From contig CAVRKE010000002.1 in NCBI GenBank assembly GCA_963722305.1, positions 315,878 through 379,877 on the forward strand: DNA of 64,000 nt, read 5' to 3'. Of this stretch, positions 1 to 64,000 are shown in pieces (the first letter of the stretch is position 1; every line of letters starts with the position of its first letter). The stretch comes from Candidatus Levyibacteriota bacterium. GTDB lineage: Bacteria; Patescibacteriota; Microgenomatia; Levybacterales; UBA12049. A program made the translations under genes and the position numbers. The notes below the pieces were generated by a model, which saw nothing but the letters and a program-made list of their open reading frames with translations, searched no databases and was not told the DNA's origin.

Positions 1-205
1 CAACAATAGCCAACGGATTGTCAAGCTTTTATTTACCAAAACATAAATACTGAGCGTAGCCCGAGCTGCGCGAGGTCTTGAGTGAAGCTTGAGAGAAGCG
101 AAATCCTGAGCGGATGCGAAGTACTGAATTATTGAACGTACTGAGCGCAGACGAAGGAGAAATAGTTTACCTACCGACTGCACCACGGGAGATCGTGAAA
201 ATAGC

Positions 206-240
206 TTGACACTACTTCTCAAATTATATACGATTTATCT
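206..240 (+). promoter_or_regulatory. Candidate sigma70-like promoter: TTGACA at 206-211, TACGAT/TATATA -10-like at 225-234; ATG at 252
   Basis: Seen in sequence: exact TTGACA hexamer followed 13-17 nt later by an AT-rich TAnnnT element, just upstream of the first CDS. No strong Shine-Dalgarno sequence. Confidence 0.3.
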
Positions 241-251
241 ATCAAAGTATT

Positions 252-1436
252 ATGTCTGGTAAAAAGATTTTAGCGATCGGTTTTATTCTGGTTCTTTTGG
301 TGGCAATTCCTGTAACTGTTTATCTTGTCCAGCAGCAACAACGGACAAAAACCAACGCGGTGGCGGCCACAACGCTTAGCTTAACCCCTCCCCACAACCC
401 AATTACGCAAGGAAACCCGGTTACATTAACAGTGCATGTTGACCCCGGTACCAATCAGGTTTCATTTGTTAAATTTACGATTACTTATGATCCAAGCAAG
501 TTATCGGTTGTAGACAACAGCTTTAAAGTTCTCCCGATAAATGAATCCGATGGGAAAACCTATACACCCCACCTGCTTCAAGGGCCAATTTATAGCAACG
601 GCTCAATTGCGGCAACGATTTCTGTCGGACAAGAGGTACAATATGTGATCCAGAATCCAACCGATATTGCTTCGGTTACTTTTGATACTACCAATTTAAC
701 CGATACCACTACGGTTAGCATCGATACGACAAAATCCCAAGTTATGGCCATTGGCTTAACTGCTCAATTTAACGAAAACGTTCTGCTCACTGCTGAACCT
801 GCCGATATCACTGTCGGCACAAACATTACCGATACTCCAACCGACACACCAACCCCAACCGGGCAGCCAACCGATACACCAACGCCAACCGGGCAGCCAA
901 CCGATACACCAACGCCAACCGGGCAGCCAACCGACACGCCAACCCCAACCACTCAACAAACAAACGCCACCGGACCAACCTGTTCAAGTTTAAGCATTAA
1001 TCCCTCAACCAACGGAACCACTCCTTTTACGGTTAATTTGACGGCAACCGGACAAGACAATGCTTCCACCATCAGTAAAGTTACCTTTGATTTTGGTGAC
1101 GGACAAACTCAGGATATAACCAACTCGTCAGGCATCGGCACTAATTCGATTAGCGTTCTGCAATCTCATATTTACAATAATGCCGGAAATTATACTGCCA
1201 CAGCGGTTTTGACTGACGCCGCAGGCAGTGTCAGCCCGATAGGCAATTGCAGCCTAGCAATCAGCGTCAGCAGCACAATTGCATCATCAGGCACTACAAC
1301 AACCAATGTTTCAAATACCGTCGTTACCGAAACACCGGCCCCACTTGCACCAACAGGCCCAAGTCAACTGGTGACGGTTGGGTCAATCGGGGCAATCCTT
1401 ACCGTAATTGGAGCCGTACTACTTTTGGCTCTCTAA
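252..1436 (+). CDS. Secreted/cell-surface protein: N-terminal signal/TM helix, 4x PTDTPTPTGQ linker, PKD-like domain (TVNLTATG...FDFGDGQTQ...HIYNNAGNYTATAVLTD), C-terminal LAPTG motif + hydrophobic anchor
   Basis: ORF track. PKD signature FDFGDG and HxY..G.YT..V.TD seen in the translation. The tail ...PAPLAPTGPSQLVTVGSIGAILTVIGAVLLLAL resembles a sortase sorting signal. Confidence 0.6.
   Translation: MSGKKILAIGFILVLLVAIPVTVYLVQQQQRTKTNAVAATTLSLTPPHNPITQGNPVTLTVHVDPGTNQVSFVKFTITYDPSKLSVVDNSFKVLPINESDGKTYTPHLLQGPIYSNGSIAATISVGQEVQYVIQNPTDIASVTFDTTNLTDTTTVSIDTTKSQVMAIGLTAQFNENVLLTAEPADITVGTNITDTPTDTPTPTGQPTDTPTPTGQPTDTPTPTGQPTDTPTPTTQQTNATGPTCSSLSINPSTNGTTPFTVNLTATGQDNASTISKVTFDFGDGQTQDITNSSGIGTNSISVLQSHIYNNAGNYTATAVLTDAAGSVSPIGNCSLAISVSSTIASSGTTTTNVSNTVVTETPAPLAPTGPSQLVTVGSIGAILTVIGAVLLLAL
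829..955 (+). repeat. Roughly 4 tandem copies of a 30-nt unit (ccgatacaccaacgccaaccgggcagccaa) encoding PTDTPTPTGQ, inside the surface-protein gene
   Basis: Seen in sequence: near-identical 30-mers at 841-870, 871-900 and 901-930, with partial copies flanking. Confidence 0.85.
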
Positions 1437-3175
1437 CTTTGCAGCATTGACAGCAGCGCTTTCTGGGGAATTTCCACTTTCGAAACACTAATCATTCGCG
1501 ATTTACCTTTTTTTTGTGCTTCCAAAAGCTTATCTTTTCTGGTTCTGTCTCCACCTGACATTTTTGCCAAAACATCTTTCCTAAAAGGCGGAATCTCCGT
1601 CCGTGCCAAAATTTTTGCCCCAATTGCCGCCTGAATGATCTGCCGAAACTGTTGCTTCGGAAGATGTTGCTTCAGTTTATCAACTTTCTCTCTGGCCACA
1701 TACTCCGCTTCATCTTTATAAACAAGCTCCGCTAAAACATCAATCGGATTATCGTTGATAAGAATATCCATTTTCACCAAATTAGCCTGCCTAAAGCCGT
1801 TAATTTCGTAGTCAAGGCTGGCAAAACCCTGCGAAACGCTTTTCAGCTCGGAAGACAATCCCCGAATAAACATTGAGTATGGCATGTCATATTTTAAAAC
1901 CGCATTTTGTTTGTGGTATGCAATGTCCACAAGGCTGCCTTTTTTATTTTGCGCTACCGTCATTACCGCTCCGACATAAGTCGAGGGCACAAAAATCGTC
2001 AAAGCCATATACGGTTCGGAAATTATCCCTTCTTCTTCCTTGTATAAAACTCTGGGCATCGTCAAAAGGGGCTCTATCCCACTCTCCTGTTTTAACCGCT
2101 CTTTAACAATCTCTGCATGCAATAATCCCAAAAAACCAACCCTAAATCCGCTGCCCAAAAAGGCCGAATATTCATTAGCCACCGTCATTGAGCCGTCATT
2201 TAAAGACAATTTTGAGATGGCCTCCCGCAGATGAACGTATTCATTGGCAGTTTTTGGATAGACACCGAAAAAAACCATCGGTTTTGGAATTTGGTAACCT
2301 GCCAGCGGTTGAACACTTGAGATTTGAGATTTGAGATTTGAGATTTGCGTGATGGTGTCTCCAACCCTGGTTTTTCTGATATCTTTTATGCCGGTGACAA
2401 TGTAACCGATTTCTCCGGCAGTCAGTATGTCTTTGGCAACCAAAAACGGTGAAAAAAATCCGACTTCCGCAACATCAATTTTTGTTTTATTCTGGATAAA
2501 TTCAATTTTGTCGTGTTTTTTGACACTGCCGTCAACCAGTTTTGTAAAAATTACTACTCCCCTGTGCTCATCAAAAACCGCATCAAAAACCAATCCCCGA
2601 AGCACAGCATTTTCGTTAACGTTTGGCGGAGGAATTTTTTGAATAACCGCCTCAAGCAGCTCTTCGGCGTTTTCGCCGGTCTTGGCCGAAACATAATAAA
2701 TCTCTTCTTCCTTAAAACCAAACATTTCAATTAAGTCTTTTTTTACTTCTTCCGGTTTCGCTGTCGGAAGGTCGATTTTATTAATCGCCGGGATTAGCAC
2801 CAAACCCTCCTTTTTTGCAGAATTGAAATGCGCCACTGTCTGAGCCTGAATTCCTTTCGTGGCATCAACTAACAGTATCGCTCCCTCGCATGCGGCTAAT
2901 GTTCTGGAAACTTCATAGGAAAAGTCCATATGCCCCGGCGTATCAATCAGGTCAAGAACATAATCCTCCCCGTTGACTGCATATTTCATTCTCACCGGAG
3001 CAAGCTTGATAGTTATTCCCCTTTCTCTGGAAATCGGATTTTGGTCCAAAAATTGCTCCTGCAATTTATCTTTCTGAACAGTCCCGGTAATTTCCAAAAA
3101 CCTGTCCGCCAAGGTTGACTTACCGTGGTCAATGTGGGCAATAATGGCAAAATTTCGAATGTTTTTATAAGACAT
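1433..3175 (-). CDS. lepA: Elongation factor 4 (LepA), translational GTPase
   Basis: N-terminus NIRNFAIIAHIDHGKSTLADR (G1/P-loop), DTPGH, NKIDL. 580 aa. C-terminal LepA-specific region aligns with E. coli LepA (GDT[IL]T ... KLSLND ... GFLGLLH). Confidence 0.95.
   Translation of the reverse strand: MSYKNIRNFAIIAHIDHGKSTLADRFLEITGTVQKDKLQEQFLDQNPISRERGITIKLAPVRMKYAVNGEDYVLDLIDTPGHMDFSYEVSRTLAACEGAILLVDATKGIQAQTVAHFNSAKKEGLVLIPAINKIDLPTAKPEEVKKDLIEMFGFKEEEIYYVSAKTGENAEELLEAVIQKIPPPNVNENAVLRGLVFDAVFDEHRGVVIFTKLVDGSVKKHDKIEFIQNKTKIDVAEVGFFSPFLVAKDILTAGEIGYIVTGIKDIRKTRVGDTITQISNLKSQISSVQPLAGYQIPKPMVFFGVYPKTANEYVHLREAISKLSLNDGSMTVANEYSAFLGSGFRVGFLGLLHAEIVKERLKQESGIEPLLTMPRVLYKEEEGIISEPYMALTIFVPSTYVGAVMTVAQNKKGSLVDIAYHKQNAVLKYDMPYSMFIRGLSSELKSVSQGFASLDYEINGFRQANLVKMDILINDNPIDVLAELVYKDEAEYVAREKVDKLKQHLPKQQFRQIIQAAIGAKILARTEIPPFRKDVLAKMSGGDRTRKDKLLEAQKKGKSRMISVSKVEIPQKALLSMLQS
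2318..2347. repeat. Heptanucleotide microsatellite (tgagatt)x4 inside lepA; on the coding strand it encodes QISNLKSQIS
   Basis: Seen in sequence: tgagatttgagatttgagatttgagatt. The unit length is not a multiple of 3. Confidence 0.8.
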
Positions 3176-3186
3176 GTGTGGTTATT

Positions 3187-4854
3187 CTAAGGGTTAACAT
3201 GGCTTGCGTCAATCGTTTCTTCGCTACCTTTAAGAATTTGTCTCCAATCGCCCACCTTTTTAAACATTAAAATAAACATTTCAGCCTCTTTGACATCAAA
3301 CAGCCAGGTCAGGAAAAGATAAAGTAAAAGACCGATTGAACTGGAAATTCCGGTCAGTAAAATTAAATTAACAGTTTTCGTTGTATCAAACACTAATTGA
3401 TCTAAAAGCTTTATGGGAATATATAAAGCAAAGGCAGTAAAAAATGTTGCCAGAAAAATTTTGGAAACCGTGATTAAAAGCGGACGTTTGTTAAATCCTC
3501 CAACTTTTAAGTCAAGAAAAATAAATAAGACCAAAAAGTTAATAATCGAAGCAATTGAATAAGCAATTGCAATACCACCGACTCCTGCATGATAAAGGAA
3601 GATAAAACCGGCACCCATCAAGACCATCAAAGCCGTTGTTATTGCACCTATAATTAACGGCGTTCTTGTATCATGCAGCGCATAAAAACCTCTGGAAACT
3701 AGATATACTAGGGCTTGAGCAAAAATCGAAATACTAAAGAATGCCAGCGTTCTACCTGTTAAAACAGTAGCCGTCCAATCAAATTGTTCGGCTCCAAAGA
3801 TAAGTCTAACTATCGGAATTCTTAAAACCAGCAGCAACACCGAAACCGGCAGGACTAAATATAACATTTGGTTAAAACTGGTGATAAAAGTCACCTTAAA
3901 ATCCTCCAGCCGTTCTCTTTCTTTTGACAGAACTGGGAAAGCGGCCTGCGCTATTGCTTGTCCGAAGAGAGCAACTGGCGCAAAGGCAAGAGTTTGAGCG
4001 TAATCAAAGATTAGATAGTTTCTGCCTGGATTCTGTAAAAAAGAAACGAGTGTTACAATGATGATTGTTCCCAGTTGAAATACTGCAATCGAAATTGTTC
4101 TGGGCCAGATAAGTTTTAAAACATTTAATACACCCAAAGATTTAATTGACGTTAACGAAAGAGAAGGTTTAAAGGAAAAACCCATTTTTTTAGCCAATGG
4201 GATTTGAGCCAGAACGAATAACAGGGCTCCTATAACTACACCATAGGCGGCAGAATAGATTCCCCAGAACGACGAAAACAACACAATGCCGATAATTATT
4301 CCAAGATTATATAGCGCAGCTGCAAAACCGGGAATAAAAAAACGATTATATGATTGTAAGATTGCCGAAAGGAAACTACCAATGATAAAAAGTATCTCTC
4401 CAAAAATTACAATTCTGGTAAGATTAGTAAGTAAATCTATCTCTCCTTTTGAAAAACCCGGAGCCATAAGAGTTGAAAACTGTCTGGCGAAAATAAAAAG
4501 AATCAACGAGAAAAAAGCAAAAATTCCCAGACTTAAAAAAAGTAGTGTCGATGCAACCTTATGACCTTCATCTTCTTTGCCTTTAACGATATATTCCGAA
4601 AAAACCGGTATAAAGGCTGAGGATAAAGCACCCGCTATTAAAATTTGGAACAAAAAATCCGGCAATCTGGTAGACGCTAAGAAAATTCCGGAAGTATTTG
4701 AAGCGCCAAAAATAGCAACTAAAAGTCTTTGCCCGATAAGGCCCAAAACCTGCGAAAAGATAATCGTTGCCATGATTACGAAAGCCGCTGATAAAATGTT
4801 ATTTTGTCGTCTTAAAAGGAGGCTAATACCCTTCTTTAAAAAATCCTTTGGCAT
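3187..4854 (-). CDS. murJ: Lipid II flippase MurJ/MviN (MOP superfamily, ~14 TM)
   Basis: 555-aa polytopic membrane protein with a MurJ-like N-terminus (NILSAAFVIMATIIFSQVLGLIGQRLLVAIFGAS) and MurJ-like length/topology. Sits beside other envelope genes. Confidence 0.85.
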   Translation of the reverse strand: MPKDFLKKGISLLLRRQNNILSAAFVIMATIIFSQVLGLIGQRLLVAIFGASNTSGIFLASTRLPDFLFQILIAGALSSAFIPVFSEYIVKGKEDEGHKVASTLLFLSLGIFAFFSLILFIFARQFSTLMAPGFSKGEIDLLTNLTRIVIFGEILFIIGSFLSAILQSYNRFFIPGFAAALYNLGIIIGIVLFSSFWGIYSAAYGVVIGALLFVLAQIPLAKKMGFSFKPSLSLTSIKSLGVLNVLKLIWPRTISIAVFQLGTIIIVTLVSFLQNPGRNYLIFDYAQTLAFAPVALFGQAIAQAAFPVLSKERERLEDFKVTFITSFNQMLYLVLPVSVLLLVLRIPIVRLIFGAEQFDWTATVLTGRTLAFFSISIFAQALVYLVSRGFYALHDTRTPLIIGAITTALMVLMGAGFIFLYHAGVGGIAIAYSIASIINFLVLFIFLDLKVGGFNKRPLLITVSKIFLATFFTAFALYIPIKLLDQLVFDTTKTVNLILLTGISSSIGLLLYLFLTWLFDVKEAEMFILMFKKVGDWRQILKGSEETIDASHVNP

Positions 4855-4897
4855 ATATTGTGTTGTTTTTTACAGTATAGCATGCTAAAATAGCCGC

Positions 4898-5200
4898 ATG
4901 CCAGTCATAAAATCAGCTAAGAAAAAGCTAAGACAAGACAGAAAACGGGAAATAGTAAATAATCTTTTAAGAAAAGAGCTTAAAGACGCCATCAAAGGCG
5001 CACAAAAAACAAAAACCGCGGAAAAAGTCAGAAAAGCGGTTGTACTGGTAGACAAAGCAGTAAAAAGAAACTTAATCCACAAAAATAAAGCCGCCAGAAT
5101 TAAATCAAGACTGAGTAAGCTCGGAAAGCCCGCTGCAAAAGCCAAAGTCGCAACACCAAAAACAAAATCAGCCACTAAAAAGAAAACCCCGAAGAAATAA
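4898..5200 (+). CDS. rpsT: 30S ribosomal protein S20
   Basis: 100-aa highly basic protein starting MPVIKSAKKKLRQDRKR..., with KAVKRNLIHKNKAAR motifs typical of bS20. Confidence 0.9.
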   Translation: MPVIKSAKKKLRQDRKREIVNNLLRKELKDAIKGAQKTKTAEKVRKAVVLVDKAVKRNLIHKNKAARIKSRLSKLGKPAAKAKVATPKTKSATKKKTPKK

Positions 5201-5217
5201 ATCGCCCTGAAGTCCTT

Positions 5218-5553
5218 TTACTCCCAACTATGGCCAAGCTGGGTGAGGATAAGCCACACTTTTACTTCCCCGAGCTGCGGATACTCGGCTTTGATGTACT
5301 TTTGAGCATCCAGGCATATTTGGTCTTGCTTTTTTACTCTTTCCCCAAAAGCAAATGCAGTTATCTCAACTTCTACCACTCCTATCATGCCTGCTCCTTT
5401 CGTTTCAACCAATCTTACGCTTATGTCACCCTCTGTTAGCTTAATGTCTCCACAGGTAAGTTTCTCGGCAAGATAAGGTTTTAGTTTTAAGGCCAGCTCC
5501 CCTAAATCCTTCTTTTGTTCTTCTTTTGTGTAAAAAATGTTGGCTGTGGGCAT
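5218..5553 (-). CDS. Tautomerase-superfamily-like small protein (DUF1904-like). The likely start is the internal Met giving an N-terminal MPTANIF... (Pro-1)
   Basis: The ORF track gives 5218..5598. The internal Met at 5553 yields the Met-Pro N-terminus characteristic of tautomerase-fold proteins. Assignment rests on weak family resemblance only. Confidence 0.35.
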   Translation of the reverse strand: MPTANIFYTKEEQKKDLGELALKLKPYLAEKLTCGDIKLTEGDISVRLVETKGAGMIGVVEVEITAFAFGERVKKQDQICLDAQKYIKAEYPQLGEVKVWLILTQLGHSWE

Positions 5554-5650
5554 ACTATCTTGATTATAGCAAAACGAGGTCAATCTGTTACACGGCAATT
5601 ACCGGTCCGCAAATTTAAATATGTTTATAAAAACGCTCTCGTTTCTGCTT

Positions 5651-5685
5651 TGACAAACTTAAAAAAAACACTTAGACTAATCCTA
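5651..5685 (+). promoter_or_regulatory. Candidate promoter for the pilN-pilO operon: TTGACA (5651-5656) - 17 nt - TAGACT
   Basis: Seen in sequence, upstream of the ATG at 5688. Confidence 0.3.
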
Positions 5686-5687
5686 GT

Positions 5688-6254
5688 ATGGCGAAATCTT
5701 CCGCTTCGATAAATCTGTTGCGAAACGAAAATAAAGAAACTTTTGAACATATCATTGATTGGGCGGTAACCATCGGCAGAATACTGGTGATTGTAGTTGA
5801 GTTGGCAGCGCTGGCGGCTTTTCTTTACCGTTTTACGCTTGATAACAAGCTCCAGGATTTACAAACAGAAATCACGCAGAGACAAGCAATTGTGGCCTAT
5901 CAAAAAGACAGTGAAAACACCTACCGAAATCTCCAGCAAAGACTGTCAATTGCAGCTTCTTTTGGTAAAGTTGGCCAGCAAGATTTAAAAATACTTAAAG
6001 ATATTTTATCTTTTGCCCCGGATGGCTTCGCCTTTACATCTGTCGCCTTTGCTCCGGATAGAATGCAAGTTGAAGCAAACGTTAATTCCATTATCCCTTT
6101 AAGTATTTTTATCAATAAATTAAAGTCTTATCCTTTAATCGACACCGTCAGTTTAGACAAAATTGAGAATAAAACATCAAGTTCGGTCATTACTGTCGGA
6201 ATATCGACAACCTTTAAACAGCAAGGAGGAACAAATGCAAATTCCAACAATTAA
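5688..6254 (+). CDS. pilN: Type IV pilus assembly protein PilN-like (bitopic, N-in)
   Basis: N-terminal SINLL motif before a single TM helix (INLLP is characteristic of PilN), then a ~140-aa extracytoplasmic domain. Followed by an overlapping PilO-like gene. Confidence 0.6.
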   Translation: MAKSSASINLLRNENKETFEHIIDWAVTIGRILVIVVELAALAAFLYRFTLDNKLQDLQTEITQRQAIVAYQKDSENTYRNLQQRLSIAASFGKVGQQDLKILKDILSFAPDGFAFTSVAFAPDRMQVEANVNSIIPLSIFINKLKSYPLIDTVSLDKIENKTSSSVITVGISTTFKQQGGTNANSNN

Positions 6255-6882
6255 AAACTTACTTAGTGAAGCAAACAAACAACAGTATTCAAAATATCTG
6301 GCACTGATGCCGGATCTTAGACAGGAAAAGGCAAAGAAATTTACTACCATAGTGCTTACTTTAATTACCTCTATCATTCTTGGTCTTTTTGCAATCAGCC
6401 CGACTCTTTCCACTATCGCCAATTTGCAAAAACAAATTAATGATGACCAATTTGTTGATCAAAAACTGCAGGAAAAAATAAATGACCTTACTACCTTACA
6501 ACAGAATTATGCGGATATCCAAAATGATTTACCTGTAATCTATGCCGCAATCCCCAACTCAACCCAAATTCCCATTTTGGTTGGTGAAATACAATCTATT
6601 GCACAAGATTCCAGCTTAAAACTTGACAGTTTTCAAACGTATGAGGTTGATCTTTCAAAACCAACAAGTAAAAATTATTCTTCTTTTGATTTTGGGTTTT
6701 CCGGCGAAGGGACTTATCAGGACGTTATGAACTTCATGGATAAGCTGGTAAATTTTCAAAGAATAATTACCATTAGCAACGCTTCGATTTCCAAACAAAC
6801 CGACCAAAATTCCAACGAGCAAAATACCAACAGCGACAATTTACAGTTAAACATTAGAGGAACAGTATTTTTTAAACCGTAA
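6235..6882 (+). CDS. pilO: Type IV pilus assembly protein PilO-like. Start chosen at the ATG at 6235, which is preceded by AGGAGGA; the ORF track begins at 6163
   Basis: Coiled-coil N-terminus, a single TM helix (FTTIVLTLITSIILGLFAI) and a periplasmic domain. A strong SD (aggagga) sits 5 nt upstream of the ATG at 6235. The frame overlaps the pilN 3' end. Confidence 0.5.
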   Translation: MQIPTIKNLLSEANKQQYSKYLALMPDLRQEKAKKFTTIVLTLITSIILGLFAISPTLSTIANLQKQINDDQFVDQKLQEKINDLTTLQQNYADIQNDLPVIYAAIPNSTQIPILVGEIQSIAQDSSLKLDSFQTYEVDLSKPTSKNYSSFDFGFSGEGTYQDVMNFMDKLVNFQRIITISNASISKQTDQNSNEQNTNSDNLQLNIRGTVFFKP

Positions 6883-6886
6883 ATAT

Positions 6887-7234
6887 ATGAAGAAAAACGA
6901 TATCTTATCAATACTTATCCCATTATTCATATTTGTCATTGCCTGGATTGTGTTCAGTGTTCATCACAGTATTGTTACATCTACTATTTCCCAAACTTTA
7001 AATATGCAAATTAGCCCAATATCGCCAAGTTTTGACACAAATACGGTAGCCGCGCTTAAAAATAGACAAAATGTTACTCCTATTTACGACCTTACTGTCC
7101 CCGCTGGGAGCATCGTTACTCCCGCAACCCCATCTGCCCAAGTCACACCCACTCCAACTCCTACTGTGGCCATCCAGCCGGTTAGCTCAGGTAGCGCAAG
7201 TCAAGCAACATCTGGAGGGAGTTTATCGCAATGA
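6887..7234 (+). CDS. Small membrane-anchored protein with a Pro/Thr-rich tail; its stop overlaps the next start (ATGA)
   Basis: ORF track. N-terminal TM helix (ILSILIPLFIFVIAWIVF). No recognisable domain. Confidence 0.4.
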   Translation: MKKNDILSILIPLFIFVIAWIVFSVHHSIVTSTISQTLNMQISPISPSFDTNTVAALKNRQNVTPIYDLTVPAGSIVTPATPSAQVTPTPTPTVAIQPVSSGSASQATSGGSLSQ

Positions 7235-8667
7235 GAAAAAGTTTCTGGAACAAAAAAATTCCAACCCTGCTTGGACTGCTCCTTATTACAATCGGTATTG
7301 GCATCACAACCTTTTTAGTAAACGAGGGTGCAATATTTAAATCTAATGCCAGCACAACCGAACAGCCGCAAAATGTGCGAATCACCAATATCACGGATAG
7401 CTCTTTTTCCGTCTCATATGCGACCGAAGACTTGGTAATCGGTTCTTTAAATTATGGTAACGATAATAAACTGGGGAAATCGGCGCTTGATGACAGAGAC
7501 CAGCAAAGCGGAAATTTAACGACACATAAAATTCACAATATTACAGTCAGAAATCTTAATGCCCAGACAACATATTATTTTTCCATTACCAGCGGGCAAA
7601 ATAATTATCTTAACGGAAACCAACTGTTTGCGGTTACCACCGGCTCAACTCTTTCGGGAACCCCCCCCAAGCAAAACCCGATCAGCGGTAAAGTGATACT
7701 CTCCGATGGAAGCCCACCGAAAGAGGCCATTATCTATTTTACTGCCGATAACTCTCAAGTTGTTTCAACTTTGGTAAAAGCAGATGGCTCTTATATTCTT
7801 CCTTTAAATTCGCTGCGCACCAGCGATTATTCAGCCTATTATAATTTTTCACCCGCTATAAATTTAAAAATGTTAGTTTACGGGGATTCTTTAACTTCAA
7901 ACGTTTCTTTATCTCTTAATCAAACCAGCCCTGTTCCCACCATTATCCTTTCCAAAGATTATGATTTTAGAAATGGCCAGTCTCCAAGTACTTCTGCTCC
8001 CCAAACGTCAGCAAGTTTTCCCTCTTTTTCCAGCACATCATCGGGAACATTGAAAATATTAACTCCGCAAAAAGATCAAGGGTTTACGGACCAGCAACCT
8101 CTGTTTAGAGGAACCGGCCAACCAAACCAAAGTGTTAAAATAATTATCCATTCCGCTCAAATTGTCCAAGGCATTGTCAATACAGATCAAAACGGAATTT
8201 GGAATTTTAGACCTACTAGCACTCTCTCTCCCGGTACGCACACCATCACCGTTCAAACTGAAGACTCTTCCGGAATTTTACAAACTCTAACTCAGTCCTT
8301 CGTTGTTTATGCGGCCGGCCAGCAAATTAATCCTCCGGCTCCATCACCCACCTCAACTCCTACTCCCACACCTGTTTTAATTTCAAAAATTACGCCAACT
8401 CCAACAGTTTCGCCGACCCCTACTCCAACTGTGGTACCAACCATTGCTTTTGTATCCTCTATCTCTCAAACGCCAACACCAACGCCAACACAAATACCGA
8501 CATCAACACCGACAACAAAAGGCGGTATCATTATTAGCCCAACCCAAAAACTATTGTCTCCAACAGGTAATCCCTCTATAATGACAGCGGGAATTGTAGG
8601 CGCTGTTATTAGCCTGGTTGGTGGCCTCCTTTTCCTTCTGACCCGCGGGAGCATTCAAGCATTATGA
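7231..8667 (+). CDS. Large cell-surface protein: N-terminal TM/signal, FN3/Ig-like beta domains, PT-rich linker, C-terminal LSPTG + TM anchor
   Basis: ORF track. Tail ...KLLSPTGNPSIMTAGIVGAVISLVGGLLFLLTRGSIQAL. PT-rich segment PTPTPVLISKITPTPTVSPTPTPTVVPT. Confidence 0.55.
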   Translation: MRKSFWNKKIPTLLGLLLITIGIGITTFLVNEGAIFKSNASTTEQPQNVRITNITDSSFSVSYATEDLVIGSLNYGNDNKLGKSALDDRDQQSGNLTTHKIHNITVRNLNAQTTYYFSITSGQNNYLNGNQLFAVTTGSTLSGTPPKQNPISGKVILSDGSPPKEAIIYFTADNSQVVSTLVKADGSYILPLNSLRTSDYSAYYNFSPAINLKMLVYGDSLTSNVSLSLNQTSPVPTIILSKDYDFRNGQSPSTSAPQTSASFPSFSSTSSGTLKILTPQKDQGFTDQQPLFRGTGQPNQSVKIIIHSAQIVQGIVNTDQNGIWNFRPTSTLSPGTHTITVQTEDSSGILQTLTQSFVVYAAGQQINPPAPSPTSTPTPTPVLISKITPTPTVSPTPTPTVVPTIAFVSSISQTPTPTPTQIPTSTPTTKGGIIISPTQKLLSPTGNPSIMTAGIVGAVISLVGGLLFLLTRGSIQAL

Positions 8668-9953
8668 AAATCGCAGTTATCGGAGCCGGTTTTACCGGTC
8701 TCTCCGCCGCCTATGAATTGACTAAGCAAAAGCACAACGTCACTGTCTTTGAAAAGGATGCAATCCCGGGTGGCCTGGCTATCGGCTATTGGGAAAAAGG
8801 CTGGGACTGGTCTTTAGAAAAACATTATCACCATTGGTTCACAAACGATAAGAGCATTCTTACCCTTGCTCAGGAAATAAAACATGAGGTGGTTATAAAA
8901 AGGCCAAAAACATCGGTTTTTGTCAATGGCCAGATTTATCAACTTGATTCACCACTTTATGTTTTAAAATTTCCCCTGCTTTCACTTTTAGAAAGGCTAA
9001 GGATGGGGATGGCAATTGCAATGATGAAGTACAACCCCTTTTGGCAACCGCTTGAAAAATATAATGCCACTTTTACTCTTCCTAAGCTGATGGGCAGAAA
9101 AGCTTACAACCTGATTTGGGAAGCATTATTTATGAATAAATTCGGGAAGTTTGCCGACAATATTTCTCTGGCTTGGTTTTGGGCAAGAATTAGAAAGAGA
9201 ACTCCTTCCCTTGCTTATCCAAAAGGCGGATTTCTTGAGTTTGCCAAAGCCTTGACCAAACAAATTAAAAAAAACGGAGGCAAATTTTATTTCGGTACTG
9301 AAGTTCTGGGACTCTCCTTTACTACTAAACCCGAATTGAAAATTAGAGACATTAATAATTTAAAATTGAAAATTGAAAATTTTGATGCCGTAATTGTTAC
9401 TCTTCCGTCCTATGTATTTCTAAAAATTGCCCCACCATTACCAAAAGAATACACGGAAAAACTACAACAATTAAAACACTTAGGAGCAACCAGTTTAGTG
9501 TTAAGACTAAATAGACCTTTTTTTAAGGACAACACTTATTGGCTAAATGTTTGCGACAAAACTTCACCGGTGATGGCAATCGTTGAACACACCAACTACA
9601 TGGACAAAAGATTTTATAATAATGAGCATTTACTTTATCTGGGAAATTATAAGTCGGCGGATGACAAATATTTTTCGCTGAATAAAGACGAAATATTACA
9701 GTTATTTAAACCTTATTTAAGAAAAATAAATCCCGATTATGCCGAAAACATTATTGGCTATCAGTTTTTTAAAGACCCTTTTGCCCAACCGGTAATTCCC
9801 ATCAATTACTCCAAATTAATTCCGCCTTTTGCAACGCCGCTTAAAAATGTATACCTTGCAAACATTGAACAAGTTTATCCTTGGGACAGAGGCACTAACT
9901 ATGCGGTTGAGCTTGGCCAAAGAATCGTAGAAGAAGTTTTGAAAAATGCTTAA
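8664..9953 (+). CDS. FAD/NAD(P)-binding oxidoreductase (amine-oxidase / UDP-galactopyranose-mutase-like Rossmann)
   Basis: N-terminal MKIAVIGAGFTGLSAAYEL ... GGLA (GxGxxG plus downstream GG motif). The precise family cannot be fixed without a search. Confidence 0.65.
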   Translation: MKIAVIGAGFTGLSAAYELTKQKHNVTVFEKDAIPGGLAIGYWEKGWDWSLEKHYHHWFTNDKSILTLAQEIKHEVVIKRPKTSVFVNGQIYQLDSPLYVLKFPLLSLLERLRMGMAIAMMKYNPFWQPLEKYNATFTLPKLMGRKAYNLIWEALFMNKFGKFADNISLAWFWARIRKRTPSLAYPKGGFLEFAKALTKQIKKNGGKFYFGTEVLGLSFTTKPELKIRDINNLKLKIENFDAVIVTLPSYVFLKIAPPLPKEYTEKLQQLKHLGATSLVLRLNRPFFKDNTYWLNVCDKTSPVMAIVEHTNYMDKRFYNNEHLLYLGNYKSADDKYFSLNKDEILQLFKPYLRKINPDYAENIIGYQFFKDPFAQPVIPINYSKLIPPFATPLKNVYLANIEQVYPWDRGTNYAVELGQRIVEEVLKNA

Positions 9954-11601
9954 AAGAATAATTCTGAACAAAAAATTCCGCACTATTTTTCTTATTTTTT
10001 TATTAATCTTAATCGGAGGGTTTTTCCGATTTTATAATCTCAACTGGGACCAGGGAAATTATTTTCATCCCGACGAAAGGAATATTGCCAATGCCGTTTT
10101 AAGAATTAATTTTTTCTCCCAGCTTGATCCGCAATTTTTTGCCTATGGTGGTTTTACAATTTATCTCTATCGGTTGGCTGCAGATCTAGTTTTCTTAGCC
10201 ACAAAGGATACCTCATGGATAACCAATTGGGGAAATATAAATGTCATCGGAAGGTTTTTTTCCGCAGTTTTCTCAACAATTACAATTATTCCCTTGTATT
10301 TTTTGGCTAAAAAAATTTTCGCTAAAAAAACTGCCCTTTTAACAATTATTCTTTATACATTTACGGTCACTTCTATCCAAACGGCCCATTTCGGGGTAAC
10401 CGAAAGCTTAATAACTTTAATTGGCGTTTTAACTTGTTTGTTGTCCATAATCACATTGCGAAAAATAAGTTTCTTGGCCTCTTTGACGCTTGGGATAATA
10501 ACCGGAATAGGCATTGCCTCAAAAACTTCTGCCATAGCTTTTATAATTATGCCAATCCTTGCCTATCTTCTCGCCGAAAAAATATCAATAAAAACTTTTG
10601 GGAAGAAAATTATTCATCTCGTATTATTTCTAATGGTATCGTTTATTGTTTTTACGATATTTTCACCCTATACCTTCATTGACTGGAATAAATTTATCGA
10701 ATCAATGCGCTATGAATCGGGAGTTGCAACCGGTTCCTTACCGGTTGTCTACACTCTACAGTTTGACCATACTCTTCCTTACCTTTTCCAAATAAAAAAT
10801 TTCTTTTGGCAGATTGGGGTTGACGCATTATTTTGCCTACTTGGTTTTATTTTGCTGTTATTTGAAATGATAAAAAGGAGAAATAAAGAATTACTGGTTT
10901 TTTGTATATTCCCGTTACTTTATTTTTTATACGTTGGCTCATGGCATACCAAGTTCATCAGATATATGGTTCCCCTAATCCCTTTTTTGCTTATTGCTTC
11001 AAGCTTTTTTTTAGTAAAAATCAAATCGAAATTCAAATTATTGGGGAATGGTCTGATTGTGATTACTGTCCTGAGTACAATCGTTTGGGCGATTGCCTTT
11101 TTCTCAATTTACACAAAACCGCAAACCAGAATTACCGCATCACAGTGGATATATTTAGACATTCCCTATGGTTCAAGAATTCTCAATGAACAGTGGGATG
11201 ACGGTTTGCCAATCCCGCTGGGACAATTTAGTCCTTCACAATATTTGATAACTTCTCTGGCTATGTACGACCCGGATAATCAGGCAAAAGTAAATTATCT
11301 TTCGGCAAATCTTAGTAGTGCCGATTACCTCGTTTTTAACAGTCGACGACTTTATGGAACCTTAATTCATCTCACCGATAAATATCCCATTACCAGTAAG
11401 TACTATAGACTGCTTTTTACCGGCAAACTTGGGTATACAAAAGTAGCCCAGTTTACTTCTTATCCGTCTATTTTAGGCTTGACTATTAATGATGATGCCA
11501 GTGAAGAAACTTTCCAAGTTTACGACCATCCCAAAGTAATAATATTTAAAAATGAAAAGAAATTATCCGAACAAGCCTTGGCCAAGATAATTGGAGACTA
11601 A
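9946..11601 (+). CDS. GT-C fold membrane glycosyltransferase, ArnT/PMT (GT39/GT83)-like
   Basis: About 12 TM helices with an HPDE motif in the first extracytoplasmic loop (NYFHPDERNIANAV), as in polyprenyl-phosphate-sugar dependent GT-C enzymes. Confidence 0.65.
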   Translation: MLKRIILNKKFRTIFLIFLLILIGGFFRFYNLNWDQGNYFHPDERNIANAVLRINFFSQLDPQFFAYGGFTIYLYRLAADLVFLATKDTSWITNWGNINVIGRFFSAVFSTITIIPLYFLAKKIFAKKTALLTIILYTFTVTSIQTAHFGVTESLITLIGVLTCLLSIITLRKISFLASLTLGIITGIGIASKTSAIAFIIMPILAYLLAEKISIKTFGKKIIHLVLFLMVSFIVFTIFSPYTFIDWNKFIESMRYESGVATGSLPVVYTLQFDHTLPYLFQIKNFFWQIGVDALFCLLGFILLLFEMIKRRNKELLVFCIFPLLYFLYVGSWHTKFIRYMVPLIPFLLIASSFFLVKIKSKFKLLGNGLIVITVLSTIVWAIAFFSIYTKPQTRITASQWIYLDIPYGSRILNEQWDDGLPIPLGQFSPSQYLITSLAMYDPDNQAKVNYLSANLSSADYLVFNSRRLYGTLIHLTDKYPITSKYYRLLFTGKLGYTKVAQFTSYPSILGLTINDDASEETFQVYDHPKVIIFKNEKKLSEQALAKIIGD

Positions 11602-11603
11602 TT

Positions 11604-13181
11604 TTGAAAAATCATATTCTCTTTCAAAAATTAAAGATAAATTTATCTTTAATGCTATTTTTTGCAATCCTCATAATTGGTTTTTCTATACGCATATATA
11701 ACTTATCAAATATTCCGGCAGGCTTTTTTGCGGACGAAGCATCCGTTGGCTACAATGCTTACACGATTTTGACTAAAGGCACCGACCAATACGGAGTCTC
11801 TTTCCCCATATTTTTCAAAGCATTTGGAGAGTACAAAAACCCGGTTCAGATATACAGCAGCGTTCCCATAATCGCTATTTTGGGCCTTAATGAATTGTCT
11901 ACACGTTTAACATCGGTTATCTACGGTCTACTGGCCATAGTTGCAATATCTTTATTAAGCAAAGAGCTGTTTGGAAAGCAAAAGAAGCATTTGATTGCGC
12001 TTTTGTCCGCATTGTTTCTGGCAATTTCCCCCTGGGCAATTCACTTTAGCCGAGTCTCGCTTGAAGGGCTAATGCCTTTTGTATTTTTTACTACACTGGG
12101 GCTTTATCTATTTTTGAAAGCTCTAAAAATTCCCAAACTTCTTCCTTTCTCGATAATCTCCTTTACGTTAGGCTTGTACAGTTATTTTCCCGCCAGAATT
12201 TTTATCCCCTTATTTGGTATCGGGTTATTGCTTATCTATTTTCGTTTCTTTATCCAACATAAAAAAGAGACTATTATAACTGGCGTTTTATTATTATTCC
12301 TTTTGCTACCTTTTATTCTCAACTTTTTTTCATCCGCAGATTTTGCCCGCTGGGAACAGGTAAACATATTCTCAAACCCTCCTAAAAATGAAACTGTATT
12401 GCAACATATCGCTGCAAATTATTGGGGAAATTTTTCTGCCGACTTTCTCTTCCTTAAAGGCGACAGCGGCATGCCCGGAGAATTTATCACTAGACATTCT
12501 GTGCAAGGCATGGGAGAATTATATCTTTTTCAATTGCCTTTAATTATTTTCGGTTTATTTTATCTCTTAAAGAGAAACAAAAAGTTTTTTTTAGTTATTC
12601 TGCTTTGGTTAATCTTATACCCGACCGGCAGTATGTTTACGGCCGACGGCCCGCAAGCGACAAGAACAATTATTGGGGTTGTGCCTTTCCAGATTCTTGC
12701 GGCAGCAGGAGCAGTATATTTACTCAACTTCATTTCTAAGCAAAAAAAGCTTATCTATTCAGCTATTGTTTTAACCTCAATCATTGTGATTATTATTTCT
12801 GTTATTAATTATTTATCGTTATACTTTATTTATTATCCAAGCTATTCTTCCGATTTTTGGGGGTGGCAATATGGTGCAAAAGAGATTGTAAATTATTTTT
12901 CGCTACATCAGTCAGATTACGATAATTTGATTATGGCTCCCCAGTTTAACTCTCCCGAAATATTTTTTAGCTTTTATTCCCCCAATGACTGCCGTAAATG
13001 CTTAGTTGGGTTACCTGAGGATAAGTATGATCCGGATTTGAAACAATTGTTTGCCCTAACACCCGAGGATCTTACCAGCTACTTAAAACTACATGGTAAT
13101 TTAGGGTTTGAAGATTATAAAAATATCACTTATCCAAACGGCACTCTTGCTTTTGAGCTGGGAGAAGTGATAAAAAAGTAA
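11604..13181 (+). CDS. GT-C fold membrane glycosyltransferase, ArnT/PMT-like (second copy)
   Basis: Polytopic membrane protein with an ADE motif in loop 1 (GFFADEASVGYNAYTIL) and a C-terminal soluble domain. Confidence 0.65.
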   Translation: MKNHILFQKLKINLSLMLFFAILIIGFSIRIYNLSNIPAGFFADEASVGYNAYTILTKGTDQYGVSFPIFFKAFGEYKNPVQIYSSVPIIAILGLNELSTRLTSVIYGLLAIVAISLLSKELFGKQKKHLIALLSALFLAISPWAIHFSRVSLEGLMPFVFFTTLGLYLFLKALKIPKLLPFSIISFTLGLYSYFPARIFIPLFGIGLLLIYFRFFIQHKKETIITGVLLLFLLLPFILNFFSSADFARWEQVNIFSNPPKNETVLQHIAANYWGNFSADFLFLKGDSGMPGEFITRHSVQGMGELYLFQLPLIIFGLFYLLKRNKKFFLVILLWLILYPTGSMFTADGPQATRTIIGVVPFQILAAAGAVYLLNFISKQKKLIYSAIVLTSIIVIIISVINYLSLYFIYYPSYSSDFWGWQYGAKEIVNYFSLHQSDYDNLIMAPQFNSPEIFFSFYSPNDCRKCLVGLPEDKYDPDLKQLFALTPEDLTSYLKLHGNLGFEDYKNITYPNGTLAFELGEVIKK

Positions 13182-13182
13182 T

Positions 13183-15438
13183 ATGAATTTAGCGGATATT
13201 GTCTATATTCTGCAATGGTTCCTGGCTTTTTTTGCAATTGGCATTGCTTTTCTTCCGCTGACGTTTTCCATTTTTAATGGTTTTAAAGACAAAGGTTATA
13301 TTTTTTCAAAAATTATCGGGGTGGGGATTCTAACTTATTTTGTTTTTCTGCTTGGCACTTTAAGAATTGCTAAATTTTCTACCACTACTGTCTATCTTTC
13401 ACTGTTTCTTCTGTTTTTGCTTAATTATGCAATTTTTATCTATAAAAAACAGCACCTGTTAACTTTTATTCGCGGTAAAATACAAATTTTTGTGGCAGAA
13501 GAATTGGTCTTTTTAGTCACCCTCATTTTTTGGTCATTTATCAGAAGCAATATGCCGGATATTCATGGCCTGGAAAAATTTATGGACTTTGGCTTCTTGA
13601 ACTCAATCTTAAGAAGCGATTATTTTCCGACAAAAGACATGTGGTATACACCCCTTTCCATCAATTATTATTATTTTGGCCATCTAATTACTGCCGTTTT
13701 GACCAAACTGACAGCAATTCCTTCTTTTATCAGCTACAACTTGATGCTGGCGGCTTTATTCGCTTTCACCTTTACCCAGTCTCTATCCATCGGCATGAAC
13801 CTTTTCGATAAAGCCAGATTTTCCATAAAATCTATTCTGGCCGGGCTTATCTCCGGAATTCTTGTCTCCCTGGGGGGGAATTTAACTACAATTTATGCTT
13901 TTTTTGCCCCGTATATTCCCGCCGATAAAGCGGTTCCTTTTTGGCAACTGCCGTTTTTACCTTTTAGTTTCCCCAATAGCTATTGGTATCCAAACGCCAC
14001 CCGTTTTATTCCTTTTACCATTCATGAATTCCCGATTTATTCTTTTGTTGTTTCGGATTTACACGGTCATGTTTTAGACATCCCCTTTGTATTACTGACA
14101 ATTGCCCTGCTGTTTTTAGTGATATCAAAGGCTGAAGCCCTAAACTCAAAACGAGCTCATAAAGCTACGCCCAAAAATTCAAAATTGTTTAAAATCTTAA
14201 ACTTTATGAACAGGGATTTATTTAAAAATTGCCCCTCGATCCTGAGCTCGGGCTCGAAGGATAAATCCGAAATTGGAATTCTAATCTTAATGAGTTTTTT
14301 ATTGGCAATTATGTACATGACCAACGCCTGGGACGGATTAATCTATCTTTTATTGGCAATGCTAATTTTGGCTGCACTGAATTTTTACAAAGTGGGCAGA
14401 AAGTGGATTTTATCCGGCAAATATTTATTTGAGATTTTACAAAAATACTTAATCCTCTTCTTAGGTTTTTTTATCTTCGCTCTTCCTTTTAATTTAAACT
14501 TTAAACCTTTTGTCTCGGGCGTCGGCGTAATTTGTGCTCCAAAATTTTTGACTAACATCGGTAAAATCGGCCCATTTCTTTTCGAAGCGAATCATTGCCA
14601 AAGGTCTCCTTTATGGCAACTTATAATGCTTTATGGGTTCTTCTATTTTTTCGTTATCTCGTTTTTAGTCTTTTTAAAATTTAAGCGGAAATATAAATTT
14701 ACAGTTAGCGACCTTTTCGTTTTGGTTTTAATAATTTTGTCAACGATTTTAATCATCGTACCCGAATTTATTTACGTTAAAGATATTTATCCGACCTATT
14801 ACCGGGCAAACACCATGTTTAAACTGGTTTACGAAGCCTTCATCATGCTATCTTTATCTTCCGGCTACATCTTGATAAAATTAATTTCCTCAATTAAGAG
14901 AAAAAAACTGTTGATTCCCTTTGGCGTGATAACGGCAATTTTGCTTTCTTTAGTTTTGGTTTATCCTGTTTTTGCGATTAATGGTTACTATGGAAATTTA
15001 AAAACATATCATGGTTTAAATGGGATAACTTATTTGACAAAAAGCTATCCGGGTGATTACAACTTAATTAACTGGTTAAACAAATATATTCAGGGCCAAT
15101 CGGTAATTCTTGAGGCAAACGGAGATTCTTATACGGATTACGCCAGAATCTCCGCCAATACCGGGCTGCCGACGGTTATCGGTTGGCCGGTCCACGAATG
15201 GCTTTGGCGCGGAACTTACAATATTGTTGCCCCAAGAATTGCCGACGTCCAAACTTTATACACGACAAACGACCTTATTCTTGCAAACAATTTAATTAAA
15301 ACATACAACATCTCTTATGTCGTTGTCTCCGATCTTGAAAGGCAAAAATATCCGGCACTAAATGAATTAACTTTTATAAAACTGGGGAGGTTAATCTACC
15401 AAAATGGCAACACCAGGCTGTATAAAATTAACCGCTAA
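13183..15438 (+). CDS. Large polytopic membrane protein (751 aa), GT-C-like/DUF2298-like with a C-terminal extracytoplasmic domain
   Basis: ORF track: more than 15 predicted TM helices. Co-linear with two GT-C genes. Family assignment is tentative. Confidence 0.5.
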   Translation: MNLADIVYILQWFLAFFAIGIAFLPLTFSIFNGFKDKGYIFSKIIGVGILTYFVFLLGTLRIAKFSTTTVYLSLFLLFLLNYAIFIYKKQHLLTFIRGKIQIFVAEELVFLVTLIFWSFIRSNMPDIHGLEKFMDFGFLNSILRSDYFPTKDMWYTPLSINYYYFGHLITAVLTKLTAIPSFISYNLMLAALFAFTFTQSLSIGMNLFDKARFSIKSILAGLISGILVSLGGNLTTIYAFFAPYIPADKAVPFWQLPFLPFSFPNSYWYPNATRFIPFTIHEFPIYSFVVSDLHGHVLDIPFVLLTIALLFLVISKAEALNSKRAHKATPKNSKLFKILNFMNRDLFKNCPSILSSGSKDKSEIGILILMSFLLAIMYMTNAWDGLIYLLLAMLILAALNFYKVGRKWILSGKYLFEILQKYLILFLGFFIFALPFNLNFKPFVSGVGVICAPKFLTNIGKIGPFLFEANHCQRSPLWQLIMLYGFFYFFVISFLVFLKFKRKYKFTVSDLFVLVLIILSTILIIVPEFIYVKDIYPTYYRANTMFKLVYEAFIMLSLSSGYILIKLISSIKRKKLLIPFGVITAILLSLVLVYPVFAINGYYGNLKTYHGLNGITYLTKSYPGDYNLINWLNKYIQGQSVILEANGDSYTDYARISANTGLPTVIGWPVHEWLWRGTYNIVAPRIADVQTLYTTNDLILANNLIKTYNISYVVVSDLERQKYPALNELTFIKLGRLIYQNGNTRLYKINR

Positions 15439-16556
15439 GGCGCAGGCGTTGGTGTTGGAGAAACAGAACAATTCCCTTTGCTAATTTCGCAGGCGATGTA
15501 TTGTTGAATTTCCGAAAAATTCCCGTTACCGGTTCTGGGAATTAACGTCCAGGCATAATCATAATCACTGGTAAGCGGTGGGTTTAGCAAAAGACCCGGG
15601 CGCCCGGTTGTATCGTCCCCCTGATCAATAACCACGCTTTGGATCTTTGCATTGCGCATCTTTTCTGCCAGCCTGACAAAATCATCAAATTCACTTTGTT
15701 GAATATCCGTATCGATACTGCCCTGTAAAACCGTATAAAGGCTGATTATTTTCGCCGGGTTGATTAAAGTTTGGGCAGACAGCACTTTGTTTTTAAAAGC
15801 AGTGATTACTTTTTCCTGTCTCTTGCTTCTGGCAAAATCGCTGGCCTCAATTGGCTGGGACGCATGTCTTGAGCGGACAAATTCTAAAGCTGTTTCCCCA
15901 TCCATGTGTTGCAGACCTTTGTCAAAATGGATGTGTTTATACCGACAGGGGAAATCCGTAATCGCCTGGTCGGCCGAATCGCTGGCCATTGCTTGAAGTT
16001 CTGCTTGTGTATGTCCACAGGTATCGTCCTCTTTTCCGTCAATCGGGTACTGGTAATCGTCAAAAGTGTTATCAACATTAATATCTAAACCGCCGATAAT
16101 ATCGACGGCTTTAACAAAACCCGAAAAATCAATTCTGACCCCGTAATCAATATTTTGTCCGCTAATTTCCTTCATTACCGCTTCCGCTTCAATTAAACCT
16201 CCGCCTTTTCTGACCGATTCTCCGTCGGCGTATGCGTCATTGACTTTTTTAACGCTGCCTGTTAAGTCGGGAACCCAGAGATCTCTGGGGATAGAAACTA
16301 ATGTCACCTTATTATTTTTAGGGTCGAGGCTAGCAAAAATAATTGTGTCTGTTAAGTTTGGCCCATCATGACTTCCACCGCCGATACCAAGAATTAAAAG
16401 ATTTATACGATTATCGGTTGTCTGCTTTAAATCGATACCCCGATTAAAAACCAGCTGGAACAAAAACGGATAAAAACTGGCGGTTTTGGCCACAAAAATT
16501 ACTACCAAAACAACCACAAAAACCCCCAAGATAGCTAAAGCTTTCTTTTTAAGCAT
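15435..16556 (-). CDS. LytR-CpsA-Psr (LCP) family cell-wall glycopolymer phosphotransferase
   Basis: N-terminal TM, then NLLILGIGGGSHDGPNLTDTIIFASLDPKNNKVTLVSIPRDLWV, the canonical LCP core. Start placed at the internal Met (16556) to avoid a 41-nt overlap with tpiA; the ORF track gives 16589. Confidence 0.8.
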   Translation of the reverse strand: MLKKKALAILGVFVVVLVVIFVAKTASFYPFLFQLVFNRGIDLKQTTDNRINLLILGIGGGSHDGPNLTDTIIFASLDPKNNKVTLVSIPRDLWVPDLTGSVKKVNDAYADGESVRKGGGLIEAEAVMKEISGQNIDYGVRIDFSGFVKAVDIIGGLDINVDNTFDDYQYPIDGKEDDTCGHTQAELQAMASDSADQAITDFPCRYKHIHFDKGLQHMDGETALEFVRSRHASQPIEASDFARSKRQEKVITAFKNKVLSAQTLINPAKIISLYTVLQGSIDTDIQQSEFDDFVRLAEKMRNAKIQSVVIDQGDDTTGRPGLLLNPPLTSDYDYAWTLIPRTGNGNFSEIQQYIACEISKGNCSVSPTPTPAP

Positions 16557-17217
16557 TTTCGACAATTTTGAGAAATTCCTCCGCGTCAAGGCTCGCTCCT
16601 CCTACCAACACACCGTTAATGTTTGGTTTTTCGGTAAAACTTCTGACGTTTGTGGATTTAACGCTCCCGCCGTAGAGGACTTGAAGATCGCTTCTATTTA
16701 TCTTGATTGCTTGGGCGACAGTATCCGCGCTTTCCGGCGTATCGGGATTACCCGTGCCAATGGCAAAGACCGGTTCATAGGCCACAATTCTTACACCCTG
16801 AGGGATCGGCGTTTCTTTCCCCTGCACTAGAAAAATTGGAATAAGTCCGTATTTCAATGCCAGTTGCACTTTATTTGACAGCATATCTTCTGTTTCGCTA
16901 AAGTTTTTTCTTCTTTCCGAATGACCAACCAAAACAAACTTTGCAAAATCCTTAATTTGTTTTGCGTTTACTTCCCCTGTAAAAGCTCCTTCGTCAAAAG
17001 GCGAAACGTTTTGAGCACCGATGGCAGCATTAACATTATTAGAAGAAAAATATGAGAAAAAGCTGAAAAGTTGGGTAAAAGCAGGACAAACAATCACCTC
17101 TTTTTGCTCTGGGATAAGCCGTAGATCGTTTATTTTTTTAAAACTTTCTAACCAGTTTTTAGCCTCGTTTTCGTTCTTGTAAGACTTTAAATTCGCGACT
17201 ATAAAAAGCTTGTGCAT
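16549..17217 (-). CDS. tpiA: Triosephosphate isomerase
   Basis: VLVGHSERR active-site motif and a (GGA)SL motif near the C-terminus. 222 aa, a short TIM. Confidence 0.85.
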   Translation of the reverse strand: MHKLFIVANLKSYKNENEAKNWLESFKKINDLRLIPEQKEVIVCPAFTQLFSFFSYFSSNNVNAAIGAQNVSPFDEGAFTGEVNAKQIKDFAKFVLVGHSERRKNFSETEDMLSNKVQLALKYGLIPIFLVQGKETPIPQGVRIVAYEPVFAIGTGNPDTPESADTVAQAIKINRSDLQVLYGGSVKSTNVRSFTEKPNINGVLVGGASLDAEEFLKIVENA

Positions 17218-17223
17218 GCTTTA

Positions 17224-17262
17224 AGTCATGTCTGACGTGTACCTTGAGTCACGTCTGACGTG
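17224..17262. promoter_or_regulatory. Two operator-like sites (agtcaYGTCtGACGTG): imperfect CATGTC-t-GACGTG and near-perfect palindrome CACGTC-t-GACGTG, 23 bp apart in the tpiA/uvrD divergent intergenic region
   Basis: Seen in sequence at 17225-17239 and 17248-17262. A TATTAT box follows at 17267-17272, 7 nt before the uvrD ATG, which would make the mRNA leaderless. Confidence 0.45.
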
Positions 17263-17279
17263 ATGGTATTATTATACGT

Positions 17280-19136
17280 ATGAATAACGACTTTCTCAAG
17301 GACTTGAATAAAGAACAATTAGAAGCGGTCAGACAGCAAAACGGACCAATGATAATTTTAGCCGGCGCCGGCTCGGGAAAAACCCGGGTTTTGACTTATA
17401 AAGTGATTAATCTGATTAAGCAGGGCGTTGATGCAGACAACATTCTGATGGTGACTTTTACCAATAAGGCCGCCAACGAGATGAAGGAAAGAATGCAAAG
17501 ATTTTTCCAAAAAGACGTTCAAAAACTATCTAACCTTCCGACAATTTCTACTTTTCATGCCCTGTGTGCCAAAATTTTAAGGATTGACGGACATTTTTTG
17601 GGAATCCCCAAAAACTTTGTCATCTATGATGACCAGGACCAAAAAGACGCAGTCAAACAAGCATTTGAGCTCTTGGGAATTTCCGCCAAAGAATACAAAC
17701 CGTCATCGGTTCTGAATAATATTTCCCAGGCCAAAAACGAATTGATTGATGATAATGAATATCCAAATTATGCCCGCGGGCATTTTCAGGAAATCGTGGC
17801 GAGGACTTACGTCGTTTATCAAAAGCTATTAAAAGAAAATGCCGCCCTGGATTTTGACGATTTGATTTTAAAGACAGTTGAGCTGTTTAAAAAATTCCCG
17901 GAGGTCTTGGAAAAATACCAAAATAAATTTAAATATATTCTGGTTGACGAATACCAGGACACCAACCATGCCCAGTACCTACTGACAAAAATGCTGAGCA
18001 GTAAATGGAACAATATTTGCGTTGTCGGCGATTTCTCGCAAAGCATTTATAGTTTCCGGGGTGCAGACTTTTTAAATTTGGCTAAATTCAGGGAGGATTT
18101 TAAAAATACCAAAACCTTTTCTCTTTCGCAAAACTACCGCTCTACCCAAAAAATTTTGGACGCCGCAACGGCAGTTATTTCTAAAAACAGCACCCATCCT
18201 ATTTTGAAGCTGTGGACTGAAAATGAAAAAGGTGAAGAAGTAACGGTTTACGAATCACTTAACGAACAAAAAGAAGCCGACTTTATTGTCGACAAAATTC
18301 TGGAATTAAAATATCAAAATCCGAACCTTCGGAATTATGATTTTTGTGTTTTATACCGCACCAATGCCCAATCAAGGGCGATTGAAGAGGTGTTTATTCA
18401 CCGCGGCGTCCCCTACATTCTAATCGGCGGCACCAGATTTTACGAAAGGAAGGAAATAAAAGACGTTCTATCTTTTTTAAGAGTTCTGGCAAATCCCAAA
18501 GATAAAGTTTCTCTAAAAAGAATCGGAAAATTAGGTAAAGGAAGGCTGGCCAAATTTGGCCAATTCCAAAGTGAATTTTTGGGAAAAAATACCAGCGATT
18601 TTGCAACGATTGACATTTTGGACAGTGTCTTAAAGGCAACCGAATACCTTACTTTGTATGATGAAAAAGACGAAGAGGACGCACAAAGATTAGAGAATAT
18701 CAAGGAACTGCGCTCGGTGGCGATTGAATTTACGGACCTTAATCAATTTTTGGAAAATGTTTCTCTGGTTGAGCAGGAATATATGCCCGACCATGTAAGA
18801 GACGAGCAAGGCAAAAAAGACGCCGTCAACATGATGACTTTGCATGCGGCAAAAGGTTTGGAATTTAAAGTGGTGTTTATGGTAGGCATGGAAGAAGGTT
18901 TGTTTCCTCATTCAAGAAGCATGATGGATAAAAACGAGCTGGAGGAAGAAAGAAGACTTTGCTATGTCGGCATGACCAGAGCCAAGGAGAAATTATTCCT
19001 GACATATTCCCGAAAAAGACTTTTTTTCGGGCAAAAGACGACAAATATTGTTTCAAGGTTTATACTAGAATTACCGGAAGGAACATTGGAAAATAGTTTG
19101 AACAAGATGCAAAGTGACGCTCCGGATTATTTATGA
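17280..19136 (+). CDS. uvrD: ATP-dependent DNA helicase UvrD/PcrA (SF1)
   Basis: LNKEQLEAV...ILAGAGSGKTRVLT (Walker A), DEYQDTN (motif II), VGDFSQSIYSFRGA, and a C-terminal YVGMTRAKEKL. Confidence 0.9.
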   Translation: MNNDFLKDLNKEQLEAVRQQNGPMIILAGAGSGKTRVLTYKVINLIKQGVDADNILMVTFTNKAANEMKERMQRFFQKDVQKLSNLPTISTFHALCAKILRIDGHFLGIPKNFVIYDDQDQKDAVKQAFELLGISAKEYKPSSVLNNISQAKNELIDDNEYPNYARGHFQEIVARTYVVYQKLLKENAALDFDDLILKTVELFKKFPEVLEKYQNKFKYILVDEYQDTNHAQYLLTKMLSSKWNNICVVGDFSQSIYSFRGADFLNLAKFREDFKNTKTFSLSQNYRSTQKILDAATAVISKNSTHPILKLWTENEKGEEVTVYESLNEQKEADFIVDKILELKYQNPNLRNYDFCVLYRTNAQSRAIEEVFIHRGVPYILIGGTRFYERKEIKDVLSFLRVLANPKDKVSLKRIGKLGKGRLAKFGQFQSEFLGKNTSDFATIDILDSVLKATEYLTLYDEKDEEDAQRLENIKELRSVAIEFTDLNQFLENVSLVEQEYMPDHVRDEQGKKDAVNMMTLHAAKGLEFKVVFMVGMEEGLFPHSRSMMDKNELEEERRLCYVGMTRAKEKLFLTYSRKRLFFGQKTTNIVSRFILELPEGTLENSLNKMQSDAPDYL

Positions 19137-20086
19137 AAAACATCCATCCTTTACAATCGTTTGCATGGGGAGAATTTAGAGAAAAAACCGGAGTAAAAGT
19201 AATTCGGGAAAACGGTTTGCAAATCACCATCCATCAGGTGCCCCACAGCAAACTGACCATCGGCTATTTACCAAAAGGGCCAATACCTGGTAAGGACATG
19301 CTTGGTGAACTTGAAAAAATCGGTAAAGAAAATAATTGTATTTTTATTCAACTCGAGCCAAATGTCGAAAATTCTGAAAATTTAAAATTGAAAATTGAAA
19401 ATTTGGGACTAATCTCCGCGGCTCATCCGCTTTTTACCAAATACACTTTTGTTTTAGACCTGACAAAAACTGAAGAAGAACTATTAAGAAATATGCATCA
19501 AAAAACCAGATATAACCTGCGGGTTGCCGAGAAAAAAGGTGTGAAAGTAACAGAAGACAATTCCGATAGTGCATTCGAAGACTATCTTCGCTTGACCCGT
19601 GAAACAACCCAACGGCAAAATTTTTATGCGCACTCGGAGAAATATCACCGTCTGATGTGGGAAACCCTTCGACAAGCTCAGGGCAAACCCATTGACGTAA
19701 ACCAACTTTCGGCGCATCTTTTGAAGGCAACTTACAACGGCAAAACTTTGGTTACCTGGATTCTGTTTGTTTTAGGCGATACGCTTTATTATCCATATGG
19801 TGCATCAAGCAGTATACACCGTGAGGTAATGGCCTCAAATTTAATGATGTGGGAAGCGATCAGATTCGGCAAGAAATTAGGATTAAAAGATTTCGATATG
19901 TGGGGGGCACTCGGAGCAAATCCGAATCCGAAAGACCCCTGGTACGGCTTCAACCGCTTTAAAGAAGGATACGGCCCAAAACTAGTTGAATTTATCGGCA
20001 GTTACGATTTCGTGATTAACAAAAAAATGTACCTCGCCTATAAGCTGATGAACAAGGTCCGCTGGTTTATTTTGAGGGCTAAATGA
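19133..20086 (+). CDS. FemAB-family peptidoglycan interpeptide-bridge aminoacyltransferase (FemX/MurM-like)
   Basis: 317 aa with overall FemAB fold features (GNAT-like duplicated domain) and the C-terminal FNRFKEGYG motif typical of Fem proteins. Consistent with a Gram-positive-type wall. Confidence 0.65.
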   Translation: MKNIHPLQSFAWGEFREKTGVKVIRENGLQITIHQVPHSKLTIGYLPKGPIPGKDMLGELEKIGKENNCIFIQLEPNVENSENLKLKIENLGLISAAHPLFTKYTFVLDLTKTEEELLRNMHQKTRYNLRVAEKKGVKVTEDNSDSAFEDYLRLTRETTQRQNFYAHSEKYHRLMWETLRQAQGKPIDVNQLSAHLLKATYNGKTLVTWILFVLGDTLYYPYGASSSIHREVMASNLMMWEAIRFGKKLGLKDFDMWGALGANPNPKDPWYGFNRFKEGYGPKLVEFIGSYDFVINKKMYLAYKLMNKVRWFILRAK

Positions 20087-20597
20087 TATATAGTCTTAGC
20101 TTATTTTCTTTATCATAAGCTTTAAGAGGAAGATTAATTTCGTAAACAAAACTGACAATTCTTGTTCCCTTTTTTAATTCCTGCTTAAATTTCGGTAGCA
20201 GTCTTTCCAAAGTTTTAGGAATTAAATAGACAATAATCACGTCCGCATCTTTGATGTTTTGGTTAAAAAAATTATCCCTAATGACTTTTAGATTATTTGC
20301 TAAACCACTTTTCTGAAAACGTATTCTGGAAACCCAATACCTTATCGGGTCAATTTCAATCCCAACCCCTTTTGCCCCGAATTCCTTTGCCGCCGTAATT
20401 AAAGCAGTGCCGTCACCGCATCCCAAATCATAAACCATCTCCCCTTTTTTTATTTTGCCCAGTTTGCAGATTGCCAGGGCGGTTTTTTTGGATGTCCTCC
20501 ACCACGGTGCCCAAGGGCTATCCGGCGGCCAAACCGCCGAAAGCATTAATAATAAAGCTATAATTACTAATAGAATGAATAAGTTCAAAACCAACAT
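20079..20597 (-). CDS. Class I SAM-dependent methyltransferase with an N-terminal TM helix
   Basis: Motif I VYDLGCGDGTALITAA, motif post-I GIEIDP. Confidence 0.7.
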   Translation of the reverse strand: MLVLNLFILLVIIALLLMLSAVWPPDSPWAPWWRTSKKTALAICKLGKIKKGEMVYDLGCGDGTALITAAKEFGAKGVGIEIDPIRYWVSRIRFQKSGLANNLKVIRDNFFNQNIKDADVIIVYLIPKTLERLLPKFKQELKKGTRIVSFVYEINLPLKAYDKENKLRLYII

Positions 20598-20887
20598 TAT
20601 AATTTATAAATCATTTCACCGATAATTTGCTTTTTTGAAATATAGCCAAAGCTCCGGCTGTCTAAACTGTCACTGTTATTATCCCCTTCAACAAAATATT
20701 TCTCGTTGTTAACTTTGGCAATCCTTTTTACCAAAACTTTGCCCGACTTATCTTTAAATGCCACTATATCATTAATTTGGGGATTTTTAAACCAGTAAGG
20801 ACAATTGCTTACTAAAACTGCCGCTCCATTCTTGATTAGAGGCTCCATACTGTGGCCGATAACTTTAAACCTGGCTAAAACAAGCAT
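20597..20887 (-). CDS. sodX: S26-family signal-peptidase-like protease, candidate NiSOD maturation peptidase SodX
   Basis: GHSMEP (Ser box) and GDN..DS.DSR (box E) of S26 peptidases. 96 aa. Immediately downstream of, and overlapping, the nickel SOD gene. Confidence 0.7.
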   Translation of the reverse strand: MLVLARFKVIGHSMEPLIKNGAAVLVSNCPYWFKNPQINDIVAFKDKSGKVLVKRIAKVNNEKYFVEGDNNSDSLDSRSFGYISKKQIIGEMIYKL

Positions 20888-21384
20888 TATTTATAGAGAA
20901 CAACCTCTCCGCCTGTGGGATAAACTGATTTTACTCTGACAGGAGTAACTCCCTTTGTTTTATAAAATATTTCGGAGATTTCTAAAACCCCGGCCAAAAC
21001 TTCCTCAGCCGCCGCAGCATCGATATTTTGTCTGGCTTTGGATACGGATTTTAAAGTAGTAGTAAATAGCTCCTGCAGATTCGGGTAGGCTTTGTAGTGC
21101 TCGTCCTTAAAATAATCGTTTCTTAGCGTTTCCAGTTCTTCTTCGATAATTCCGGCGTGTTCCTCTTTAACATCGGTCATTCTGGCGACGTCATGTTGCG
21201 CTTTCGTATCGGAAGTTTTGATTTCCGAAAGAAGTTGCGTCATCCGAATTACCGTGTGGGCTGCCAGTTGTGCCAGGTGCGGGTCATAAATTCCACAGGG
21301 AATATCACAGTGTGCGTAAGCAAACTTGAGCGGTAATAGGTTAAACATATTTTTGATTTTCATTATTGCAATTTTTCCGCCCAT
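20887..21384 (-). CDS. sodN: Nickel superoxide dismutase precursor
   Basis: Propeptide followed by HCDIPCGIYDP, matching the Ni-hook (HCDLPCGVYDP in Streptomyces). The true start is probably an internal Met (21363 or 21348), giving a 12-17 aa propeptide. Confidence 0.9.
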   Translation of the reverse strand: MGGKIAIMKIKNMFNLLPLKFAYAHCDIPCGIYDPHLAQLAAHTVIRMTQLLSEIKTSDTKAQHDVARMTDVKEEHAGIIEEELETLRNDYFKDEHYKAYPNLQELFTTTLKSVSKARQNIDAAAAEEVLAGVLEISEIFYKTKGVTPVRVKSVYPTGGEVVLYK

Positions 21385-21899
21385 TTAACCAAGGCTTCCA
21401 ATAGTTCTTTTATTTTCTCCTTTGTGTGTTCATCTGTCAAATTTCCCTGCTCATCAAATTTTTCTTTTGCATTAGGTACCATCATTTCAGGTTTATTTAA
21501 AATGTGGACATTTAAATAAACCATCATCTGCCTTAAATGATATTGTGCTCTTGAGCCACTTATGATTCCCGTTGACTCGCTCATAATCGCCGCAGGTTTT
21601 CCTTCCCATGAGTTGTCGCCGTACGGTCTTGAGCCCCAGTCAATGGCGTTTTTTAAAGCTCCCGGAACAGAATAGTTATATTCCGCCGTTGAAAACACAA
21701 TCGCATCAGCTTCTTTGATGCTCTGCTTGAATTTTTGAATATTATCCGGCATCGGAATATCCGGATTATATAAAGGAAAATCGCCGATCTCTGTAATTTC
21801 TATTACAACACCCTCCGGTGCTAACTTCTGCGCTTCCAAAAGCAACGCTTTGCTATATGAACCTTTTCTTAGGGTTCCACCTATTCCTAAGATTTTCAT
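21363..21899 (-). CDS. NADPH-dependent FMN reductase / flavodoxin-like oxidoreductase
   Basis: MKILGIGGTLRKGSYSKALL... matches the NADPH-dependent FMN reductase N-terminus. Start placed at the internal Met (the ORF extends to 21965). Its stop overlaps the sodN internal start (TAATG). Confidence 0.7.
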   Translation of the reverse strand: MKILGIGGTLRKGSYSKALLLEAQKLAPEGVVIEITEIGDFPLYNPDIPMPDNIQKFKQSIKEADAIVFSTAEYNYSVPGALKNAIDWGSRPYGDNSWEGKPAAIMSESTGIISGSRAQYHLRQMMVYLNVHILNKPEMMVPNAKEKFDEQGNLTDEHTKEKIKELLEALVKWAEKLQ

Positions 21900-21978
21900 A
21901 ATTTTATTATACACTTTTAAATTAAAAACTGCTGAGAACATCCTAATAATTTGAAAAATAACCAAAATGTGCTAGGCT

Positions 21979-22440
21979 ATGACTATGAACCACGCAACGA
22001 TGCAAAAAATTAGAAAACAGTTCCCCGCCAAGAACGTTAACGTTATTCACCGCTCAAAAATGTCGCAGATGGACAGATTAGCTCTTTTTATCACCGAAAG
22101 AATCGGCACCATGGGCTTTTTCTTTATCATTTTAGTTTGGACAATTATCTGGCTGGGTTGGAATGTGTTTGCGCCAAAAAATTTACGCTTTGATCCGTTC
22201 CCTGCTTTCGTGCTATGGCTGTTTATTTCCAATCTTATCCAACTCCATTTAATGCCGCTTTTATTAATTGGCCAAAACGTACAAAGCAAACACGCGGAAC
22301 TTCGCTCGGAACACGATTTTGAAACCGACAAAAAAGCCGAAAAAGAAATCGAGGCAATTTTAATCCATTTGGAAAATCAGCAAAACTTAATTATGCAAAT
22401 TCTCAAAAAAATCGAGGCCTTGGAAGAGAAAAATAGCTAA
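21979..22440 (+). CDS. Small two-TM membrane protein (DUF1003-like)
   Basis: 153 aa with two adjacent TM helices (FFFIILVWTIIWLGW / FVLWLFISNLIQLHLMPLLL) and a charged C-terminal helix. Confidence 0.45.
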   Translation: MTMNHATMQKIRKQFPAKNVNVIHRSKMSQMDRLALFITERIGTMGFFFIILVWTIIWLGWNVFAPKNLRFDPFPAFVLWLFISNLIQLHLMPLLLIGQNVQSKHAELRSEHDFETDKKAEKEIEAILIHLENQQNLIMQILKKIEALEEKNS

Positions 22441-22442
22441 TT

Positions 22443-23063
22443 CTATTTTACTCTTATTTGTTTCCACTCAACACTTACCCTAGCATCTCCGGATGATGCA
22501 TCAAATCTTATCGGAGTTGACCTATCTGTAATTTTATGCACCCCCCTAAAAACTAAAGCTCTTTCCCATCCTCTTACATAAGTTTCTGGCTCTTCACCTG
22601 GAGGATACTTACCTTGTTCTATTATTAAAACCCTGCAGCCATTGATACTATCAAGCCTTCGTGCGCCCCAAGTATCAGGAGGAGAATTCCAAACCTCAAT
22701 TAAGGGGTGGCGCATCCCAATTGTATAAGATTTTCCCCATACAATTTCCTCCCGAGGAGTACCTTTATATAACGTATAGTGTTCTATCTCTCTTCGCGTA
22801 CCCTCTTGAACACCTGCATCGCTTGGTTCAGTTTGAGCTTCAGCATCCGGAAAAATCGCGCTTACCACAACCGGTGGTTTAATCTTATTTCTTCGTTCTC
22901 TTCTGGGAATCCTATGAACTCCATCTATCCCTATTGGCTGTTCATCCGAGTTATTTGGCCATGGTCCTGCCCCCAACGCTCTAGCAGCTTTTTTTGAAAG
23001 TCCTCTCTCACCCATGCCCAGATTATAGCATACCATGTTGAAGAAGAATTCTATTTGCTGCAT
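22443..23063 (-). CDS. Hypothetical protein, compositionally atypical (Gly/Arg/Pro/Trp-rich, GC-richer DNA). Possibly acquired, or not a real gene
   Basis: The 206-aa ORF exactly fills the gap between flanking genes. Its 5' end overlaps the pfkB-like ORF start. I recognise no family; a weak ...SINGCRV... resemblance to L,D-transpeptidase SHGC is not convincing. Confidence 0.4.
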   Translation of the reverse strand: MQQIEFFFNMVCYNLGMGERGLSKKAARALGAGPWPNNSDEQPIGIDGVHRIPRRERRNKIKPPVVVSAIFPDAEAQTEPSDAGVQEGTRREIEHYTLYKGTPREEIVWGKSYTIGMRHPLIEVWNSPPDTWGARRLDSINGCRVLIIEQGKYPPGEEPETYVRGWERALVFRGVHKITDRSTPIRFDASSGDARVSVEWKQIRVK

Positions 23064-23072
23064 AATGAATTT

Positions 23073-24068
23073 ATGTTGGATATTTTGTGTGTTGGTGATG
23101 CCAAAATCGATATTTTTTTAAGAATTCCCGAGAGTAATCCCCACTTTGGCTTGGACAAAGCCCAGAATAAATTATTTATCACTTACGGCGAGAAAATACA
23201 CGTTGAAAGATACATCCTGGAAATTGGCGGCAATGCCACCAATACCGCAGTTGGAATTTCCCGGCTTGGCTTAAACGTCGGGCTGTGTGCCGAAATCGGC
23301 AAAGACGAATTATCACAAAAAATCCTGAACCGCCTTAAAAAAGAACAAATAGATAGAAAATTGCTACTGCAAACCGACGAAGATGCCTCAATGTCAATTG
23401 CCCTCAGTTACAAAGGGGAAAGAACTCTCTTGACCGAACACGTCAAAAGAAGCCATAACTTTAATTTTGAGAAGATTGAGGCTAGATTTATTTATTTAAC
23501 CAGCCTTGGAGACACTTGGGAAAAAGCTTATGAAAAAGTTCTAGCAGTTGCAAAAACAAAACACCTTCAGCTGGCTTTTAATCCCGGCTCAGTTCAACTG
23601 GAAAAACGGGGAAAAGTCGTCATGGATATTATCGAAAATGCCGACTATCTTTTTGTCAACAAAGAAGAAGCCGAAGAGATTTTGTACGGAAAAGAATTGG
23701 GGCTTGGTCAAACAAGCGAAAGCCAGGTGAAAAAGCTGCTTTACGGTCTAAGGAGTTTAGGCGTAAAAAACGTAGTGATTACCGACGGCGAAAACGGGTC
23801 GTATGTTGAAGATGAAAGCAATCAGACCTTTCACTTGGGAATTATAAAGGTTGAGCTGGCCGAAAAGACCGGTGCCGGAGATGCCTACTCCGCCGGATTC
23901 TTAGCAGCCACTCTCCACGGCCTGGAAATTGCTGAGGCAATGAGGTGGGGAGCCATCAGTTCGGCTAATGTCATCCAAGGAATAGGTGCCGAAGTTGGGC
24001 TTTTGACAAAACCGGAAATGGAAGAAAGATTAAAAACCGAAAGTAGTCTTAAAGCGGAAAAAATTTAA
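23073..24068 (+). CDS. PfkB-family carbohydrate kinase (ribokinase-like)
   Basis: MLDILCVGDAKID... (GG/di-Gly region, GGNATNTAVG) and C-terminal GAGDAYSAGFLAA (anion hole). Start placed at the second Met; the ORF track gives 23055. Confidence 0.8.
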   Translation: MLDILCVGDAKIDIFLRIPESNPHFGLDKAQNKLFITYGEKIHVERYILEIGGNATNTAVGISRLGLNVGLCAEIGKDELSQKILNRLKKEQIDRKLLLQTDEDASMSIALSYKGERTLLTEHVKRSHNFNFEKIEARFIYLTSLGDTWEKAYEKVLAVAKTKHLQLAFNPGSVQLEKRGKVVMDIIENADYLFVNKEEAEEILYGKELGLGQTSESQVKKLLYGLRSLGVKNVVITDGENGSYVEDESNQTFHLGIIKVELAEKTGAGDAYSAGFLAATLHGLEIAEAMRWGAISSANVIQGIGAEVGLLTKPEMEERLKTESSLKAEKI

Positions 24069-24069
24069 A

Positions 24070-24618
24070 TTACTTTATAGACAGCAGTTCTACTTCAAAA
24101 ATGAGGGTTGAGTTTGGCGGAATACTGCCCATATTTTGCGAGCCGTAACCAAGGCTTGGCGGAACAATCAATTTTCTTTTCCCTCCGACTTTCATTCCGA
24201 CAATTCCTTCATCCCAACCTTTAATGACTTGTCCAACCCCGATTTGAGTTGTAAATGGCTGATTCCGGTCATATGAGCTATCAAATTTTGTGCCGTTGGT
24301 CAGCGTACCAAGGTAATTTACAGTCACCGTATCCCCACTTTTTACCTCTTGGCCTGTGCCAACCACCAAATCTTGCATTTGTAACCCATCCGCGGTGGTA
24401 ATTAAGTTTCCCATATTGGCTGCCGGACTTGCCGGCGATTCACTAATTATAGCAGATGGCGAAGCTTGCGTTGGTTCGGGAGTATTGGTCGGATAAATCG
24501 TCGGAACCAGATTAATTCCCGTATCTTGGGTTTTTTGATTGGAAAGAAAAAATATTCCGCCAATTCCCGCTAGAATGATAACTAAAACTATCAAGGCCGG
24601 AGCTAATGTTTTTGACAT
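24070..24618 (-). CDS. Membrane-anchored FKBP-type peptidyl-prolyl cis-trans isomerase
   Basis: N-terminal TM. FKBP domain with VTVNYLGTLTNGTKFDSSYDRNQPFTTQIGVGQVIKGWDEGIVGMKVGGKRKLIVPPSLGYG. Confidence 0.8.
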   Translation of the reverse strand: MSKTLAPALIVLVIILAGIGGIFFLSNQKTQDTGINLVPTIYPTNTPEPTQASPSAIISESPASPAANMGNLITTADGLQMQDLVVGTGQEVKSGDTVTVNYLGTLTNGTKFDSSYDRNQPFTTQIGVGQVIKGWDEGIVGMKVGGKRKLIVPPSLGYGSQNMGSIPPNSTLIFEVELLSIK

Positions 24619-24665
24619 GTTAAGATAATACTAAAAAAAGTAAAAAAAGTTAAGAGGCAAAATGG

Positions 24666-25295
24666 TTAACCAAGAATCAGCGAGAGCTGCTTAAAAAAAC
24701 TTTCCGGACCATTTAATGCCGTGACGTAATAATCTCCAGCATTTAAGTCTTGTCTAACGAAAATCGTGATGACATTTTTGTTTATCCTTTTAAAATTTTC
24801 CAGAACAGCCTGATTGTCATCAACTATATAGACTTTATAATCCCTGTAGTTATTTAATAGACCTTCGATTTTAATAATTTTGTTTTCAAAAATATAAATG
24901 TTTTGTGGAGAAATAAAAGCTTGAAATTCCTCTAATTTTCTATTCTGAAATGTTTTTTCTCCTTTGGAAAAAATCCCAATTATCGCTTTTTCCTGAAGCT
25001 TCTCAAAAAATTCCAGATTAACGAGCAAACACTGCTGGAATCGCACGTCATCCCACCATAATTTGTCCAGCTCTTCTTTAGTTATCAAAAAATTTAAGGA
25101 AATTTTGTTTAAGAGACTTTCGGGATCAAAAAATCCCTTTTCTTTTTTTACTTCGTGATAAAAATTTTCCAACTCCTGAATATTTTCTTGGGTTAAATTT
25201 AGTTTTTGGGAAAGCTGAATATAGAAGTCGTTTAAAAACCTCCTACTGTCAAATAGCACTCCGTCGATATCAAAAAAAATTATTTTTTTCTGCAT
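24666..25295 (-). CDS. HAD-superfamily hydrolase
   Basis: Motif I IIFFDIDGVLFDS at the N-terminus, DD motif near the C-terminus (YIVDDN). Confidence 0.6.
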   Translation of the reverse strand: MQKKIIFFDIDGVLFDSRRFLNDFYIQLSQKLNLTQENIQELENFYHEVKKEKGFFDPESLLNKISLNFLITKEELDKLWWDDVRFQQCLLVNLEFFEKLQEKAIIGIFSKGEKTFQNRKLEEFQAFISPQNIYIFENKIIKIEGLLNNYRDYKVYIVDDNQAVLENFKRINKNVITIFVRQDLNAGDYYVTALNGPESFFKQLSLILG

Positions 25296-25328
25296 TTAAA
25301 CTGATTATAACAAAAATGATTTCTGAAC

Positions 25329-26480
25329 TTAAAAATCAAAACCCAATATTTCCAGCATTTTCTTGGCCGTCGGTGCATTCTTTTTATTCCTGATAATTTC
25401 CGCAATAAATTTCAGGACGCCTTCCGTATCTAAATCATTGTCCATAAATTTTTCAAACCGGTCGAAATATTTTCTTTTTAGTTTTCCTTGCGAACTTTGA
25501 TTAATTTTTTTTTGAATATTTACAGTAAGATTTTCCGTTTTCTCAAGTTCGACATCGTCATATTCCCATGGCTTTCTGTAATGGTGTGATAAAAGAAACC
25601 ACCTGAGGGTATTTGAGGAGTATTTTTTAGACAGGTCAGAAATTAAAACTAAATTCCCCAAGGACTTGGCCATTTTCTCGCCTTCGTACATGACCATTCC
25701 GATATGCATCCAACATTTAGTAAACGGTTTTTTGCCGGTAAAACTTTCCGATTGGGCAATTTCACTTTCGTGATGTGGATAAATTAAATCCCTGCCGCCG
25801 CCATGAATATCTATTTGCTCGCTAAGAAAATCATTGATCATGGCGCTACATTCGATATGCCAGCCCGGTCTGCCTTTTCCAAAAGGACTATCCCACCAAG
25901 GCTCCCCCGGTTTGGACTTTTGCCAAAGAATAAAGTCCAAAGGATTTTTTTTCAACGGGTCATTTGGGTTTGCCCCCCTTTCTTTGGAAATTAAAATCAT
26001 TTGTTGTTTTGTAAATCTTGAAAGCTTGCCATAACTTTGGAATTTTGCAACATCAAAATAGACATTTCCTTCTTTGTTGTAAGCCAGATTTTTATTTACC
26101 AGGGCATCTGTTATCTCTATTATTTTTTTGATTGAACCTGTGGCTTTTACATAGTGTGTTGGCGGCAAAACATTGAGGAATTTTAAGTCCTGCAAATATT
26201 TTTCTGTCCAAAAATTTCCTAACTCTTGCCAGTCTCTATTTTGCTCCTTGGCTTTTCTTAAAATATCATCGTCAACGTCGGTAACATTTTGTGTATAATT
26301 TACTCTGAAACCTTTATATTTTAAATACCTAACCAGTGCATCAAAAGAAACATTTGTAAAAGCGTGGCCCAAATGTGCGGGCCCTTCGGGTGTTATTCCG
26401 CAAACATAAATGGTCACTTCATCCTTTGTTAGCGGCTTGAATTCTTCAAGTTTTCTTGATAAAGAACTGTAAATTCTCAT
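25329..26480 (-). CDS. cysS: Class I aminoacyl-tRNA-synthetase-like enzyme of the CysS/MshC type (cysteinyl-tRNA synthetase catalytic core, 383 aa, no obvious anticodon-binding extension)
   Basis: YVCGITPEGPAHLGHA (HIGH), WHIECSAM, KMAKSLGN (KMSKS). Length is closer to cysteine ligases (MshC ~410 aa) than to canonical CysS (~460 aa). Confidence 0.65.
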   Translation of the reverse strand: MRIYSSLSRKLEEFKPLTKDEVTIYVCGITPEGPAHLGHAFTNVSFDALVRYLKYKGFRVNYTQNVTDVDDDILRKAKEQNRDWQELGNFWTEKYLQDLKFLNVLPPTHYVKATGSIKKIIEITDALVNKNLAYNKEGNVYFDVAKFQSYGKLSRFTKQQMILISKERGANPNDPLKKNPLDFILWQKSKPGEPWWDSPFGKGRPGWHIECSAMINDFLSEQIDIHGGGRDLIYPHHESEIAQSESFTGKKPFTKCWMHIGMVMYEGEKMAKSLGNLVLISDLSKKYSSNTLRWFLLSHHYRKPWEYDDVELEKTENLTVNIQKKINQSSQGKLKRKYFDRFEKFMDNDLDTEGVLKFIAEIIRNKKNAPTAKKMLEILGFDF

Positions 26481-26530
26481 GGTAAGATATTTTACATCAA
26501 ATTCCTGTAAAAATGATATAATTCTGTATT

Positions 26531-27235
26531 ATGAAGTTTTTATTTGTCTTTGCCCATCCCGATGACGAAACGTTTTCAAGCGGCGGGACAATTGCAAAGC
26601 TGACACAAAATAAACATAAGGTTGTTTTGGCAACCGCCACCAAGGGAGAAGCCGGTGAACCGGGTAATCCCCCAATTACCACCCGCGATAAAGTGGGCGA
26701 AGTCAGAGAACAGGAATTAAGAAGGGCGGCTAAAATCTTAGGGATTTCCCACATTCATTTTTTGGGGTTTATTGACGGGAAAGTAAGATACGCCCGCAAT
26801 AAAAAACTGGAAGGGAAAATTCTCTCTGTCATTAAGAAAGAAAAACCCGATGTCATTATTACTTTTGATAAAGGCGGGGGCTCAAATCATCCGGATCATA
26901 AAGCTGTATCCAGAGCAACCACAAAAGTGTTTAAAGACTATAAAGCTCTTGCCAAAAAACACGTCCGGTTCTATCACACGGCTATGCCAAGAAGTCTGAT
27001 TAAAAGTTTTGCGCAACAAGGTACTGGCTATAGCGCTTTCGGAAAAGTCAGAGGGGTTAAAGATAATCAAATCACAACCATGATTGACATTAGCGACAGC
27101 TTAAAAACGAAAATCAAGGCTCTTCAAGAACATAAAACCCAACACCAGGATTGGGAAAGATTTATAAAGAGGCTAGACAAAACCAAATATGTTTATGAAT
27201 TTTTTAAGCTGGTTGACGAAAACGGACTGATTTGA
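26531..27235 (+). CDS. PIG-L/LmbE-family N-acetylglucosaminyl deacetylase
   Basis: MKFLFVFAHPDDETFSSGGTIAKL (HPDDE zinc-binding motif) and a downstream HPDH motif. Confidence 0.75.
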   Translation: MKFLFVFAHPDDETFSSGGTIAKLTQNKHKVVLATATKGEAGEPGNPPITTRDKVGEVREQELRRAAKILGISHIHFLGFIDGKVRYARNKKLEGKILSVIKKEKPDVIITFDKGGGSNHPDHKAVSRATTKVFKDYKALAKKHVRFYHTAMPRSLIKSFAQQGTGYSAFGKVRGVKDNQITTMIDISDSLKTKIKALQEHKTQHQDWERFIKRLDKTKYVYEFFKLVDENGLI

Positions 27236-27265
27236 GTATCTGCGAAAATCCTCTATAATAAAACC

Positions 27266-28438
27266 GTGGAACCTAAAAAGAAATCATTTTTTAATAACGT
27301 CTTCTTTATCGGTCTACTCAGTTTTTTCGGCGGAATAAGCCAGGATATGTTTGTCCCGATACTCCCGTTGTATCTTGCCAATGTTTTGCATTTTGATAAA
27401 TCGTTTATTGGTCTTACAGAAGGCTTAGTCACCAGTAGTGCCAGCATTTTTAAAATCGTTGCCGGGTTTTTGTCCGATAAATTCAGGAAAAATAAACCGA
27501 TTGTTTTTGCGGGATATCTTCTTTCTTTAGTGGCAAGGCCGCTTTTGGCAATATTGACGTCGGGAGTTGGAATTTTGACACTACGCTTTCTTGACGGTAT
27601 TGGTAAAGGAGTAAAAGATACCCCCAAAGACGCTTTGATTGCCGATTCGACCAAAATAGAAACCAGGGGTAAAGGCTTTGGTATTGTCCGGGCACTTGAT
27701 ACTTTCGGCTCGGTTGCCGGACCCTTACTTCTTTTTGTACTGCTGTTTTTCCTGAGCAATAATTCTTTAAAGTACCACTACATCTTTTTTATTACCGCTG
27801 TTCCGCTTGTTTTTACGCTGGGAATTTTGACAATTTTTGTCAAAGAAATAAAAATCGAAAACGAAGAGACTAAAACCGATACAAAAACACCACTGCCTTT
27901 AAAGTATTATTTATTTTTAGGGATTGTCCTGATTTTTTCAATTGGAAATTCCTCTGATACATTTTTAATTTTAAGGGCCCAAAATGTCGGAGTAACTCTT
28001 TTGGCAATCCCCTTGGTTTATGCTTTATTTAATTTCATTTATGCATCGGCATCAATTCCTTTGGGAAGTTTGTCGGACAAAATTGGGAGACAAAAAGTGA
28101 TTATCTTAGGTTGGCTGGCTTATGCGCTGGCGTATCTTGGTTTCGGACTGGCAAATTCCGCTTTGGCAATTTGGCTTTTATTTGCATTTTATGGCATCTA
28201 TTATGCAACGACTGAGGGAGTTGCCAAAGCCTATATCGCCGACGTGACAGTTCCGCAGCACCGCGGAAAAGCTTATGGACTTTATAATTCTTTAATTGGC
28301 ATAGCTACTCTTCCCGCCAGTATTATCGCCGGTTTTATGTGGGATAAAATTAATCCTCAAGCTCCATTCTTATTTGGCTCTGGCATTGCCGCCTTTTCAG
28401 TGGTTCTCCTCTTCGTCTACATGAGGTTTTATAAATAA
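27266..28438 (+). CDS. MFS transporter (12 TM)
   Basis: 390 aa, with typical MFS loop motifs (G..SDK.GR.K in loops 2-3 and 8-9: LSDKFRKNK, LSDKIGRQK). Confidence 0.75.
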   Translation: MEPKKKSFFNNVFFIGLLSFFGGISQDMFVPILPLYLANVLHFDKSFIGLTEGLVTSSASIFKIVAGFLSDKFRKNKPIVFAGYLLSLVARPLLAILTSGVGILTLRFLDGIGKGVKDTPKDALIADSTKIETRGKGFGIVRALDTFGSVAGPLLLFVLLFFLSNNSLKYHYIFFITAVPLVFTLGILTIFVKEIKIENEETKTDTKTPLPLKYYLFLGIVLIFSIGNSSDTFLILRAQNVGVTLLAIPLVYALFNFIYASASIPLGSLSDKIGRQKVIILGWLAYALAYLGFGLANSALAIWLLFAFYGIYYATTEGVAKAYIADVTVPQHRGKAYGLYNSLIGIATLPASIIAGFMWDKINPQAPFLFGSGIAAFSVVLLFVYMRFYK

Positions 28439-28439
28439 A

Positions 28440-29102
28440 CTATTTGCTTAGCCATTTTTTTACTATCTCAATCACTTCCAGCATATTTTTTGCCTTCGCT
28501 TGTCCAAGGTCAACTTGTTTATACCATGAAACAAGATTTTGACTAATACTGATTGTATAAGCTCTGCTGTCTACTGCTGATTTTATTCCCGCATTCGAAT
28601 CCTCGAGGATAATTGTTTCATTAGGACTTATTTTCATAATTCTCATCATTTCCGAATATCCGTCTGGGCTTGGTTTTGGTTGAAGATGCGAATGAAATCC
28701 TTCGTCCAATGAAAGAATGTTGGTGATATTTTTCGAGAATGGCAAACGCGGCAACACTCTGTTTACCCAACTCATTTTTGATGCTGAAACGAGCCCTATT
28801 TTAAAATTTTGTCTGATGAGATATCTCATCAGCTTATCGGTATCCGGAGTAACTACTGTCTTGTAATAAACACGAAAGGCGGTTTTGTCCCAAGTGTCTT
28901 GAACTTCTTCCAATGATTTTGAAAAACCTAATGATTTTGCTTTATTATAAATTGAAATAAGCGGTATACCGATAGTATCCCCGATTTGCCTGCCGATTTT
29001 TTCCCCAAAAAGTTTGTTAAGAAAATTTGGCTCGTATTTAAACCATGCTTTTTCGCTGTTGATCAATACTCCATCCATGTCAAAGATGAAAGCTTTAGTC
29101 AT
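28440..29102 (-). CDS. HAD-superfamily hydrolase (beta-phosphoglucomutase/phosphatase-like)
   Basis: AFIFDMDGVLINSE motif I. Confidence 0.65.
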   Translation of the reverse strand: MTKAFIFDMDGVLINSEKAWFKYEPNFLNKLFGEKIGRQIGDTIGIPLISIYNKAKSLGFSKSLEEVQDTWDKTAFRVYYKTVVTPDTDKLMRYLIRQNFKIGLVSASKMSWVNRVLPRLPFSKNITNILSLDEGFHSHLQPKPSPDGYSEMMRIMKISPNETIILEDSNAGIKSAVDSRAYTISISQNLVSWYKQVDLGQAKAKNMLEVIEIVKKWLSK

Positions 29103-29125
29103 AAAGCGATTATAGCAAAAGAGGA

Positions 29126-29458
29126 TTAAAATAATTTTCCGCCTAAAGGAACCGGTTTTGTCGGAGTGATTAGAACGGCATTGCCGTCTGCGTCGGGAAA
29201 ACCCAAAGTTAAAACTTCTGAAACTGCTCTCCCTATTTGCCGCGGAGGGAAATTAATAATACAGGCAACTAATTTCCCTTTTAATTCTTCTTTTGAATAA
29301 TTGGCTGGAAATTGCCCGATGGATTTTTTAATACCGGTTTTTGAACCAAAATCAATTTGCAATTTATAAGAAGGCTTTCGCGCTTCGGGATAATCTTCAA
29401 CGCTAATGATTTTCCCAACCCGAATATCGACTTTATCAAAATCTTCGTACGAAATCAT
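29126..29458 (-). CDS. tRNA-binding domain protein (CsaA/Trbp111-like OB fold)
   Basis: 110 aa, FDKVDIRVGKIISVEDYPEARKPSYKLQIDFG, the canonical EMAP/CsaA tRNA-binding motif. Confidence 0.7.
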   Translation of the reverse strand: MISYEDFDKVDIRVGKIISVEDYPEARKPSYKLQIDFGSKTGIKKSIGQFPANYSKEELKGKLVACIINFPPRQIGRAVSEVLTLGFPDADGNAVLITPTKPVPLGGKLF

Positions 29459-29476
29459 AAATAAATTATAGCAAAT

Positions 29477-29887
29477 TTATTCAAGCTGTTTTTCCCAAGG
29501 AAAATTTACGTTTTCGTTTATTTCTTTAAGAAAGTAGTCGACTTTTATTTCGGATATTGGCATTGTATATAAACAGGCCGTTTTAATAATTGCTCCTTTT
29601 TCTTCTAGATATTGTTTTGCAGCGATTAGACTTCTTCCTGTTTCAAGCATGTCCTCAACCAAAAGCACTTGTTTATCTTTAATATCCTCTTTTATTTCTG
29701 TTACTACTATTCGTTTGTTATCGGTTTTTTTGACAGTCAGACAATACATATCTTTTACGTTTAATTTGCCTGATAACAACCGCGCTGGAACAACACCTCC
29801 CCTGACAATACCGACAATTATATCCGGCTGTATCGTGATTTTATTTGACAGAGAGTTTATTTCACTTACTAATTCTTCCCAAGTCAT
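29477..29887 (-). CDS. Phosphoribosyltransferase (purine PRTase-like, 136 aa)
   Basis: PRPP-binding motif VLLVEDMLETGRSL. Confidence 0.65.
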   Translation of the reverse strand: MTWEELVSEINSLSNKITIQPDIIVGIVRGGVVPARLLSGKLNVKDMYCLTVKKTDNKRIVVTEIKEDIKDKQVLLVEDMLETGRSLIAAKQYLEEKGAIIKTACLYTMPISEIKVDYFLKEINENVNFPWEKQLE

Positions 29888-29911
29888 AATGCTAGTATAG
29901 CAAAACCAGGA

Positions 29912-29937
29912 ATGGCTGGAGTAAAATCTCCAGCCAT
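29912..29937 (-). terminator. Perfect 10-bp stem hairpin (atggctggag-taaaat-ctccagccat), followed on the minus strand by UCCUGGUUUUG. Candidate intrinsic terminator for gene 29997..30461
   Basis: Seen in sequence. It also lies about 25 nt upstream of the ATG of gene 29477..29887, next to a TATACT box, so it could alternatively be a leader structure. Confidence 0.5.
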
Positions 29938-29996
29938 ATACTTAAAGTAATGATTAGTTTTACTTAAGTTCGAGTTCGTTTCCTGCCACTTGCGAC

Positions 29997-30461
29997 CTAC
30001 TGAGCCGGTGCGGCCCCTTGACCTGCACCACCAGTTGGTCTGGTTGGAAATCCTCCTTGTGGAGGATTAATCTGAACTTGCTGTGCAGTTACTGAACCAT
30101 CAGAATTTGCTGTTCCGACAACATTAATAGTATCTCCTGTTTTGACATCGCTTAGTGCCGCTTTTGTTGATTGCATAAATGCGGTACTGGCTGAAAGAAC
30201 AACTATCTCTGTACTTCCATTGGACAGCTTAATAGTCATACTGTCGTTATTCATATCTAAGACTTGTCCACGGGCAGATCGAAAGCTCGAATTCTGACCG
30301 GCTTGGCCACCAAATCGGCCGGCATAACTTCCCCGTCCCGCTGTCCCCCCAATTGATGGTGTTTGATTTTTTTGGTACATCATGCCGCCAAAAAACCCAC
30401 CTGCTGCAGCGACAATTATTAGAACTACTGCGACAATTATCATTGTATTTTTATTTTTCAT
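29997..30461 (-). CDS. Secreted/membrane-anchored Gly-rich protein of unknown function
   Basis: N-terminal TM (MIIVAVVLIIVAAAGGFFGG), Gly-rich low complexity, a beta-rich middle. It is the last gene of the TCS-efflux gene string. Confidence 0.45.
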   Translation of the reverse strand: MKNKNTMIIVAVVLIIVAAAGGFFGGMMYQKNQTPSIGGTAGRGSYAGRFGGQAGQNSSFRSARGQVLDMNNDSMTIKLSNGSTEIVVLSASTAFMQSTKAALSDVKTGDTINVVGTANSDGSVTAQQVQINPPQGGFPTRPTGGAGQGAAPAQ

Positions 30462-30509
30462 CTTTTATCACCTGCCTTTCTTTATGTATTTTTACTTTTG
30501 ACTTCGATT

Positions 30510-31730
30510 TTATTCATATCTTAGAGCTTCAATCGGCGATAAATCGGCTGCTTTTTTAGCCGGATACCAACCGAATAATATTCCGATCCCGCCCGACACG
30601 CCGATGGCCAAAAATATCGCATATATAGAAATTGTGAAAGGTAAACTGATAAATACAGAGATTACATATGACAACGCGATTCCCAATACCATTCCGGTTA
30701 ATCCTCCTCCAATTGTCAGAATTATCGACTCAATCAAAAATTGAGCAATAACCAAATTGTCTTTTGCTCCCAAAGCTTTCCTGAGCCCAATTTCCCGAGT
30801 TCTCTCAATCACCGTCACCAACATAATATTCATGATACCAATCCCTCCAACCAGAAGTGAAATCGCGGCAATTCCGGCGAGGAGTGCCGTAAAAGTACCG
30901 GTGACGGAAGAAGCGGCACTTAAAATGTCTGACTGGGAAACCATCGAAAAATCGGCTAAGGTCGGATCGCTGATTTTATGCCTTTGCAACAAAAGATAAC
31001 CAGAGTCGTTTTCTGCCTGAATAATAGAATTTGCAGATGATGCCGACATAGCAATACTTGAAACATAGTCTATCCCAAAAACTGTTTTTTGAGCCGTGGT
31101 TATCGGAATAAAAACAATGTTATCCTGATTGGCAAATCCCGTCCCGCCTTTGGAAACGGTAATGCCGACAATTGTGAAAGGAATTTTATTAATGCGGATT
31201 ACCTGTCCGGTCGGATCTCCTCCGCCAAAGAGAGTGGTCACTACAGTTGGACCGACAACTGCCACGTCCCTTGTACTGCTAACGTCCTGATCTGTTATAA
31301 ATGTCCCGGAACTCATGGTCACATTGTGAACCTCCGTATAAGCCGCCGTTGCACCGATAATTGAGATGTTAGTATTATTTCTTCCGGCCGTGACCTGGCC
31401 ACGTCTGGAAACTTCCGGCGAAACTTGGTTAATTGAGGCAAATTTAGCATCCGTAATTGCGGTGGCATCGTCTAGTGTTAGCGTCTGACTGCTACCGAAT
31501 CCACCCTGAACTCCTCCGGCAGTTTGTTGTGAGCCTGGTGAGATCGTTACTAAATTCGCGCCCAAGCCTTGAATTGAATTTTGCACTGATGCTTGTGTTG
31601 CCTGACCCAAAGATACCAAAGCAATAACCGCTCCGATTCCAATCACAATTCCCAATCCCGCCAAAGCGGTTCTAACTTTATTCAACGCTAATGCTTCAAA
31701 AGATGACTGCAGTAATTCAAAAAAATCCAT
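30510..31730 (-). CDS. ABC transporter permease, FtsX/MacB-type (4 TM, large periplasmic loop)
   Basis: 406 aa, N-terminal TM, ~220-aa periplasmic domain, C-terminal 3-TM FtsX domain. Confidence 0.8.
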   Translation of the reverse strand: MDFFELLQSSFEALALNKVRTALAGLGIVIGIGAVIALVSLGQATQASVQNSIQGLGANLVTISPGSQQTAGGVQGGFGSSQTLTLDDATAITDAKFASINQVSPEVSRRGQVTAGRNNTNISIIGATAAYTEVHNVTMSSGTFITDQDVSSTRDVAVVGPTVVTTLFGGGDPTGQVIRINKIPFTIVGITVSKGGTGFANQDNIVFIPITTAQKTVFGIDYVSSIAMSASSANSIIQAENDSGYLLLQRHKISDPTLADFSMVSQSDILSAASSVTGTFTALLAGIAAISLLVGGIGIMNIMLVTVIERTREIGLRKALGAKDNLVIAQFLIESIILTIGGGLTGMVLGIALSYVISVFISLPFTISIYAIFLAIGVSGGIGILFGWYPAKKAADLSPIEALRYE

Positions 31731-31733
31731 AAG

Positions 31734-32423
31734 CTATACCTCCTTATTTTTTACTTCTTTATCTATTTTTCCGTCTTTAATGTGAATTGTTCTTTGCGCA
31801 TAGGCCGCAATTGAAGGCTCATGCGTAATAATTACAATCGTATGCCCTTGTTTTTGAAGCGATTGAAAAATTTTCATTATTTCTTCTGCCTGGACGGTTG
31901 AGATATTGCCGGTTGGTTCATCTGCCAAAATAATTGCCGGGTTCATCGATAAAGCTCTGGCAATCGCTACTCTTTGCATTTGTCCACCGGAAAGCTGACT
32001 GCTGGTATGAGTCATCCTGTCCCCTAAACCTACTTCTTTTAGAAGTTCTTCGGCTTTTTTTGTTCTTTCATCTTTATGAATACCGGCATAAGTCATTGGC
32101 AGTGCGACGTTTTTGATTGCCGTTGTACGGGGCAAAAGATTAAAGGACTGAAAAACAAAACCGATTTTTTTATTCCTAATCTCTGCTAATTGATCTTTGG
32201 ATAATTTACTGACGTCTTGTCCATCAAGAATGTAAGTTCCGCTGGTTGGAGTATCTAAAGCGCCAAGAACATGCATCAGAGTGGATTTTCCGCTACCCGA
32301 AGGCCCAACTATAGCCACAAATTCTCCTTTTTTAATCGAAAAAGAGATGTCGTCAAGAGCTACCGTCTCAACGTCTCCGGTATTATAGACTTTTCTGACA
32401 TGCGAGATAGAGATCTGATCCAT
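31734..32423 (-). CDS. ABC transporter ATP-binding protein (MacB/LolD-like)
   Basis: GPSGSGKST (Walker A), [15 protein letters not shown] (signature), ILADEPTGN (Walker B). Confidence 0.9.
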
Positions 32424-32426
32424 AAG

Positions 32427-33749
32427 TTATCTTCCTGCTGCGGCACCGCCTGCTCCTCCTGTTCTGGTTGTTGCTGCCCCGCCTCCGCCGCCGCCAAACC
32501 CACCCAGTCTTAATCCGCCACTGAATGGCGATGATGTAGCCGATGAGGTTGTTGTGGCTGTAGAAATTGCACTGGTCACAACCGTCTCTCCTTCGGAAAG
32601 ACCGGAAGTAATTACTGTTTGTGAGCCTGAAGTGTCACCAACTTGAACCGAAACTGTTGAAACCTGCCCGTTTTTGAGAATTCTCACCGTCGAAGCAGAG
32701 CCAACCGTTTGTACTGCTGCCGACGGCACCAGTAAAACGTTATCATCCACTTTGGTAATAATGTTGGCCGTAGCAGTCATGTTCGGCAGAATACTGGTAT
32801 TAGAAGTATCATCCAATTGAATTACCGCCGGATAAGTCGTTACACCTGATGTCACAGCACCGGTGGTATCTAATCCCATCACCTTGCCGGTAAAAGTTTG
32901 ATTCGGTAAGGCGTCAAAAGTAATCGTGGCCGCTTGTCCGACTTGGATTTGGGGAGCGTCCACTTCTGCAACATTAACCGAGACTGCCGTCGAATTACCG
33001 GTGATAACCGAGGCTATTGTCTGATTCGAAGTATTGGTTGACGATCCGGCAGTGGTATTACTTGAACCAACCTGCATTCCTTTCGTAATTATCAAGTCAC
33101 CGACCGTTCCGCTGGTCGGAGCAGTAATTGTTCCCGAAGTTAACTGATAAGCCAGGGATGCATTGTTAACATTTGCCTGCGCTTGGGCAATAACATTTGT
33201 TTGATTTTCATAAGCCGCTTCAGCAGCCAGCCAATTCGCGTTTTCCTCGATATAAACCGGGTCTTGCATATCTTGAGTGGTCGGATTTGGAATTCCTTTG
33301 TCATTAATAAACTTTTGGTTGGCAACAAATTCCTGACTCTGCAAAGTATTTAATTGTGCATTGGCATTTTGCAGATTATTCTGGGCGGATAAAAGAGAGG
33401 AATAAGCTTGTGCCTGGCGCTGTTGTCCGGCTGTATCCAGTGTGACATCGGCTATTTTATCTCCAGCATTTACCATCTGTCCGCTTTTAACATAAACGTT
33501 GCTGACAATGCCGGAGGCCTGCGTGACAACGCTGACTTTGTTTGCCACCGACACTTGTCCCGCCTCGGTTAAAGAAACTACTAATGTCCCTCTGGTAACC
33601 TGCGCTGTTTGGTATTGGGTTGCGCTTTTAGAGGCAGTAAAGCTTCGGTAAACAAAAAAGGCAATGATAACTAAAACTATTACCAAAACAATTTTTGTTT
33701 TTGTCCCTAATTTTTTTATTCTGGTTAAAACCCCTTTTATAAAATTCAT
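32427..33749 (-). CDS. Efflux periplasmic adaptor (HlyD/MacA membrane-fusion family) with a Gly-rich C-terminal tail
   Basis: N-terminal TM, coiled-coil rich in Q/N/A, beta-barrel/lipoyl-like segments. Tail GGLRLGGFGGGGGGAATTRTGGAGG. Confidence 0.7.
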   Translation of the reverse strand: MNFIKGVLTRIKKLGTKTKIVLVIVLVIIAFFVYRSFTASKSATQYQTAQVTRGTLVVSLTEAGQVSVANKVSVVTQASGIVSNVYVKSGQMVNAGDKIADVTLDTAGQQRQAQAYSSLLSAQNNLQNANAQLNTLQSQEFVANQKFINDKGIPNPTTQDMQDPVYIEENANWLAAEAAYENQTNVIAQAQANVNNASLAYQLTSGTITAPTSGTVGDLIITKGMQVGSSNTTAGSSTNTSNQTIASVITGNSTAVSVNVAEVDAPQIQVGQAATITFDALPNQTFTGKVMGLDTTGAVTSGVTTYPAVIQLDDTSNTSILPNMTATANIITKVDDNVLLVPSAAVQTVGSASTVRILKNGQVSTVSVQVGDTSGSQTVITSGLSEGETVVTSAISTATTTSSATSSPFSGGLRLGGFGGGGGGAATTRTGGAGGAAAGR

Positions 33750-33791
33750 TATTTTAAATGCTAAATGAGAAAGCTGAGAGTTGGCTTAAAA

Positions 33792-34835
33792 TTATTTCAC
33801 CCTCGGAAGAGTAACCACAAAAGTACTCCCCTTCCCGATCTCACTTTCAACTACTATATTTCCATTATGCAGAGTCACAATTCTTTTTGCAATCGAAAGT
33901 CCCAAACCATATCCCACTACCTCCTGTTTTGTTCTTGATTTATCGGCCCTGTAAAACCGGTCAAAAATATGCGGGAGATCTTCTTTTTTTATACCGATTC
34001 CGTTATCTTTAACCGTTATTCTTACTTTCGAATCGATTTTTTTAGCACCGACAACAACTGCCTTTTTGTTAGGGCTATATTTAATGGCATTATCCAAAAG
34101 AATGATAAAAAGCTCGGTCAAATCTCTTTTGTCCCCGTTTATCTCAATTTTCGGAACACTTAAGGTAATCGAAATGTTTTTCTTTTTGGCCAAAGCTTTT
34201 ACTTTTTCAACCGAAACTTGAATAATATCCGGGAGATAAAATTTTTCAACCTGAAGATTGCTGTTTTTATCCTGATCATGGTATTGCGTTAACTTGATAA
34301 GCTCCGCCGAAAGGAACTGCAGATTATTTACATCATCTAAATTACTTCGCAAAACAGCTTTGGCTTTTTCAGTGTTAAAATTCTCATCTCTTAAATTTAC
34401 TTCTATCGAAATCTTCAGAGAGGTTAATGGCGTATTTAACTCGTGCGAAGCATCGGTGATAAATCTGTTTTGCTCATCTATCATATTCTTAATTGGTCTT
34501 AGAGTCCTTCCGGCTAAAAAATATCCGGCCAGTGCCGAAAGGAATAAAATTACGACGTTTATGCCGAATAATGCTTCCAATACCCGTAACTTTGCCCATT
34601 CCACTAGTTCACTATCGGCTTGCGGAGAAAGCGGTAAGGGATTTAATTCTCCGAATGGTTGTTGGCTAATTCTCCCCGGTGGGCTTGGATGCTCAACGCG
34701 ATATTGTTCAAGTCTGGAAATCCGGTCGTATTCTCTGGCCGCGCCAAAATAAATAAAAGCGCTAAAAGAAATACTGATGGCCATGATGATGATTAAATAC
34801 CAGGCGGTTAATTTTAGGCGTGTTGAATGAAACAT
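33792..34835 (-). CDS. Sensor histidine kinase (2 TM, HisKA + HATPase_c)
   Basis: H-box ASHELNTPLTSL, N-box ILLDNAIKYS, G-boxes DNGIGI and GYGLGLSIAKRIV. Confidence 0.85.
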   Translation of the reverse strand: MFHSTRLKLTAWYLIIIMAISISFSAFIYFGAAREYDRISRLEQYRVEHPSPPGRISQQPFGELNPLPLSPQADSELVEWAKLRVLEALFGINVVILFLSALAGYFLAGRTLRPIKNMIDEQNRFITDASHELNTPLTSLKISIEVNLRDENFNTEKAKAVLRSNLDDVNNLQFLSAELIKLTQYHDQDKNSNLQVEKFYLPDIIQVSVEKVKALAKKKNISITLSVPKIEINGDKRDLTELFIILLDNAIKYSPNKKAVVVGAKKIDSKVRITVKDNGIGIKKEDLPHIFDRFYRADKSRTKQEVVGYGLGLSIAKRIVTLHNGNIVVESEIGKGSTFVVTLPRVK

Positions 34836-34850
34836 ATTATGAAATAAGTA

Positions 34851-35519
34851 CTAACCTATTTTATAGCCAAAACCCCTCACTGTATGGATAAGCTCTTTTT
34901 TATCTTTAAACGGCCTGTCGATTTTATTTCGAAGATATCCCACAAAAACCTCAACCGTATTGGGAAGAATATTCGCATCATAGCTCCAGACATGATCGAT
35001 AATCTGTTCTTTGGTTAAAGTTCTGTTTGGGTGACGGATGAGATATTCCAGTAAAGCAAACTCCTTTGAGGATAGAATGATTTGGGTTTTTCCCCGCTTC
35101 ACTTCGTAAGTATCGGTATCTAAAGTCAAATCTTCTACCCCAAAAGTGTGCCCCTCCGTGGTTTTTGGCCTTCTGATTAAAGCTTTTATTCTTGCCAGCA
35201 GTTCTTCAAAGGCAAAAGGTTTGGTTAAATAATCGTCAGCTCCGCTATTTAACCCTTCAACTCTATCGATAACTTGTCCTTTAGCCGTCAGCATCAGAAT
35301 CGGGGTGTGGTTTCCTTGTCCTCTAAGCTTCTTGCAGATTTCTAAGCCGTCCATACCCGGCAAAAGCCGGTCTAAAATTATTAGATCGTGGTATTCCGAA
35401 GCAAGGTCATAACCGCTTGTCCCATCATATGCAACGTCAACGGTAAAATGTTCTTGTTCAAGACCTTGCTTTATTAAATTGGCAATTTTATGCTCGTCTT
35501 CAACGATTAGAAGTTTCAT
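34851..35519 (-). CDS. OmpR-family response regulator
   Basis: MKLLIVEDE...ILDRLLPGMDG (receiver), C-terminal winged helix ...TVRGFGYKI. Confidence 0.9.
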   Translation of the reverse strand: MKLLIVEDEHKIANLIKQGLEQEHFTVDVAYDGTSGYDLASEYHDLIILDRLLPGMDGLEICKKLRGQGNHTPILMLTAKGQVIDRVEGLNSGADDYLTKPFAFEELLARIKALIRRPKTTEGHTFGVEDLTLDTDTYEVKRGKTQIILSSKEFALLEYLIRHPNRTLTKEQIIDHVWSYDANILPNTVEVFVGYLRNKIDRPFKDKKELIHTVRGFGYKIG

Positions 35520-35561
35520 GTAGGTATTATTATAGCAGGAAAACTTAAAATTAGCTGAGAA

Positions 35562-36032
35562 TTAGAAGTTTAAGATGACGACGGCTAAATTGAGGATTGA
35601 GGCAAAACTCACCCAGCAAAGGTAAGGAATCAAAAACCATGCTGACAATTTTGATAATTTCCAGGAATTGATAATTAATAAAAGGATTGAAAGCCAAAGT
35701 AAAATAATTTCTAAGAATGCGGCCAACGGTAAATGCAGGCCGAAAAATATTACCGACCATAAAAAATTAAGAAAGAGTTGAACTAAAAAAAGGACAACAA
35801 GAGAGTCTGTCTGCTTTTTTATTTTTTTTTCTAAAACCAGGAACAAAGAAACCCCCATTAGTAAATAAATCGCCGTCCAAACCGGGCCGAACAGCCAATT
35901 TGGTGGGCTGAATGGCGGTTTATTTAACTGTGCATACCAGGTGGATATTGAGGGAATGGTGAATAATGAACCTAATAAGCCTACGCCTTCACAAACAATA
36001 ATTAATCCCAACAATTTAAGTAGTTTTATCAC
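35562..36032 (-). CDS. TspO/MBR (tryptophan-rich sensory protein) family membrane protein
   Basis: 156 aa, 5 TM, Trp-rich (WYAQLNKPPFSPPNWLFGPVWTAIY). Confidence 0.7.
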   Translation of the reverse strand: MIKLLKLLGLIIVCEGVGLLGSLFTIPSISTWYAQLNKPPFSPPNWLFGPVWTAIYLLMGVSLFLVLEKKIKKQTDSLVVLFLVQLFLNFLWSVIFFGLHLPLAAFLEIILLWLSILLLIINSWKLSKLSAWFLIPYLCWVSFASILNLAVVILNF

Positions 36033-36448
36033 TTTATCTTAAATTTATTAATGTTAAGGTATACGGCTAATAAAAATACCAACAGCATTACCAACTGGCA
36101 AGTCAGACAGACCGGGCAAATGACTCTTAGACGGAATAATTCCTGGTAAGTCAAAGATAAGCAAAAACACATTCCGAAAATTGCCATAAAAAGCACGGTT
36201 TTCTGCTTTTTGTAAATTGAGGAGAGCAAAATAACAATATATCCCGTCAGTCCAACTAAAGAAACGGGAATTCCAAAAAGGGTTGATAAAGAGCCTTTCG
36301 TTACTGCATCACAATTTATGTGGCTGTTAAAGTAGCAAGACTCAACCAGAGGTTTGGTGAGAAAATTATAGAAAAGATAGCTAGCGAGCAGTATTCCCAA
36401 AACCGACAAAACAATTAAGGCTTTCCAAATATGATCTTTAACAAACAT
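36029..36448 (-). CDS. Vitamin K epoxide reductase (VKOR)-like thiol-disulfide oxidoreductase
   Basis: 139 aa, 4 TM. Loop cysteine pair (CYFNSHINC) and an in-membrane CPVC (CXXC) motif. Confidence 0.55.
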   Translation of the reverse strand: MFVKDHIWKALIVLSVLGILLASYLFYNFLTKPLVESCYFNSHINCDAVTKGSLSTLFGIPVSLVGLTGYIVILLSSIYKKQKTVLFMAIFGMCFCLSLTYQELFRLRVICPVCLTCQLVMLLVFLLAVYLNINKFKIK

Positions 36449-36558
36449 ATACTATATACTTAATACTTATAATATCACTTTTAGGAAAACCCATTTATTT
36501 TGCCTCACCACAAAAAATAAATCCTGAAGCCAAGCACTAGAATTACCGATTGAAGAAC

Positions 36559-36699
36559 CTATTTAGTAACCATTAGCACATAAAGAAAAACCAGTACGCC
36601 AACTGCAAAGATTGGCAGTAACCAGGTTAAATTCTTATGGCTGTCAAACAAGCTCTGGTAGCTTGGTTTTTTGGGCTTAGCCCTTTTTTTAGTTGCCAT
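36559..36699 (-). CDS. Possible small single-TM protein (46 aa, MATKKRAKPKKPSYQSLFDSHKNLTWLLPIFAVGVLVFLYVLMVTK). Below the ORF-track cutoff
   Basis: Open frame found by manual reading in an otherwise ORF-free region. Basic N-terminus plus hydrophobic helix looks protein-like, but there is no other support. Confidence 0.25.
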   Translation of the reverse strand: MATKKRAKPKKPSYQSLFDSHKNLTWLLPIFAVGVLVFLYVLMVTK

Positions 36700-36846
36700 G
36701 AATAAATCATGTCAGATAAAAAAAATGTTGTCAAGTGGTTTGTGATAACCAAGCGTAAAGAAAATTCAAATTTGAAGACTAACCCTTGCCATCTACTACT
36801 CAAAGGTAATTGCCTGCTTAAAACTCTAATTCATCCTTCCTGCAAG

Positions 36847-36992
36847 ACTACGCCTCAGTTCATGCCGAGCTAATCCTTAGCCTCGCTGCTTGCTATTTTT
36901 TTTGGGGGAAAAATGACATTATCCGCCTTCTCTCTCCTTAACCTAAAACTATCTTAATCCTGTCTGGCTAGAGCATGAACTGGGCGTAGTAT
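36847..36992. repeat. 19-bp imperfect inverted repeat (actacgcctcagttcatgc ... gcatgaactgggcgtagt) enclosing 107 bp. Candidate structured ncRNA or MITE-like relic
   Basis: Seen in sequence. 18/19 matches with one unpaired T. The interior contains a T8-G5-A5 homopolymer run. Confidence 0.5.
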
Positions 36993-37309
36993 AGTTTGCT
37001 TATATTTCCAAGAGCATTTTTTAATCTTAACGCTATTTCCGATAATTTCTTTCTCATGATTATCAACTCCCTTCTATTACTATTTTGCCACTGTAATGTT
37101 TATATAACACTAGATATAGAGCTTTCAGTAAGTAAAAACACTAAATAAGCGTATTGCAAATTACAAATGACCAACAGTCCTAAAAGGAATCTCAATCCTA
37201 TATACATTTCTGTCTTGACATTAAGAGATAGATATTGTCTACTAGAAATAGAGGTTATCTTTTGCCCTAGTTTAATTATGTGTAAAACACACAAGGATAA
37301 TCTATATAA

Positions 37310-39139
37310 ATGATTAAATTTATCGGTACCGCCCAACAGGATAATAAAGCACTTCTCTACTACGGCCAAAACGAAAATGGCAATCAATTCTTCAAATTCT
37401 CCACCAGCCCAGACGGAATTAAATTTACTGGAGAATCTAAGTACGCGTTTATATTTGACCAGATGCAACACGAAGAGCAGGATTATGATTGGAAAAGACT
37501 AAGACTCGCAAAACTGGGATCCGAATACTTAATCACTTACAAACTGAATTCAAAAACCAATTCCAGTGTCTTTGCTGCAACTTCAACCGATTTACTGCGC
37601 TGGCAAAAGATTGGAGAAATCGACAAAATCAAAGAAACAGCCACAATTGTTTCCGATTTTAGATATAAAGACCAATATGTGATGTATTTTGGCGAAAAAA
37701 ACATCAATATGGCAGTTTCACCTGATCTAAGAACCTGGATAGTTGATAAAAAAACCGTGCTCGAACCACGCAGCGATCATTTTGATAACCAAAATCTTGA
37801 GGTTGGTAATGTTTACGAGATTAATGGATTAATATTGTTAACTTATTACGTAAAAAAACCGGTTGGTAAATTGACTCATTATGCTGTCGGAGCAGCCTTT
37901 TTTGATAAAACAAACCCTGCCAAATGTCTCTGGCGGTCGGAAAATCCTATTTGGGAAAGTCCGCTTGAATTTAGCCAGCTGGAGATTACTCCTCTTGGCA
38001 GTGTAGTTTTAAATAATGAGCTTATTCTTCATTGGCTGATTGGAGATAGTCATATTTTTGCCGTTTCCTGCCAATTACCTGCACTAGATGATGCTAAATA
38101 CAATAAAGTATTTTCAAACTTGGTTAAAAAGCACAAAAACAATCCGATTATTACTCCGCGGCCGGACAGACCCTGGGAATCACGGGCAACCTTTAACAGT
38201 GCGGCAATTTATGAAGACGGAAAAGTCCATTTTCTCTATCGGGCACTTGGCGATAAAGATTTATCCGTTTTGGGCTATGCTTCAAGCAGTGACGGAGTAA
38301 CCATTGAAGAAAGATCGGAAGAACCGGCTTATATCCCCCGCGAACCGTTTGAAACACCGGGCAATAATGCTTTCAATACCTTTGCCGAACATTTTGCATC
38401 TGGCGGCGGATATGGCGGTATTGAGGACCCGAGAATTACCAAGATAGATAATAAGATTTACCTTACTTACGTGGCTTTTGACGGAACAAACCATCCAAGA
38501 GTGGCTATGTCCTCTATTGGTATCGAAGATTTTTTAGGAAAACAGTGGGATAAATGGAAGAAACCAAAGCTTATTTCTGCTCCCGGAATGATTAATAAGA
38601 GTGCTGTTATTTTGCCTAAAAAAGTCAATGGCAAATATGTTGTTTTCCACCGGGTTTATCCCAATATTTTAGTTGATTTTCTTGACGATTTGGAGTTCAG
38701 TAGCTATCTACAAGGCCATTATTTTATTCCTCCCCGAAAAAATTATTGGGACAGCAAAAAAGTCGGTGCGGGAGCACCGCCGATGGAAACCAAAGACGGC
38801 TGGCTGATGATCTACCAATCGGTTGGCTATCAAGACCCCAGCCGCTACAAAATTGGGGCAATGATGCTTGATAAAAATAACCCTGCAAAAGTTTTATACA
38901 GAACCCACACTCCGATTATCGAACCGGACGAGGCTTATGAAAATGAGGGTTTTAAAAGAGGCGTTGTCTATCCTTGCGGAGCAGTGATTATGAACAATCA
39001 ATTAAATGTCTATTACGGTGGCGCAGATACAGTCCTTTGCGCAGCCACTACACCTTTGGATGAATTCCTGGGCGCAATGAAACGCCATCAGGAACCAAAA
39101 CTTACAAAAGTTGCAAGCCCGCAATTTAACTTGAATTAA
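37310..39139 (+). CDS. Two-domain GH130-like protein (beta-mannoside phosphorylase/glycosidase family). Divergent N-terminal beta-propeller-like half plus canonical C-terminal GH130 domain
   Basis: C-terminal half carries GIEDPRITKID and YYGGADTV, the GH130 hallmark motifs. The N-terminal half has the same periodicity but degenerate motifs. Confidence 0.7.
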   Translation: MIKFIGTAQQDNKALLYYGQNENGNQFFKFSTSPDGIKFTGESKYAFIFDQMQHEEQDYDWKRLRLAKLGSEYLITYKLNSKTNSSVFAATSTDLLRWQKIGEIDKIKETATIVSDFRYKDQYVMYFGEKNINMAVSPDLRTWIVDKKTVLEPRSDHFDNQNLEVGNVYEINGLILLTYYVKKPVGKLTHYAVGAAFFDKTNPAKCLWRSENPIWESPLEFSQLEITPLGSVVLNNELILHWLIGDSHIFAVSCQLPALDDAKYNKVFSNLVKKHKNNPIITPRPDRPWESRATFNSAAIYEDGKVHFLYRALGDKDLSVLGYASSSDGVTIEERSEEPAYIPREPFETPGNNAFNTFAEHFASGGGYGGIEDPRITKIDNKIYLTYVAFDGTNHPRVAMSSIGIEDFLGKQWDKWKKPKLISAPGMINKSAVILPKKVNGKYVVFHRVYPNILVDFLDDLEFSSYLQGHYFIPPRKNYWDSKKVGAGAPPMETKDGWLMIYQSVGYQDPSRYKIGAMMLDKNNPAKVLYRTHTPIIEPDEAYENEGFKRGVVYPCGAVIMNNQLNVYYGGADTVLCAATTPLDEFLGAMKRHQEPKLTKVASPQFNLN

Positions 39140-39149
39140 GGCTAGTAAA

Positions 39150-41087
39150 ATGATCACACTAACGCGCGTCCCGGAAAATCCGATACTTACACCGCATAGC
39201 GAACATGACTGGGAGCATGACGGCTCATTTAATGGTTGTGTTGCCTATGCTAACGGCGCCTATCACATGGTTTATCGTGCTCTCTCCTACCCCAAGGAGC
39301 AAAACGGTGTCAACATGCAGGTTTCCTCCGTCGGCTATGCCAAAAGTGAAGATGGAATACATTTTGTCGACCACAGGCCAATCATTTTTCCGACAGAAGA
39401 TTGGGAAATTTACGGTTGTGAGGACCCAAGAATTACCTACATGGACGGAAGATTTTATATTTTTTATACTGCCCTTTCTGAGTTTCCCTTTAAACCACAT
39501 GGGATTAAGTTGGGACTGGCGGTAACTCGTGATTTTGAAGCTTTTGAAAAACACCCGGTTACCACCTTTAATTCAAAAGCCATGGCACTGTTTCCGGACA
39601 AAGTTAACGGTAAAATGACAGCGCTTTTAACCATGCATACGGATTTACCGCCGGCTAAAATTGCTCTGGCACAGTTTGACAGTCAGGAAGATATTTGGTC
39701 ACCGGTCTTTTGGACCCACTGGTATGATGATGCCAATACTCATATTATTAATCTACTGCGTGATATCCGTGACCAGGTTGAGTTGGGAGCCCCACCAATC
39801 AAAACCAACCGCGGTTGGCTGGTAATCTACTCTTACATTAAAAATTACATGTCAAACAATAAATCGTTTGGGATTGAGGCTATGCTTTTAGACGGCGACA
39901 ATCCGCGTAAAGTCATCGGCAGGACGGAAGGACCGCTTTTAATTCCCCAGGATAAATATGAGCTTGAAGGAAATGTACCAAACGTTGTTTTCCCATCCGG
40001 CGCGTTAGTTAAAGACGACGAGTTGTTTGTTTATTATGGCGCCGCGGATACCAACTGCGCTGTCGCAACTTGTGAACTTGAGGTACTGCTTGACGATCTA
40101 AAACCGGTCACAAATTCCGTTTCTACCAGTTTTGCTTTACCCGATACCGATAAGTTTGTCCGGTTTGAAGGAAATCCTATTATCACACCTATTTTGGAAT
40201 TGGATTGGCAAAAAAAGGGCACTTTTAATCCTGCCGCAGTTTACGCAAACGGAAGAGTCCATTTGGTTTACCGCTCCCAAAGCGCCGAAGGGACCTCCGT
40301 TTTAGGTTATGCTTCCAGCAAAGACGGTGTCACCATTGATGAAAGGTTAGATTATCCCATCTATACTCCCAGGGAAGATTTTGAGATGAAAATCAATCAG
40401 AAAGGTAATTCCGGCTGCGAAGATCCAAGAATTACAAAAATTAACGACCGTTATTTTATGACCTATACTGCTTACGACGGAGTTAATCCGCCAAGAGTGG
40501 CTTTAACTTCAATCTCTATTAATGATTTCTTAAATAAAAATTGGAATTGGGAAAAAGCAAAACTTATTTCTCCGCCGGGGGTCGATGATAAAGATTCTTG
40601 TATCGTCAAAAGAGTCAGAGGGGACGGTTATATTGCTTTCCATCGCTTAGGAGACGTTATCTGGATGGATAAATTAAGAGACCTGGATTTTCCGGAAAAG
40701 AAATTTTTATCCGGCGGGATTATCGCTCAACCCAGAAAAGACAAATGGGATAATGTAAAAGTCGGCATTGCCAGCCCGCCGATTGAGTCGGAACACGGTT
40801 GGATTCTTTTATACCATGCCGTTTCTAACCCGGGATTTCTTTATAAAGTTGGGGCAATGCTTTTGGATTATGATGATCCCAAAAACATACTCGCCCGCAC
40901 CAATGAACCGGTTTTTGAACCGGAAAAACCATATGAATTAAAAGGCAATGTGCCAAATGTTGTTTTCCCATGCGGCACTGTTACCATTGACGAAACCATT
41001 TATATGTATTATGGCGGTGCAGATAAGGTCATCGGCGTTGCCACCATGCCACTTCAGACACTGGTTGAAATTCTGCTTGGAAGATAA
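39150..41087 (+). CDS. Tandem-duplicated GH130 protein (two complete GH130 domains in one 645-aa polypeptide)
   Basis: Domain 1: GCEDPRITYMDGRFY ... VYYGAADTNCAV. Domain 2: GCEDPRITKINDRYF ... YYGGADKVIGVA. Confidence 0.75.
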   Translation: MITLTRVPENPILTPHSEHDWEHDGSFNGCVAYANGAYHMVYRALSYPKEQNGVNMQVSSVGYAKSEDGIHFVDHRPIIFPTEDWEIYGCEDPRITYMDGRFYIFYTALSEFPFKPHGIKLGLAVTRDFEAFEKHPVTTFNSKAMALFPDKVNGKMTALLTMHTDLPPAKIALAQFDSQEDIWSPVFWTHWYDDANTHIINLLRDIRDQVELGAPPIKTNRGWLVIYSYIKNYMSNNKSFGIEAMLLDGDNPRKVIGRTEGPLLIPQDKYELEGNVPNVVFPSGALVKDDELFVYYGAADTNCAVATCELEVLLDDLKPVTNSVSTSFALPDTDKFVRFEGNPIITPILELDWQKKGTFNPAAVYANGRVHLVYRSQSAEGTSVLGYASSKDGVTIDERLDYPIYTPREDFEMKINQKGNSGCEDPRITKINDRYFMTYTAYDGVNPPRVALTSISINDFLNKNWNWEKAKLISPPGVDDKDSCIVKRVRGDGYIAFHRLGDVIWMDKLRDLDFPEKKFLSGGIIAQPRKDKWDNVKVGIASPPIESEHGWILLYHAVSNPGFLYKVGAMLLDYDDPKNILARTNEPVFEPEKPYELKGNVPNVVFPCGTVTIDETIYMYYGGADKVIGVATMPLQTLVEILLGR

Positions 41088-41128
41088 CCCCTATCTTTTA
41101 TTAATTGAGGTATAATTAGAATAACTGT

Positions 41129-41950
41129 ATGTTTTCCTTCCGAACAAAAATCATTATCTTAAGCATTCTCTTTTGTATTTCTCTAACCATCACCAAAACT
41201 GTATTTGCGCAAACGCCAACGGCAGCACAAAACACTTCAACAGCCGTTGAAGGAGCAGCAACTTTAGGTGTGGCCCATATCGTTGAAGTTGCGAATAACA
41301 ATATTCCGGACGGAAGTATTCTTTCTTCTTCAAAACAAGGCGCCGTACTGTCGACCATTCCCTATGATTCCCAAGTTTTAGGCATTGTTTCACGGGATGC
41401 GGCAATTATTTTAGATACTACCGGAGAAAAAAACGGTGTCCCCGTTATTTCGGTCGGCACAGTTTATATTTTGGTATCAACCCAACAAGGTTCGATTAAA
41501 AAGGGTGACACTCTGACTACCTCAACCATTCCCGGGGTGGCTGTCAAAGCGGTTAAGGACGGTTATGTTTTAGGCGAAGCTTTGGAAGATTATACAAACC
41601 CAAATATCAAACAAGTTGATAAAATGGCTGTTAATCTTGAGCTCCATTATTTTAACTCGAAACCAACCTTAGCCGGAACTTTATCGGATATTCTGAAACT
41701 GGTCGTTTTACCAACCCAAGAAGGACCCGGCCCAATCTTTAAATACCTGGTGGCGGCAGGGGTTGTACTGGCATCCCTTGCTCTAGGATTTCTAAGTTTT
41801 GGGCGAACAGCTGCCAAAGGCGTTGAGGCACTGGGAAGAAATCCGGCGGCAGGCAGAATTATTCAATTGGGAATTATTTTTAATGTTACTATCGTGGTGG
41901 TAATAGTTGCAGCCGGTTTAATTATCGGATTTTTAATTTTGCGGCTCTAA
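41129..41950 (+). CDS. Secreted protein with a C-terminal two-helix membrane hairpin
   Basis: Signal peptide ending TVFA-QT, then a ~200-aa soluble domain. C-terminal ...LASLALGFLSFGRTAAKGVEALGRNPAAGRIIQLGIIFNVTIVVVIVAAGLIIGFLILRL. Confidence 0.5.
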   Translation: MFSFRTKIIILSILFCISLTITKTVFAQTPTAAQNTSTAVEGAATLGVAHIVEVANNNIPDGSILSSSKQGAVLSTIPYDSQVLGIVSRDAAIILDTTGEKNGVPVISVGTVYILVSTQQGSIKKGDTLTTSTIPGVAVKAVKDGYVLGEALEDYTNPNIKQVDKMAVNLELHYFNSKPTLAGTLSDILKLVVLPTQEGPGPIFKYLVAAGVVLASLALGFLSFGRTAAKGVEALGRNPAAGRIIQLGIIFNVTIVVVIVAAGLIIGFLILRL

Positions 41951-41971
41951 CTGCCCCCAAAAATTTAGGAC

Positions 41972-43681
41972 ATGAAGCGCGAAAAACCGTTAACTTTTCA
42001 AAGTATATTTTTCCCTTTCACTACTAAGAAGGCAATTATTTTTATTATCCTTATTGGATTTGTCGTCTACTTTAATAGTCTGTTTAACGGGTTTGCTATC
42101 GATGACCTGGGATTAATTGTAACCAATCCGAACGTTCACACAATTGCTTCTATACCGGATATCTTCCTAAACTATACCCGAACTCAACTGGGAAGTAATA
42201 GACCGCTGCCAAGCTCTATTTATGCAATATTGTATACCTTCTTTCAAACAAACACCTTTGCCTACCATCTGATTCAAATTATTTTACATATCTCCAATGC
42301 CGTCCTTATTTTTATTATCTTCAAAAAATTCTTAAAACAGGGACTGTCTTTCTTTTTGGCTGTGCTGTTTTTGGTTCATCCGATTAATGAAGAAACAGTC
42401 GTATATATAGCAAATTTGCAGGATGTTTTGTTTGTTTTCTGCGGATTATTGTCATTATATCTTTTGCAAATAAATTCTAGATTAAGACACGTCATTTTTG
42501 CCAATATTTTATTGCTGATGAGCCTATTTTCCAAAGAAACGGCAATCCTTTTTCTAGCCGTTACATCTCTCTATGTCTATTTTTATAAAAAGAGCCGCTT
42601 ACTGCTGCATGGATTGTTTATGTTAATTATAAGTGCTATTTATATTTGCTTTAGATTGATTTCCAATTCTTCCGTTTTACCGGATCAATATGTTCCGATT
42701 ATGAGAATGTCACTTCCGGAAAGAATGGTTAACATACCCGCTATAATTTTATATTACATACGGATCTTGCTTTTCCCTAAAGACATGGTTGCTCTTCATT
42801 CTTGGGTAATCAGAGAGATACAATTTTCCAATTTTTTTCTTCCATTAATCATTGACCTTCTATTTATTGCTACTTTATCTTTAATGTTTATCTATATTTA
42901 CAGAAAAGAAAAAGACAGAAAACCGGTTATATTTTTTTCTGTATGGTTTTTGTGCGGATTAGTTCTTACTCTACAATTCATTCCGCTTAACGTAACTGTT
43001 GCAGATCGCTATTTTTATTTTCCTCTTATCGGTCTTTTGGCAATTATCGGCTTATTCTATCAAGCGATTAAACCAAAAAGAATTGAAAAGGTATTTTTAG
43101 TAATGGCAGTGGCTCTTTTGCTTGTGCTTTCTTTAAGGACTATGGTGAGAAATTCAAATTGGAAAAATCAATCTATACTACTTGCCCATGACGAAAAATT
43201 AGCTAAAAATGACTATTTACAAGAACTATCCTTTGGCCTAAACCTTATAGAGCAGAATAAATATAACCAGGCTTTCCCCCACGTACAACAAGCTATAAAT
43301 CTTTACCCCCAAAGCTGGAAAGCCTGGACAACCTTAGGTGCGCTGTACTACATAAAAGGTAACTTTCCCCAAGCGGAAAATGCTTATTTTAAAGTTATCT
43401 CAATTAGAAATTATTCTGTCGCCTATGAGGACTTGGCGCTAATTTTAATAAAATACGATAATATTATTAAGGCCAGAGATTTTATTAGAAAAGCTGTCAA
43501 GCTTTACCCAAATAGTCAGAAACTGTGGTTTTACAGTATAGTAACCGAAAACAAAACCGGTAATTATGCAAAGGCTTTACAATCCGCTAAAAATTATTAT
43601 GAATTAACAAAGGATAAAGAAGGATTAATTATTTATTCTCATTTGGAGCAAAAACTGCCAATAGATATAGAATTAAGATAA
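41972..43681 (+). CDS. GT-C fold membrane glycosyltransferase + C-terminal TPR repeats (TMTC/PMT_2-TPR-like), paralog 1
   Basis: Conserved N-terminus LTFQSIFFPFTTKKAI, loop-1 DD motif (GFAIDDLGLI), ~11 TM, and TPR-like C-terminus (NLYPQSWKAWTTLGALYYIKGNFPQAENAY...). Confidence 0.7.
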   Translation: MKREKPLTFQSIFFPFTTKKAIIFIILIGFVVYFNSLFNGFAIDDLGLIVTNPNVHTIASIPDIFLNYTRTQLGSNRPLPSSIYAILYTFFQTNTFAYHLIQIILHISNAVLIFIIFKKFLKQGLSFFLAVLFLVHPINEETVVYIANLQDVLFVFCGLLSLYLLQINSRLRHVIFANILLLMSLFSKETAILFLAVTSLYVYFYKKSRLLLHGLFMLIISAIYICFRLISNSSVLPDQYVPIMRMSLPERMVNIPAIILYYIRILLFPKDMVALHSWVIREIQFSNFFLPLIIDLLFIATLSLMFIYIYRKEKDRKPVIFFSVWFLCGLVLTLQFIPLNVTVADRYFYFPLIGLLAIIGLFYQAIKPKRIEKVFLVMAVALLLVLSLRTMVRNSNWKNQSILLAHDEKLAKNDYLQELSFGLNLIEQNKYNQAFPHVQQAINLYPQSWKAWTTLGALYYIKGNFPQAENAYFKVISIRNYSVAYEDLALILIKYDNIIKARDFIRKAVKLYPNSQKLWFYSIVTENKTGNYAKALQSAKNYYELTKDKEGLIIYSHLEQKLPIDIELR

Positions 43682-43686
43682 TATTT

Positions 43687-45441
43687 ATGACAACCCAAGA
43701 TGACAACAAAGAGCAAGGATTAACTTTTAAGAGTTTATTCTTCCCTCTGACTACCAAAAAAATTGTCGCTATAATTACCGGCGTCGGGTTTTTGGTGTAC
43801 TTTAATATCCTCTTTAACGGTTTTGTCTGGGACGATTTGACTTATATCATCGGCAATACCGACTTAAAACCTTTTTACCTGTTGAAACTAATGGGCGGGA
43901 ACACTTTTAATTCAAGCGGCTATTACCGTCCGCTGCCGGCTATTTATTTTTCTATCCTTTATAACCTTTTTGATAACTCCGCTTTTTTCTATCACTTTAT
44001 CCAATTATCTTTGCATGTTGTTTGCGCTATTTTGCTGTTTTTTATTTTTAGGAAATTTTTCAAAAAGACCTTAGCCTTGGTTATTGCTCTTATTTTTCTT
44101 GTCCATCCGATTAACGTTGAATCTGTTGCCTATATCGGAGCTTCGCAGAGCGAGCTTTATTTTCTTTTTGGTGGACTGGCTTTTTACTTATGTCTTAAAG
44201 ACGTTTTGGAAAATAAAAAAATATTTTTTGTCCATATACTATTATTACTGGCGCTTTTGACTAAGGAAGTTTCAGTTTTATTCTTTTTTCTAATTTATTT
44301 TTACCGTTGGCTTTATAAAAAGGGGCTTTCAAAAATATTTTTCTTGTCTTCTGTGGTTACATTCTTTACTTATTTAAGTATCCGCTTTTGGGGATTGGGG
44401 GGAACCATTCTTGAAAAAATGCATCTTATTCCTATTTCGGAAATTTCTCTCTTGGCAAGAATAACAAATATTCCGATTATATTTTTTTATTATTTGAAAA
44501 CTTTCTTTTTACCCGTAACTTTAGTTATCGACCAAATCTGGACGATCAAAACAATCGATTTTGGGAATTTTTATTTTCCGCTTATTGTTGACGTATCTTT
44601 TTTAATTTTTATTTTTGCCGCTCTCTTTTATTTTATCCGTAAAAAGAATCCTGACTGGAAACCATTTTTATTTTTTATGATTTGGTACTTGCTAAGCATG
44701 AGCTTACTTTTGCAAATATTTCCCTTGGATATGACTGTTGCCGACCGTTGGTTTTATTTTCCGATGGTCGGGATTTTGGGGATGATGGGAATTTTAGCTA
44801 AGCAGGTTTTACCGCAAATTTTGAAAAAGTATTCGGTCTTGGCGTTAAGCGCGCTGATAGTGTTGTTGGTTGTTTTATCGCTTCGGACAATGATTAGAAA
44901 CGCCGACTGGTATAGCATATTTACGCTTTATTCAAAAGATACAACAGTTTATCCAAATTACGACCTGGAAGATTTTCTTGGTGCATATTTGGTTGGGTTA
45001 AAGGATTACCAGGGAGCAAAATATCATTTCGAAAAATCCGTGCAACTTCTTCCTCATGACACTAATATGTTTAATCTGGGCTCTGTTTATGAAACCCTTG
45101 GAGACTATAAGAAAGCAATGACTTATTATCAAGAAGCCCTTGACGTCAAGAACAAATACTCAATCCATACAGATGTCAGACGGGTTGCTTATATAGGCTT
45201 GGGAAGATTAATTCTTCTTCACGAACATCCGACAACCATTGTTCCTCAACTAAAAAATGCCACAGAAGAATTTCCAAGCAATGGCACATTTTGGGCATAC
45301 CTGGCAATTAATCAATATTTTGCAAATCAAGACAAACAAGCCTTAATTTCCGCCAAGAAAGCAATAACTTTATTCCCGAATGAGTATACCAATCAACTTT
45401 ATCAAAAAATTTTGCATAAACAAGCACTAATGCTGCAATAG
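43687..45441 (+). CDS. GT-C + TPR membrane glycosyltransferase, paralog 2
   Basis: LTFKSLFFPLTTKK..., GFVWDDLTYI, C-terminal TPRs (LGSVYETLGDYKKAMTYYQEAL). Confidence 0.7.
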   Translation: MTTQDDNKEQGLTFKSLFFPLTTKKIVAIITGVGFLVYFNILFNGFVWDDLTYIIGNTDLKPFYLLKLMGGNTFNSSGYYRPLPAIYFSILYNLFDNSAFFYHFIQLSLHVVCAILLFFIFRKFFKKTLALVIALIFLVHPINVESVAYIGASQSELYFLFGGLAFYLCLKDVLENKKIFFVHILLLLALLTKEVSVLFFFLIYFYRWLYKKGLSKIFFLSSVVTFFTYLSIRFWGLGGTILEKMHLIPISEISLLARITNIPIIFFYYLKTFFLPVTLVIDQIWTIKTIDFGNFYFPLIVDVSFLIFIFAALFYFIRKKNPDWKPFLFFMIWYLLSMSLLLQIFPLDMTVADRWFYFPMVGILGMMGILAKQVLPQILKKYSVLALSALIVLLVVLSLRTMIRNADWYSIFTLYSKDTTVYPNYDLEDFLGAYLVGLKDYQGAKYHFEKSVQLLPHDTNMFNLGSVYETLGDYKKAMTYYQEALDVKNKYSIHTDVRRVAYIGLGRLILLHEHPTTIVPQLKNATEEFPSNGTFWAYLAINQYFANQDKQALISAKKAITLFPNEYTNQLYQKILHKQALMLQ

Positions 45442-45527
45442 TTAAATAATTTATGCATCACCGGAGTAATGATATTGCAATGATAGATTGTTTAAACTAA
45501 TATTTATACGCCCGGTGCCTTTTACAT

Positions 45528-47537
45528 ATGCTTAATTATTTCTTCCTTTATGGAAAACGTTTAAGAGCAGAAATTATTATTTTCCTATCTTCCTTAATTG
45601 TTTACTGTTTGATGCTTTCGCATTCTGTCGTACTTGGTGATAGTGGTGAATTTTTAACTGCTGCCGCTATTAACGGTGTCCCTCATGATCCGGGTTTTCC
45701 CTTATACAGTTTGCTTACCAGGATTTTTTTCTTGCTAGGACATAGTGCCTGGGCCGTTAATCTTACTTCCGCTATTTTTGCTTCTTTAGCTCTTACCTTT
45801 ACCTATCGTTTGGTAAAAACCATGACGGGAAATGGTTCGGCCGCATTATTTGCCACACTTTCGCTTGGCACTTACGAGTTCTTCTGGTTTTATGCTTTGG
45901 TGGTGCAAATCCATACGTTACAAGTTTTTATTTTATCCCTTCTTTACCTTTCTCTAGTGTATTTTTTAAAAACCGGGAAGCTTAAATATCTATATTTAAC
46001 CGGTATTGCCTTCGGTCTAGGAATGACCAATAGTCAAACCATAGTTCTTGCTTTACCAAGTATTTTTATCGCTCTTTTTTTTATGCGCAAAATTATTTCT
46101 TGGCGCGTCGTTGTAAAACTAGTGGCTTTTTCGGTTTCTTGTCTTTTGCTTTATTTTTATACGTTTATCTCTGCCTCCTTTAGGCCCGCCTTAAATTGGG
46201 GACAAATTCACGATTTACAAAGTTTAGCACATATGTTTTTCCGCATGGACTACGGCACTTTTAACCTAACTTCCGGAAATCTATCCGCTCCTTTTATTTA
46301 TTCATCTTTTGTTTATTATCTTGAAGTTATGATAAAAAGCGGTTGGCTGGTTTTGCTCTTTGCTTTAATTTCACTTTATTATTTAAAGAAAAAAGACGCT
46401 ACTTACTTAGCTATTCTTTTTGGGCTTTTATTCAACGGTCCTTTTTACTATCTAATTATGAATCAACATATCTTTTCGGTAGTTTACAAAGCAAACGTAG
46501 AGCAATACCTGTCTTACTCATTCTTTTTTGTGGCGGTATTAGGAGGATTGGGATTTTATATTCTGACCAGTCGTTATAAAATAGACTCAAAAGTTTTATA
46601 TCTTATCGCTTTCCTTTTATTTGTTCCACTGTTTTTCATTAATCTTGGAAAAATAAATTTAAGCAGGAATAATTTGGTTTCGGAAACTACAAAATTTCAG
46701 TTCTCGCAAATTCCTAAAGATGGCATTGTTTTAACCGTCGGTGACGACTTTTATTTCCCATCCCTTTATCTTCAAAATCTTGAACGGTTTAGAACCGACA
46801 TCACGGTAATTGATCTAGGATTACCGGAAAGCTGGTATCAAGATTCGGTTTTTAAAAAAAGACCGGAACTTGCTTCTTATTTTAATAATTCCGGTCCCGA
46901 TTATATAAAATTCTGTCAATATTTTTCAGCCCAAGGCAAATTATTTATCTATCCCTGGTATCCCGATTACGATGTTTATTTTAAAAATAAATGTGACATT
47001 ATTCCCTACGGACTTTTGGCCAAAGTTGTTCCCAAAAATCAAGCCGGAAATATTTCGGCAATAAAAAATTACAACGACGAATCATGGGTAAACTATTTAA
47101 AAATCGCTTCCTTGGAAAGTTACAAAAATAGTACGCAAAGGTCCAGAGAAGAGTTATTTCTTTTGGCCGAACAAAAAAATTTTATCGGAATTTATTATAA
47201 CCGCAGCGGCAAACAAAGCTGGGCGTTAAACGAATTTGTTGAAGCAAGGACAATTTCTTTGGATGAATATTATTCTTTTTTAAACGAAGCTGAAATTTAT
47301 TTTGAAAAAGGAAATTATAAGAAAGCTGCCGATTTGCTTGAGAAGGCTATTGCCCGCGAACCAAATGCTTCCGACTTGTATTACTCTTTGGGCATCATAA
47401 ATGTCAAACTGAATAACTTGGATAAAGCTTATGAAAACTTTAAGGACTATAGTGATTTTAATCCTCCGGCCGACGAAAGACTCAAAAATGCCCAGGATTT
47501 TATTCAACAGTATCAAACAACAAATAACGTTTTATAA
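45528..47537 (+). CDS. GT-C + TPR membrane protein of a different subfamily (DUF2723/TMEM260-like, GDSGEF motif)
   Basis: N-terminal ...LGDSGEFLTAAAINGVPHDPGFPLY. Polytopic membrane protein with TPR-like C-terminus (YYSLGIINVKLNNLDKAYENF). Confidence 0.6.
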   Translation: MLNYFFLYGKRLRAEIIIFLSSLIVYCLMLSHSVVLGDSGEFLTAAAINGVPHDPGFPLYSLLTRIFFLLGHSAWAVNLTSAIFASLALTFTYRLVKTMTGNGSAALFATLSLGTYEFFWFYALVVQIHTLQVFILSLLYLSLVYFLKTGKLKYLYLTGIAFGLGMTNSQTIVLALPSIFIALFFMRKIISWRVVVKLVAFSVSCLLLYFYTFISASFRPALNWGQIHDLQSLAHMFFRMDYGTFNLTSGNLSAPFIYSSFVYYLEVMIKSGWLVLLFALISLYYLKKKDATYLAILFGLLFNGPFYYLIMNQHIFSVVYKANVEQYLSYSFFFVAVLGGLGFYILTSRYKIDSKVLYLIAFLLFVPLFFINLGKINLSRNNLVSETTKFQFSQIPKDGIVLTVGDDFYFPSLYLQNLERFRTDITVIDLGLPESWYQDSVFKKRPELASYFNNSGPDYIKFCQYFSAQGKLFIYPWYPDYDVYFKNKCDIIPYGLLAKVVPKNQAGNISAIKNYNDESWVNYLKIASLESYKNSTQRSREELFLLAEQKNFIGIYYNRSGKQSWALNEFVEARTISLDEYYSFLNEAEIYFEKGNYKKAADLLEKAIAREPNASDLYYSLGIINVKLNNLDKAYENFKDYSDFNPPADERLKNAQDFIQQYQTTNNVL

Positions 47538-47585
47538 ACTTTTGTCAGACTTGCAAATTAAATCTACTCAGACTAATATTTATCC

Positions 47586-49352
47586 ATGAACGAAGAGAAA
47601 GAATTAACTTTTAAAAGTCTTTTTCTTCCCTTTACCAGCAAAAAAGCGGTTATTCTTATTGTCTTAATCGGACTGCTTATTTTCTCTAATGGCCTCTTTA
47701 ATAATTTCGTCAGGGACGACGTTTCACAAATATTATCAAATCCAAATATTCAATCGCTTAAAAACGTTCCCGGCTTATTTTTAGGAAATAGATTGGTATC
47801 GGAAAAAAATACCTTGCTTGGAGGAACTTACTTCAAACCGCTGCTGGATACAACCTTTTCTTTAACCTATGCCCTATTCGGCGCAAACCCTTTTCCTTTT
47901 CATTTTTTTCAGATAAGCTTATACATTGTTAATGCTTGCATCCTGTTTGTTTTATTAAAGCAATTTTTTAAGCAATCCCTTGCCTTTATTCTGTCTTTGG
48001 CTTTTTTGCTCCATCCGATAAATAGCGAAGTTGCATTATACATTTCGGCAACTCAGGAAGTTTTATTTTTATTCTTTGGATTATTATCTTTACTGGTATT
48101 AAAAAAAACTGAATCGCTAAAAGGAATTTTATTAACAGGTTTACTTCTATTTTTTTCTTTACTTTCAAAAGAAACCGGGATTCTGTTTATTTTTATCGCT
48201 TTAGTTTATTCGGTTATTTATAAAAGAAAAGTATTTTATCCTTTGTTGGCGTTTTCCTCTTTATCAACAGTCATCTACCTTCTTTTACGCATTCAGGCAA
48301 TTGGAATATTTACCAATCTGTCTAATTTCCCCTTCGGAAGACTTGATTTAATGACACGGCTAATAAATATACCGGAAATTATTTTATTCTATCTTAAATC
48401 TTTCTTTTTTCCTTTTTACTTTTCAACTTCATATAATTGGTTTTATACTAAAATTAACTTCAGTCATTTTTTAATTCCGCTGCTAATTGATATTGTATTT
48501 TTTTCTTTGATTTTAACTAGTACCGTTTTTATTTTTAGGAAATCTTCCCGAAAATTTTTCCTGCTGTTTGTTTTTTTTGTAGTCTGGTTTTTATCCGGAA
48601 TGCTATTCCATTTACAAATTATTCCTCTTGACCAGACTGTTGCCCCAAGGTGGTTTTATTTCCCAATGATTGGACTATTTGGAATGATTGGAGTTTTACT
48701 GGAAATTTTTCGAATTAACTTTAACAACAAATGGATTATCTTTATTGTTGCGTTAATACTAGTAACTCTTTCTCTAAAAACTTCTTCACACAGTTTTGAG
48801 TTTCGTGATGATGTGACCTTGACCAATCTCGATTTGGCAACTTCCAAATACACAACAGACTACAATATGGAATACCTGATTAGTTATATGTATTATAACC
48901 AAGGACGTTTGGAGGAAGCAAAAATCCATGCACTAAAATCAATAGCGCTTTTCCCTACCATCACTAATAATACAAACTTAGGGACGATCTATAGCCGTTT
49001 GGGAAATTACGAAATGGCAAAAGCTTCATATCTTCAGGCCTTGCAATACGGAATCGATAGGCTTCCTTACGAAAATTTAGCCTACCTTACCATTTTATCC
49101 GTCAAACCGGAGGACGAAAATTTTATCAAAAACGTTTCTCTTAAAAAATACCCCGATGACGGGGTGCTTTGGTTTAATCTGGCAATTGTGCAATATAAAT
49201 TAGGGGAAGCAAGTGATGCAAAAGCGTCTATTCAGAAAGCGGAAATGTATTACGAAAATCCTAATCTTAATTTTGTTGATTACATAATTACAAATCATAA
49301 GCAGCTCAATATAAAGGCTAAAAACGGTAATGTTACTTTCTATACATATTAA
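47586..49352 (+). CDS. GT-C + TPR membrane glycosyltransferase, paralog 3
   Basis: LTFKSLFLPFTSKKAV, NFVRDDVSQI, TPR C-terminus. Confidence 0.7.
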   Translation: MNEEKELTFKSLFLPFTSKKAVILIVLIGLLIFSNGLFNNFVRDDVSQILSNPNIQSLKNVPGLFLGNRLVSEKNTLLGGTYFKPLLDTTFSLTYALFGANPFPFHFFQISLYIVNACILFVLLKQFFKQSLAFILSLAFLLHPINSEVALYISATQEVLFLFFGLLSLLVLKKTESLKGILLTGLLLFFSLLSKETGILFIFIALVYSVIYKRKVFYPLLAFSSLSTVIYLLLRIQAIGIFTNLSNFPFGRLDLMTRLINIPEIILFYLKSFFFPFYFSTSYNWFYTKINFSHFLIPLLIDIVFFSLILTSTVFIFRKSSRKFFLLFVFFVVWFLSGMLFHLQIIPLDQTVAPRWFYFPMIGLFGMIGVLLEIFRINFNNKWIIFIVALILVTLSLKTSSHSFEFRDDVTLTNLDLATSKYTTDYNMEYLISYMYYNQGRLEEAKIHALKSIALFPTITNNTNLGTIYSRLGNYEMAKASYLQALQYGIDRLPYENLAYLTILSVKPEDENFIKNVSLKKYPDDGVLWFNLAIVQYKLGEASDAKASIQKAEMYYENPNLNFVDYIITNHKQLNIKAKNGNVTFYTY

Positions 49353-49386
49353 TATTTTGAATTAGTTTGTATACTTAACTTGGAAA

Positions 49387-51168
49387 ATGAATTTATTTAA
49401 AAATATTCTTCAGCGCAAAAGGCCAATTCTTAAGATAATAATTAGTTATTCACCTTATCTTCTGCTTCTATTCTTTGCCTTCTCCTTCTTTTTTAGAAGT
49501 GACGTTTCCTTTGACCAGGACCTTGGCAGACACTTAAAACTGGGACAAATTATCGTACAAACATTACAAGTTCCCAAAATTAACCTATTTTCTTATACAA
49601 ATCCCGGCTTTCCTTTTATTAACCACCATTGGCTGTTTGAAGTAATTGCTTACTTGGGAAACATCACTATCGGCGTGCAGGCTTTACTGATAATTAAGCT
49701 AATTATTTTGTTGTGCGTAACTTTTGTAAGTTTGGTTCTCGCCAGAAGAACAAAGTCGGCTTTATTTATTCCAATTTCGTTCTTATTCCTTCATCTCTTA
49801 AGAGAAAGAACCGATCTTAGACCGGAAATTTTCAGTTTTCTTTTTACAGTTATAACTTTTTACATCTTGGATAAATTCGAAAAAAGTGAATCAAAATTAA
49901 TTTATCTTTTACCCCTAATTTCACTGATATGGGTCAACACTCATATTTATTTCCCCGTGGGAATTTTTTTACAATTAATTTTTTTAGCCAGCTTCTTGTT
50001 CCAGCGGTTTTTCCAAAAAAACTCTAAACCGGAAACTTTAAGAAAGATTAAAACATTGGGGGCAATTACCGGAGCTTCAATTGTAGTGTCTTTATTGAAC
50101 CCGAATTTTCTAACCGGTGCTTTATACCCGTTTACCGTTTTTAACAACTACGGCGTGGCTATAACCGAAAATCAAACTGTTTTTACGCTTATAAATATCG
50201 GCTTCCCCGACCAAAATTTTTTGTTTTATTATATTGCCGGTTTTATTGTTTTGGCTTCTATTTATTTTAGTTTATGGCGAAAACCAAATTTTAAGAATAT
50301 TTTGCTTTCTCTTTTGGGACTTGGGCTTGCTAGCCAAAGTATCAGGGGCTTCCCTTACCTTGTTTTTATATCCCTGCCGGCAGTCTTGCAAAATTTTAGC
50401 TATCAAAAATCTAATTTTGCCACAAAAATTCTGAACTTGATAGTAGTTATTTTAATTTGCGTTGAAGCTATCTTTTACTTTAATGGAAATTATCACTTTC
50501 TAACTTATCTTCCCAATAAAGCTTCCTTAACTTTTGACCAGGATGCAAAACCGGCCCTGGATTTTCTTTTGAAAAACAATCTACCGCAACCTATTTTTAA
50601 CAATTTTGACATCGGCAGCTACATTATTTACCGCGCATATCCAAAATACAAAGTTTTTATTGACGGTAGGCCCGAAGCGTATCGGGCCAGTTTTTTTCAG
50701 AAAATTTATCTCCCCATGCAAGAAAACTATCAATTATTTAAAAAGGAAGATAAGAACTATAACTTTAAAACGGTCATTTTTTCAATTACCGACCAAAACC
50801 CAAGAACTATTAACTTTTTGAATTTGATTACAAAAGACCCTGCATGGAAAACTGTCTTTTTAGATCAGTTTATGATTATCTTGGTAAGAAACGGCTTCGA
50901 AAATAATCTAAAAACAATTGACTTGAACGCACTTAATCCCAACAATTACAATTATAAGGATTGTGTAGCTTATACAAACTTAAGTGCTTTTCTTTGCAAC
51001 ACCCAACATTTGAATCGCGGCGAGGCGTTTGATGAAAAAGCTCTCAAGCTTTGTCCCAATAATCCGGCCGCCAATGATATTATGGCCAATATCTTAGCCC
51101 GTGAAGGTAAAAGTCAGAATCTTGTCTCACAATACAGTGCAAAAGCTAAAAACTGGGTTTTCTGGTAA
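49387..51168 (+). CDS. Polytopic GT-C-like membrane protein + C-terminal TPR-like region (third subfamily; FDQDLGRHLKLG loop motif)
   Basis: 593 aa, ~12 TM, acidic loop-1 motif, TPR-like tail (...ALKLCPNNPAANDIMANILAREG). Confidence 0.55.
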   Translation: MNLFKNILQRKRPILKIIISYSPYLLLLFFAFSFFFRSDVSFDQDLGRHLKLGQIIVQTLQVPKINLFSYTNPGFPFINHHWLFEVIAYLGNITIGVQALLIIKLIILLCVTFVSLVLARRTKSALFIPISFLFLHLLRERTDLRPEIFSFLFTVITFYILDKFEKSESKLIYLLPLISLIWVNTHIYFPVGIFLQLIFLASFLFQRFFQKNSKPETLRKIKTLGAITGASIVVSLLNPNFLTGALYPFTVFNNYGVAITENQTVFTLINIGFPDQNFLFYYIAGFIVLASIYFSLWRKPNFKNILLSLLGLGLASQSIRGFPYLVFISLPAVLQNFSYQKSNFATKILNLIVVILICVEAIFYFNGNYHFLTYLPNKASLTFDQDAKPALDFLLKNNLPQPIFNNFDIGSYIIYRAYPKYKVFIDGRPEAYRASFFQKIYLPMQENYQLFKKEDKNYNFKTVIFSITDQNPRTINFLNLITKDPAWKTVFLDQFMIILVRNGFENNLKTIDLNALNPNNYNYKDCVAYTNLSAFLCNTQHLNRGEAFDEKALKLCPNNPAANDIMANILAREGKSQNLVSQYSAKAKNWVFW

Positions 51169-51183
51169 GAGCATTAAAAGGAT

Positions 51184-52926
51184 ATGAAAAATGAAGAACA
51201 ACCGCTGACTTTTAAAAGTCTTTTTGTCCCTTTTACCAATAAAAAGGCAGTTACTCTGATGATAATTATTGGCTTAATTGTTTTTTCAAACGGACTGCTT
51301 AACGGTTTCGTCGGCGATGACCAGGGGCAAATTATCGACAATTCATTTGTCCACTCAATCGGCAATATCCCTATTTTTTTCCAAAGCAGCACCTTTTTTA
51401 ACGGCAACTACCACCTGCTTATCGGCAATTATTTTCGGCCGCTAATGCTTACCTATTTCTCTATCCTTTATCATTTTTTTGGGGCTAACCCTTTTTTCTT
51501 CCATTTTGCGCAAGCTTTTCTTCATCTTGCGAACGCCATTTTAGTATTCTTATTTTTGAGATATTTTCTGAAAACTCTACCGGCGTTAATTTTGTCTTTA
51601 ATTTTTCTTGTCCATCCGATAAATAGTGAAGTTGTCTATTATATTTCCGATTCCCAAGAAATTTTATTTTTCTTATTTGGCATGCTTTCCTTACTCACGT
51701 TTTTGAAAATAAATTCCAAAAGATATCTTTTCCTACCGGCTATATTTCTATTTCTCTCATTGGTTTCAAAAGAAAGCGGAATATTGTTTTTCCTGTTAAT
51801 AATAATTTACGCTTTGCTATTTAAACGAAAACATTTATTGAATATTTTGATTTATTGCTGTTTATCGGTTTTGCTTTTTTTAATATTACGGGTTCATGCT
51901 GTTGGGTTGTTTTCTACTCCGTCAAATTCTTCAATTGCCGGATTTTCTCTTTTAATCCGGATGCTGAATATTCCGGCGATGTTTTTCTATTACCTTAAAA
52001 CTTTTCTTTTTCCGCTTGAACTCGCCTCGAATTATCAATGGGTTGTTACAAACTTTAATTTAAATAACTTTTTTATTCCGCTGATTATTGATTTACTTTT
52101 TATTAGTTTAATTTTGGCTCCAATATTTATTTTATTTAAAAAGCATTCCAAGTTTTTAATTTCGTACATATTTTTTACTTTTTGGTTTTTACTTGGCATG
52201 GCTATTCATATGCAAGTCATTCCTTTGGATGCCACTGTTGCCGAGGGCTGGTTTTATTTTCCGATAGTCGGATTCTTAGGGATGATTGGTATAAGTTTTG
52301 CCGCAGCGAAAATTAAATTTAATCAGAACTTAATTATTGCGGTAGTTTTAATATTGATATTAGTCTTGTCGGCAAGGACAATCGTTCGTAGTTTTAATTG
52401 GAGAGACGCATTTACATTAACCTCGCATGATACCAAAATATCAAAAGACTCCTGGGCACTGGAAAATGCTTTAAGCTATGCCTACTTTGAAAAGGGTTTG
52501 TACGAAGATGCAAAAATCCAGGCAGAAAAGTCAATTAAGCTTCACCCGTACTCGACGAATTTCTTAAATCTTGGATCGGCCGAAGCGTATCTTGGAGATT
52601 ATAAAGAAGCAAAGCGAGCGTTTTTAAACTCAATTAAATACGGAGACTACTACCAGACATATGATAATCTTAGTTTTTTAGGCTTACTTTATGGAGATCC
52701 TAAAGAAGACGTAAGTTTTATCCAAGATAAAGCGCTTAAGAAATTCCCCAATGATCCAAAGCTTTGGACTTATCTTTCTATACTTGAGTATAATTTCGGT
52801 GATAAAAATAGGGCAAAAAATGATATTCAGAATGGCTATATCTTAGACCCGGAGGGACAAACTGCGGCCGTTTATAACGCGATCATGAATAATAAACCTG
52901 TGACCGTAAATAATAAACTGCAATAA
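51184..52926 (+). CDS. GT-C + TPR membrane glycosyltransferase, paralog 4
   Basis: LTFKSLFVPFTNKKAV, GFVGDDQGQI, TPR C-terminus. Confidence 0.7.
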   Translation: MKNEEQPLTFKSLFVPFTNKKAVTLMIIIGLIVFSNGLLNGFVGDDQGQIIDNSFVHSIGNIPIFFQSSTFFNGNYHLLIGNYFRPLMLTYFSILYHFFGANPFFFHFAQAFLHLANAILVFLFLRYFLKTLPALILSLIFLVHPINSEVVYYISDSQEILFFLFGMLSLLTFLKINSKRYLFLPAIFLFLSLVSKESGILFFLLIIIYALLFKRKHLLNILIYCCLSVLLFLILRVHAVGLFSTPSNSSIAGFSLLIRMLNIPAMFFYYLKTFLFPLELASNYQWVVTNFNLNNFFIPLIIDLLFISLILAPIFILFKKHSKFLISYIFFTFWFLLGMAIHMQVIPLDATVAEGWFYFPIVGFLGMIGISFAAAKIKFNQNLIIAVVLILILVLSARTIVRSFNWRDAFTLTSHDTKISKDSWALENALSYAYFEKGLYEDAKIQAEKSIKLHPYSTNFLNLGSAEAYLGDYKEAKRAFLNSIKYGDYYQTYDNLSFLGLLYGDPKEDVSFIQDKALKKFPNDPKLWTYLSILEYNFGDKNRAKNDIQNGYILDPEGQTAAVYNAIMNNKPVTVNNKLQ

Positions 52927-52973
52927 AATTAAATGATATTGTAAGTTAATTTTCCCAATGTTAATATTGGTTC

Positions 52974-54704
52974 ATGCAAGAACAACCGCTGACTTTTAAA
53001 AACCTATTTCTCCCTTTTACTACCAAAAAAGCAGTTGCGTTTATTATAATTATCGGCCTGGTTGTCTTTTTTAACGGGCTTTTTAACGGTTTTGTGGGCG
53101 ATGACAAACCATTAATTAGCAGTAACGTTGCCATCCAAAGCTTACAAAACTTACCGCAATTTTTTACCAATAGCGAAAGTGGCCATGTTTTGGAAAGGTT
53201 TTCGTACAGGCCTTTAACAACGACTATTTTTTCCGTTCTGTATTTATTATTTGGCCCAAGCTCTTTTGCCTACCATTTTTTCTTAATTATCTTTTACATC
53301 ATTAATGCCTGCCTGGTATTTTTATTCTTAAAGCAATTTTTCCAAAAACCGCTGGCTTTTGTCTTGTCTCTTGCTTTTTTGCTTCATCCGATAAATAGCG
53401 AAGTTGCTTTATACATCGCCGATATTCAAGAAGTATTCTTCCTCTTTTTTGGCATGCTGGCGCTGGTAACCCTTAGTAATTTTAAGTCCTACAAAAGTAT
53501 TGTTTTGGTAAACGTCTTGTTATTTTTATCTCTCCTGGCAAAAGAAACCGGCATTCTTTTCTATTTGGTGTCCCTGCTTTATATCTTTATCTATCAACGA
53601 AAAACTTTTTATCGCTTATTTATAAGTTTTGTATTCTCGTCCGTTGCTTATTTGGCACTGCGCTTATTTGCCCTTGGAGTTACATCCGATGCAAATGTGC
53701 TTGCTCCAATTCATGACTTAAACTTACCGGCACGTTTAATGAACATACCGGCAATTATCTTTTTTTATCTTAAGACTTTTGTTTTTCCGCTTGATTTAGC
53801 AATGTCTTATCACTGGGTTGTAACGAAAATAAATTTTAGCGGGTTTTTTCTGCCGCTAATTTTAGATCTGCTATTTTTCTCTGCCTTAATGGGTTTTGCT
53901 TTTCTAATTTACAAAAAATTCTCCCGTAAGCACCTGGCGCTTTATCTATTTTTTACTGTCTGGTTTTTAGCAGGAATTTTAATGCACTTACAAATCATTC
54001 CGCTTGACCTGACCGTTTCCGACCGCTGGTTCTATTTCCCGATTATCGGTTTACTGGGAATAATTGGAGTATTGCTGACGGTCTATAAAATAAATTTAGG
54101 TAGCAAAGCAGTAATTATAATAATCGTAGGCCTTTTACTACTCTTGTCATTAAGAACTTTCATTCGCAGTTTTGACTGGCGAGATAATTTTACTCTGGCA
54201 ACGCATGATTTGAGAATCTCAAAACAGGCTTACAATTTGGAACTCATCTTAAGCGGTGAGTATTATAACCAGAAAAATTTTAAATTTGCCGCTGTGCACG
54301 CTCAAAATTCAATTGCTTTATATCCTAATCCGGTAAGTTATACCGTTTTGGGATTAGTATACTATAATCTGGGTAATTATAAACAGTCTCGGCAATCGTT
54401 TCTGAAGGCTTTGCGCTATGCGGATTTCGAAGTTGTCTACACCAATCTAGCCATCATCAGCTTGTCGTATGGAGACAAAAATAAGAGCATCAGTTTTATT
54501 AAAAATGTGGCCCTTAAAAAATACCCCGAAAATGCCGAACTTTGGCTTTGTTTAGCCTGGCTGGAATATAACAACAATGATAAAGATAATGCCAAAAAAG
54601 CGATTACGCGAGCTTACCAATTGGATAAAAACCAACAAACTTCCACTATCTATCACGTAATTATGAATAATTTACCGCTCAAAAATAATACTACCAAGCT
54701 CTAA
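52974..54704 (+). CDS. GT-C + TPR membrane glycosyltransferase, paralog 5
   Basis: LTFKNLFLPFTTKKAV, GFVGDDKPLI, TPR C-terminus. Confidence 0.7.
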   Translation: MQEQPLTFKNLFLPFTTKKAVAFIIIIGLVVFFNGLFNGFVGDDKPLISSNVAIQSLQNLPQFFTNSESGHVLERFSYRPLTTTIFSVLYLLFGPSSFAYHFFLIIFYIINACLVFLFLKQFFQKPLAFVLSLAFLLHPINSEVALYIADIQEVFFLFFGMLALVTLSNFKSYKSIVLVNVLLFLSLLAKETGILFYLVSLLYIFIYQRKTFYRLFISFVFSSVAYLALRLFALGVTSDANVLAPIHDLNLPARLMNIPAIIFFYLKTFVFPLDLAMSYHWVVTKINFSGFFLPLILDLLFFSALMGFAFLIYKKFSRKHLALYLFFTVWFLAGILMHLQIIPLDLTVSDRWFYFPIIGLLGIIGVLLTVYKINLGSKAVIIIIVGLLLLLSLRTFIRSFDWRDNFTLATHDLRISKQAYNLELILSGEYYNQKNFKFAAVHAQNSIALYPNPVSYTVLGLVYYNLGNYKQSRQSFLKALRYADFEVVYTNLAIISLSYGDKNKSISFIKNVALKKYPENAELWLCLAWLEYNNNDKDNAKKAITRAYQLDKNQQTSTIYHVIMNNLPLKNNTTKL

Positions 54705-54788
54705 AATCCTAGGCCAGCGGAGGCGATTTTGGCATCTTTAAACTAAATTGGATTTGTTTTTACGCACCAGGGGGTATAAAATAATGAT

Positions 54789-55424
54789 ATGCCCAACCTG
54801 CTCTTTCAGTTCATTTCAATCACGGCTGACCTTGTAATTTTTATCTTCATTGGCTTTTACCTTTGGAGACTCCGAAGAGAAGAAAAAGAGCTAAAAAACA
54901 AAGAAACCAAGGTTGACACAAGTTACCACGAAATCGTTAATGACGCCTTAAGTAAAGAAAGAAAAATTATGGAAGATGCTGTCGGTGAAGCCGATCAAAT
55001 CATTATTAATGCCGAATATATTAAAAAATCATCCAAAGAAATCGTTGACCAAGCCTTGCAACAGATGGTTGCCCATATTCAAAAAGAGTCGATTGAAACA
55101 GCCAGTCGGTTTATGAACAGCTATTCCGATTCATTAAAAAAACTGGCTACTACCTCGCTTATCGATTTTGAAAATGTGGCCAGGGGTCTGGAAGGAGACC
55201 TGCAAAGACAAATTAAGGAATTTCGAGAAACTTTACTTCCCGATTTAAAAAAAGAGCTCGATGATTATAAGCAAGTACGCCTAAAGCAATCCGAGGAGAT
55301 TATTAATCATGTTATCCAAAAAGCCTCACAGGAAATCATGAATAAGGCGATCTCTTTGGATGACCACCAAAAATTGCTGACCGATGCCCTGGAAAGGGCA
55401 AAAACGGAGGGGGTGTTTGATTAG
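54789..55424 (+). CDS. atpF: F-type ATP synthase subunit b
   Basis: N-terminal single TM, then a ~180-aa charged coiled coil. Positioned first in the atpFHAGDC block. Confidence 0.65.
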   Translation: MPNLLFQFISITADLVIFIFIGFYLWRLRREEKELKNKETKVDTSYHEIVNDALSKERKIMEDAVGEADQIIINAEYIKKSSKEIVDQALQQMVAHIQKESIETASRFMNSYSDSLKKLATTSLIDFENVARGLEGDLQRQIKEFRETLLPDLKKELDDYKQVRLKQSEEIINHVIQKASQEIMNKAISLDDHQKLLTDALERAKTEGVFD

Positions 55425-55970
55425 TTGGAAGAGCTAGATTTGTCGGATTTTTTTCATACAAAGGCAGAGGCAAATGATTTTTCAATTCACCTTTCGCAAA
55501 TTTCAGAAAGCATATATAAAACCGGTTTTAATCTGGAAAAAGAACTCACCGAGCATTTTGGTGTCGAAAAAAAGGATAAATTCATTTCGCTTCTAAGAAA
55601 TAATAAGGTTAATATCTATTCAAGCCCCGACTTAAAAACCTTTCTTGATAAAATTCAAGCAATAATTGCCAACCTTCCGCTGCTTTCTCTGGTGATTGCT
55701 TTTGAGCCAAACGAAGAAACACTAAAGTCTCTTTCCGAATGGCTTTTTTTAAATACGCACAAAGAGGTTTTGCTCGATATTACTGTTGACAGCAAAATCA
55801 TTGGCGGTGCAACCATTAGTTTTAACGGTAAATACACTGACTGTTCGATTAAAACTAAATTTGACCAGATTTTTCAAGATGTTTGGGCCAATAAACCGAC
55901 GACATCTGAAAAGATTGTTCTTCCCCATGGAGACCATCAAAGTGTTGAACATATTGTGGTTAGTAGATAA
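55425..55970 (+). CDS. atpH: F-type ATP synthase subunit delta (OSCP)
   Basis: 181 aa. C-terminal ...VDSKIIGGATISFNGKYTDCSIKTKFDQ matches the OSCP C-domain. Synteny supports the call. Confidence 0.7.
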   Translation: MEELDLSDFFHTKAEANDFSIHLSQISESIYKTGFNLEKELTEHFGVEKKDKFISLLRNNKVNIYSSPDLKTFLDKIQAIIANLPLLSLVIAFEPNEETLKSLSEWLFLNTHKEVLLDITVDSKIIGGATISFNGKYTDCSIKTKFDQIFQDVWANKPTTSEKIVLPHGDHQSVEHIVVSR

Positions 55971-55986
55971 AGCATAAATCGAAGAT

Positions 55987-57456
55987 ATGGATACAGAATT
56001 TAACCAATCATTGAAAAAGACAGGAGAATACGGAATTGTTTATCAAGTCAGCCACCCGATTGTTTTTATTGAAGGCTTACCGTTAGTCAGAGCCCATGAA
56101 GTAATTGAGTTTGAAAGTGGACAAAAGGGCGAAGTTTTTACTATTGACCACGGCAACGTGGAAGCAAGAGTTTTTTCCCATGAACCGATTAAAGTCGGAA
56201 CAAAAGTGACCAGAACAGACAGGTTATTGTCAATCCCGGTCGGAAAGGAACTTCTAGGACACGCCATTAATCCTCTGGGAGAGCCTTTGGACCAAAACGT
56301 AAAAATTACTCCGCCAAAAGAATTCCGTGAACTGGAATCAAACCCGATAGGTATTTCCGGCAGGAAAAAAATTACCGTCCAGCTAACAACCGGAATTTCT
56401 TTAGTAGACTTACTCCTGCCTTTAGGTAGAGGACAAAGAGAGTTGATTATCGGAGACCGTAAAACTGGAAAAACTTCTTTTTTAATGACCACCATTAAAA
56501 AACAGGCTTATGAAGGAGTAGTTTGTATTTATGTCGCCATCGCCAAGAAAAAAAGCGATATTAAAAAACTGCAGGAATTTTTTGTGCAGGAAAAAATTAT
56601 GGATAAGGTAATCATTGTCGCAACCAGTTCTTATGACTCGCCAACGCTTATTTACCAGACCCCTTACGCCGCCATGACTATTGCCGAATATTTTCGCGAC
56701 CAGGGAATACATACCTTGCTTATTCTTGATGATCTGTCGACTCACGCCAAGTTCTATCGTGAATTGTCCCTTTTAGCCAGACGTTTTCCCGGCCGTGATT
56801 CATACCCCGGTGATATCTTTTTCGTCCACTCAAGCCTTCTGGAAAGAGCCGGGAACTTTAAACACCCGACGGCCGGGGAAGTTTCAATCACTTGCCTACC
56901 GGTAATTGAAATTATCGAAGGAGATTTTACCGGTTACATCTCAACTAATGTCATGGGAATTACCGACGGCCACATTTATCTTGACAGCAATATTTACTAT
57001 CAGGGCATGCGACCGGCCATCAATATCCCCTTATCTGTTACCCGTGTCGGCAGACAAACTTTAAGTCAACTGTCGCGCGAAATTAATAAAAACCTGACCA
57101 CGTTTTTGTCTTCATACGATAAGCTGCAAAACCTGTCTCATTTTGGTCAAGAACTAACCGATGACGTTAAAAATACTCTCAGGCTTGGACAACTAATTTA
57201 TAATTTTTTTAACCAACCTTACCAAATGGTTGTCCCAAAAATTGTCCAAATGATTATTTTGTCAATGATTTTGCAAAACATCGTCACCGATAAAGACGTT
57301 CTTAAAACGATTCAAACCGGCTTAATTGCCGCCTTTTACGACCGTGGAAAACAAAAATTGCTTTATGATATTGTTAATACCAACGATTTAAAAATTTTTA
57401 ACCAAAACGTCTTAAATAATAAAGACAAATTATTTGATTTGGCAAAGACAAAATAA
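55987..57456 (+). CDS. atpA: F-type ATP synthase subunit alpha
   Basis: GDRKTGKTSF (Walker A of alpha), RLLSIPVGKELLGHAINPLGEPLD, DDLSTHA. Slightly short at 489 aa. Confidence 0.93.
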   Translation: MDTEFNQSLKKTGEYGIVYQVSHPIVFIEGLPLVRAHEVIEFESGQKGEVFTIDHGNVEARVFSHEPIKVGTKVTRTDRLLSIPVGKELLGHAINPLGEPLDQNVKITPPKEFRELESNPIGISGRKKITVQLTTGISLVDLLLPLGRGQRELIIGDRKTGKTSFLMTTIKKQAYEGVVCIYVAIAKKKSDIKKLQEFFVQEKIMDKVIIVATSSYDSPTLIYQTPYAAMTIAEYFRDQGIHTLLILDDLSTHAKFYRELSLLARRFPGRDSYPGDIFFVHSSLLERAGNFKHPTAGEVSITCLPVIEIIEGDFTGYISTNVMGITDGHIYLDSNIYYQGMRPAINIPLSVTRVGRQTLSQLSREINKNLTTFLSSYDKLQNLSHFGQELTDDVKNTLRLGQLIYNFFNQPYQMVVPKIVQMIILSMILQNIVTDKDVLKTIQTGLIAAFYDRGKQKLLYDIVNTNDLKIFNQNVLNNKDKLFDLAKTK

Positions 57457-57459
57457 GTT

Positions 57460-58347
57460 ATGGCGCAAAAAAAACTAATCGTTGAAGAGCTGGAAGCCTT
57501 AAACAGTTTAAAAGACCTGGCGGAAAGTTATGAAGAAATAGCAGCTATCGAAATGCAAAAAATTAGAGACTCGGTTTTGAAAACCCGCGAGTTTTTGATA
57601 GATATTTCCGATGTTTTTGTTGACCTAAAAGCCTCTTACACCAGAGAGGTGAATGATTTAATTGCCCGACGGAAAAAGGGGGACAAAAGCATATTACCGA
57701 TCCTGCAAAAAATCAATAAAGTATTAATGGTTTATTTATCGTCAAACGGAAAGCTCTATGGACCAGTTACCCAGAAAACTTTTAGGCTTTTTAGCGAAAG
57801 CCTTAAAAAAACAGACCCAAGTAGCACCGACCTTGTGATTATCGGCAATGCCGGTAAGGAATTGTATGAAAATGCAATGATTCAGAGAAAGTTTGAATAT
57901 TTTGAAATTCCCGATACCAAAGTTAATATTCAACACATCAAGAAACTGATGCAAAAATTTTTACAGTACGAAAAAGTTTATGTTTATTATGGAAAGTTTG
58001 GGAATCTGGTTACGCAATCTCCAATATTCACCAGTATTACCGGCGAGGATATTTTTGAAACCGAAAAGGTGACCCCGGTTCCCCGTGAAGATCGCTTTAT
58101 TTTTGAGCCCACCCTTGAGAAAATTTTTCATTTTTTTGAAACACAAATTATGACAAACTTATTCAGTCAAACACTGCTGGAGAACCAACTGGCCCGTGAT
58201 GTCTCCAGGGTAAACGCCATGGAAGAAGCCTTGTTAAACATCGAGGAAGAATCAAAAAAATTAAACCGAATTAGTCTTCGTTTAAAACACGCGCTGTCCA
58301 ATAAAAAACAGCTGGAAACTATTTCGGGGTTGTTGTTGTGGACATAA
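57460..58347 (+). CDS. atpG: F-type ATP synthase subunit gamma
   Basis: 295 aa. N-terminal ...LKDL..SYEEIAAIEMQKIRD and C-terminal coiled coil (RISLRLKHALSNKKQLETISGLLL). Synteny supports the call. Confidence 0.8.
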   Translation: MAQKKLIVEELEALNSLKDLAESYEEIAAIEMQKIRDSVLKTREFLIDISDVFVDLKASYTREVNDLIARRKKGDKSILPILQKINKVLMVYLSSNGKLYGPVTQKTFRLFSESLKKTDPSSTDLVIIGNAGKELYENAMIQRKFEYFEIPDTKVNIQHIKKLMQKFLQYEKVYVYYGKFGNLVTQSPIFTSITGEDIFETEKVTPVPREDRFIFEPTLEKIFHFFETQIMTNLFSQTLLENQLARDVSRVNAMEEALLNIEEESKKLNRISLRLKHALSNKKQLETISGLLLWT

Positions 58348-58427
58348 GGTGTAAAAAATTAATGAATATTTATATTATTCAAGAATTACAATTTAGTATA
58401 CAAATAAATATAAATTTATTTACATAA

Positions 58428-59924
<1,497 letters not shown>

Positions 59925-59926
59925 AA

Positions 59927-60202
59927 ATGGCAAATAAAAAAACAATCAACGTTACAATCCGCGATACAGAAAATATTATTTTTACCGGCGACGTTGACAG
60001 AATAAGTTCATATAATGAAGTTGGAAAATTTGATATATATCCAATGCACGCCAATTTCATTTCCATCATTAGACAGGAAATAGAACTTTTTAAAGACAAA
60101 CAACTAATTAAAAAAATTGACATTGAGCAAGCTGTCTTAAAAGTCAAACAAGATGTCGCTCACATTTTCCTGGGAATTGAAACACTTTTTATAGAAGAGT
60201 AA
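59927..60202 (+). CDS. atpC: F-type ATP synthase subunit epsilon
   Basis: 91 aa. INVTIRDTENIIFTGDVDRISSYNEVGKFDIYPMHANFISII is a typical epsilon beta-sandwich N-domain. Confidence 0.75.
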   Translation: MANKKTINVTIRDTENIIFTGDVDRISSYNEVGKFDIYPMHANFISIIRQEIELFKDKQLIKKIDIEQAVLKVKQDVAHIFLGIETLFIEE

Positions 60203-60535
60203 TTTCTAATATCTCCGGATAATATTTTTTCACAAAAATCGTTGAAAAACTCAATTTTATGCTATATATAATAGATTGTTAAATCAATATATTCAATTGC
60301 TTATATACATTAATTATGTTCGAAATATATATAATATACCTATAGGACAGCCTATACATATTCACCTAACATGTATCTCTTCAACTACTTTTGACCCATT
60401 TTGACCTATTGACTACTATTATAAAAAGACCTACAGTAAATATAGGCTGAAAAATTTTAATATTTTCACAAATTTATTCTGGCGCATGGTTTAGAAGAAT
60501 TTCGGCCAAAAATTTATATTTTCTAATAAAAATTA

Positions 60536-61915
60536 ATGGACTCGACTCGCCCAGTTGGATTAGAACAATTATTAACTTTACAGCAAGCTGCTCAAAAGTT
60601 AGCGGTTTCTATTGACGTCCTTCTGAAGTGGAATGAGTTCAACATCCTTAAACCCACTATCACCCAAACCGGAGAAATCGGATACACGCAGCAACAAATT
60701 GACCAATTCTTGGCAATTCGTCAGGCAACGCGAGCTGTTACCAAACTAGAACAAATTCCTGTCACAAAACCCGAATCTGGCATAACCATAAATAATCATT
60801 TCCAAAAAGACTATAATAACTTTCATCCAAAATTGGAGTCTCCGGATTTTCATAGAGCCAGAAACAGTTACTTCTCTATCGGTCCCATCTTTGCTGTTTT
60901 AGCTTTAGGCGTAACGTTAGTGGTAATATTTATGACCCAACCGATAAACATTAAGCTTTTATTTGATGAGGCAAATAGTATGCGGGTGGCTTTAGCATCA
61001 CAAATAAGCCAGTTCAATCTGTCGGGATCCCAAAACTCTCCATTACCAATTCAACTCAAAAATATTATCGCTTCCGGAAATGGGCTTAACAATGAAGGAG
61101 CAACTATTTTAGGCGATAAGCTTACTACGTTTAACACCCCTTTAGGAAAAAAGTCCGGGAAAAACACCGCCGCCCGCAACCAAACAGCAGCTGAAGCGGT
61201 TCTCGGCAGTAGCGCAAATGCTAACAACTCAACCTACAGTGAAACCCAAAATTTTGCCTCGAATGAGAATACGACCAGTAACTTTATCTTTGATAGCAGA
61301 GGCAACATTAAGGGAGAAGCCACCAGCGCCAATCTTTTGGCTTCGGCTATCGGCACTGCCGGACTCGCAGAAAATGACAACTCACCGCAACAAACCACAA
61401 ACCCGAATATTTTATTACTCTTTTTAAGCGTGGGCCTCGTATTTGTGCTTTTCGCTTTCCGAAAGCAACTGGCTTATTCCACCGTAAAAGATTTAGATAC
61501 AGGCGTCGCAGGCTCTCCCAATTTTACCGGCAATGTTGAAAAACAGAAAATTCTTGAAATTGACCAAAAAACCGACGGAACTGTTGTTTTGTATTTCCAA
61601 GGACAGGAATATAAAGTTAGTAAACCCGAGTTAGATAGCGAGTCCGACCAGTTTATCGAAAGACTAATGGGGCTTATTTCACCCGGCGTTAAGGAAATCT
61701 ATTATGACACTTCCAGTGATGAAAAAATTAGATTAAGTGCTCCCCTTAGCAAACTGGTCACACGGCTGGGATTTGTAGGCATAAAAAGAGACTTGTTCTT
61801 TCCGAGAACTTCCAAAAACCGGGTTCTTTTTAGAAGGTACCTGACAGAGCAAGACCTAACTGCGATGAATTTGACCACCGAGCAAATTTTAAACGATTTC
61901 AGACTGAGTAATTGA
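60536..61915 (+). CDS. Membrane protein with N-terminal excisionase/MerR-like HTH (HTH_17-like), two TM helices flanking an Asn/Ser/Thr-rich extracytoplasmic segment, and a C-terminal cytoplasmic domain
   Basis: N-terminus LEQLLTLQQAAQKLAVSIDVLLKWNEFNILKPTITQTGEIGYTQQQIDQFL fits the HTH_17 pattern (LLT..EAA..LGVS..TL.RW...G.L....IG....Y....I..FL). TM1 YFSIGPIFAVLALGVTLVVIF, TM2 ILLLFLSVGLVFVLFAF. Confidence 0.55.
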   Translation: MDSTRPVGLEQLLTLQQAAQKLAVSIDVLLKWNEFNILKPTITQTGEIGYTQQQIDQFLAIRQATRAVTKLEQIPVTKPESGITINNHFQKDYNNFHPKLESPDFHRARNSYFSIGPIFAVLALGVTLVVIFMTQPINIKLLFDEANSMRVALASQISQFNLSGSQNSPLPIQLKNIIASGNGLNNEGATILGDKLTTFNTPLGKKSGKNTAARNQTAAEAVLGSSANANNSTYSETQNFASNENTTSNFIFDSRGNIKGEATSANLLASAIGTAGLAENDNSPQQTTNPNILLLFLSVGLVFVLFAFRKQLAYSTVKDLDTGVAGSPNFTGNVEKQKILEIDQKTDGTVVLYFQGQEYKVSKPELDSESDQFIERLMGLISPGVKEIYYDTSSDEKIRLSAPLSKLVTRLGFVGIKRDLFFPRTSKNRVLFRRYLTEQDLTAMNLTTEQILNDFRLSN

Positions 61916-62031
61916 GGCTAAGCCTCCAGGTCCACACAGGTCCACTTGAGCTCATTCATATCTCACGCCTGTCCCCTTTCTTACGGCCAGCTTAATCTAA
62001 ATATAATAGTAGAATTTATTTCTCTAAGAAG

Positions 62032-64000
62032 ATGGATTCAGCTCGCCAAGTTGACTCAAAAAAATTATTAAACCTACAGCAGGCCGCCGAGAAATTGGGG
62101 CTGTCTGTTGACGCTTTAATTGACTTAAGCGAGAATAATATTTTAGTGCCAACGGTTGGCAAAAATGGCCTCATTTCCTACTCTGAAGAACAAATTGAAA
62201 GATACTTTCACCCGGAGGCTTTTATTGAGGAAGTAAAACCCGCAATTGAAGTAAAACCCGCAATTGAAGTAAAAAAAGTTGAACAACCAATAGAAGAAGC
62301 ACTTCAGGAACAAGCTAGGCGAGCTGAATCCGAAGTGAAGTTAATTGTTTCTGCCCCTGTGGCAGAAAAGGCACCCATCCCTTCCGGTCCAACGAGCGAG
62401 TCGGTATTCGACAAACTTGTGCGTTGGGCCGGAAATGGGTTTTATCGGGACGAATTTGCCAAGGAATATACAAAAGCCTCAACCGAACCGAATCTAAACC
62501 TTAATTTCAGCTTCAAACTGCCGCCGATTAACTTTAGGCCAACCAGAAGGCAAGTCGCATTTTCTTTAGCTATGTTTCTCATCTTAGTGGTTTTAGGCGT
62601 CTTTACGCAACAAGAGAGGATTGCCTTCTTCCTGGAAAAATCACAAAACCAAACGCCCAGCTTTGCTACGCAAACAAATCAGGCGGTTTTAGGTGCCCAA
62701 ACCAGTAAGATGAAAATAATCGGAAATATTATCTTAGCCCTACCTTTGGTTGCCAAGGAAAATGCCTCCTTAAACCAGAACCTGGAGGTTGGAGGCACCA
62801 GCATCTTTAAGGGAAACATCACCGCCCCAAATATTTTATACGGTATTAAGGCCGGAGACCATATTGTCATCACCAATGCGGCCAGCCAGACGCCGACCAT
62901 TTCGGCCGATTTATCAGGCACAGTTTCTTCTTTCCAAGGCCAAACCGGCGATGTAACTTTAGTAGCCGGAAGTGACATTTCGATCAGTGGAACGACCATT
63001 AGCAATGTCTCCACCTTAGGCACGGTTGTCTCCCGCGGCGGCTGTGATTCCTGCATTACCGACGCCGATGTCTCCAATAGTTTAACCATTGATGCAACCG
63101 GCAATGTTGCCGGTGAGGCAATTACAAGCGGTGTCATTTCTCCGACTGTCGGAGGCACCGGCTTAACCAGTTATAATCCCGGCGACATGCTTTATGCCTC
63201 CACCACCAACACCTTAACTACCTTATCTGCCAGCGATACCGGACAATTCTTAATGATGGGCATGAATAGCGCTCCGGAATGGCAATATGTTGGCTCGTTT
63301 GCCGTGGCAGTAGTTAAAGAAGATAACGTCGTAATCTCGCCGGTGACCAATGTTTTAAATTTCTCCAGCGGAGACTTTGTTCCGGTCGTTTCACCGGTTG
63401 GCCAGGTTAACTTTACGCTCGCTCCAACCTTAACTTCGGTAGTCGGCGTTGCCAATAACTTTAATGTCGGCGGCACCAATTTGACCTTTAGTAATGCGGG
63501 AACGATTACCTCAAGCGGCGCAAATTCTCTGACGATTGACTCCGGAACAACCGGCAGCGTGAATATCGGCACCGGCGACAATTCTAAAACCATTAATATC
63601 GGTACCGGCTCCGGCGGGGACAATATCAATATAGCAACTAATGGTACAAACCCTAACACGATTACGCTTGGCGCCACTACCGACAGCACCACGATTAGCG
63701 GCAATATCGCTCTCTCTACTGCCGCCGGCGCTACCACTACTATTGGCAACTCAACCGGAAATTTACAAATCAACTCAACCGGTTTGCAGGTTGCCAGCAG
63801 TGGCGCCATTACCATTCCCGCAAGCCAGACTTTAACCGTTGGGACTATTGGGCTTAATGCCAGTGGCAGCAGCAATCTTACTTCCGGGGCAAACCTGGTT
63901 GGAGTCTATAATCAGTTCAATAACTCCAGCTCAAACGATTTACAACAGGTCTTGAAAGACTTTGACGCGGCTATCACTTCCGCCGGCATCACTCCGTTCT
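62032..64000 (+). CDS. Paralogous membrane protein: N-terminal HTH_17-like domain, EVKPAI tandem repeat, one TM, then a long Gly/Thr/Ser/Asn-rich beta-helix-like repeat domain. 3'-partial (runs off the window) and absent from the supplied ORF track
   Basis: I translated codon by codon from the ATG at 62032 and found no stop through 64000 (656 codons). The N-terminus MDSARQVDSKKLLNLQQAAEKLGLSVDALIDLSENNILVPTVGKNGLISYSEEQIERYF is homologous to the 60536 protein. TM VAFSLAMFLILVVLGVF. Repeats such as TIDSGTTGSVNIGTGDNSKTINIGTGSGGDNINIATNG. Confidence 0.65.
   Translation, partial: MDSARQVDSKKLLNLQQAAEKLGLSVDALIDLSENNILVPTVGKNGLISYSEEQIERYFHPEAFIEEVKPAIEVKPAIEVKKVEQPIEEALQEQARRAESEVKLIVSAPVAEKAPIPSGPTSESVFDKLVRWAGNGFYRDEFAKEYTKASTEPNLNLNFSFKLPPINFRPTRRQVAFSLAMFLILVVLGVFTQQERIAFFLEKSQNQTPSFATQTNQAVLGAQTSKMKIIGNIILALPLVAKENASLNQNLEVGGTSIFKGNITAPNILYGIKAGDHIVITNAASQTPTISADLSGTVSSFQGQTGDVTLVAGSDISISGTTISNVSTLGTVVSRGGCDSCITDADVSNSLTIDATGNVAGEAITSGVISPTVGGTGLTSYNPGDMLYASTTNTLTTLSASDTGQFLMMGMNSAPEWQYVGSFAVAVVKEDNVVISPVTNVLNFSSGDFVPVVSPVGQVNFTLAPTLTSVVGVANNFNVGGTNLTFSNAGTITSSGANSLTIDSGTTGSVNIGTGDNSKTINIGTGSGGDNINIATNGTNPNTITLGATTDSTTISGNIALSTAAGATTTIGNSTGNLQINSTGLQVASSGAITIPASQTLTVGTIGLNASGSSNLTSGANLVGVYNQFNNSSSNDLQQVLKDFDAAITSAGITPF
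62230..62274 (+). repeat. Tandem 18-nt repeat (gaagtaaaacccgcaatt x2 + partial) encoding EVKPAI EVKPAI EVK
   Basis: Seen in sequence. Confidence 0.85.

What the first reader, a model, noticed from the sequence alone, without database searches (positions are those of the whole stretch)
60536..64000. Pair of paralogous membrane proteins with an N-terminal excisionase/MerR-type HTH fused to TM segments and large extracytoplasmic repeat domains
Both proteins begin with a ~60-aa segment that fits the HTH_17/excisionase DNA-binding pattern (LL.LQQAA.KL.[VL]S.D.L.......NIL.PT....G.I.Y...QI..F). After ~110-180 residues each has a hydrophobic TM helix and a long extracytoplasmic region. The first is Asn/Ser/Thr low-complexity. 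The second has Gly/Thr-rich beta-helix-like repeats reminiscent of tail-fibre or adhesin repeats. A cytoplasmic DNA-binding head tethered to the membrane with an extracellular sensor or adhesin domain resembles one-component ToxR/CadC-type signalling, but with an unrelated HTH and a much larger ectodomain. The DNA here is also GC-richer than the window average.
Basis: partly seen in the sequence, partly recalled or inferred. Interest (0 to 1): 0.6.

Follow-up and report, generated by a model that had tools for sequence, protein, structure and literature searches.

The report
Membrane-anchored HTH pair with DNA repeats
Two neighbouring genes of an uncultured Patescibacteria (Microgenomates-type) genome encode membrane proteins with the same cytoplasmic helix-turn-helix head and membrane anchor, one small with an unknown conserved tail domain and one a giant surface fibre; a strictly conserved 41-bp array of 10-bp DNA repeats lies between them, which points to an undescribed membrane-bound control unit for a giant surface protein.

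Summary
P1 (60536-61915, 459 aa) and P2 (62032 to beyond the window, over 2,500 aa in relatives) share a MerR-type winged-HTH head. They also share the TM anchor and a ~40-aa module just outside the membrane. P1 does not carry a large ectodomain. C-dom has no Pfam, PDB-sequence or Foldseek match and carries a basic patch. Its remote relatives are soluble proteins in mobile-element-like loci. A gapless 41-bp element (61926-61966) made of four 10-bp direct-repeat units follows the stop codon of every P1-type gene examined (25 loci). The order atp operon, P1, element, P2 recurs across Microgenomates. The HTH heads are acidic and lack the residues that BldC and MerR proteins use to contact DNA, so a "DNA-binding head" is doubtful. 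My best model (confidence about 0.4) is that P1 is a membrane-embedded regulator whose C-dom reads the repeat array to control the giant fibre gene, and that the shared head is a protein-coupling module. It resembles ToxR/CadC in logic only. No description was found in the literature searches run here.

The parts
60409..60437 (+). Sigma70-type promoter of P1 (TTGACT, 17 nt spacer, TACAGT)
   Evidence: Consensus scan. The same TTGACT(A/G)... 17 nt ... TACAGT/TAATAT arrangement recurs upstream of P1 homologues in most loci.
60536..61915 (+). P1: 459-aa two-pass membrane protein. Order: head, linker, TM1, loop, TM2, C-dom.
   Evidence: ORF. At least 185 full-length homologues were found; all that carry a credible organism label are Patescibacteria. 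Alignment A1.
60563..60730 (+). P1 N-dom: MerR-type winged HTH (residues ~10-65), acidic, predicted cytoplasmic
   Evidence: Pfam MerR_1 22.2 bits. PDB profile hits CvkR, MtaN and EcmrR. Net charge.
60878..60934 (+). P1 TM1 (residues 115-133)
   Evidence: Hydropathy scan. K+R in the 15 flanking residues is 2.76 before and 1.45 after.
60986..61099 (+). P1 extracytoplasmic juxtamembrane module (VALASQISQFNLSG...LPIQLK...GLNNEG, residues 151-188), shared with P2
   Evidence: hhalign of P1-family against P2-family segments: probability 97%, E = 1.1e-10.
61403..61459 (+). P1 TM2 (residues 290-308)
   Evidence: 114 of 120 family members have two TM segments. K+R is 1.10 before and 2.68 after.
61541..61885 (+). 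P1 C-dom (residues ~336-450): orphan, highly conserved cytoplasmic domain with a basic patch (residues 400-436, net +6 to +8)
   Evidence: Invariant columns. AF2 pLDDT 84, pTM 0.76. No match in Pfam, PDB sequences, Foldseek PDB or BFVD. 110 close and about 100 remote clusters.
61926..61966 (+). Conserved 41-bp element: four 10-bp direct-repeat units, CCAGGTCCACA / CAGGTCCACT / TGAGCTCATT / CATATCTCAC
   Evidence: Gapless in 21 distinct sequences from 25 loci. Information is 1.29 bits per column against 0.35-0.48 in the flanks. Unique in the window. No RNA structure or Rfam hit.
61993..61998 (+). Possible -10 box of P2 (TAATCT), 26-32 nt after the element in six loci inspected by eye
   Evidence: Semi-conserved GCTTAAT(C/T)TA motif seen by eye in the rows printed. 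Weak inference.
62032..64000 (+). P2 (5' part): type-II anchored giant surface protein. Relatives exceed 2,600 aa.
62056..62211 (+). P2 N-dom: MerR-type winged HTH (residues ~9-60), net charge about -4
   Evidence: 47% identical to the P1 head. HTH_17 E = 0.046. AF2 topology b-a-a-b-b-a.
62551..62607 (+). P2 TM anchor (residues 174-192)
   Evidence: Hydropathy. AF2 helix 172-206.
62686..62793 (+). P2 juxtamembrane module (VLGAQTSKMKIIGNIILALPLVAKENASLNQNLEVG, residues 219-254)
   Evidence: Near-invariant columns in A7. hhalign against the P1 family.
62794..64000 (+). P2 Thr/Ser/Gly/Asn-rich ectodomain, including a GGTGLTSYNPGDMLY...GQFL...PEW module
   Evidence: Composition. Module shared with Peptidase_S74-bearing proteins. 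Structure not predictable.

Best explanation
The locus is a lineage-wide (Microgenomates) three-part module: P1, a 41-bp direct-repeat DNA array, and P2.

P2 is a giant, probably glycosylated surface fibre or adhesin. It is held in the membrane by an N-terminal anchor cassette made of a cytoplasmic winged-HTH-fold head, a TM helix and a juxtamembrane module.

P1 is a short paralogue of that cassette. In place of the fibre it has a variable loop, a second TM helix and a cytoplasmic, basic, orphan domain (C-dom).

Proposed mechanism (inferred): C-dom is the nucleic-acid-binding part. It occupies the four 10-bp repeats, which lie on one face of the helix just upstream of the P2 promoter, and so sets transcription of the giant gene from the membrane. 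The extracytoplasmic loop and shared anchor let P1 sense or associate with P2. The acidic, DNA-contact-deficient HTH heads act as protein-protein modules, for example by binding C-dom or each other to give feedback, and not as DNA readers.

Shown: the architecture, topology signals, paralogy, conservation of the element and its fixed link to C-dom genes, and the synteny.

Inferred: DNA binding by C-dom, regulation of P2, and the role of the heads.
For: 1. The element always follows a C-dom gene. This holds in the window, L018, 14 genome loci, 8 metagenome loci and also L016. In L016 the C-dom gene has a different sensor-like N-terminus, no HTH, no atp operon upstream and no adjacent P2.
2. Among 120 pattern matches in metagenomes, only the 8 next to C-dom genes fit the motif at the unconstrained positions. 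They score 10.5 to 28.9; the other matches that could be scored reach -3.7 at most, with a median near -22.
3. The element has a fixed length, a 10-bp period and no RNA fold or covariation. This pattern fits a protein-bound DNA array.
4. C-dom is the most conserved part of P1 and has a +6 to +8 patch. The model is confident.
5. Remote C-dom relatives are C-terminal domains of soluble proteins. Four were looked up; they head small-gene clusters (three followed directly by a DUF5659 gene), two lie beside restriction-modification genes and one cluster carries primase and resolvase genes. Among the 40 remote relatives scanned against Pfam, one is fused to a reverse transcriptase and one carries AbiJ_NTD3. 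This position is typical of element regulators.
6. The heads lack the BldC/MerR contact residues and are acidic.
7. P1 has its own sigma70-type promoter, whereas P2 has none of good consensus.
8. The paralogy covers head, TM and juxtamembrane module.
9. The pair is conserved downstream of atpC in 15 of 16 genome loci and in all 6 metagenome loci with enough upstream sequence.
Against: - No known DNA-binding fold was detected in C-dom. Foldseek against the PDB gave a best E of 0.23, BFVD gave 0.036, and hhalign against OmpR/ToxR gave 0.3%.
- No direct evidence links C-dom to the element beyond adjacency. Adjacency could simply reflect a P2 promoter kept next to P1.
- No comparable repeat arrays were seen next to the remote C-dom homologues.
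- The 10-bp direct-repeat arrangement is exactly what BldC-type MerR-like heads bind. Related CPR giant proteins with canonical basic heads have CTTGGACA repeats upstream that share a GTCCA core with this element. This keeps the heads in play as the binder.
- Whole genomes could not be scanned, so a wider regulon or a dedicated sigma factor is not excluded.
Confidence: 0.4

Rival explanations
1. The HTH heads themselves bind DNA. P1 and P2 would be membrane-tethered BldC/Xis-like winged-HTH proteins that line up head-to-tail on the four 10-bp direct repeats. This would tether the locus to the membrane and autoregulate it, in the manner of ToxR/CadC logic.
For: - BldC is a MerR-like head without a coiled coil. 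It binds arrays of a variable number (two or four in the two sites described) of 9-10-bp direct repeats head-to-tail (PMC5859096).
- The heads here also lack a coiled coil.
- The element has four 10-bp units.
- CPR relatives P0132 and P0136 keep canonical basic heads (TLRRW..GNQRRY, net +7 and +11) on the same head-TM-giant-ectodomain plan. They have CTTGGACA repeats just upstream.
Against: - The heads of P1 and P2 are net acidic.
- At BldC's essential positions they carry D, a variable residue, E, I/V and G. In BldC, R30A and H46E each abolish binding.
- The L016 gene keeps the element but has no HTH head.
Confidence: 0.2
2. This is a structural or export model. The head-TM-juxtamembrane cassette would be an anchoring, oligomerisation or export-targeting device for surface proteins. 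P1 would be an assembly or anchoring partner of the P2 fibre, with C-dom binding a cytoplasmic protein or lipid. The 41-bp element would simply be the P2 promoter, read by RNA polymerase with some unlinked factor.
For: - The anchor cassette is shared.
- The heads are DNA-contact deficient.
- HTH domains used as protein-binding modules are known; RodZ binding MreB is an example (own knowledge).
- Seven tandem PMT_2/TMEM260-like O-mannosyltransferase genes lie nearby, which suggests an envelope-biogenesis neighbourhood.
- The link to the atp operon is stable and unexplained.
Against: - The element stays with the C-dom gene when P2 is absent (L016).
- The element is not seen elsewhere in about 300 kb of related sequence.
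- C-dom relatives occur in soluble proteins of mobile-element-like loci and not in envelope loci.
Confidence: 0.25
3. The element would act at the RNA level, as a 3' UTR or leader motif of a P1-P2 transcript. Examples would be a binding site for an RNA-binding protein or a processing signal.
For: It starts 1-20 nt after the P1 stop codon in most loci, and it contains repeated A/CAGG(A/U)C motifs.
Against: There is no consensus structure (-1.24 kcal/mol) and no covariation. There is no Rfam hit at E <= 1. A strict 10-nt period without indels is more typical of DNA-face recognition. The distance to the P2 start codon varies from 27 to 99 nt.
Confidence: 0.07
4. The pair would be a domesticated prophage remnant, combining an excisionase-like HTH with a tail-fibre gene.
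For: The HTH_17 family includes excisionases. P2 shares a repeat module with Peptidase_S74-bearing proteins. C-dom relatives lie in mobile contexts.
Against: The chromosomal position after atpC is stable across class-level divergence. There are no PHROGs hits and no other phage genes nearby. Both proteins are integral membrane proteins.
Confidence: 0.03

Closest known systems
ToxR / CadC / TcpP membrane-bound one-component transcription activators
   Same: They have a cytoplasmic nucleic-acid-binding-type domain, a TM segment and an extracytoplasmic part. ToxR-type sites are direct repeats near a promoter. The logic is membrane-localised gene control.
   Different: ToxR-type proteins use an N-terminal OmpR-type winged helix (Pfam Trans_reg_C) and a single TM helix. 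Here the head is MerR-type and probably does not bind DNA. The candidate DNA reader is an orphan C-terminal domain placed after a second TM helix. Trans_reg_C was not detected, and hhalign of the C-dom against OmpR/PhoB/ToxR/CadC gave 0.3%.
BldC / lambda Xis family (stand-alone MerR-like winged HTH binding direct repeats head-to-tail)
   Same: The head has the MerR-like b-a-a-b-b-a fold without a coiled-coil or effector domain. The nearby DNA array has four 10-bp direct repeats, like the four-repeat BldC site at smeA.
   Different: The BldC contact residues are not conserved and the heads are acidic. The heads are fused to membrane anchors. BldC repeats are AT-rich (AATTxxxxC), whereas these are CAGGTC-type.
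Classical MerR-family regulators (nearest solved relatives: CvkR/Alr3614 7xn2, MtaN, EcmrR)
   Same: The first HTH plus wing is sequence-similar (MerR_1 above the cut-off; PDB profile E = 2.6e-4).
   Different: There is no dimerisation coiled coil and no effector domain. No palindromic operator in a long-spacer promoter is present. The proteins are membrane-embedded. The PGAP name 'MerR family transcriptional regulator' given to relatives rests on the head alone.
RodZ (HTH, TM, periplasmic domain; the HTH binds MreB, not DNA)
   Same: It is a bitopic membrane protein whose cytoplasmic HTH fold serves protein binding. This is a precedent for the role proposed here for the heads.
   Different: RodZ has an XRE-type HTH and a DUF4115 periplasmic domain. 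There is no sequence relation (no Pfam hit). The comparison rests on my own knowledge.
Giant Gram-positive-type surface adhesins and phage tail-fibre-like proteins with Peptidase_S74
   Same: P2 has a Thr/Ser/Gly-rich, very long extracellular repeat region. It shares a ~55-aa GGT.LTSY..GD.LY...GQ.L...P.W module.
   Different: P2 is anchored by an N-terminal signal-anchor preceded by a folded cytoplasmic domain. It has no cleaved signal peptide and no visible C-terminal sorting motif. The C-terminus was not seen, and there is no PHROGs or Pfam match for the ectodomain.

Membership tests
MerR family transcription regulators | N-terminal winged HTH matching the MerR or MerR_1 profiles | tested here: met
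   P1 scores 22.2 bits on MerR_1 against a cut-off of 21.6. P2 relatives score 23-31 bits. P2 itself gives only HTH_17 at E = 0.046. The PDB profile finds CvkR, MtaN and EcmrR.
MerR family transcription regulators | C-terminal coiled-coil dimerisation helix and effector-binding domain | tested here: not met
   The head is followed by a variable linker and a TM helix.
MerR family transcription regulators | Basic DNA-contact residues in the recognition helix and wing | tested here: not met
   Net charge is -1.4 (P1 family) and -1 to -5 in most P2-family heads (+1 in P0131). The positions equivalent to R and RR are a variable residue and I/V-G.
BldC/Xis-type direct-repeat binders | Stand-alone MerR-like winged HTH, about 70 aa | tested here: not met
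   The fold is shared, but the domain is fused to membrane proteins of 459 and more than 2,500 aa.
BldC/Xis-type direct-repeat binders | Contact residues K26, R30, H46, R47 and R48 (PMC5859096) | tested here: not met
   The aligned residues are D27, K31 (variable across the family), E47, I48 and G49.
BldC/Xis-type direct-repeat binders | Target DNA made of tandem 9-10-bp direct repeats | tested here: inconclusive
   A four-unit 10-bp array lies beside the genes, but no binding was tested and the repeat sequence differs.
ToxR/CadC-type membrane one-component regulators | OmpR-type winged helix (Trans_reg_C) | tested here: not met
   There is no Pfam hit at E <= 10. Foldseek found no winged-helix hit.
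ToxR/CadC-type membrane one-component regulators | Topology: N-in, single TM, periplasmic sensor domain | tested here: inconclusive
   P2 fits the topology. P1 has two TM helices with both ends inside. The evidence is hydropathy and the positive-inside rule only.
ToxR/CadC-type membrane one-component regulators | Sequence-specific promoter binding and activation | not testable with these tools
   This needs EMSA, footprinting or reporter assays.
Phage tail fibre / Peptidase_S74 proteins | C-terminal intramolecular chaperone domain (PF13884) or a PHROGs tail-fibre family | tested here: not met
   There are no Pfam or PHROGs hits in 953 aa of P2 or 1,649 aa of P0121. The true C-terminus was not available.
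RodZ | XRE-type HTH plus a DUF4115 periplasmic domain | tested here: not met
   Neither domain appears in the Pfam scans.

The most novel reading that the evidence does not exclude
Microgenomates would carry a previously undescribed membrane-integrated gene-control device. A two-pass protein would use an orphan-fold cytoplasmic domain to read a four-unit 10-bp repeat array and switch a giant (over 2,500 aa) surface fibre gene. A degenerate MerR-type HTH would have been recycled as a shared cytoplasmic coupling head on both regulator and fibre. This would give direct feedback between the amount or state of fibre in the envelope and its own transcription. The system may also be linked physically or functionally to the adjacent ATP synthase locus.
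Probability: 0.25. Interest if true: 0.75.

Novelty: new variant of a known kind. Interest (0 to 1): 0.6.

Why it matters
Patescibacteria are ultrasmall bacteria, many of which live attached to other cells. How they build and control their cell surface is largely unknown. This module combines one of their largest surface proteins with a conserved partner and a conserved DNA element. It is present across a whole class-level lineage.

It offers three things:
- a testable handle on the regulation of a candidate host-attachment fibre;
- a new protein domain family (C-dom) with a confident model but no known fold relative, which also occurs in mobile elements of CPR bacteria;
- a clear case in which the automatic label "MerR family transcriptional regulator" is probably misleading, because the HTH has lost the residues that bind DNA.

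The 41-bp element and the two small domains are short enough for direct in-vitro tests without cultivating the organism.

Tried and rejected
1. C-dom as an OmpR/ToxR-type winged helix. This was my first guess from the sequence pattern. It was rejected because there is no Trans_reg_C hit, no Foldseek hit and hhalign gives 0.3%.
2. GACC/TTGAC repeats upstream of P1 (60388-60420) as a second operator in opposite orientation. This was rejected. Only the TTGACT -35 box and the -10 box are conserved in other loci; the extra copies are lineage-specific.
3. The element as a structured RNA. There is no fold and no covariation, and no Rfam match.
4. Terminator after P1. The small hairpin GAGGC-TAA-GCCTC is not conserved.
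5. P2 ectodomain fold. The AF2 model is too poor (pLDDT 42), so no fold search was run on it.
6. PHROGs for P1 and P2: nothing. NCBIfam: nothing useful.
8. Concerted evolution of the two heads. Within-genome identity (0.46) is about the same as cross-genome identity (0.45), so there is no signal.
9. Repeat arrays next to remote C-dom homologues: none seen. A CAGGAC palindrome in L019 is just a terminator.
10. Metagenome pattern scan for extra copies of the element.
11. Literature searches for a description of this architecture in CPR bacteria found nothing relevant.

Full report
**What is at the coordinates**

Two + strand genes lie downstream of an F1Fo ATP synthase gene cluster (atpH, A, G, D and C at 55425-60202).
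- P1 is 60536-61915 (459 aa).
- P2 starts at 62032 and leaves the window after 656 codons.
- A Logan contig extends P2 to 953 aa without reaching its end.
- In the closest relative (86% and 83% identity) the gene is at least 2,585 aa if a frame break is bridged.
- Other relatives give open frames of more than 2,600 aa.
- GC content is 41.7% in P1 and 49.1% in the P2 ectodomain, against 38.6% for the window.

**The shared head**

The first 59 residues of the two proteins are 47% identical (E = 2e-14) and BLAST aligns nothing else between them.

The fold assignment rests on four results:
- P1 matches Pfam MerR_1 just above the curated cut-off (22.2 against 21.6 bits). P2 matches HTH_17 weakly.
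- P2 relatives score 23-31 bits on MerR_1.
- A profile of 34 heads finds the MerR-type repressor CvkR/Alr3614 (7xn2, E = 2.6e-4), then MtaN and EcmrR. Hits to designed repeat proteins are spurious.
- AF2 gives the P2 head the MerR topology strand-helix-helix-strand-strand-helix, with block-mean pLDDT of 64-79 over residues 11-60.

The HTH-fold claim therefore holds. DNA binding is another matter:
- The head is net acidic. The mean is -1.4 (range -4 to +1) over 118 P1-family members and -1 to -5 in most P2-family heads (+1 in one, P0131).
- In BldC, K26 and R30 read bases, T27, T29 and K33 contact phosphates, and H46, R47 and R48 fill the minor groove. R30A and H46E each abolish binding (PMC5859096).
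- Two distant CPR proteins built on the same plan (P0132, P0136) keep the canonical TLRRW...GNQRRY sequence, with net charges of +7 and +11.

I conclude that the P1/P2 heads are degenerate HTH folds that probably no longer bind DNA in the known way.

- Hydropathy finds two TM helices (115-133 and 290-308) in 114 of 120 family members.
- K+R counts are 2.76, 1.45, 1.10 and 2.68 for the stretches before TM1, after TM1, before TM2 and after TM2. This places both termini in the cytoplasm.
- The 156-aa loop between the helices is Asn/Ala/Ser/Thr-rich and variable. Its length ranges from 78 to 188 aa.
- The last ~115 residues ("C-dom") are the best-conserved part of the protein: QKTDGTVV..F.G.EYK.SKPELDSESDQFIERLM...KEI.YD....APLSKLVTRLGFVGIKRDLFFPRTSKNRVLFRRY.T..DL.
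- Residues 400-436 carry a net charge of +6 to +8.

**What C-dom is**
- An AF2 model built on 39 sequences is confident (pLDDT 84, pTM 0.76). Its topology is three strands, a helix, a strand, two helices, a hairpin and two helices.
- It has no Pfam match and no PDB sequence match by profile.
- My initial idea that it is an OmpR/ToxR-type winged helix failed. hhalign against OmpR, PhoB, ToxR and CadC gave a probability of 0.3%.
- A profile search of 1.84 billion representatives found 110 close clusters and about 100 remote relatives. In the close clusters listed, the domain lies at the C-terminus, and full-length members have P1-like lengths. The remote relatives are soluble proteins of 117-709 aa, again with the domain at the C-terminus behind variable N-terminal regions.
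- One remote relative is fused to a reverse transcriptase and one carries AbiJ_NTD3.
- Four remote relatives were looked up. Each sits at the head of a cluster of small genes, which starts with DUF5659 in three of them. Two lie beside restriction-modification genes and one has a Toprim primase and a serine recombinase nearby. The only one with an organism label is from Nealsonbacteria.

This is a position typical of mobile-element regulators. That is only indirect support for nucleic-acid binding.

**Paralogy extends beyond the head**

Both proteins carry a motif of the form VL(G/A)(A/S)Q(T/I)SK.xL.G..I..LP..LK......(K/G)NL..EG about 20-45 residues outside the TM helix. It occupies residues 151-188 in P1 and 219-254 in P2.

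A profile-profile comparison of these segments gives a probability of 97% and E = 1.1e-10. One caveat applies: I chose the P1 rows in which the motif was visible.

P1 is therefore a short paralogue of the P2 anchor cassette (head, TM helix and juxtamembrane module) with a different back end. Within-genome identity between the P1 and P2 heads (0.46) is no higher than cross-genome identity (0.45), so the duplication is old.

**P2**
- Behind the anchor lies a Thr/Ser/Gly/Asn-rich region of thousands of residues.
- It shares a repeated ~55-aa module (GGT.LTSY..GD.LY...GQ.L...P.W) with proteins that carry Peptidase_S74, the tail-fibre chaperone domain.
- It has no Pfam or PHROGs match of its own.
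- AF2 could not model it (pLDDT 42).
- A surface fibre or adhesin is the reasonable reading. A beta-helix fold remains untested.

**The conserved DNA element**

The P1-P2 spacer contains a 41-bp sequence, CCAGGTCCACACAGGTCCACTTGAGCTCATTCATATCTCAC (61926-61966).
- It aligns without a single gap in every locus where DNA downstream of a P1-type gene is available. These are the window, L018, 15 genome loci and 8 metagenome loci, giving 21 distinct sequences.
- The proteins in these loci are only 33-53% identical to P1.
- Information content is 1.29 bits per column against 0.35-0.48 in the flanks.
- It resolves into four 10-bp units: CAGGTCyACA, CAGGTCnnnn, yRRGyynnTT and TRTRYCTCAC.
- It starts 1-20 nt after the P1 stop codon in most loci and ends 27-99 nt before the P2 start codon.
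- It is unique in the 64-kb window and in the other loci held.
The 8 hits that lie next to C-dom genes score 10.5 to 28.9 at the unconstrained positions; the remaining hits that could be scored reach -3.7 at most, with a median near -22.
- There is no RNA structure, no covariation and no Rfam hit.
- Most telling is L016. There the C-dom is attached to a different TM-sensor-TM front end with no HTH. The gene is not next to atp genes, and the downstream genes are nucleases, a helicase, a protease and a recombinase. The element still follows the stop codon.

The element therefore travels with C-dom genes, not with P2 or with the HTH.

A semi-conserved GCTTAAT(C/T)TA motif lies 26-32 nt further on and could be a -10 box. 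That would place the array at roughly -40 to -85. This is my inference by eye.

Against the closest relative, the P1-P2 spacer (94.8% identical) is more conserved than the P1 and P2 coding sequence around it (83-89%), apart from the P2 head (94.7%).

**Synteny**
- In 15 of 16 genome loci (Amesbacteria, Woesebacteria, "Patescibacteria group" and some mislabelled MAGs), P1 follows atpC. In the 14 of these with sequence downstream of P1, P2 comes next.
- The same order holds in all 6 metagenome loci with enough upstream sequence.
- The canonical-head giant proteins P0132 and P0136 also adjoin an atp operon, but at its 5' end and divergently transcribed. They have CTTGGACA repeats just upstream.

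I have no explanation for the link to atp genes.

**How it most likely works**

I favour this model at a confidence of about 0.4:
- P1 is a membrane-embedded regulator.
- Its basic C-dom binds the four-unit array and controls the giant fibre gene.
- The loop and the shared anchor couple P1 to the state of the envelope or of P2.
- The acidic heads serve as protein-protein modules. One possibility is that they bind C-dom, which would let P2 feed back on its own synthesis.

The main rivals are:
- BldC-like binding of the repeats by the heads themselves (0.2). BldC does bind 9-10-bp direct repeats head-to-tail, but the contact residues are missing here and L016 lacks the head.
- A purely structural or export role for the cassette, with the element as a plain promoter (0.25).
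- An RNA-level role for the element (0.07).
- A prophage origin (0.03).

**Comparison with known systems**

The module works like ToxR/CadC only in the broad sense of gene control from the membrane. It fails the defining domain test for that family.

It is a MerR-family member only by its head. It lacks the coiled coil, the effector domain and the contact residues.

RodZ is a precedent for an HTH used as a protein-binding domain on a bitopic membrane protein (own knowledge).

Relatives are auto-annotated "MerR family transcriptional regulator" or "hypothetical protein". I found no paper describing the architecture, the C-dom or the element.

**Verdict**

The pair is a real, conserved and apparently undescribed module. 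Its architecture is well supported. Its mechanism is inferred and can be tested with small recombinant domains and a 116-bp DNA fragment.

Noticed in passing
window 41972-54704: Seven tandem paralogous genes of about 570-670 aa encode PMT_2/TMEM260-like protein O-mannosyltransferase domains plus C-terminal TPR repeats (three of the seven were scanned). They are inserted between the 273-aa gene at 41129-41950 and the atpF-like gene at 54789. In most other loci these two genes are adjacent; L002 has one such paralogue. The Ser/Thr-rich P2 ectodomain and the P1 loop are possible substrates.
   Followed up: partly
L144 4500-5010 and L145 4580-5010 (Amesbacteria GCA_001002525.1, Levybacteria GCA_015661365.1): Giant head-TM-ectodomain proteins with a canonical, basic MerR HTH (P0136, P0132) lie divergently at the 5' end of the ATP synthase operon. 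They share CTTGGACA repeats just upstream, inverted in L144 and as a 12-bp tandem direct repeat in L145. MerR-headed giant surface proteins thus flank atp operons in two configurations.
   Followed up: partly
window 41129-41950: This 273-aa protein is conserved immediately before the atpF-like gene in 14 of 16 genome loci. It has a signal peptide, an extracytoplasmic domain of about 190 aa and two C-terminal TM helices joined by a GRNP loop. To the eye this resembles an ATPase c-subunit hairpin, but it has no ATP-synt_C or ATP-synt_A Pfam hit. No separate a-subunit or c-subunit genes were seen next to the cluster.
   Followed up: partly
L019 6001-6702; L141 4715-5845; L143 5001-6380; L140 5001-7130: Remote soluble relatives of the P1 C-terminal domain head clusters of small genes, which begin with a DUF5659 gene in three of the four loci. 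Two lie next to restriction-modification genes and one has a Toprim primase and a serine recombinase nearby. One is fused to a reverse transcriptase. This looks like an undescribed CPR mobile-element regulator family.
   Followed up: partly
L016 7017-8430: This variant C-dom protein has a TM helix, a ~250-aa sensor-like ectodomain and a second TM helix as its front end, in place of the HTH. It is still followed by the 41-bp element, and then by nuclease, helicase, protease and recombinase genes. It may be an island insertion or an ancestral regulator-operator cassette.
   Followed up: partly
window 37310-41087: Two adjacent GH130 (beta-1,4-mannooligosaccharide phosphorylase) genes lie just upstream of the atp-associated cluster. 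Together with the mannosyltransferase array, this makes a mannose-centred neighbourhood.
   Followed up: no
window 59830-59924 (C-terminus of AtpD): The ATP synthase beta subunit has a low-complexity tail of about 30 aa rich in Pro, Gln and Thr (…[33 protein letters not shown]). Tail length varies between loci, giving proteins of 481-532 aa.
   Followed up: no
L018 14950-14953: In the closest relative the P2 orthologue is split into 1,649-aa and 936-aa ORFs by a frame break. This is probably an assembly error or a frameshift within the repeats. The giant genes often end contigs.
   Followed up: no
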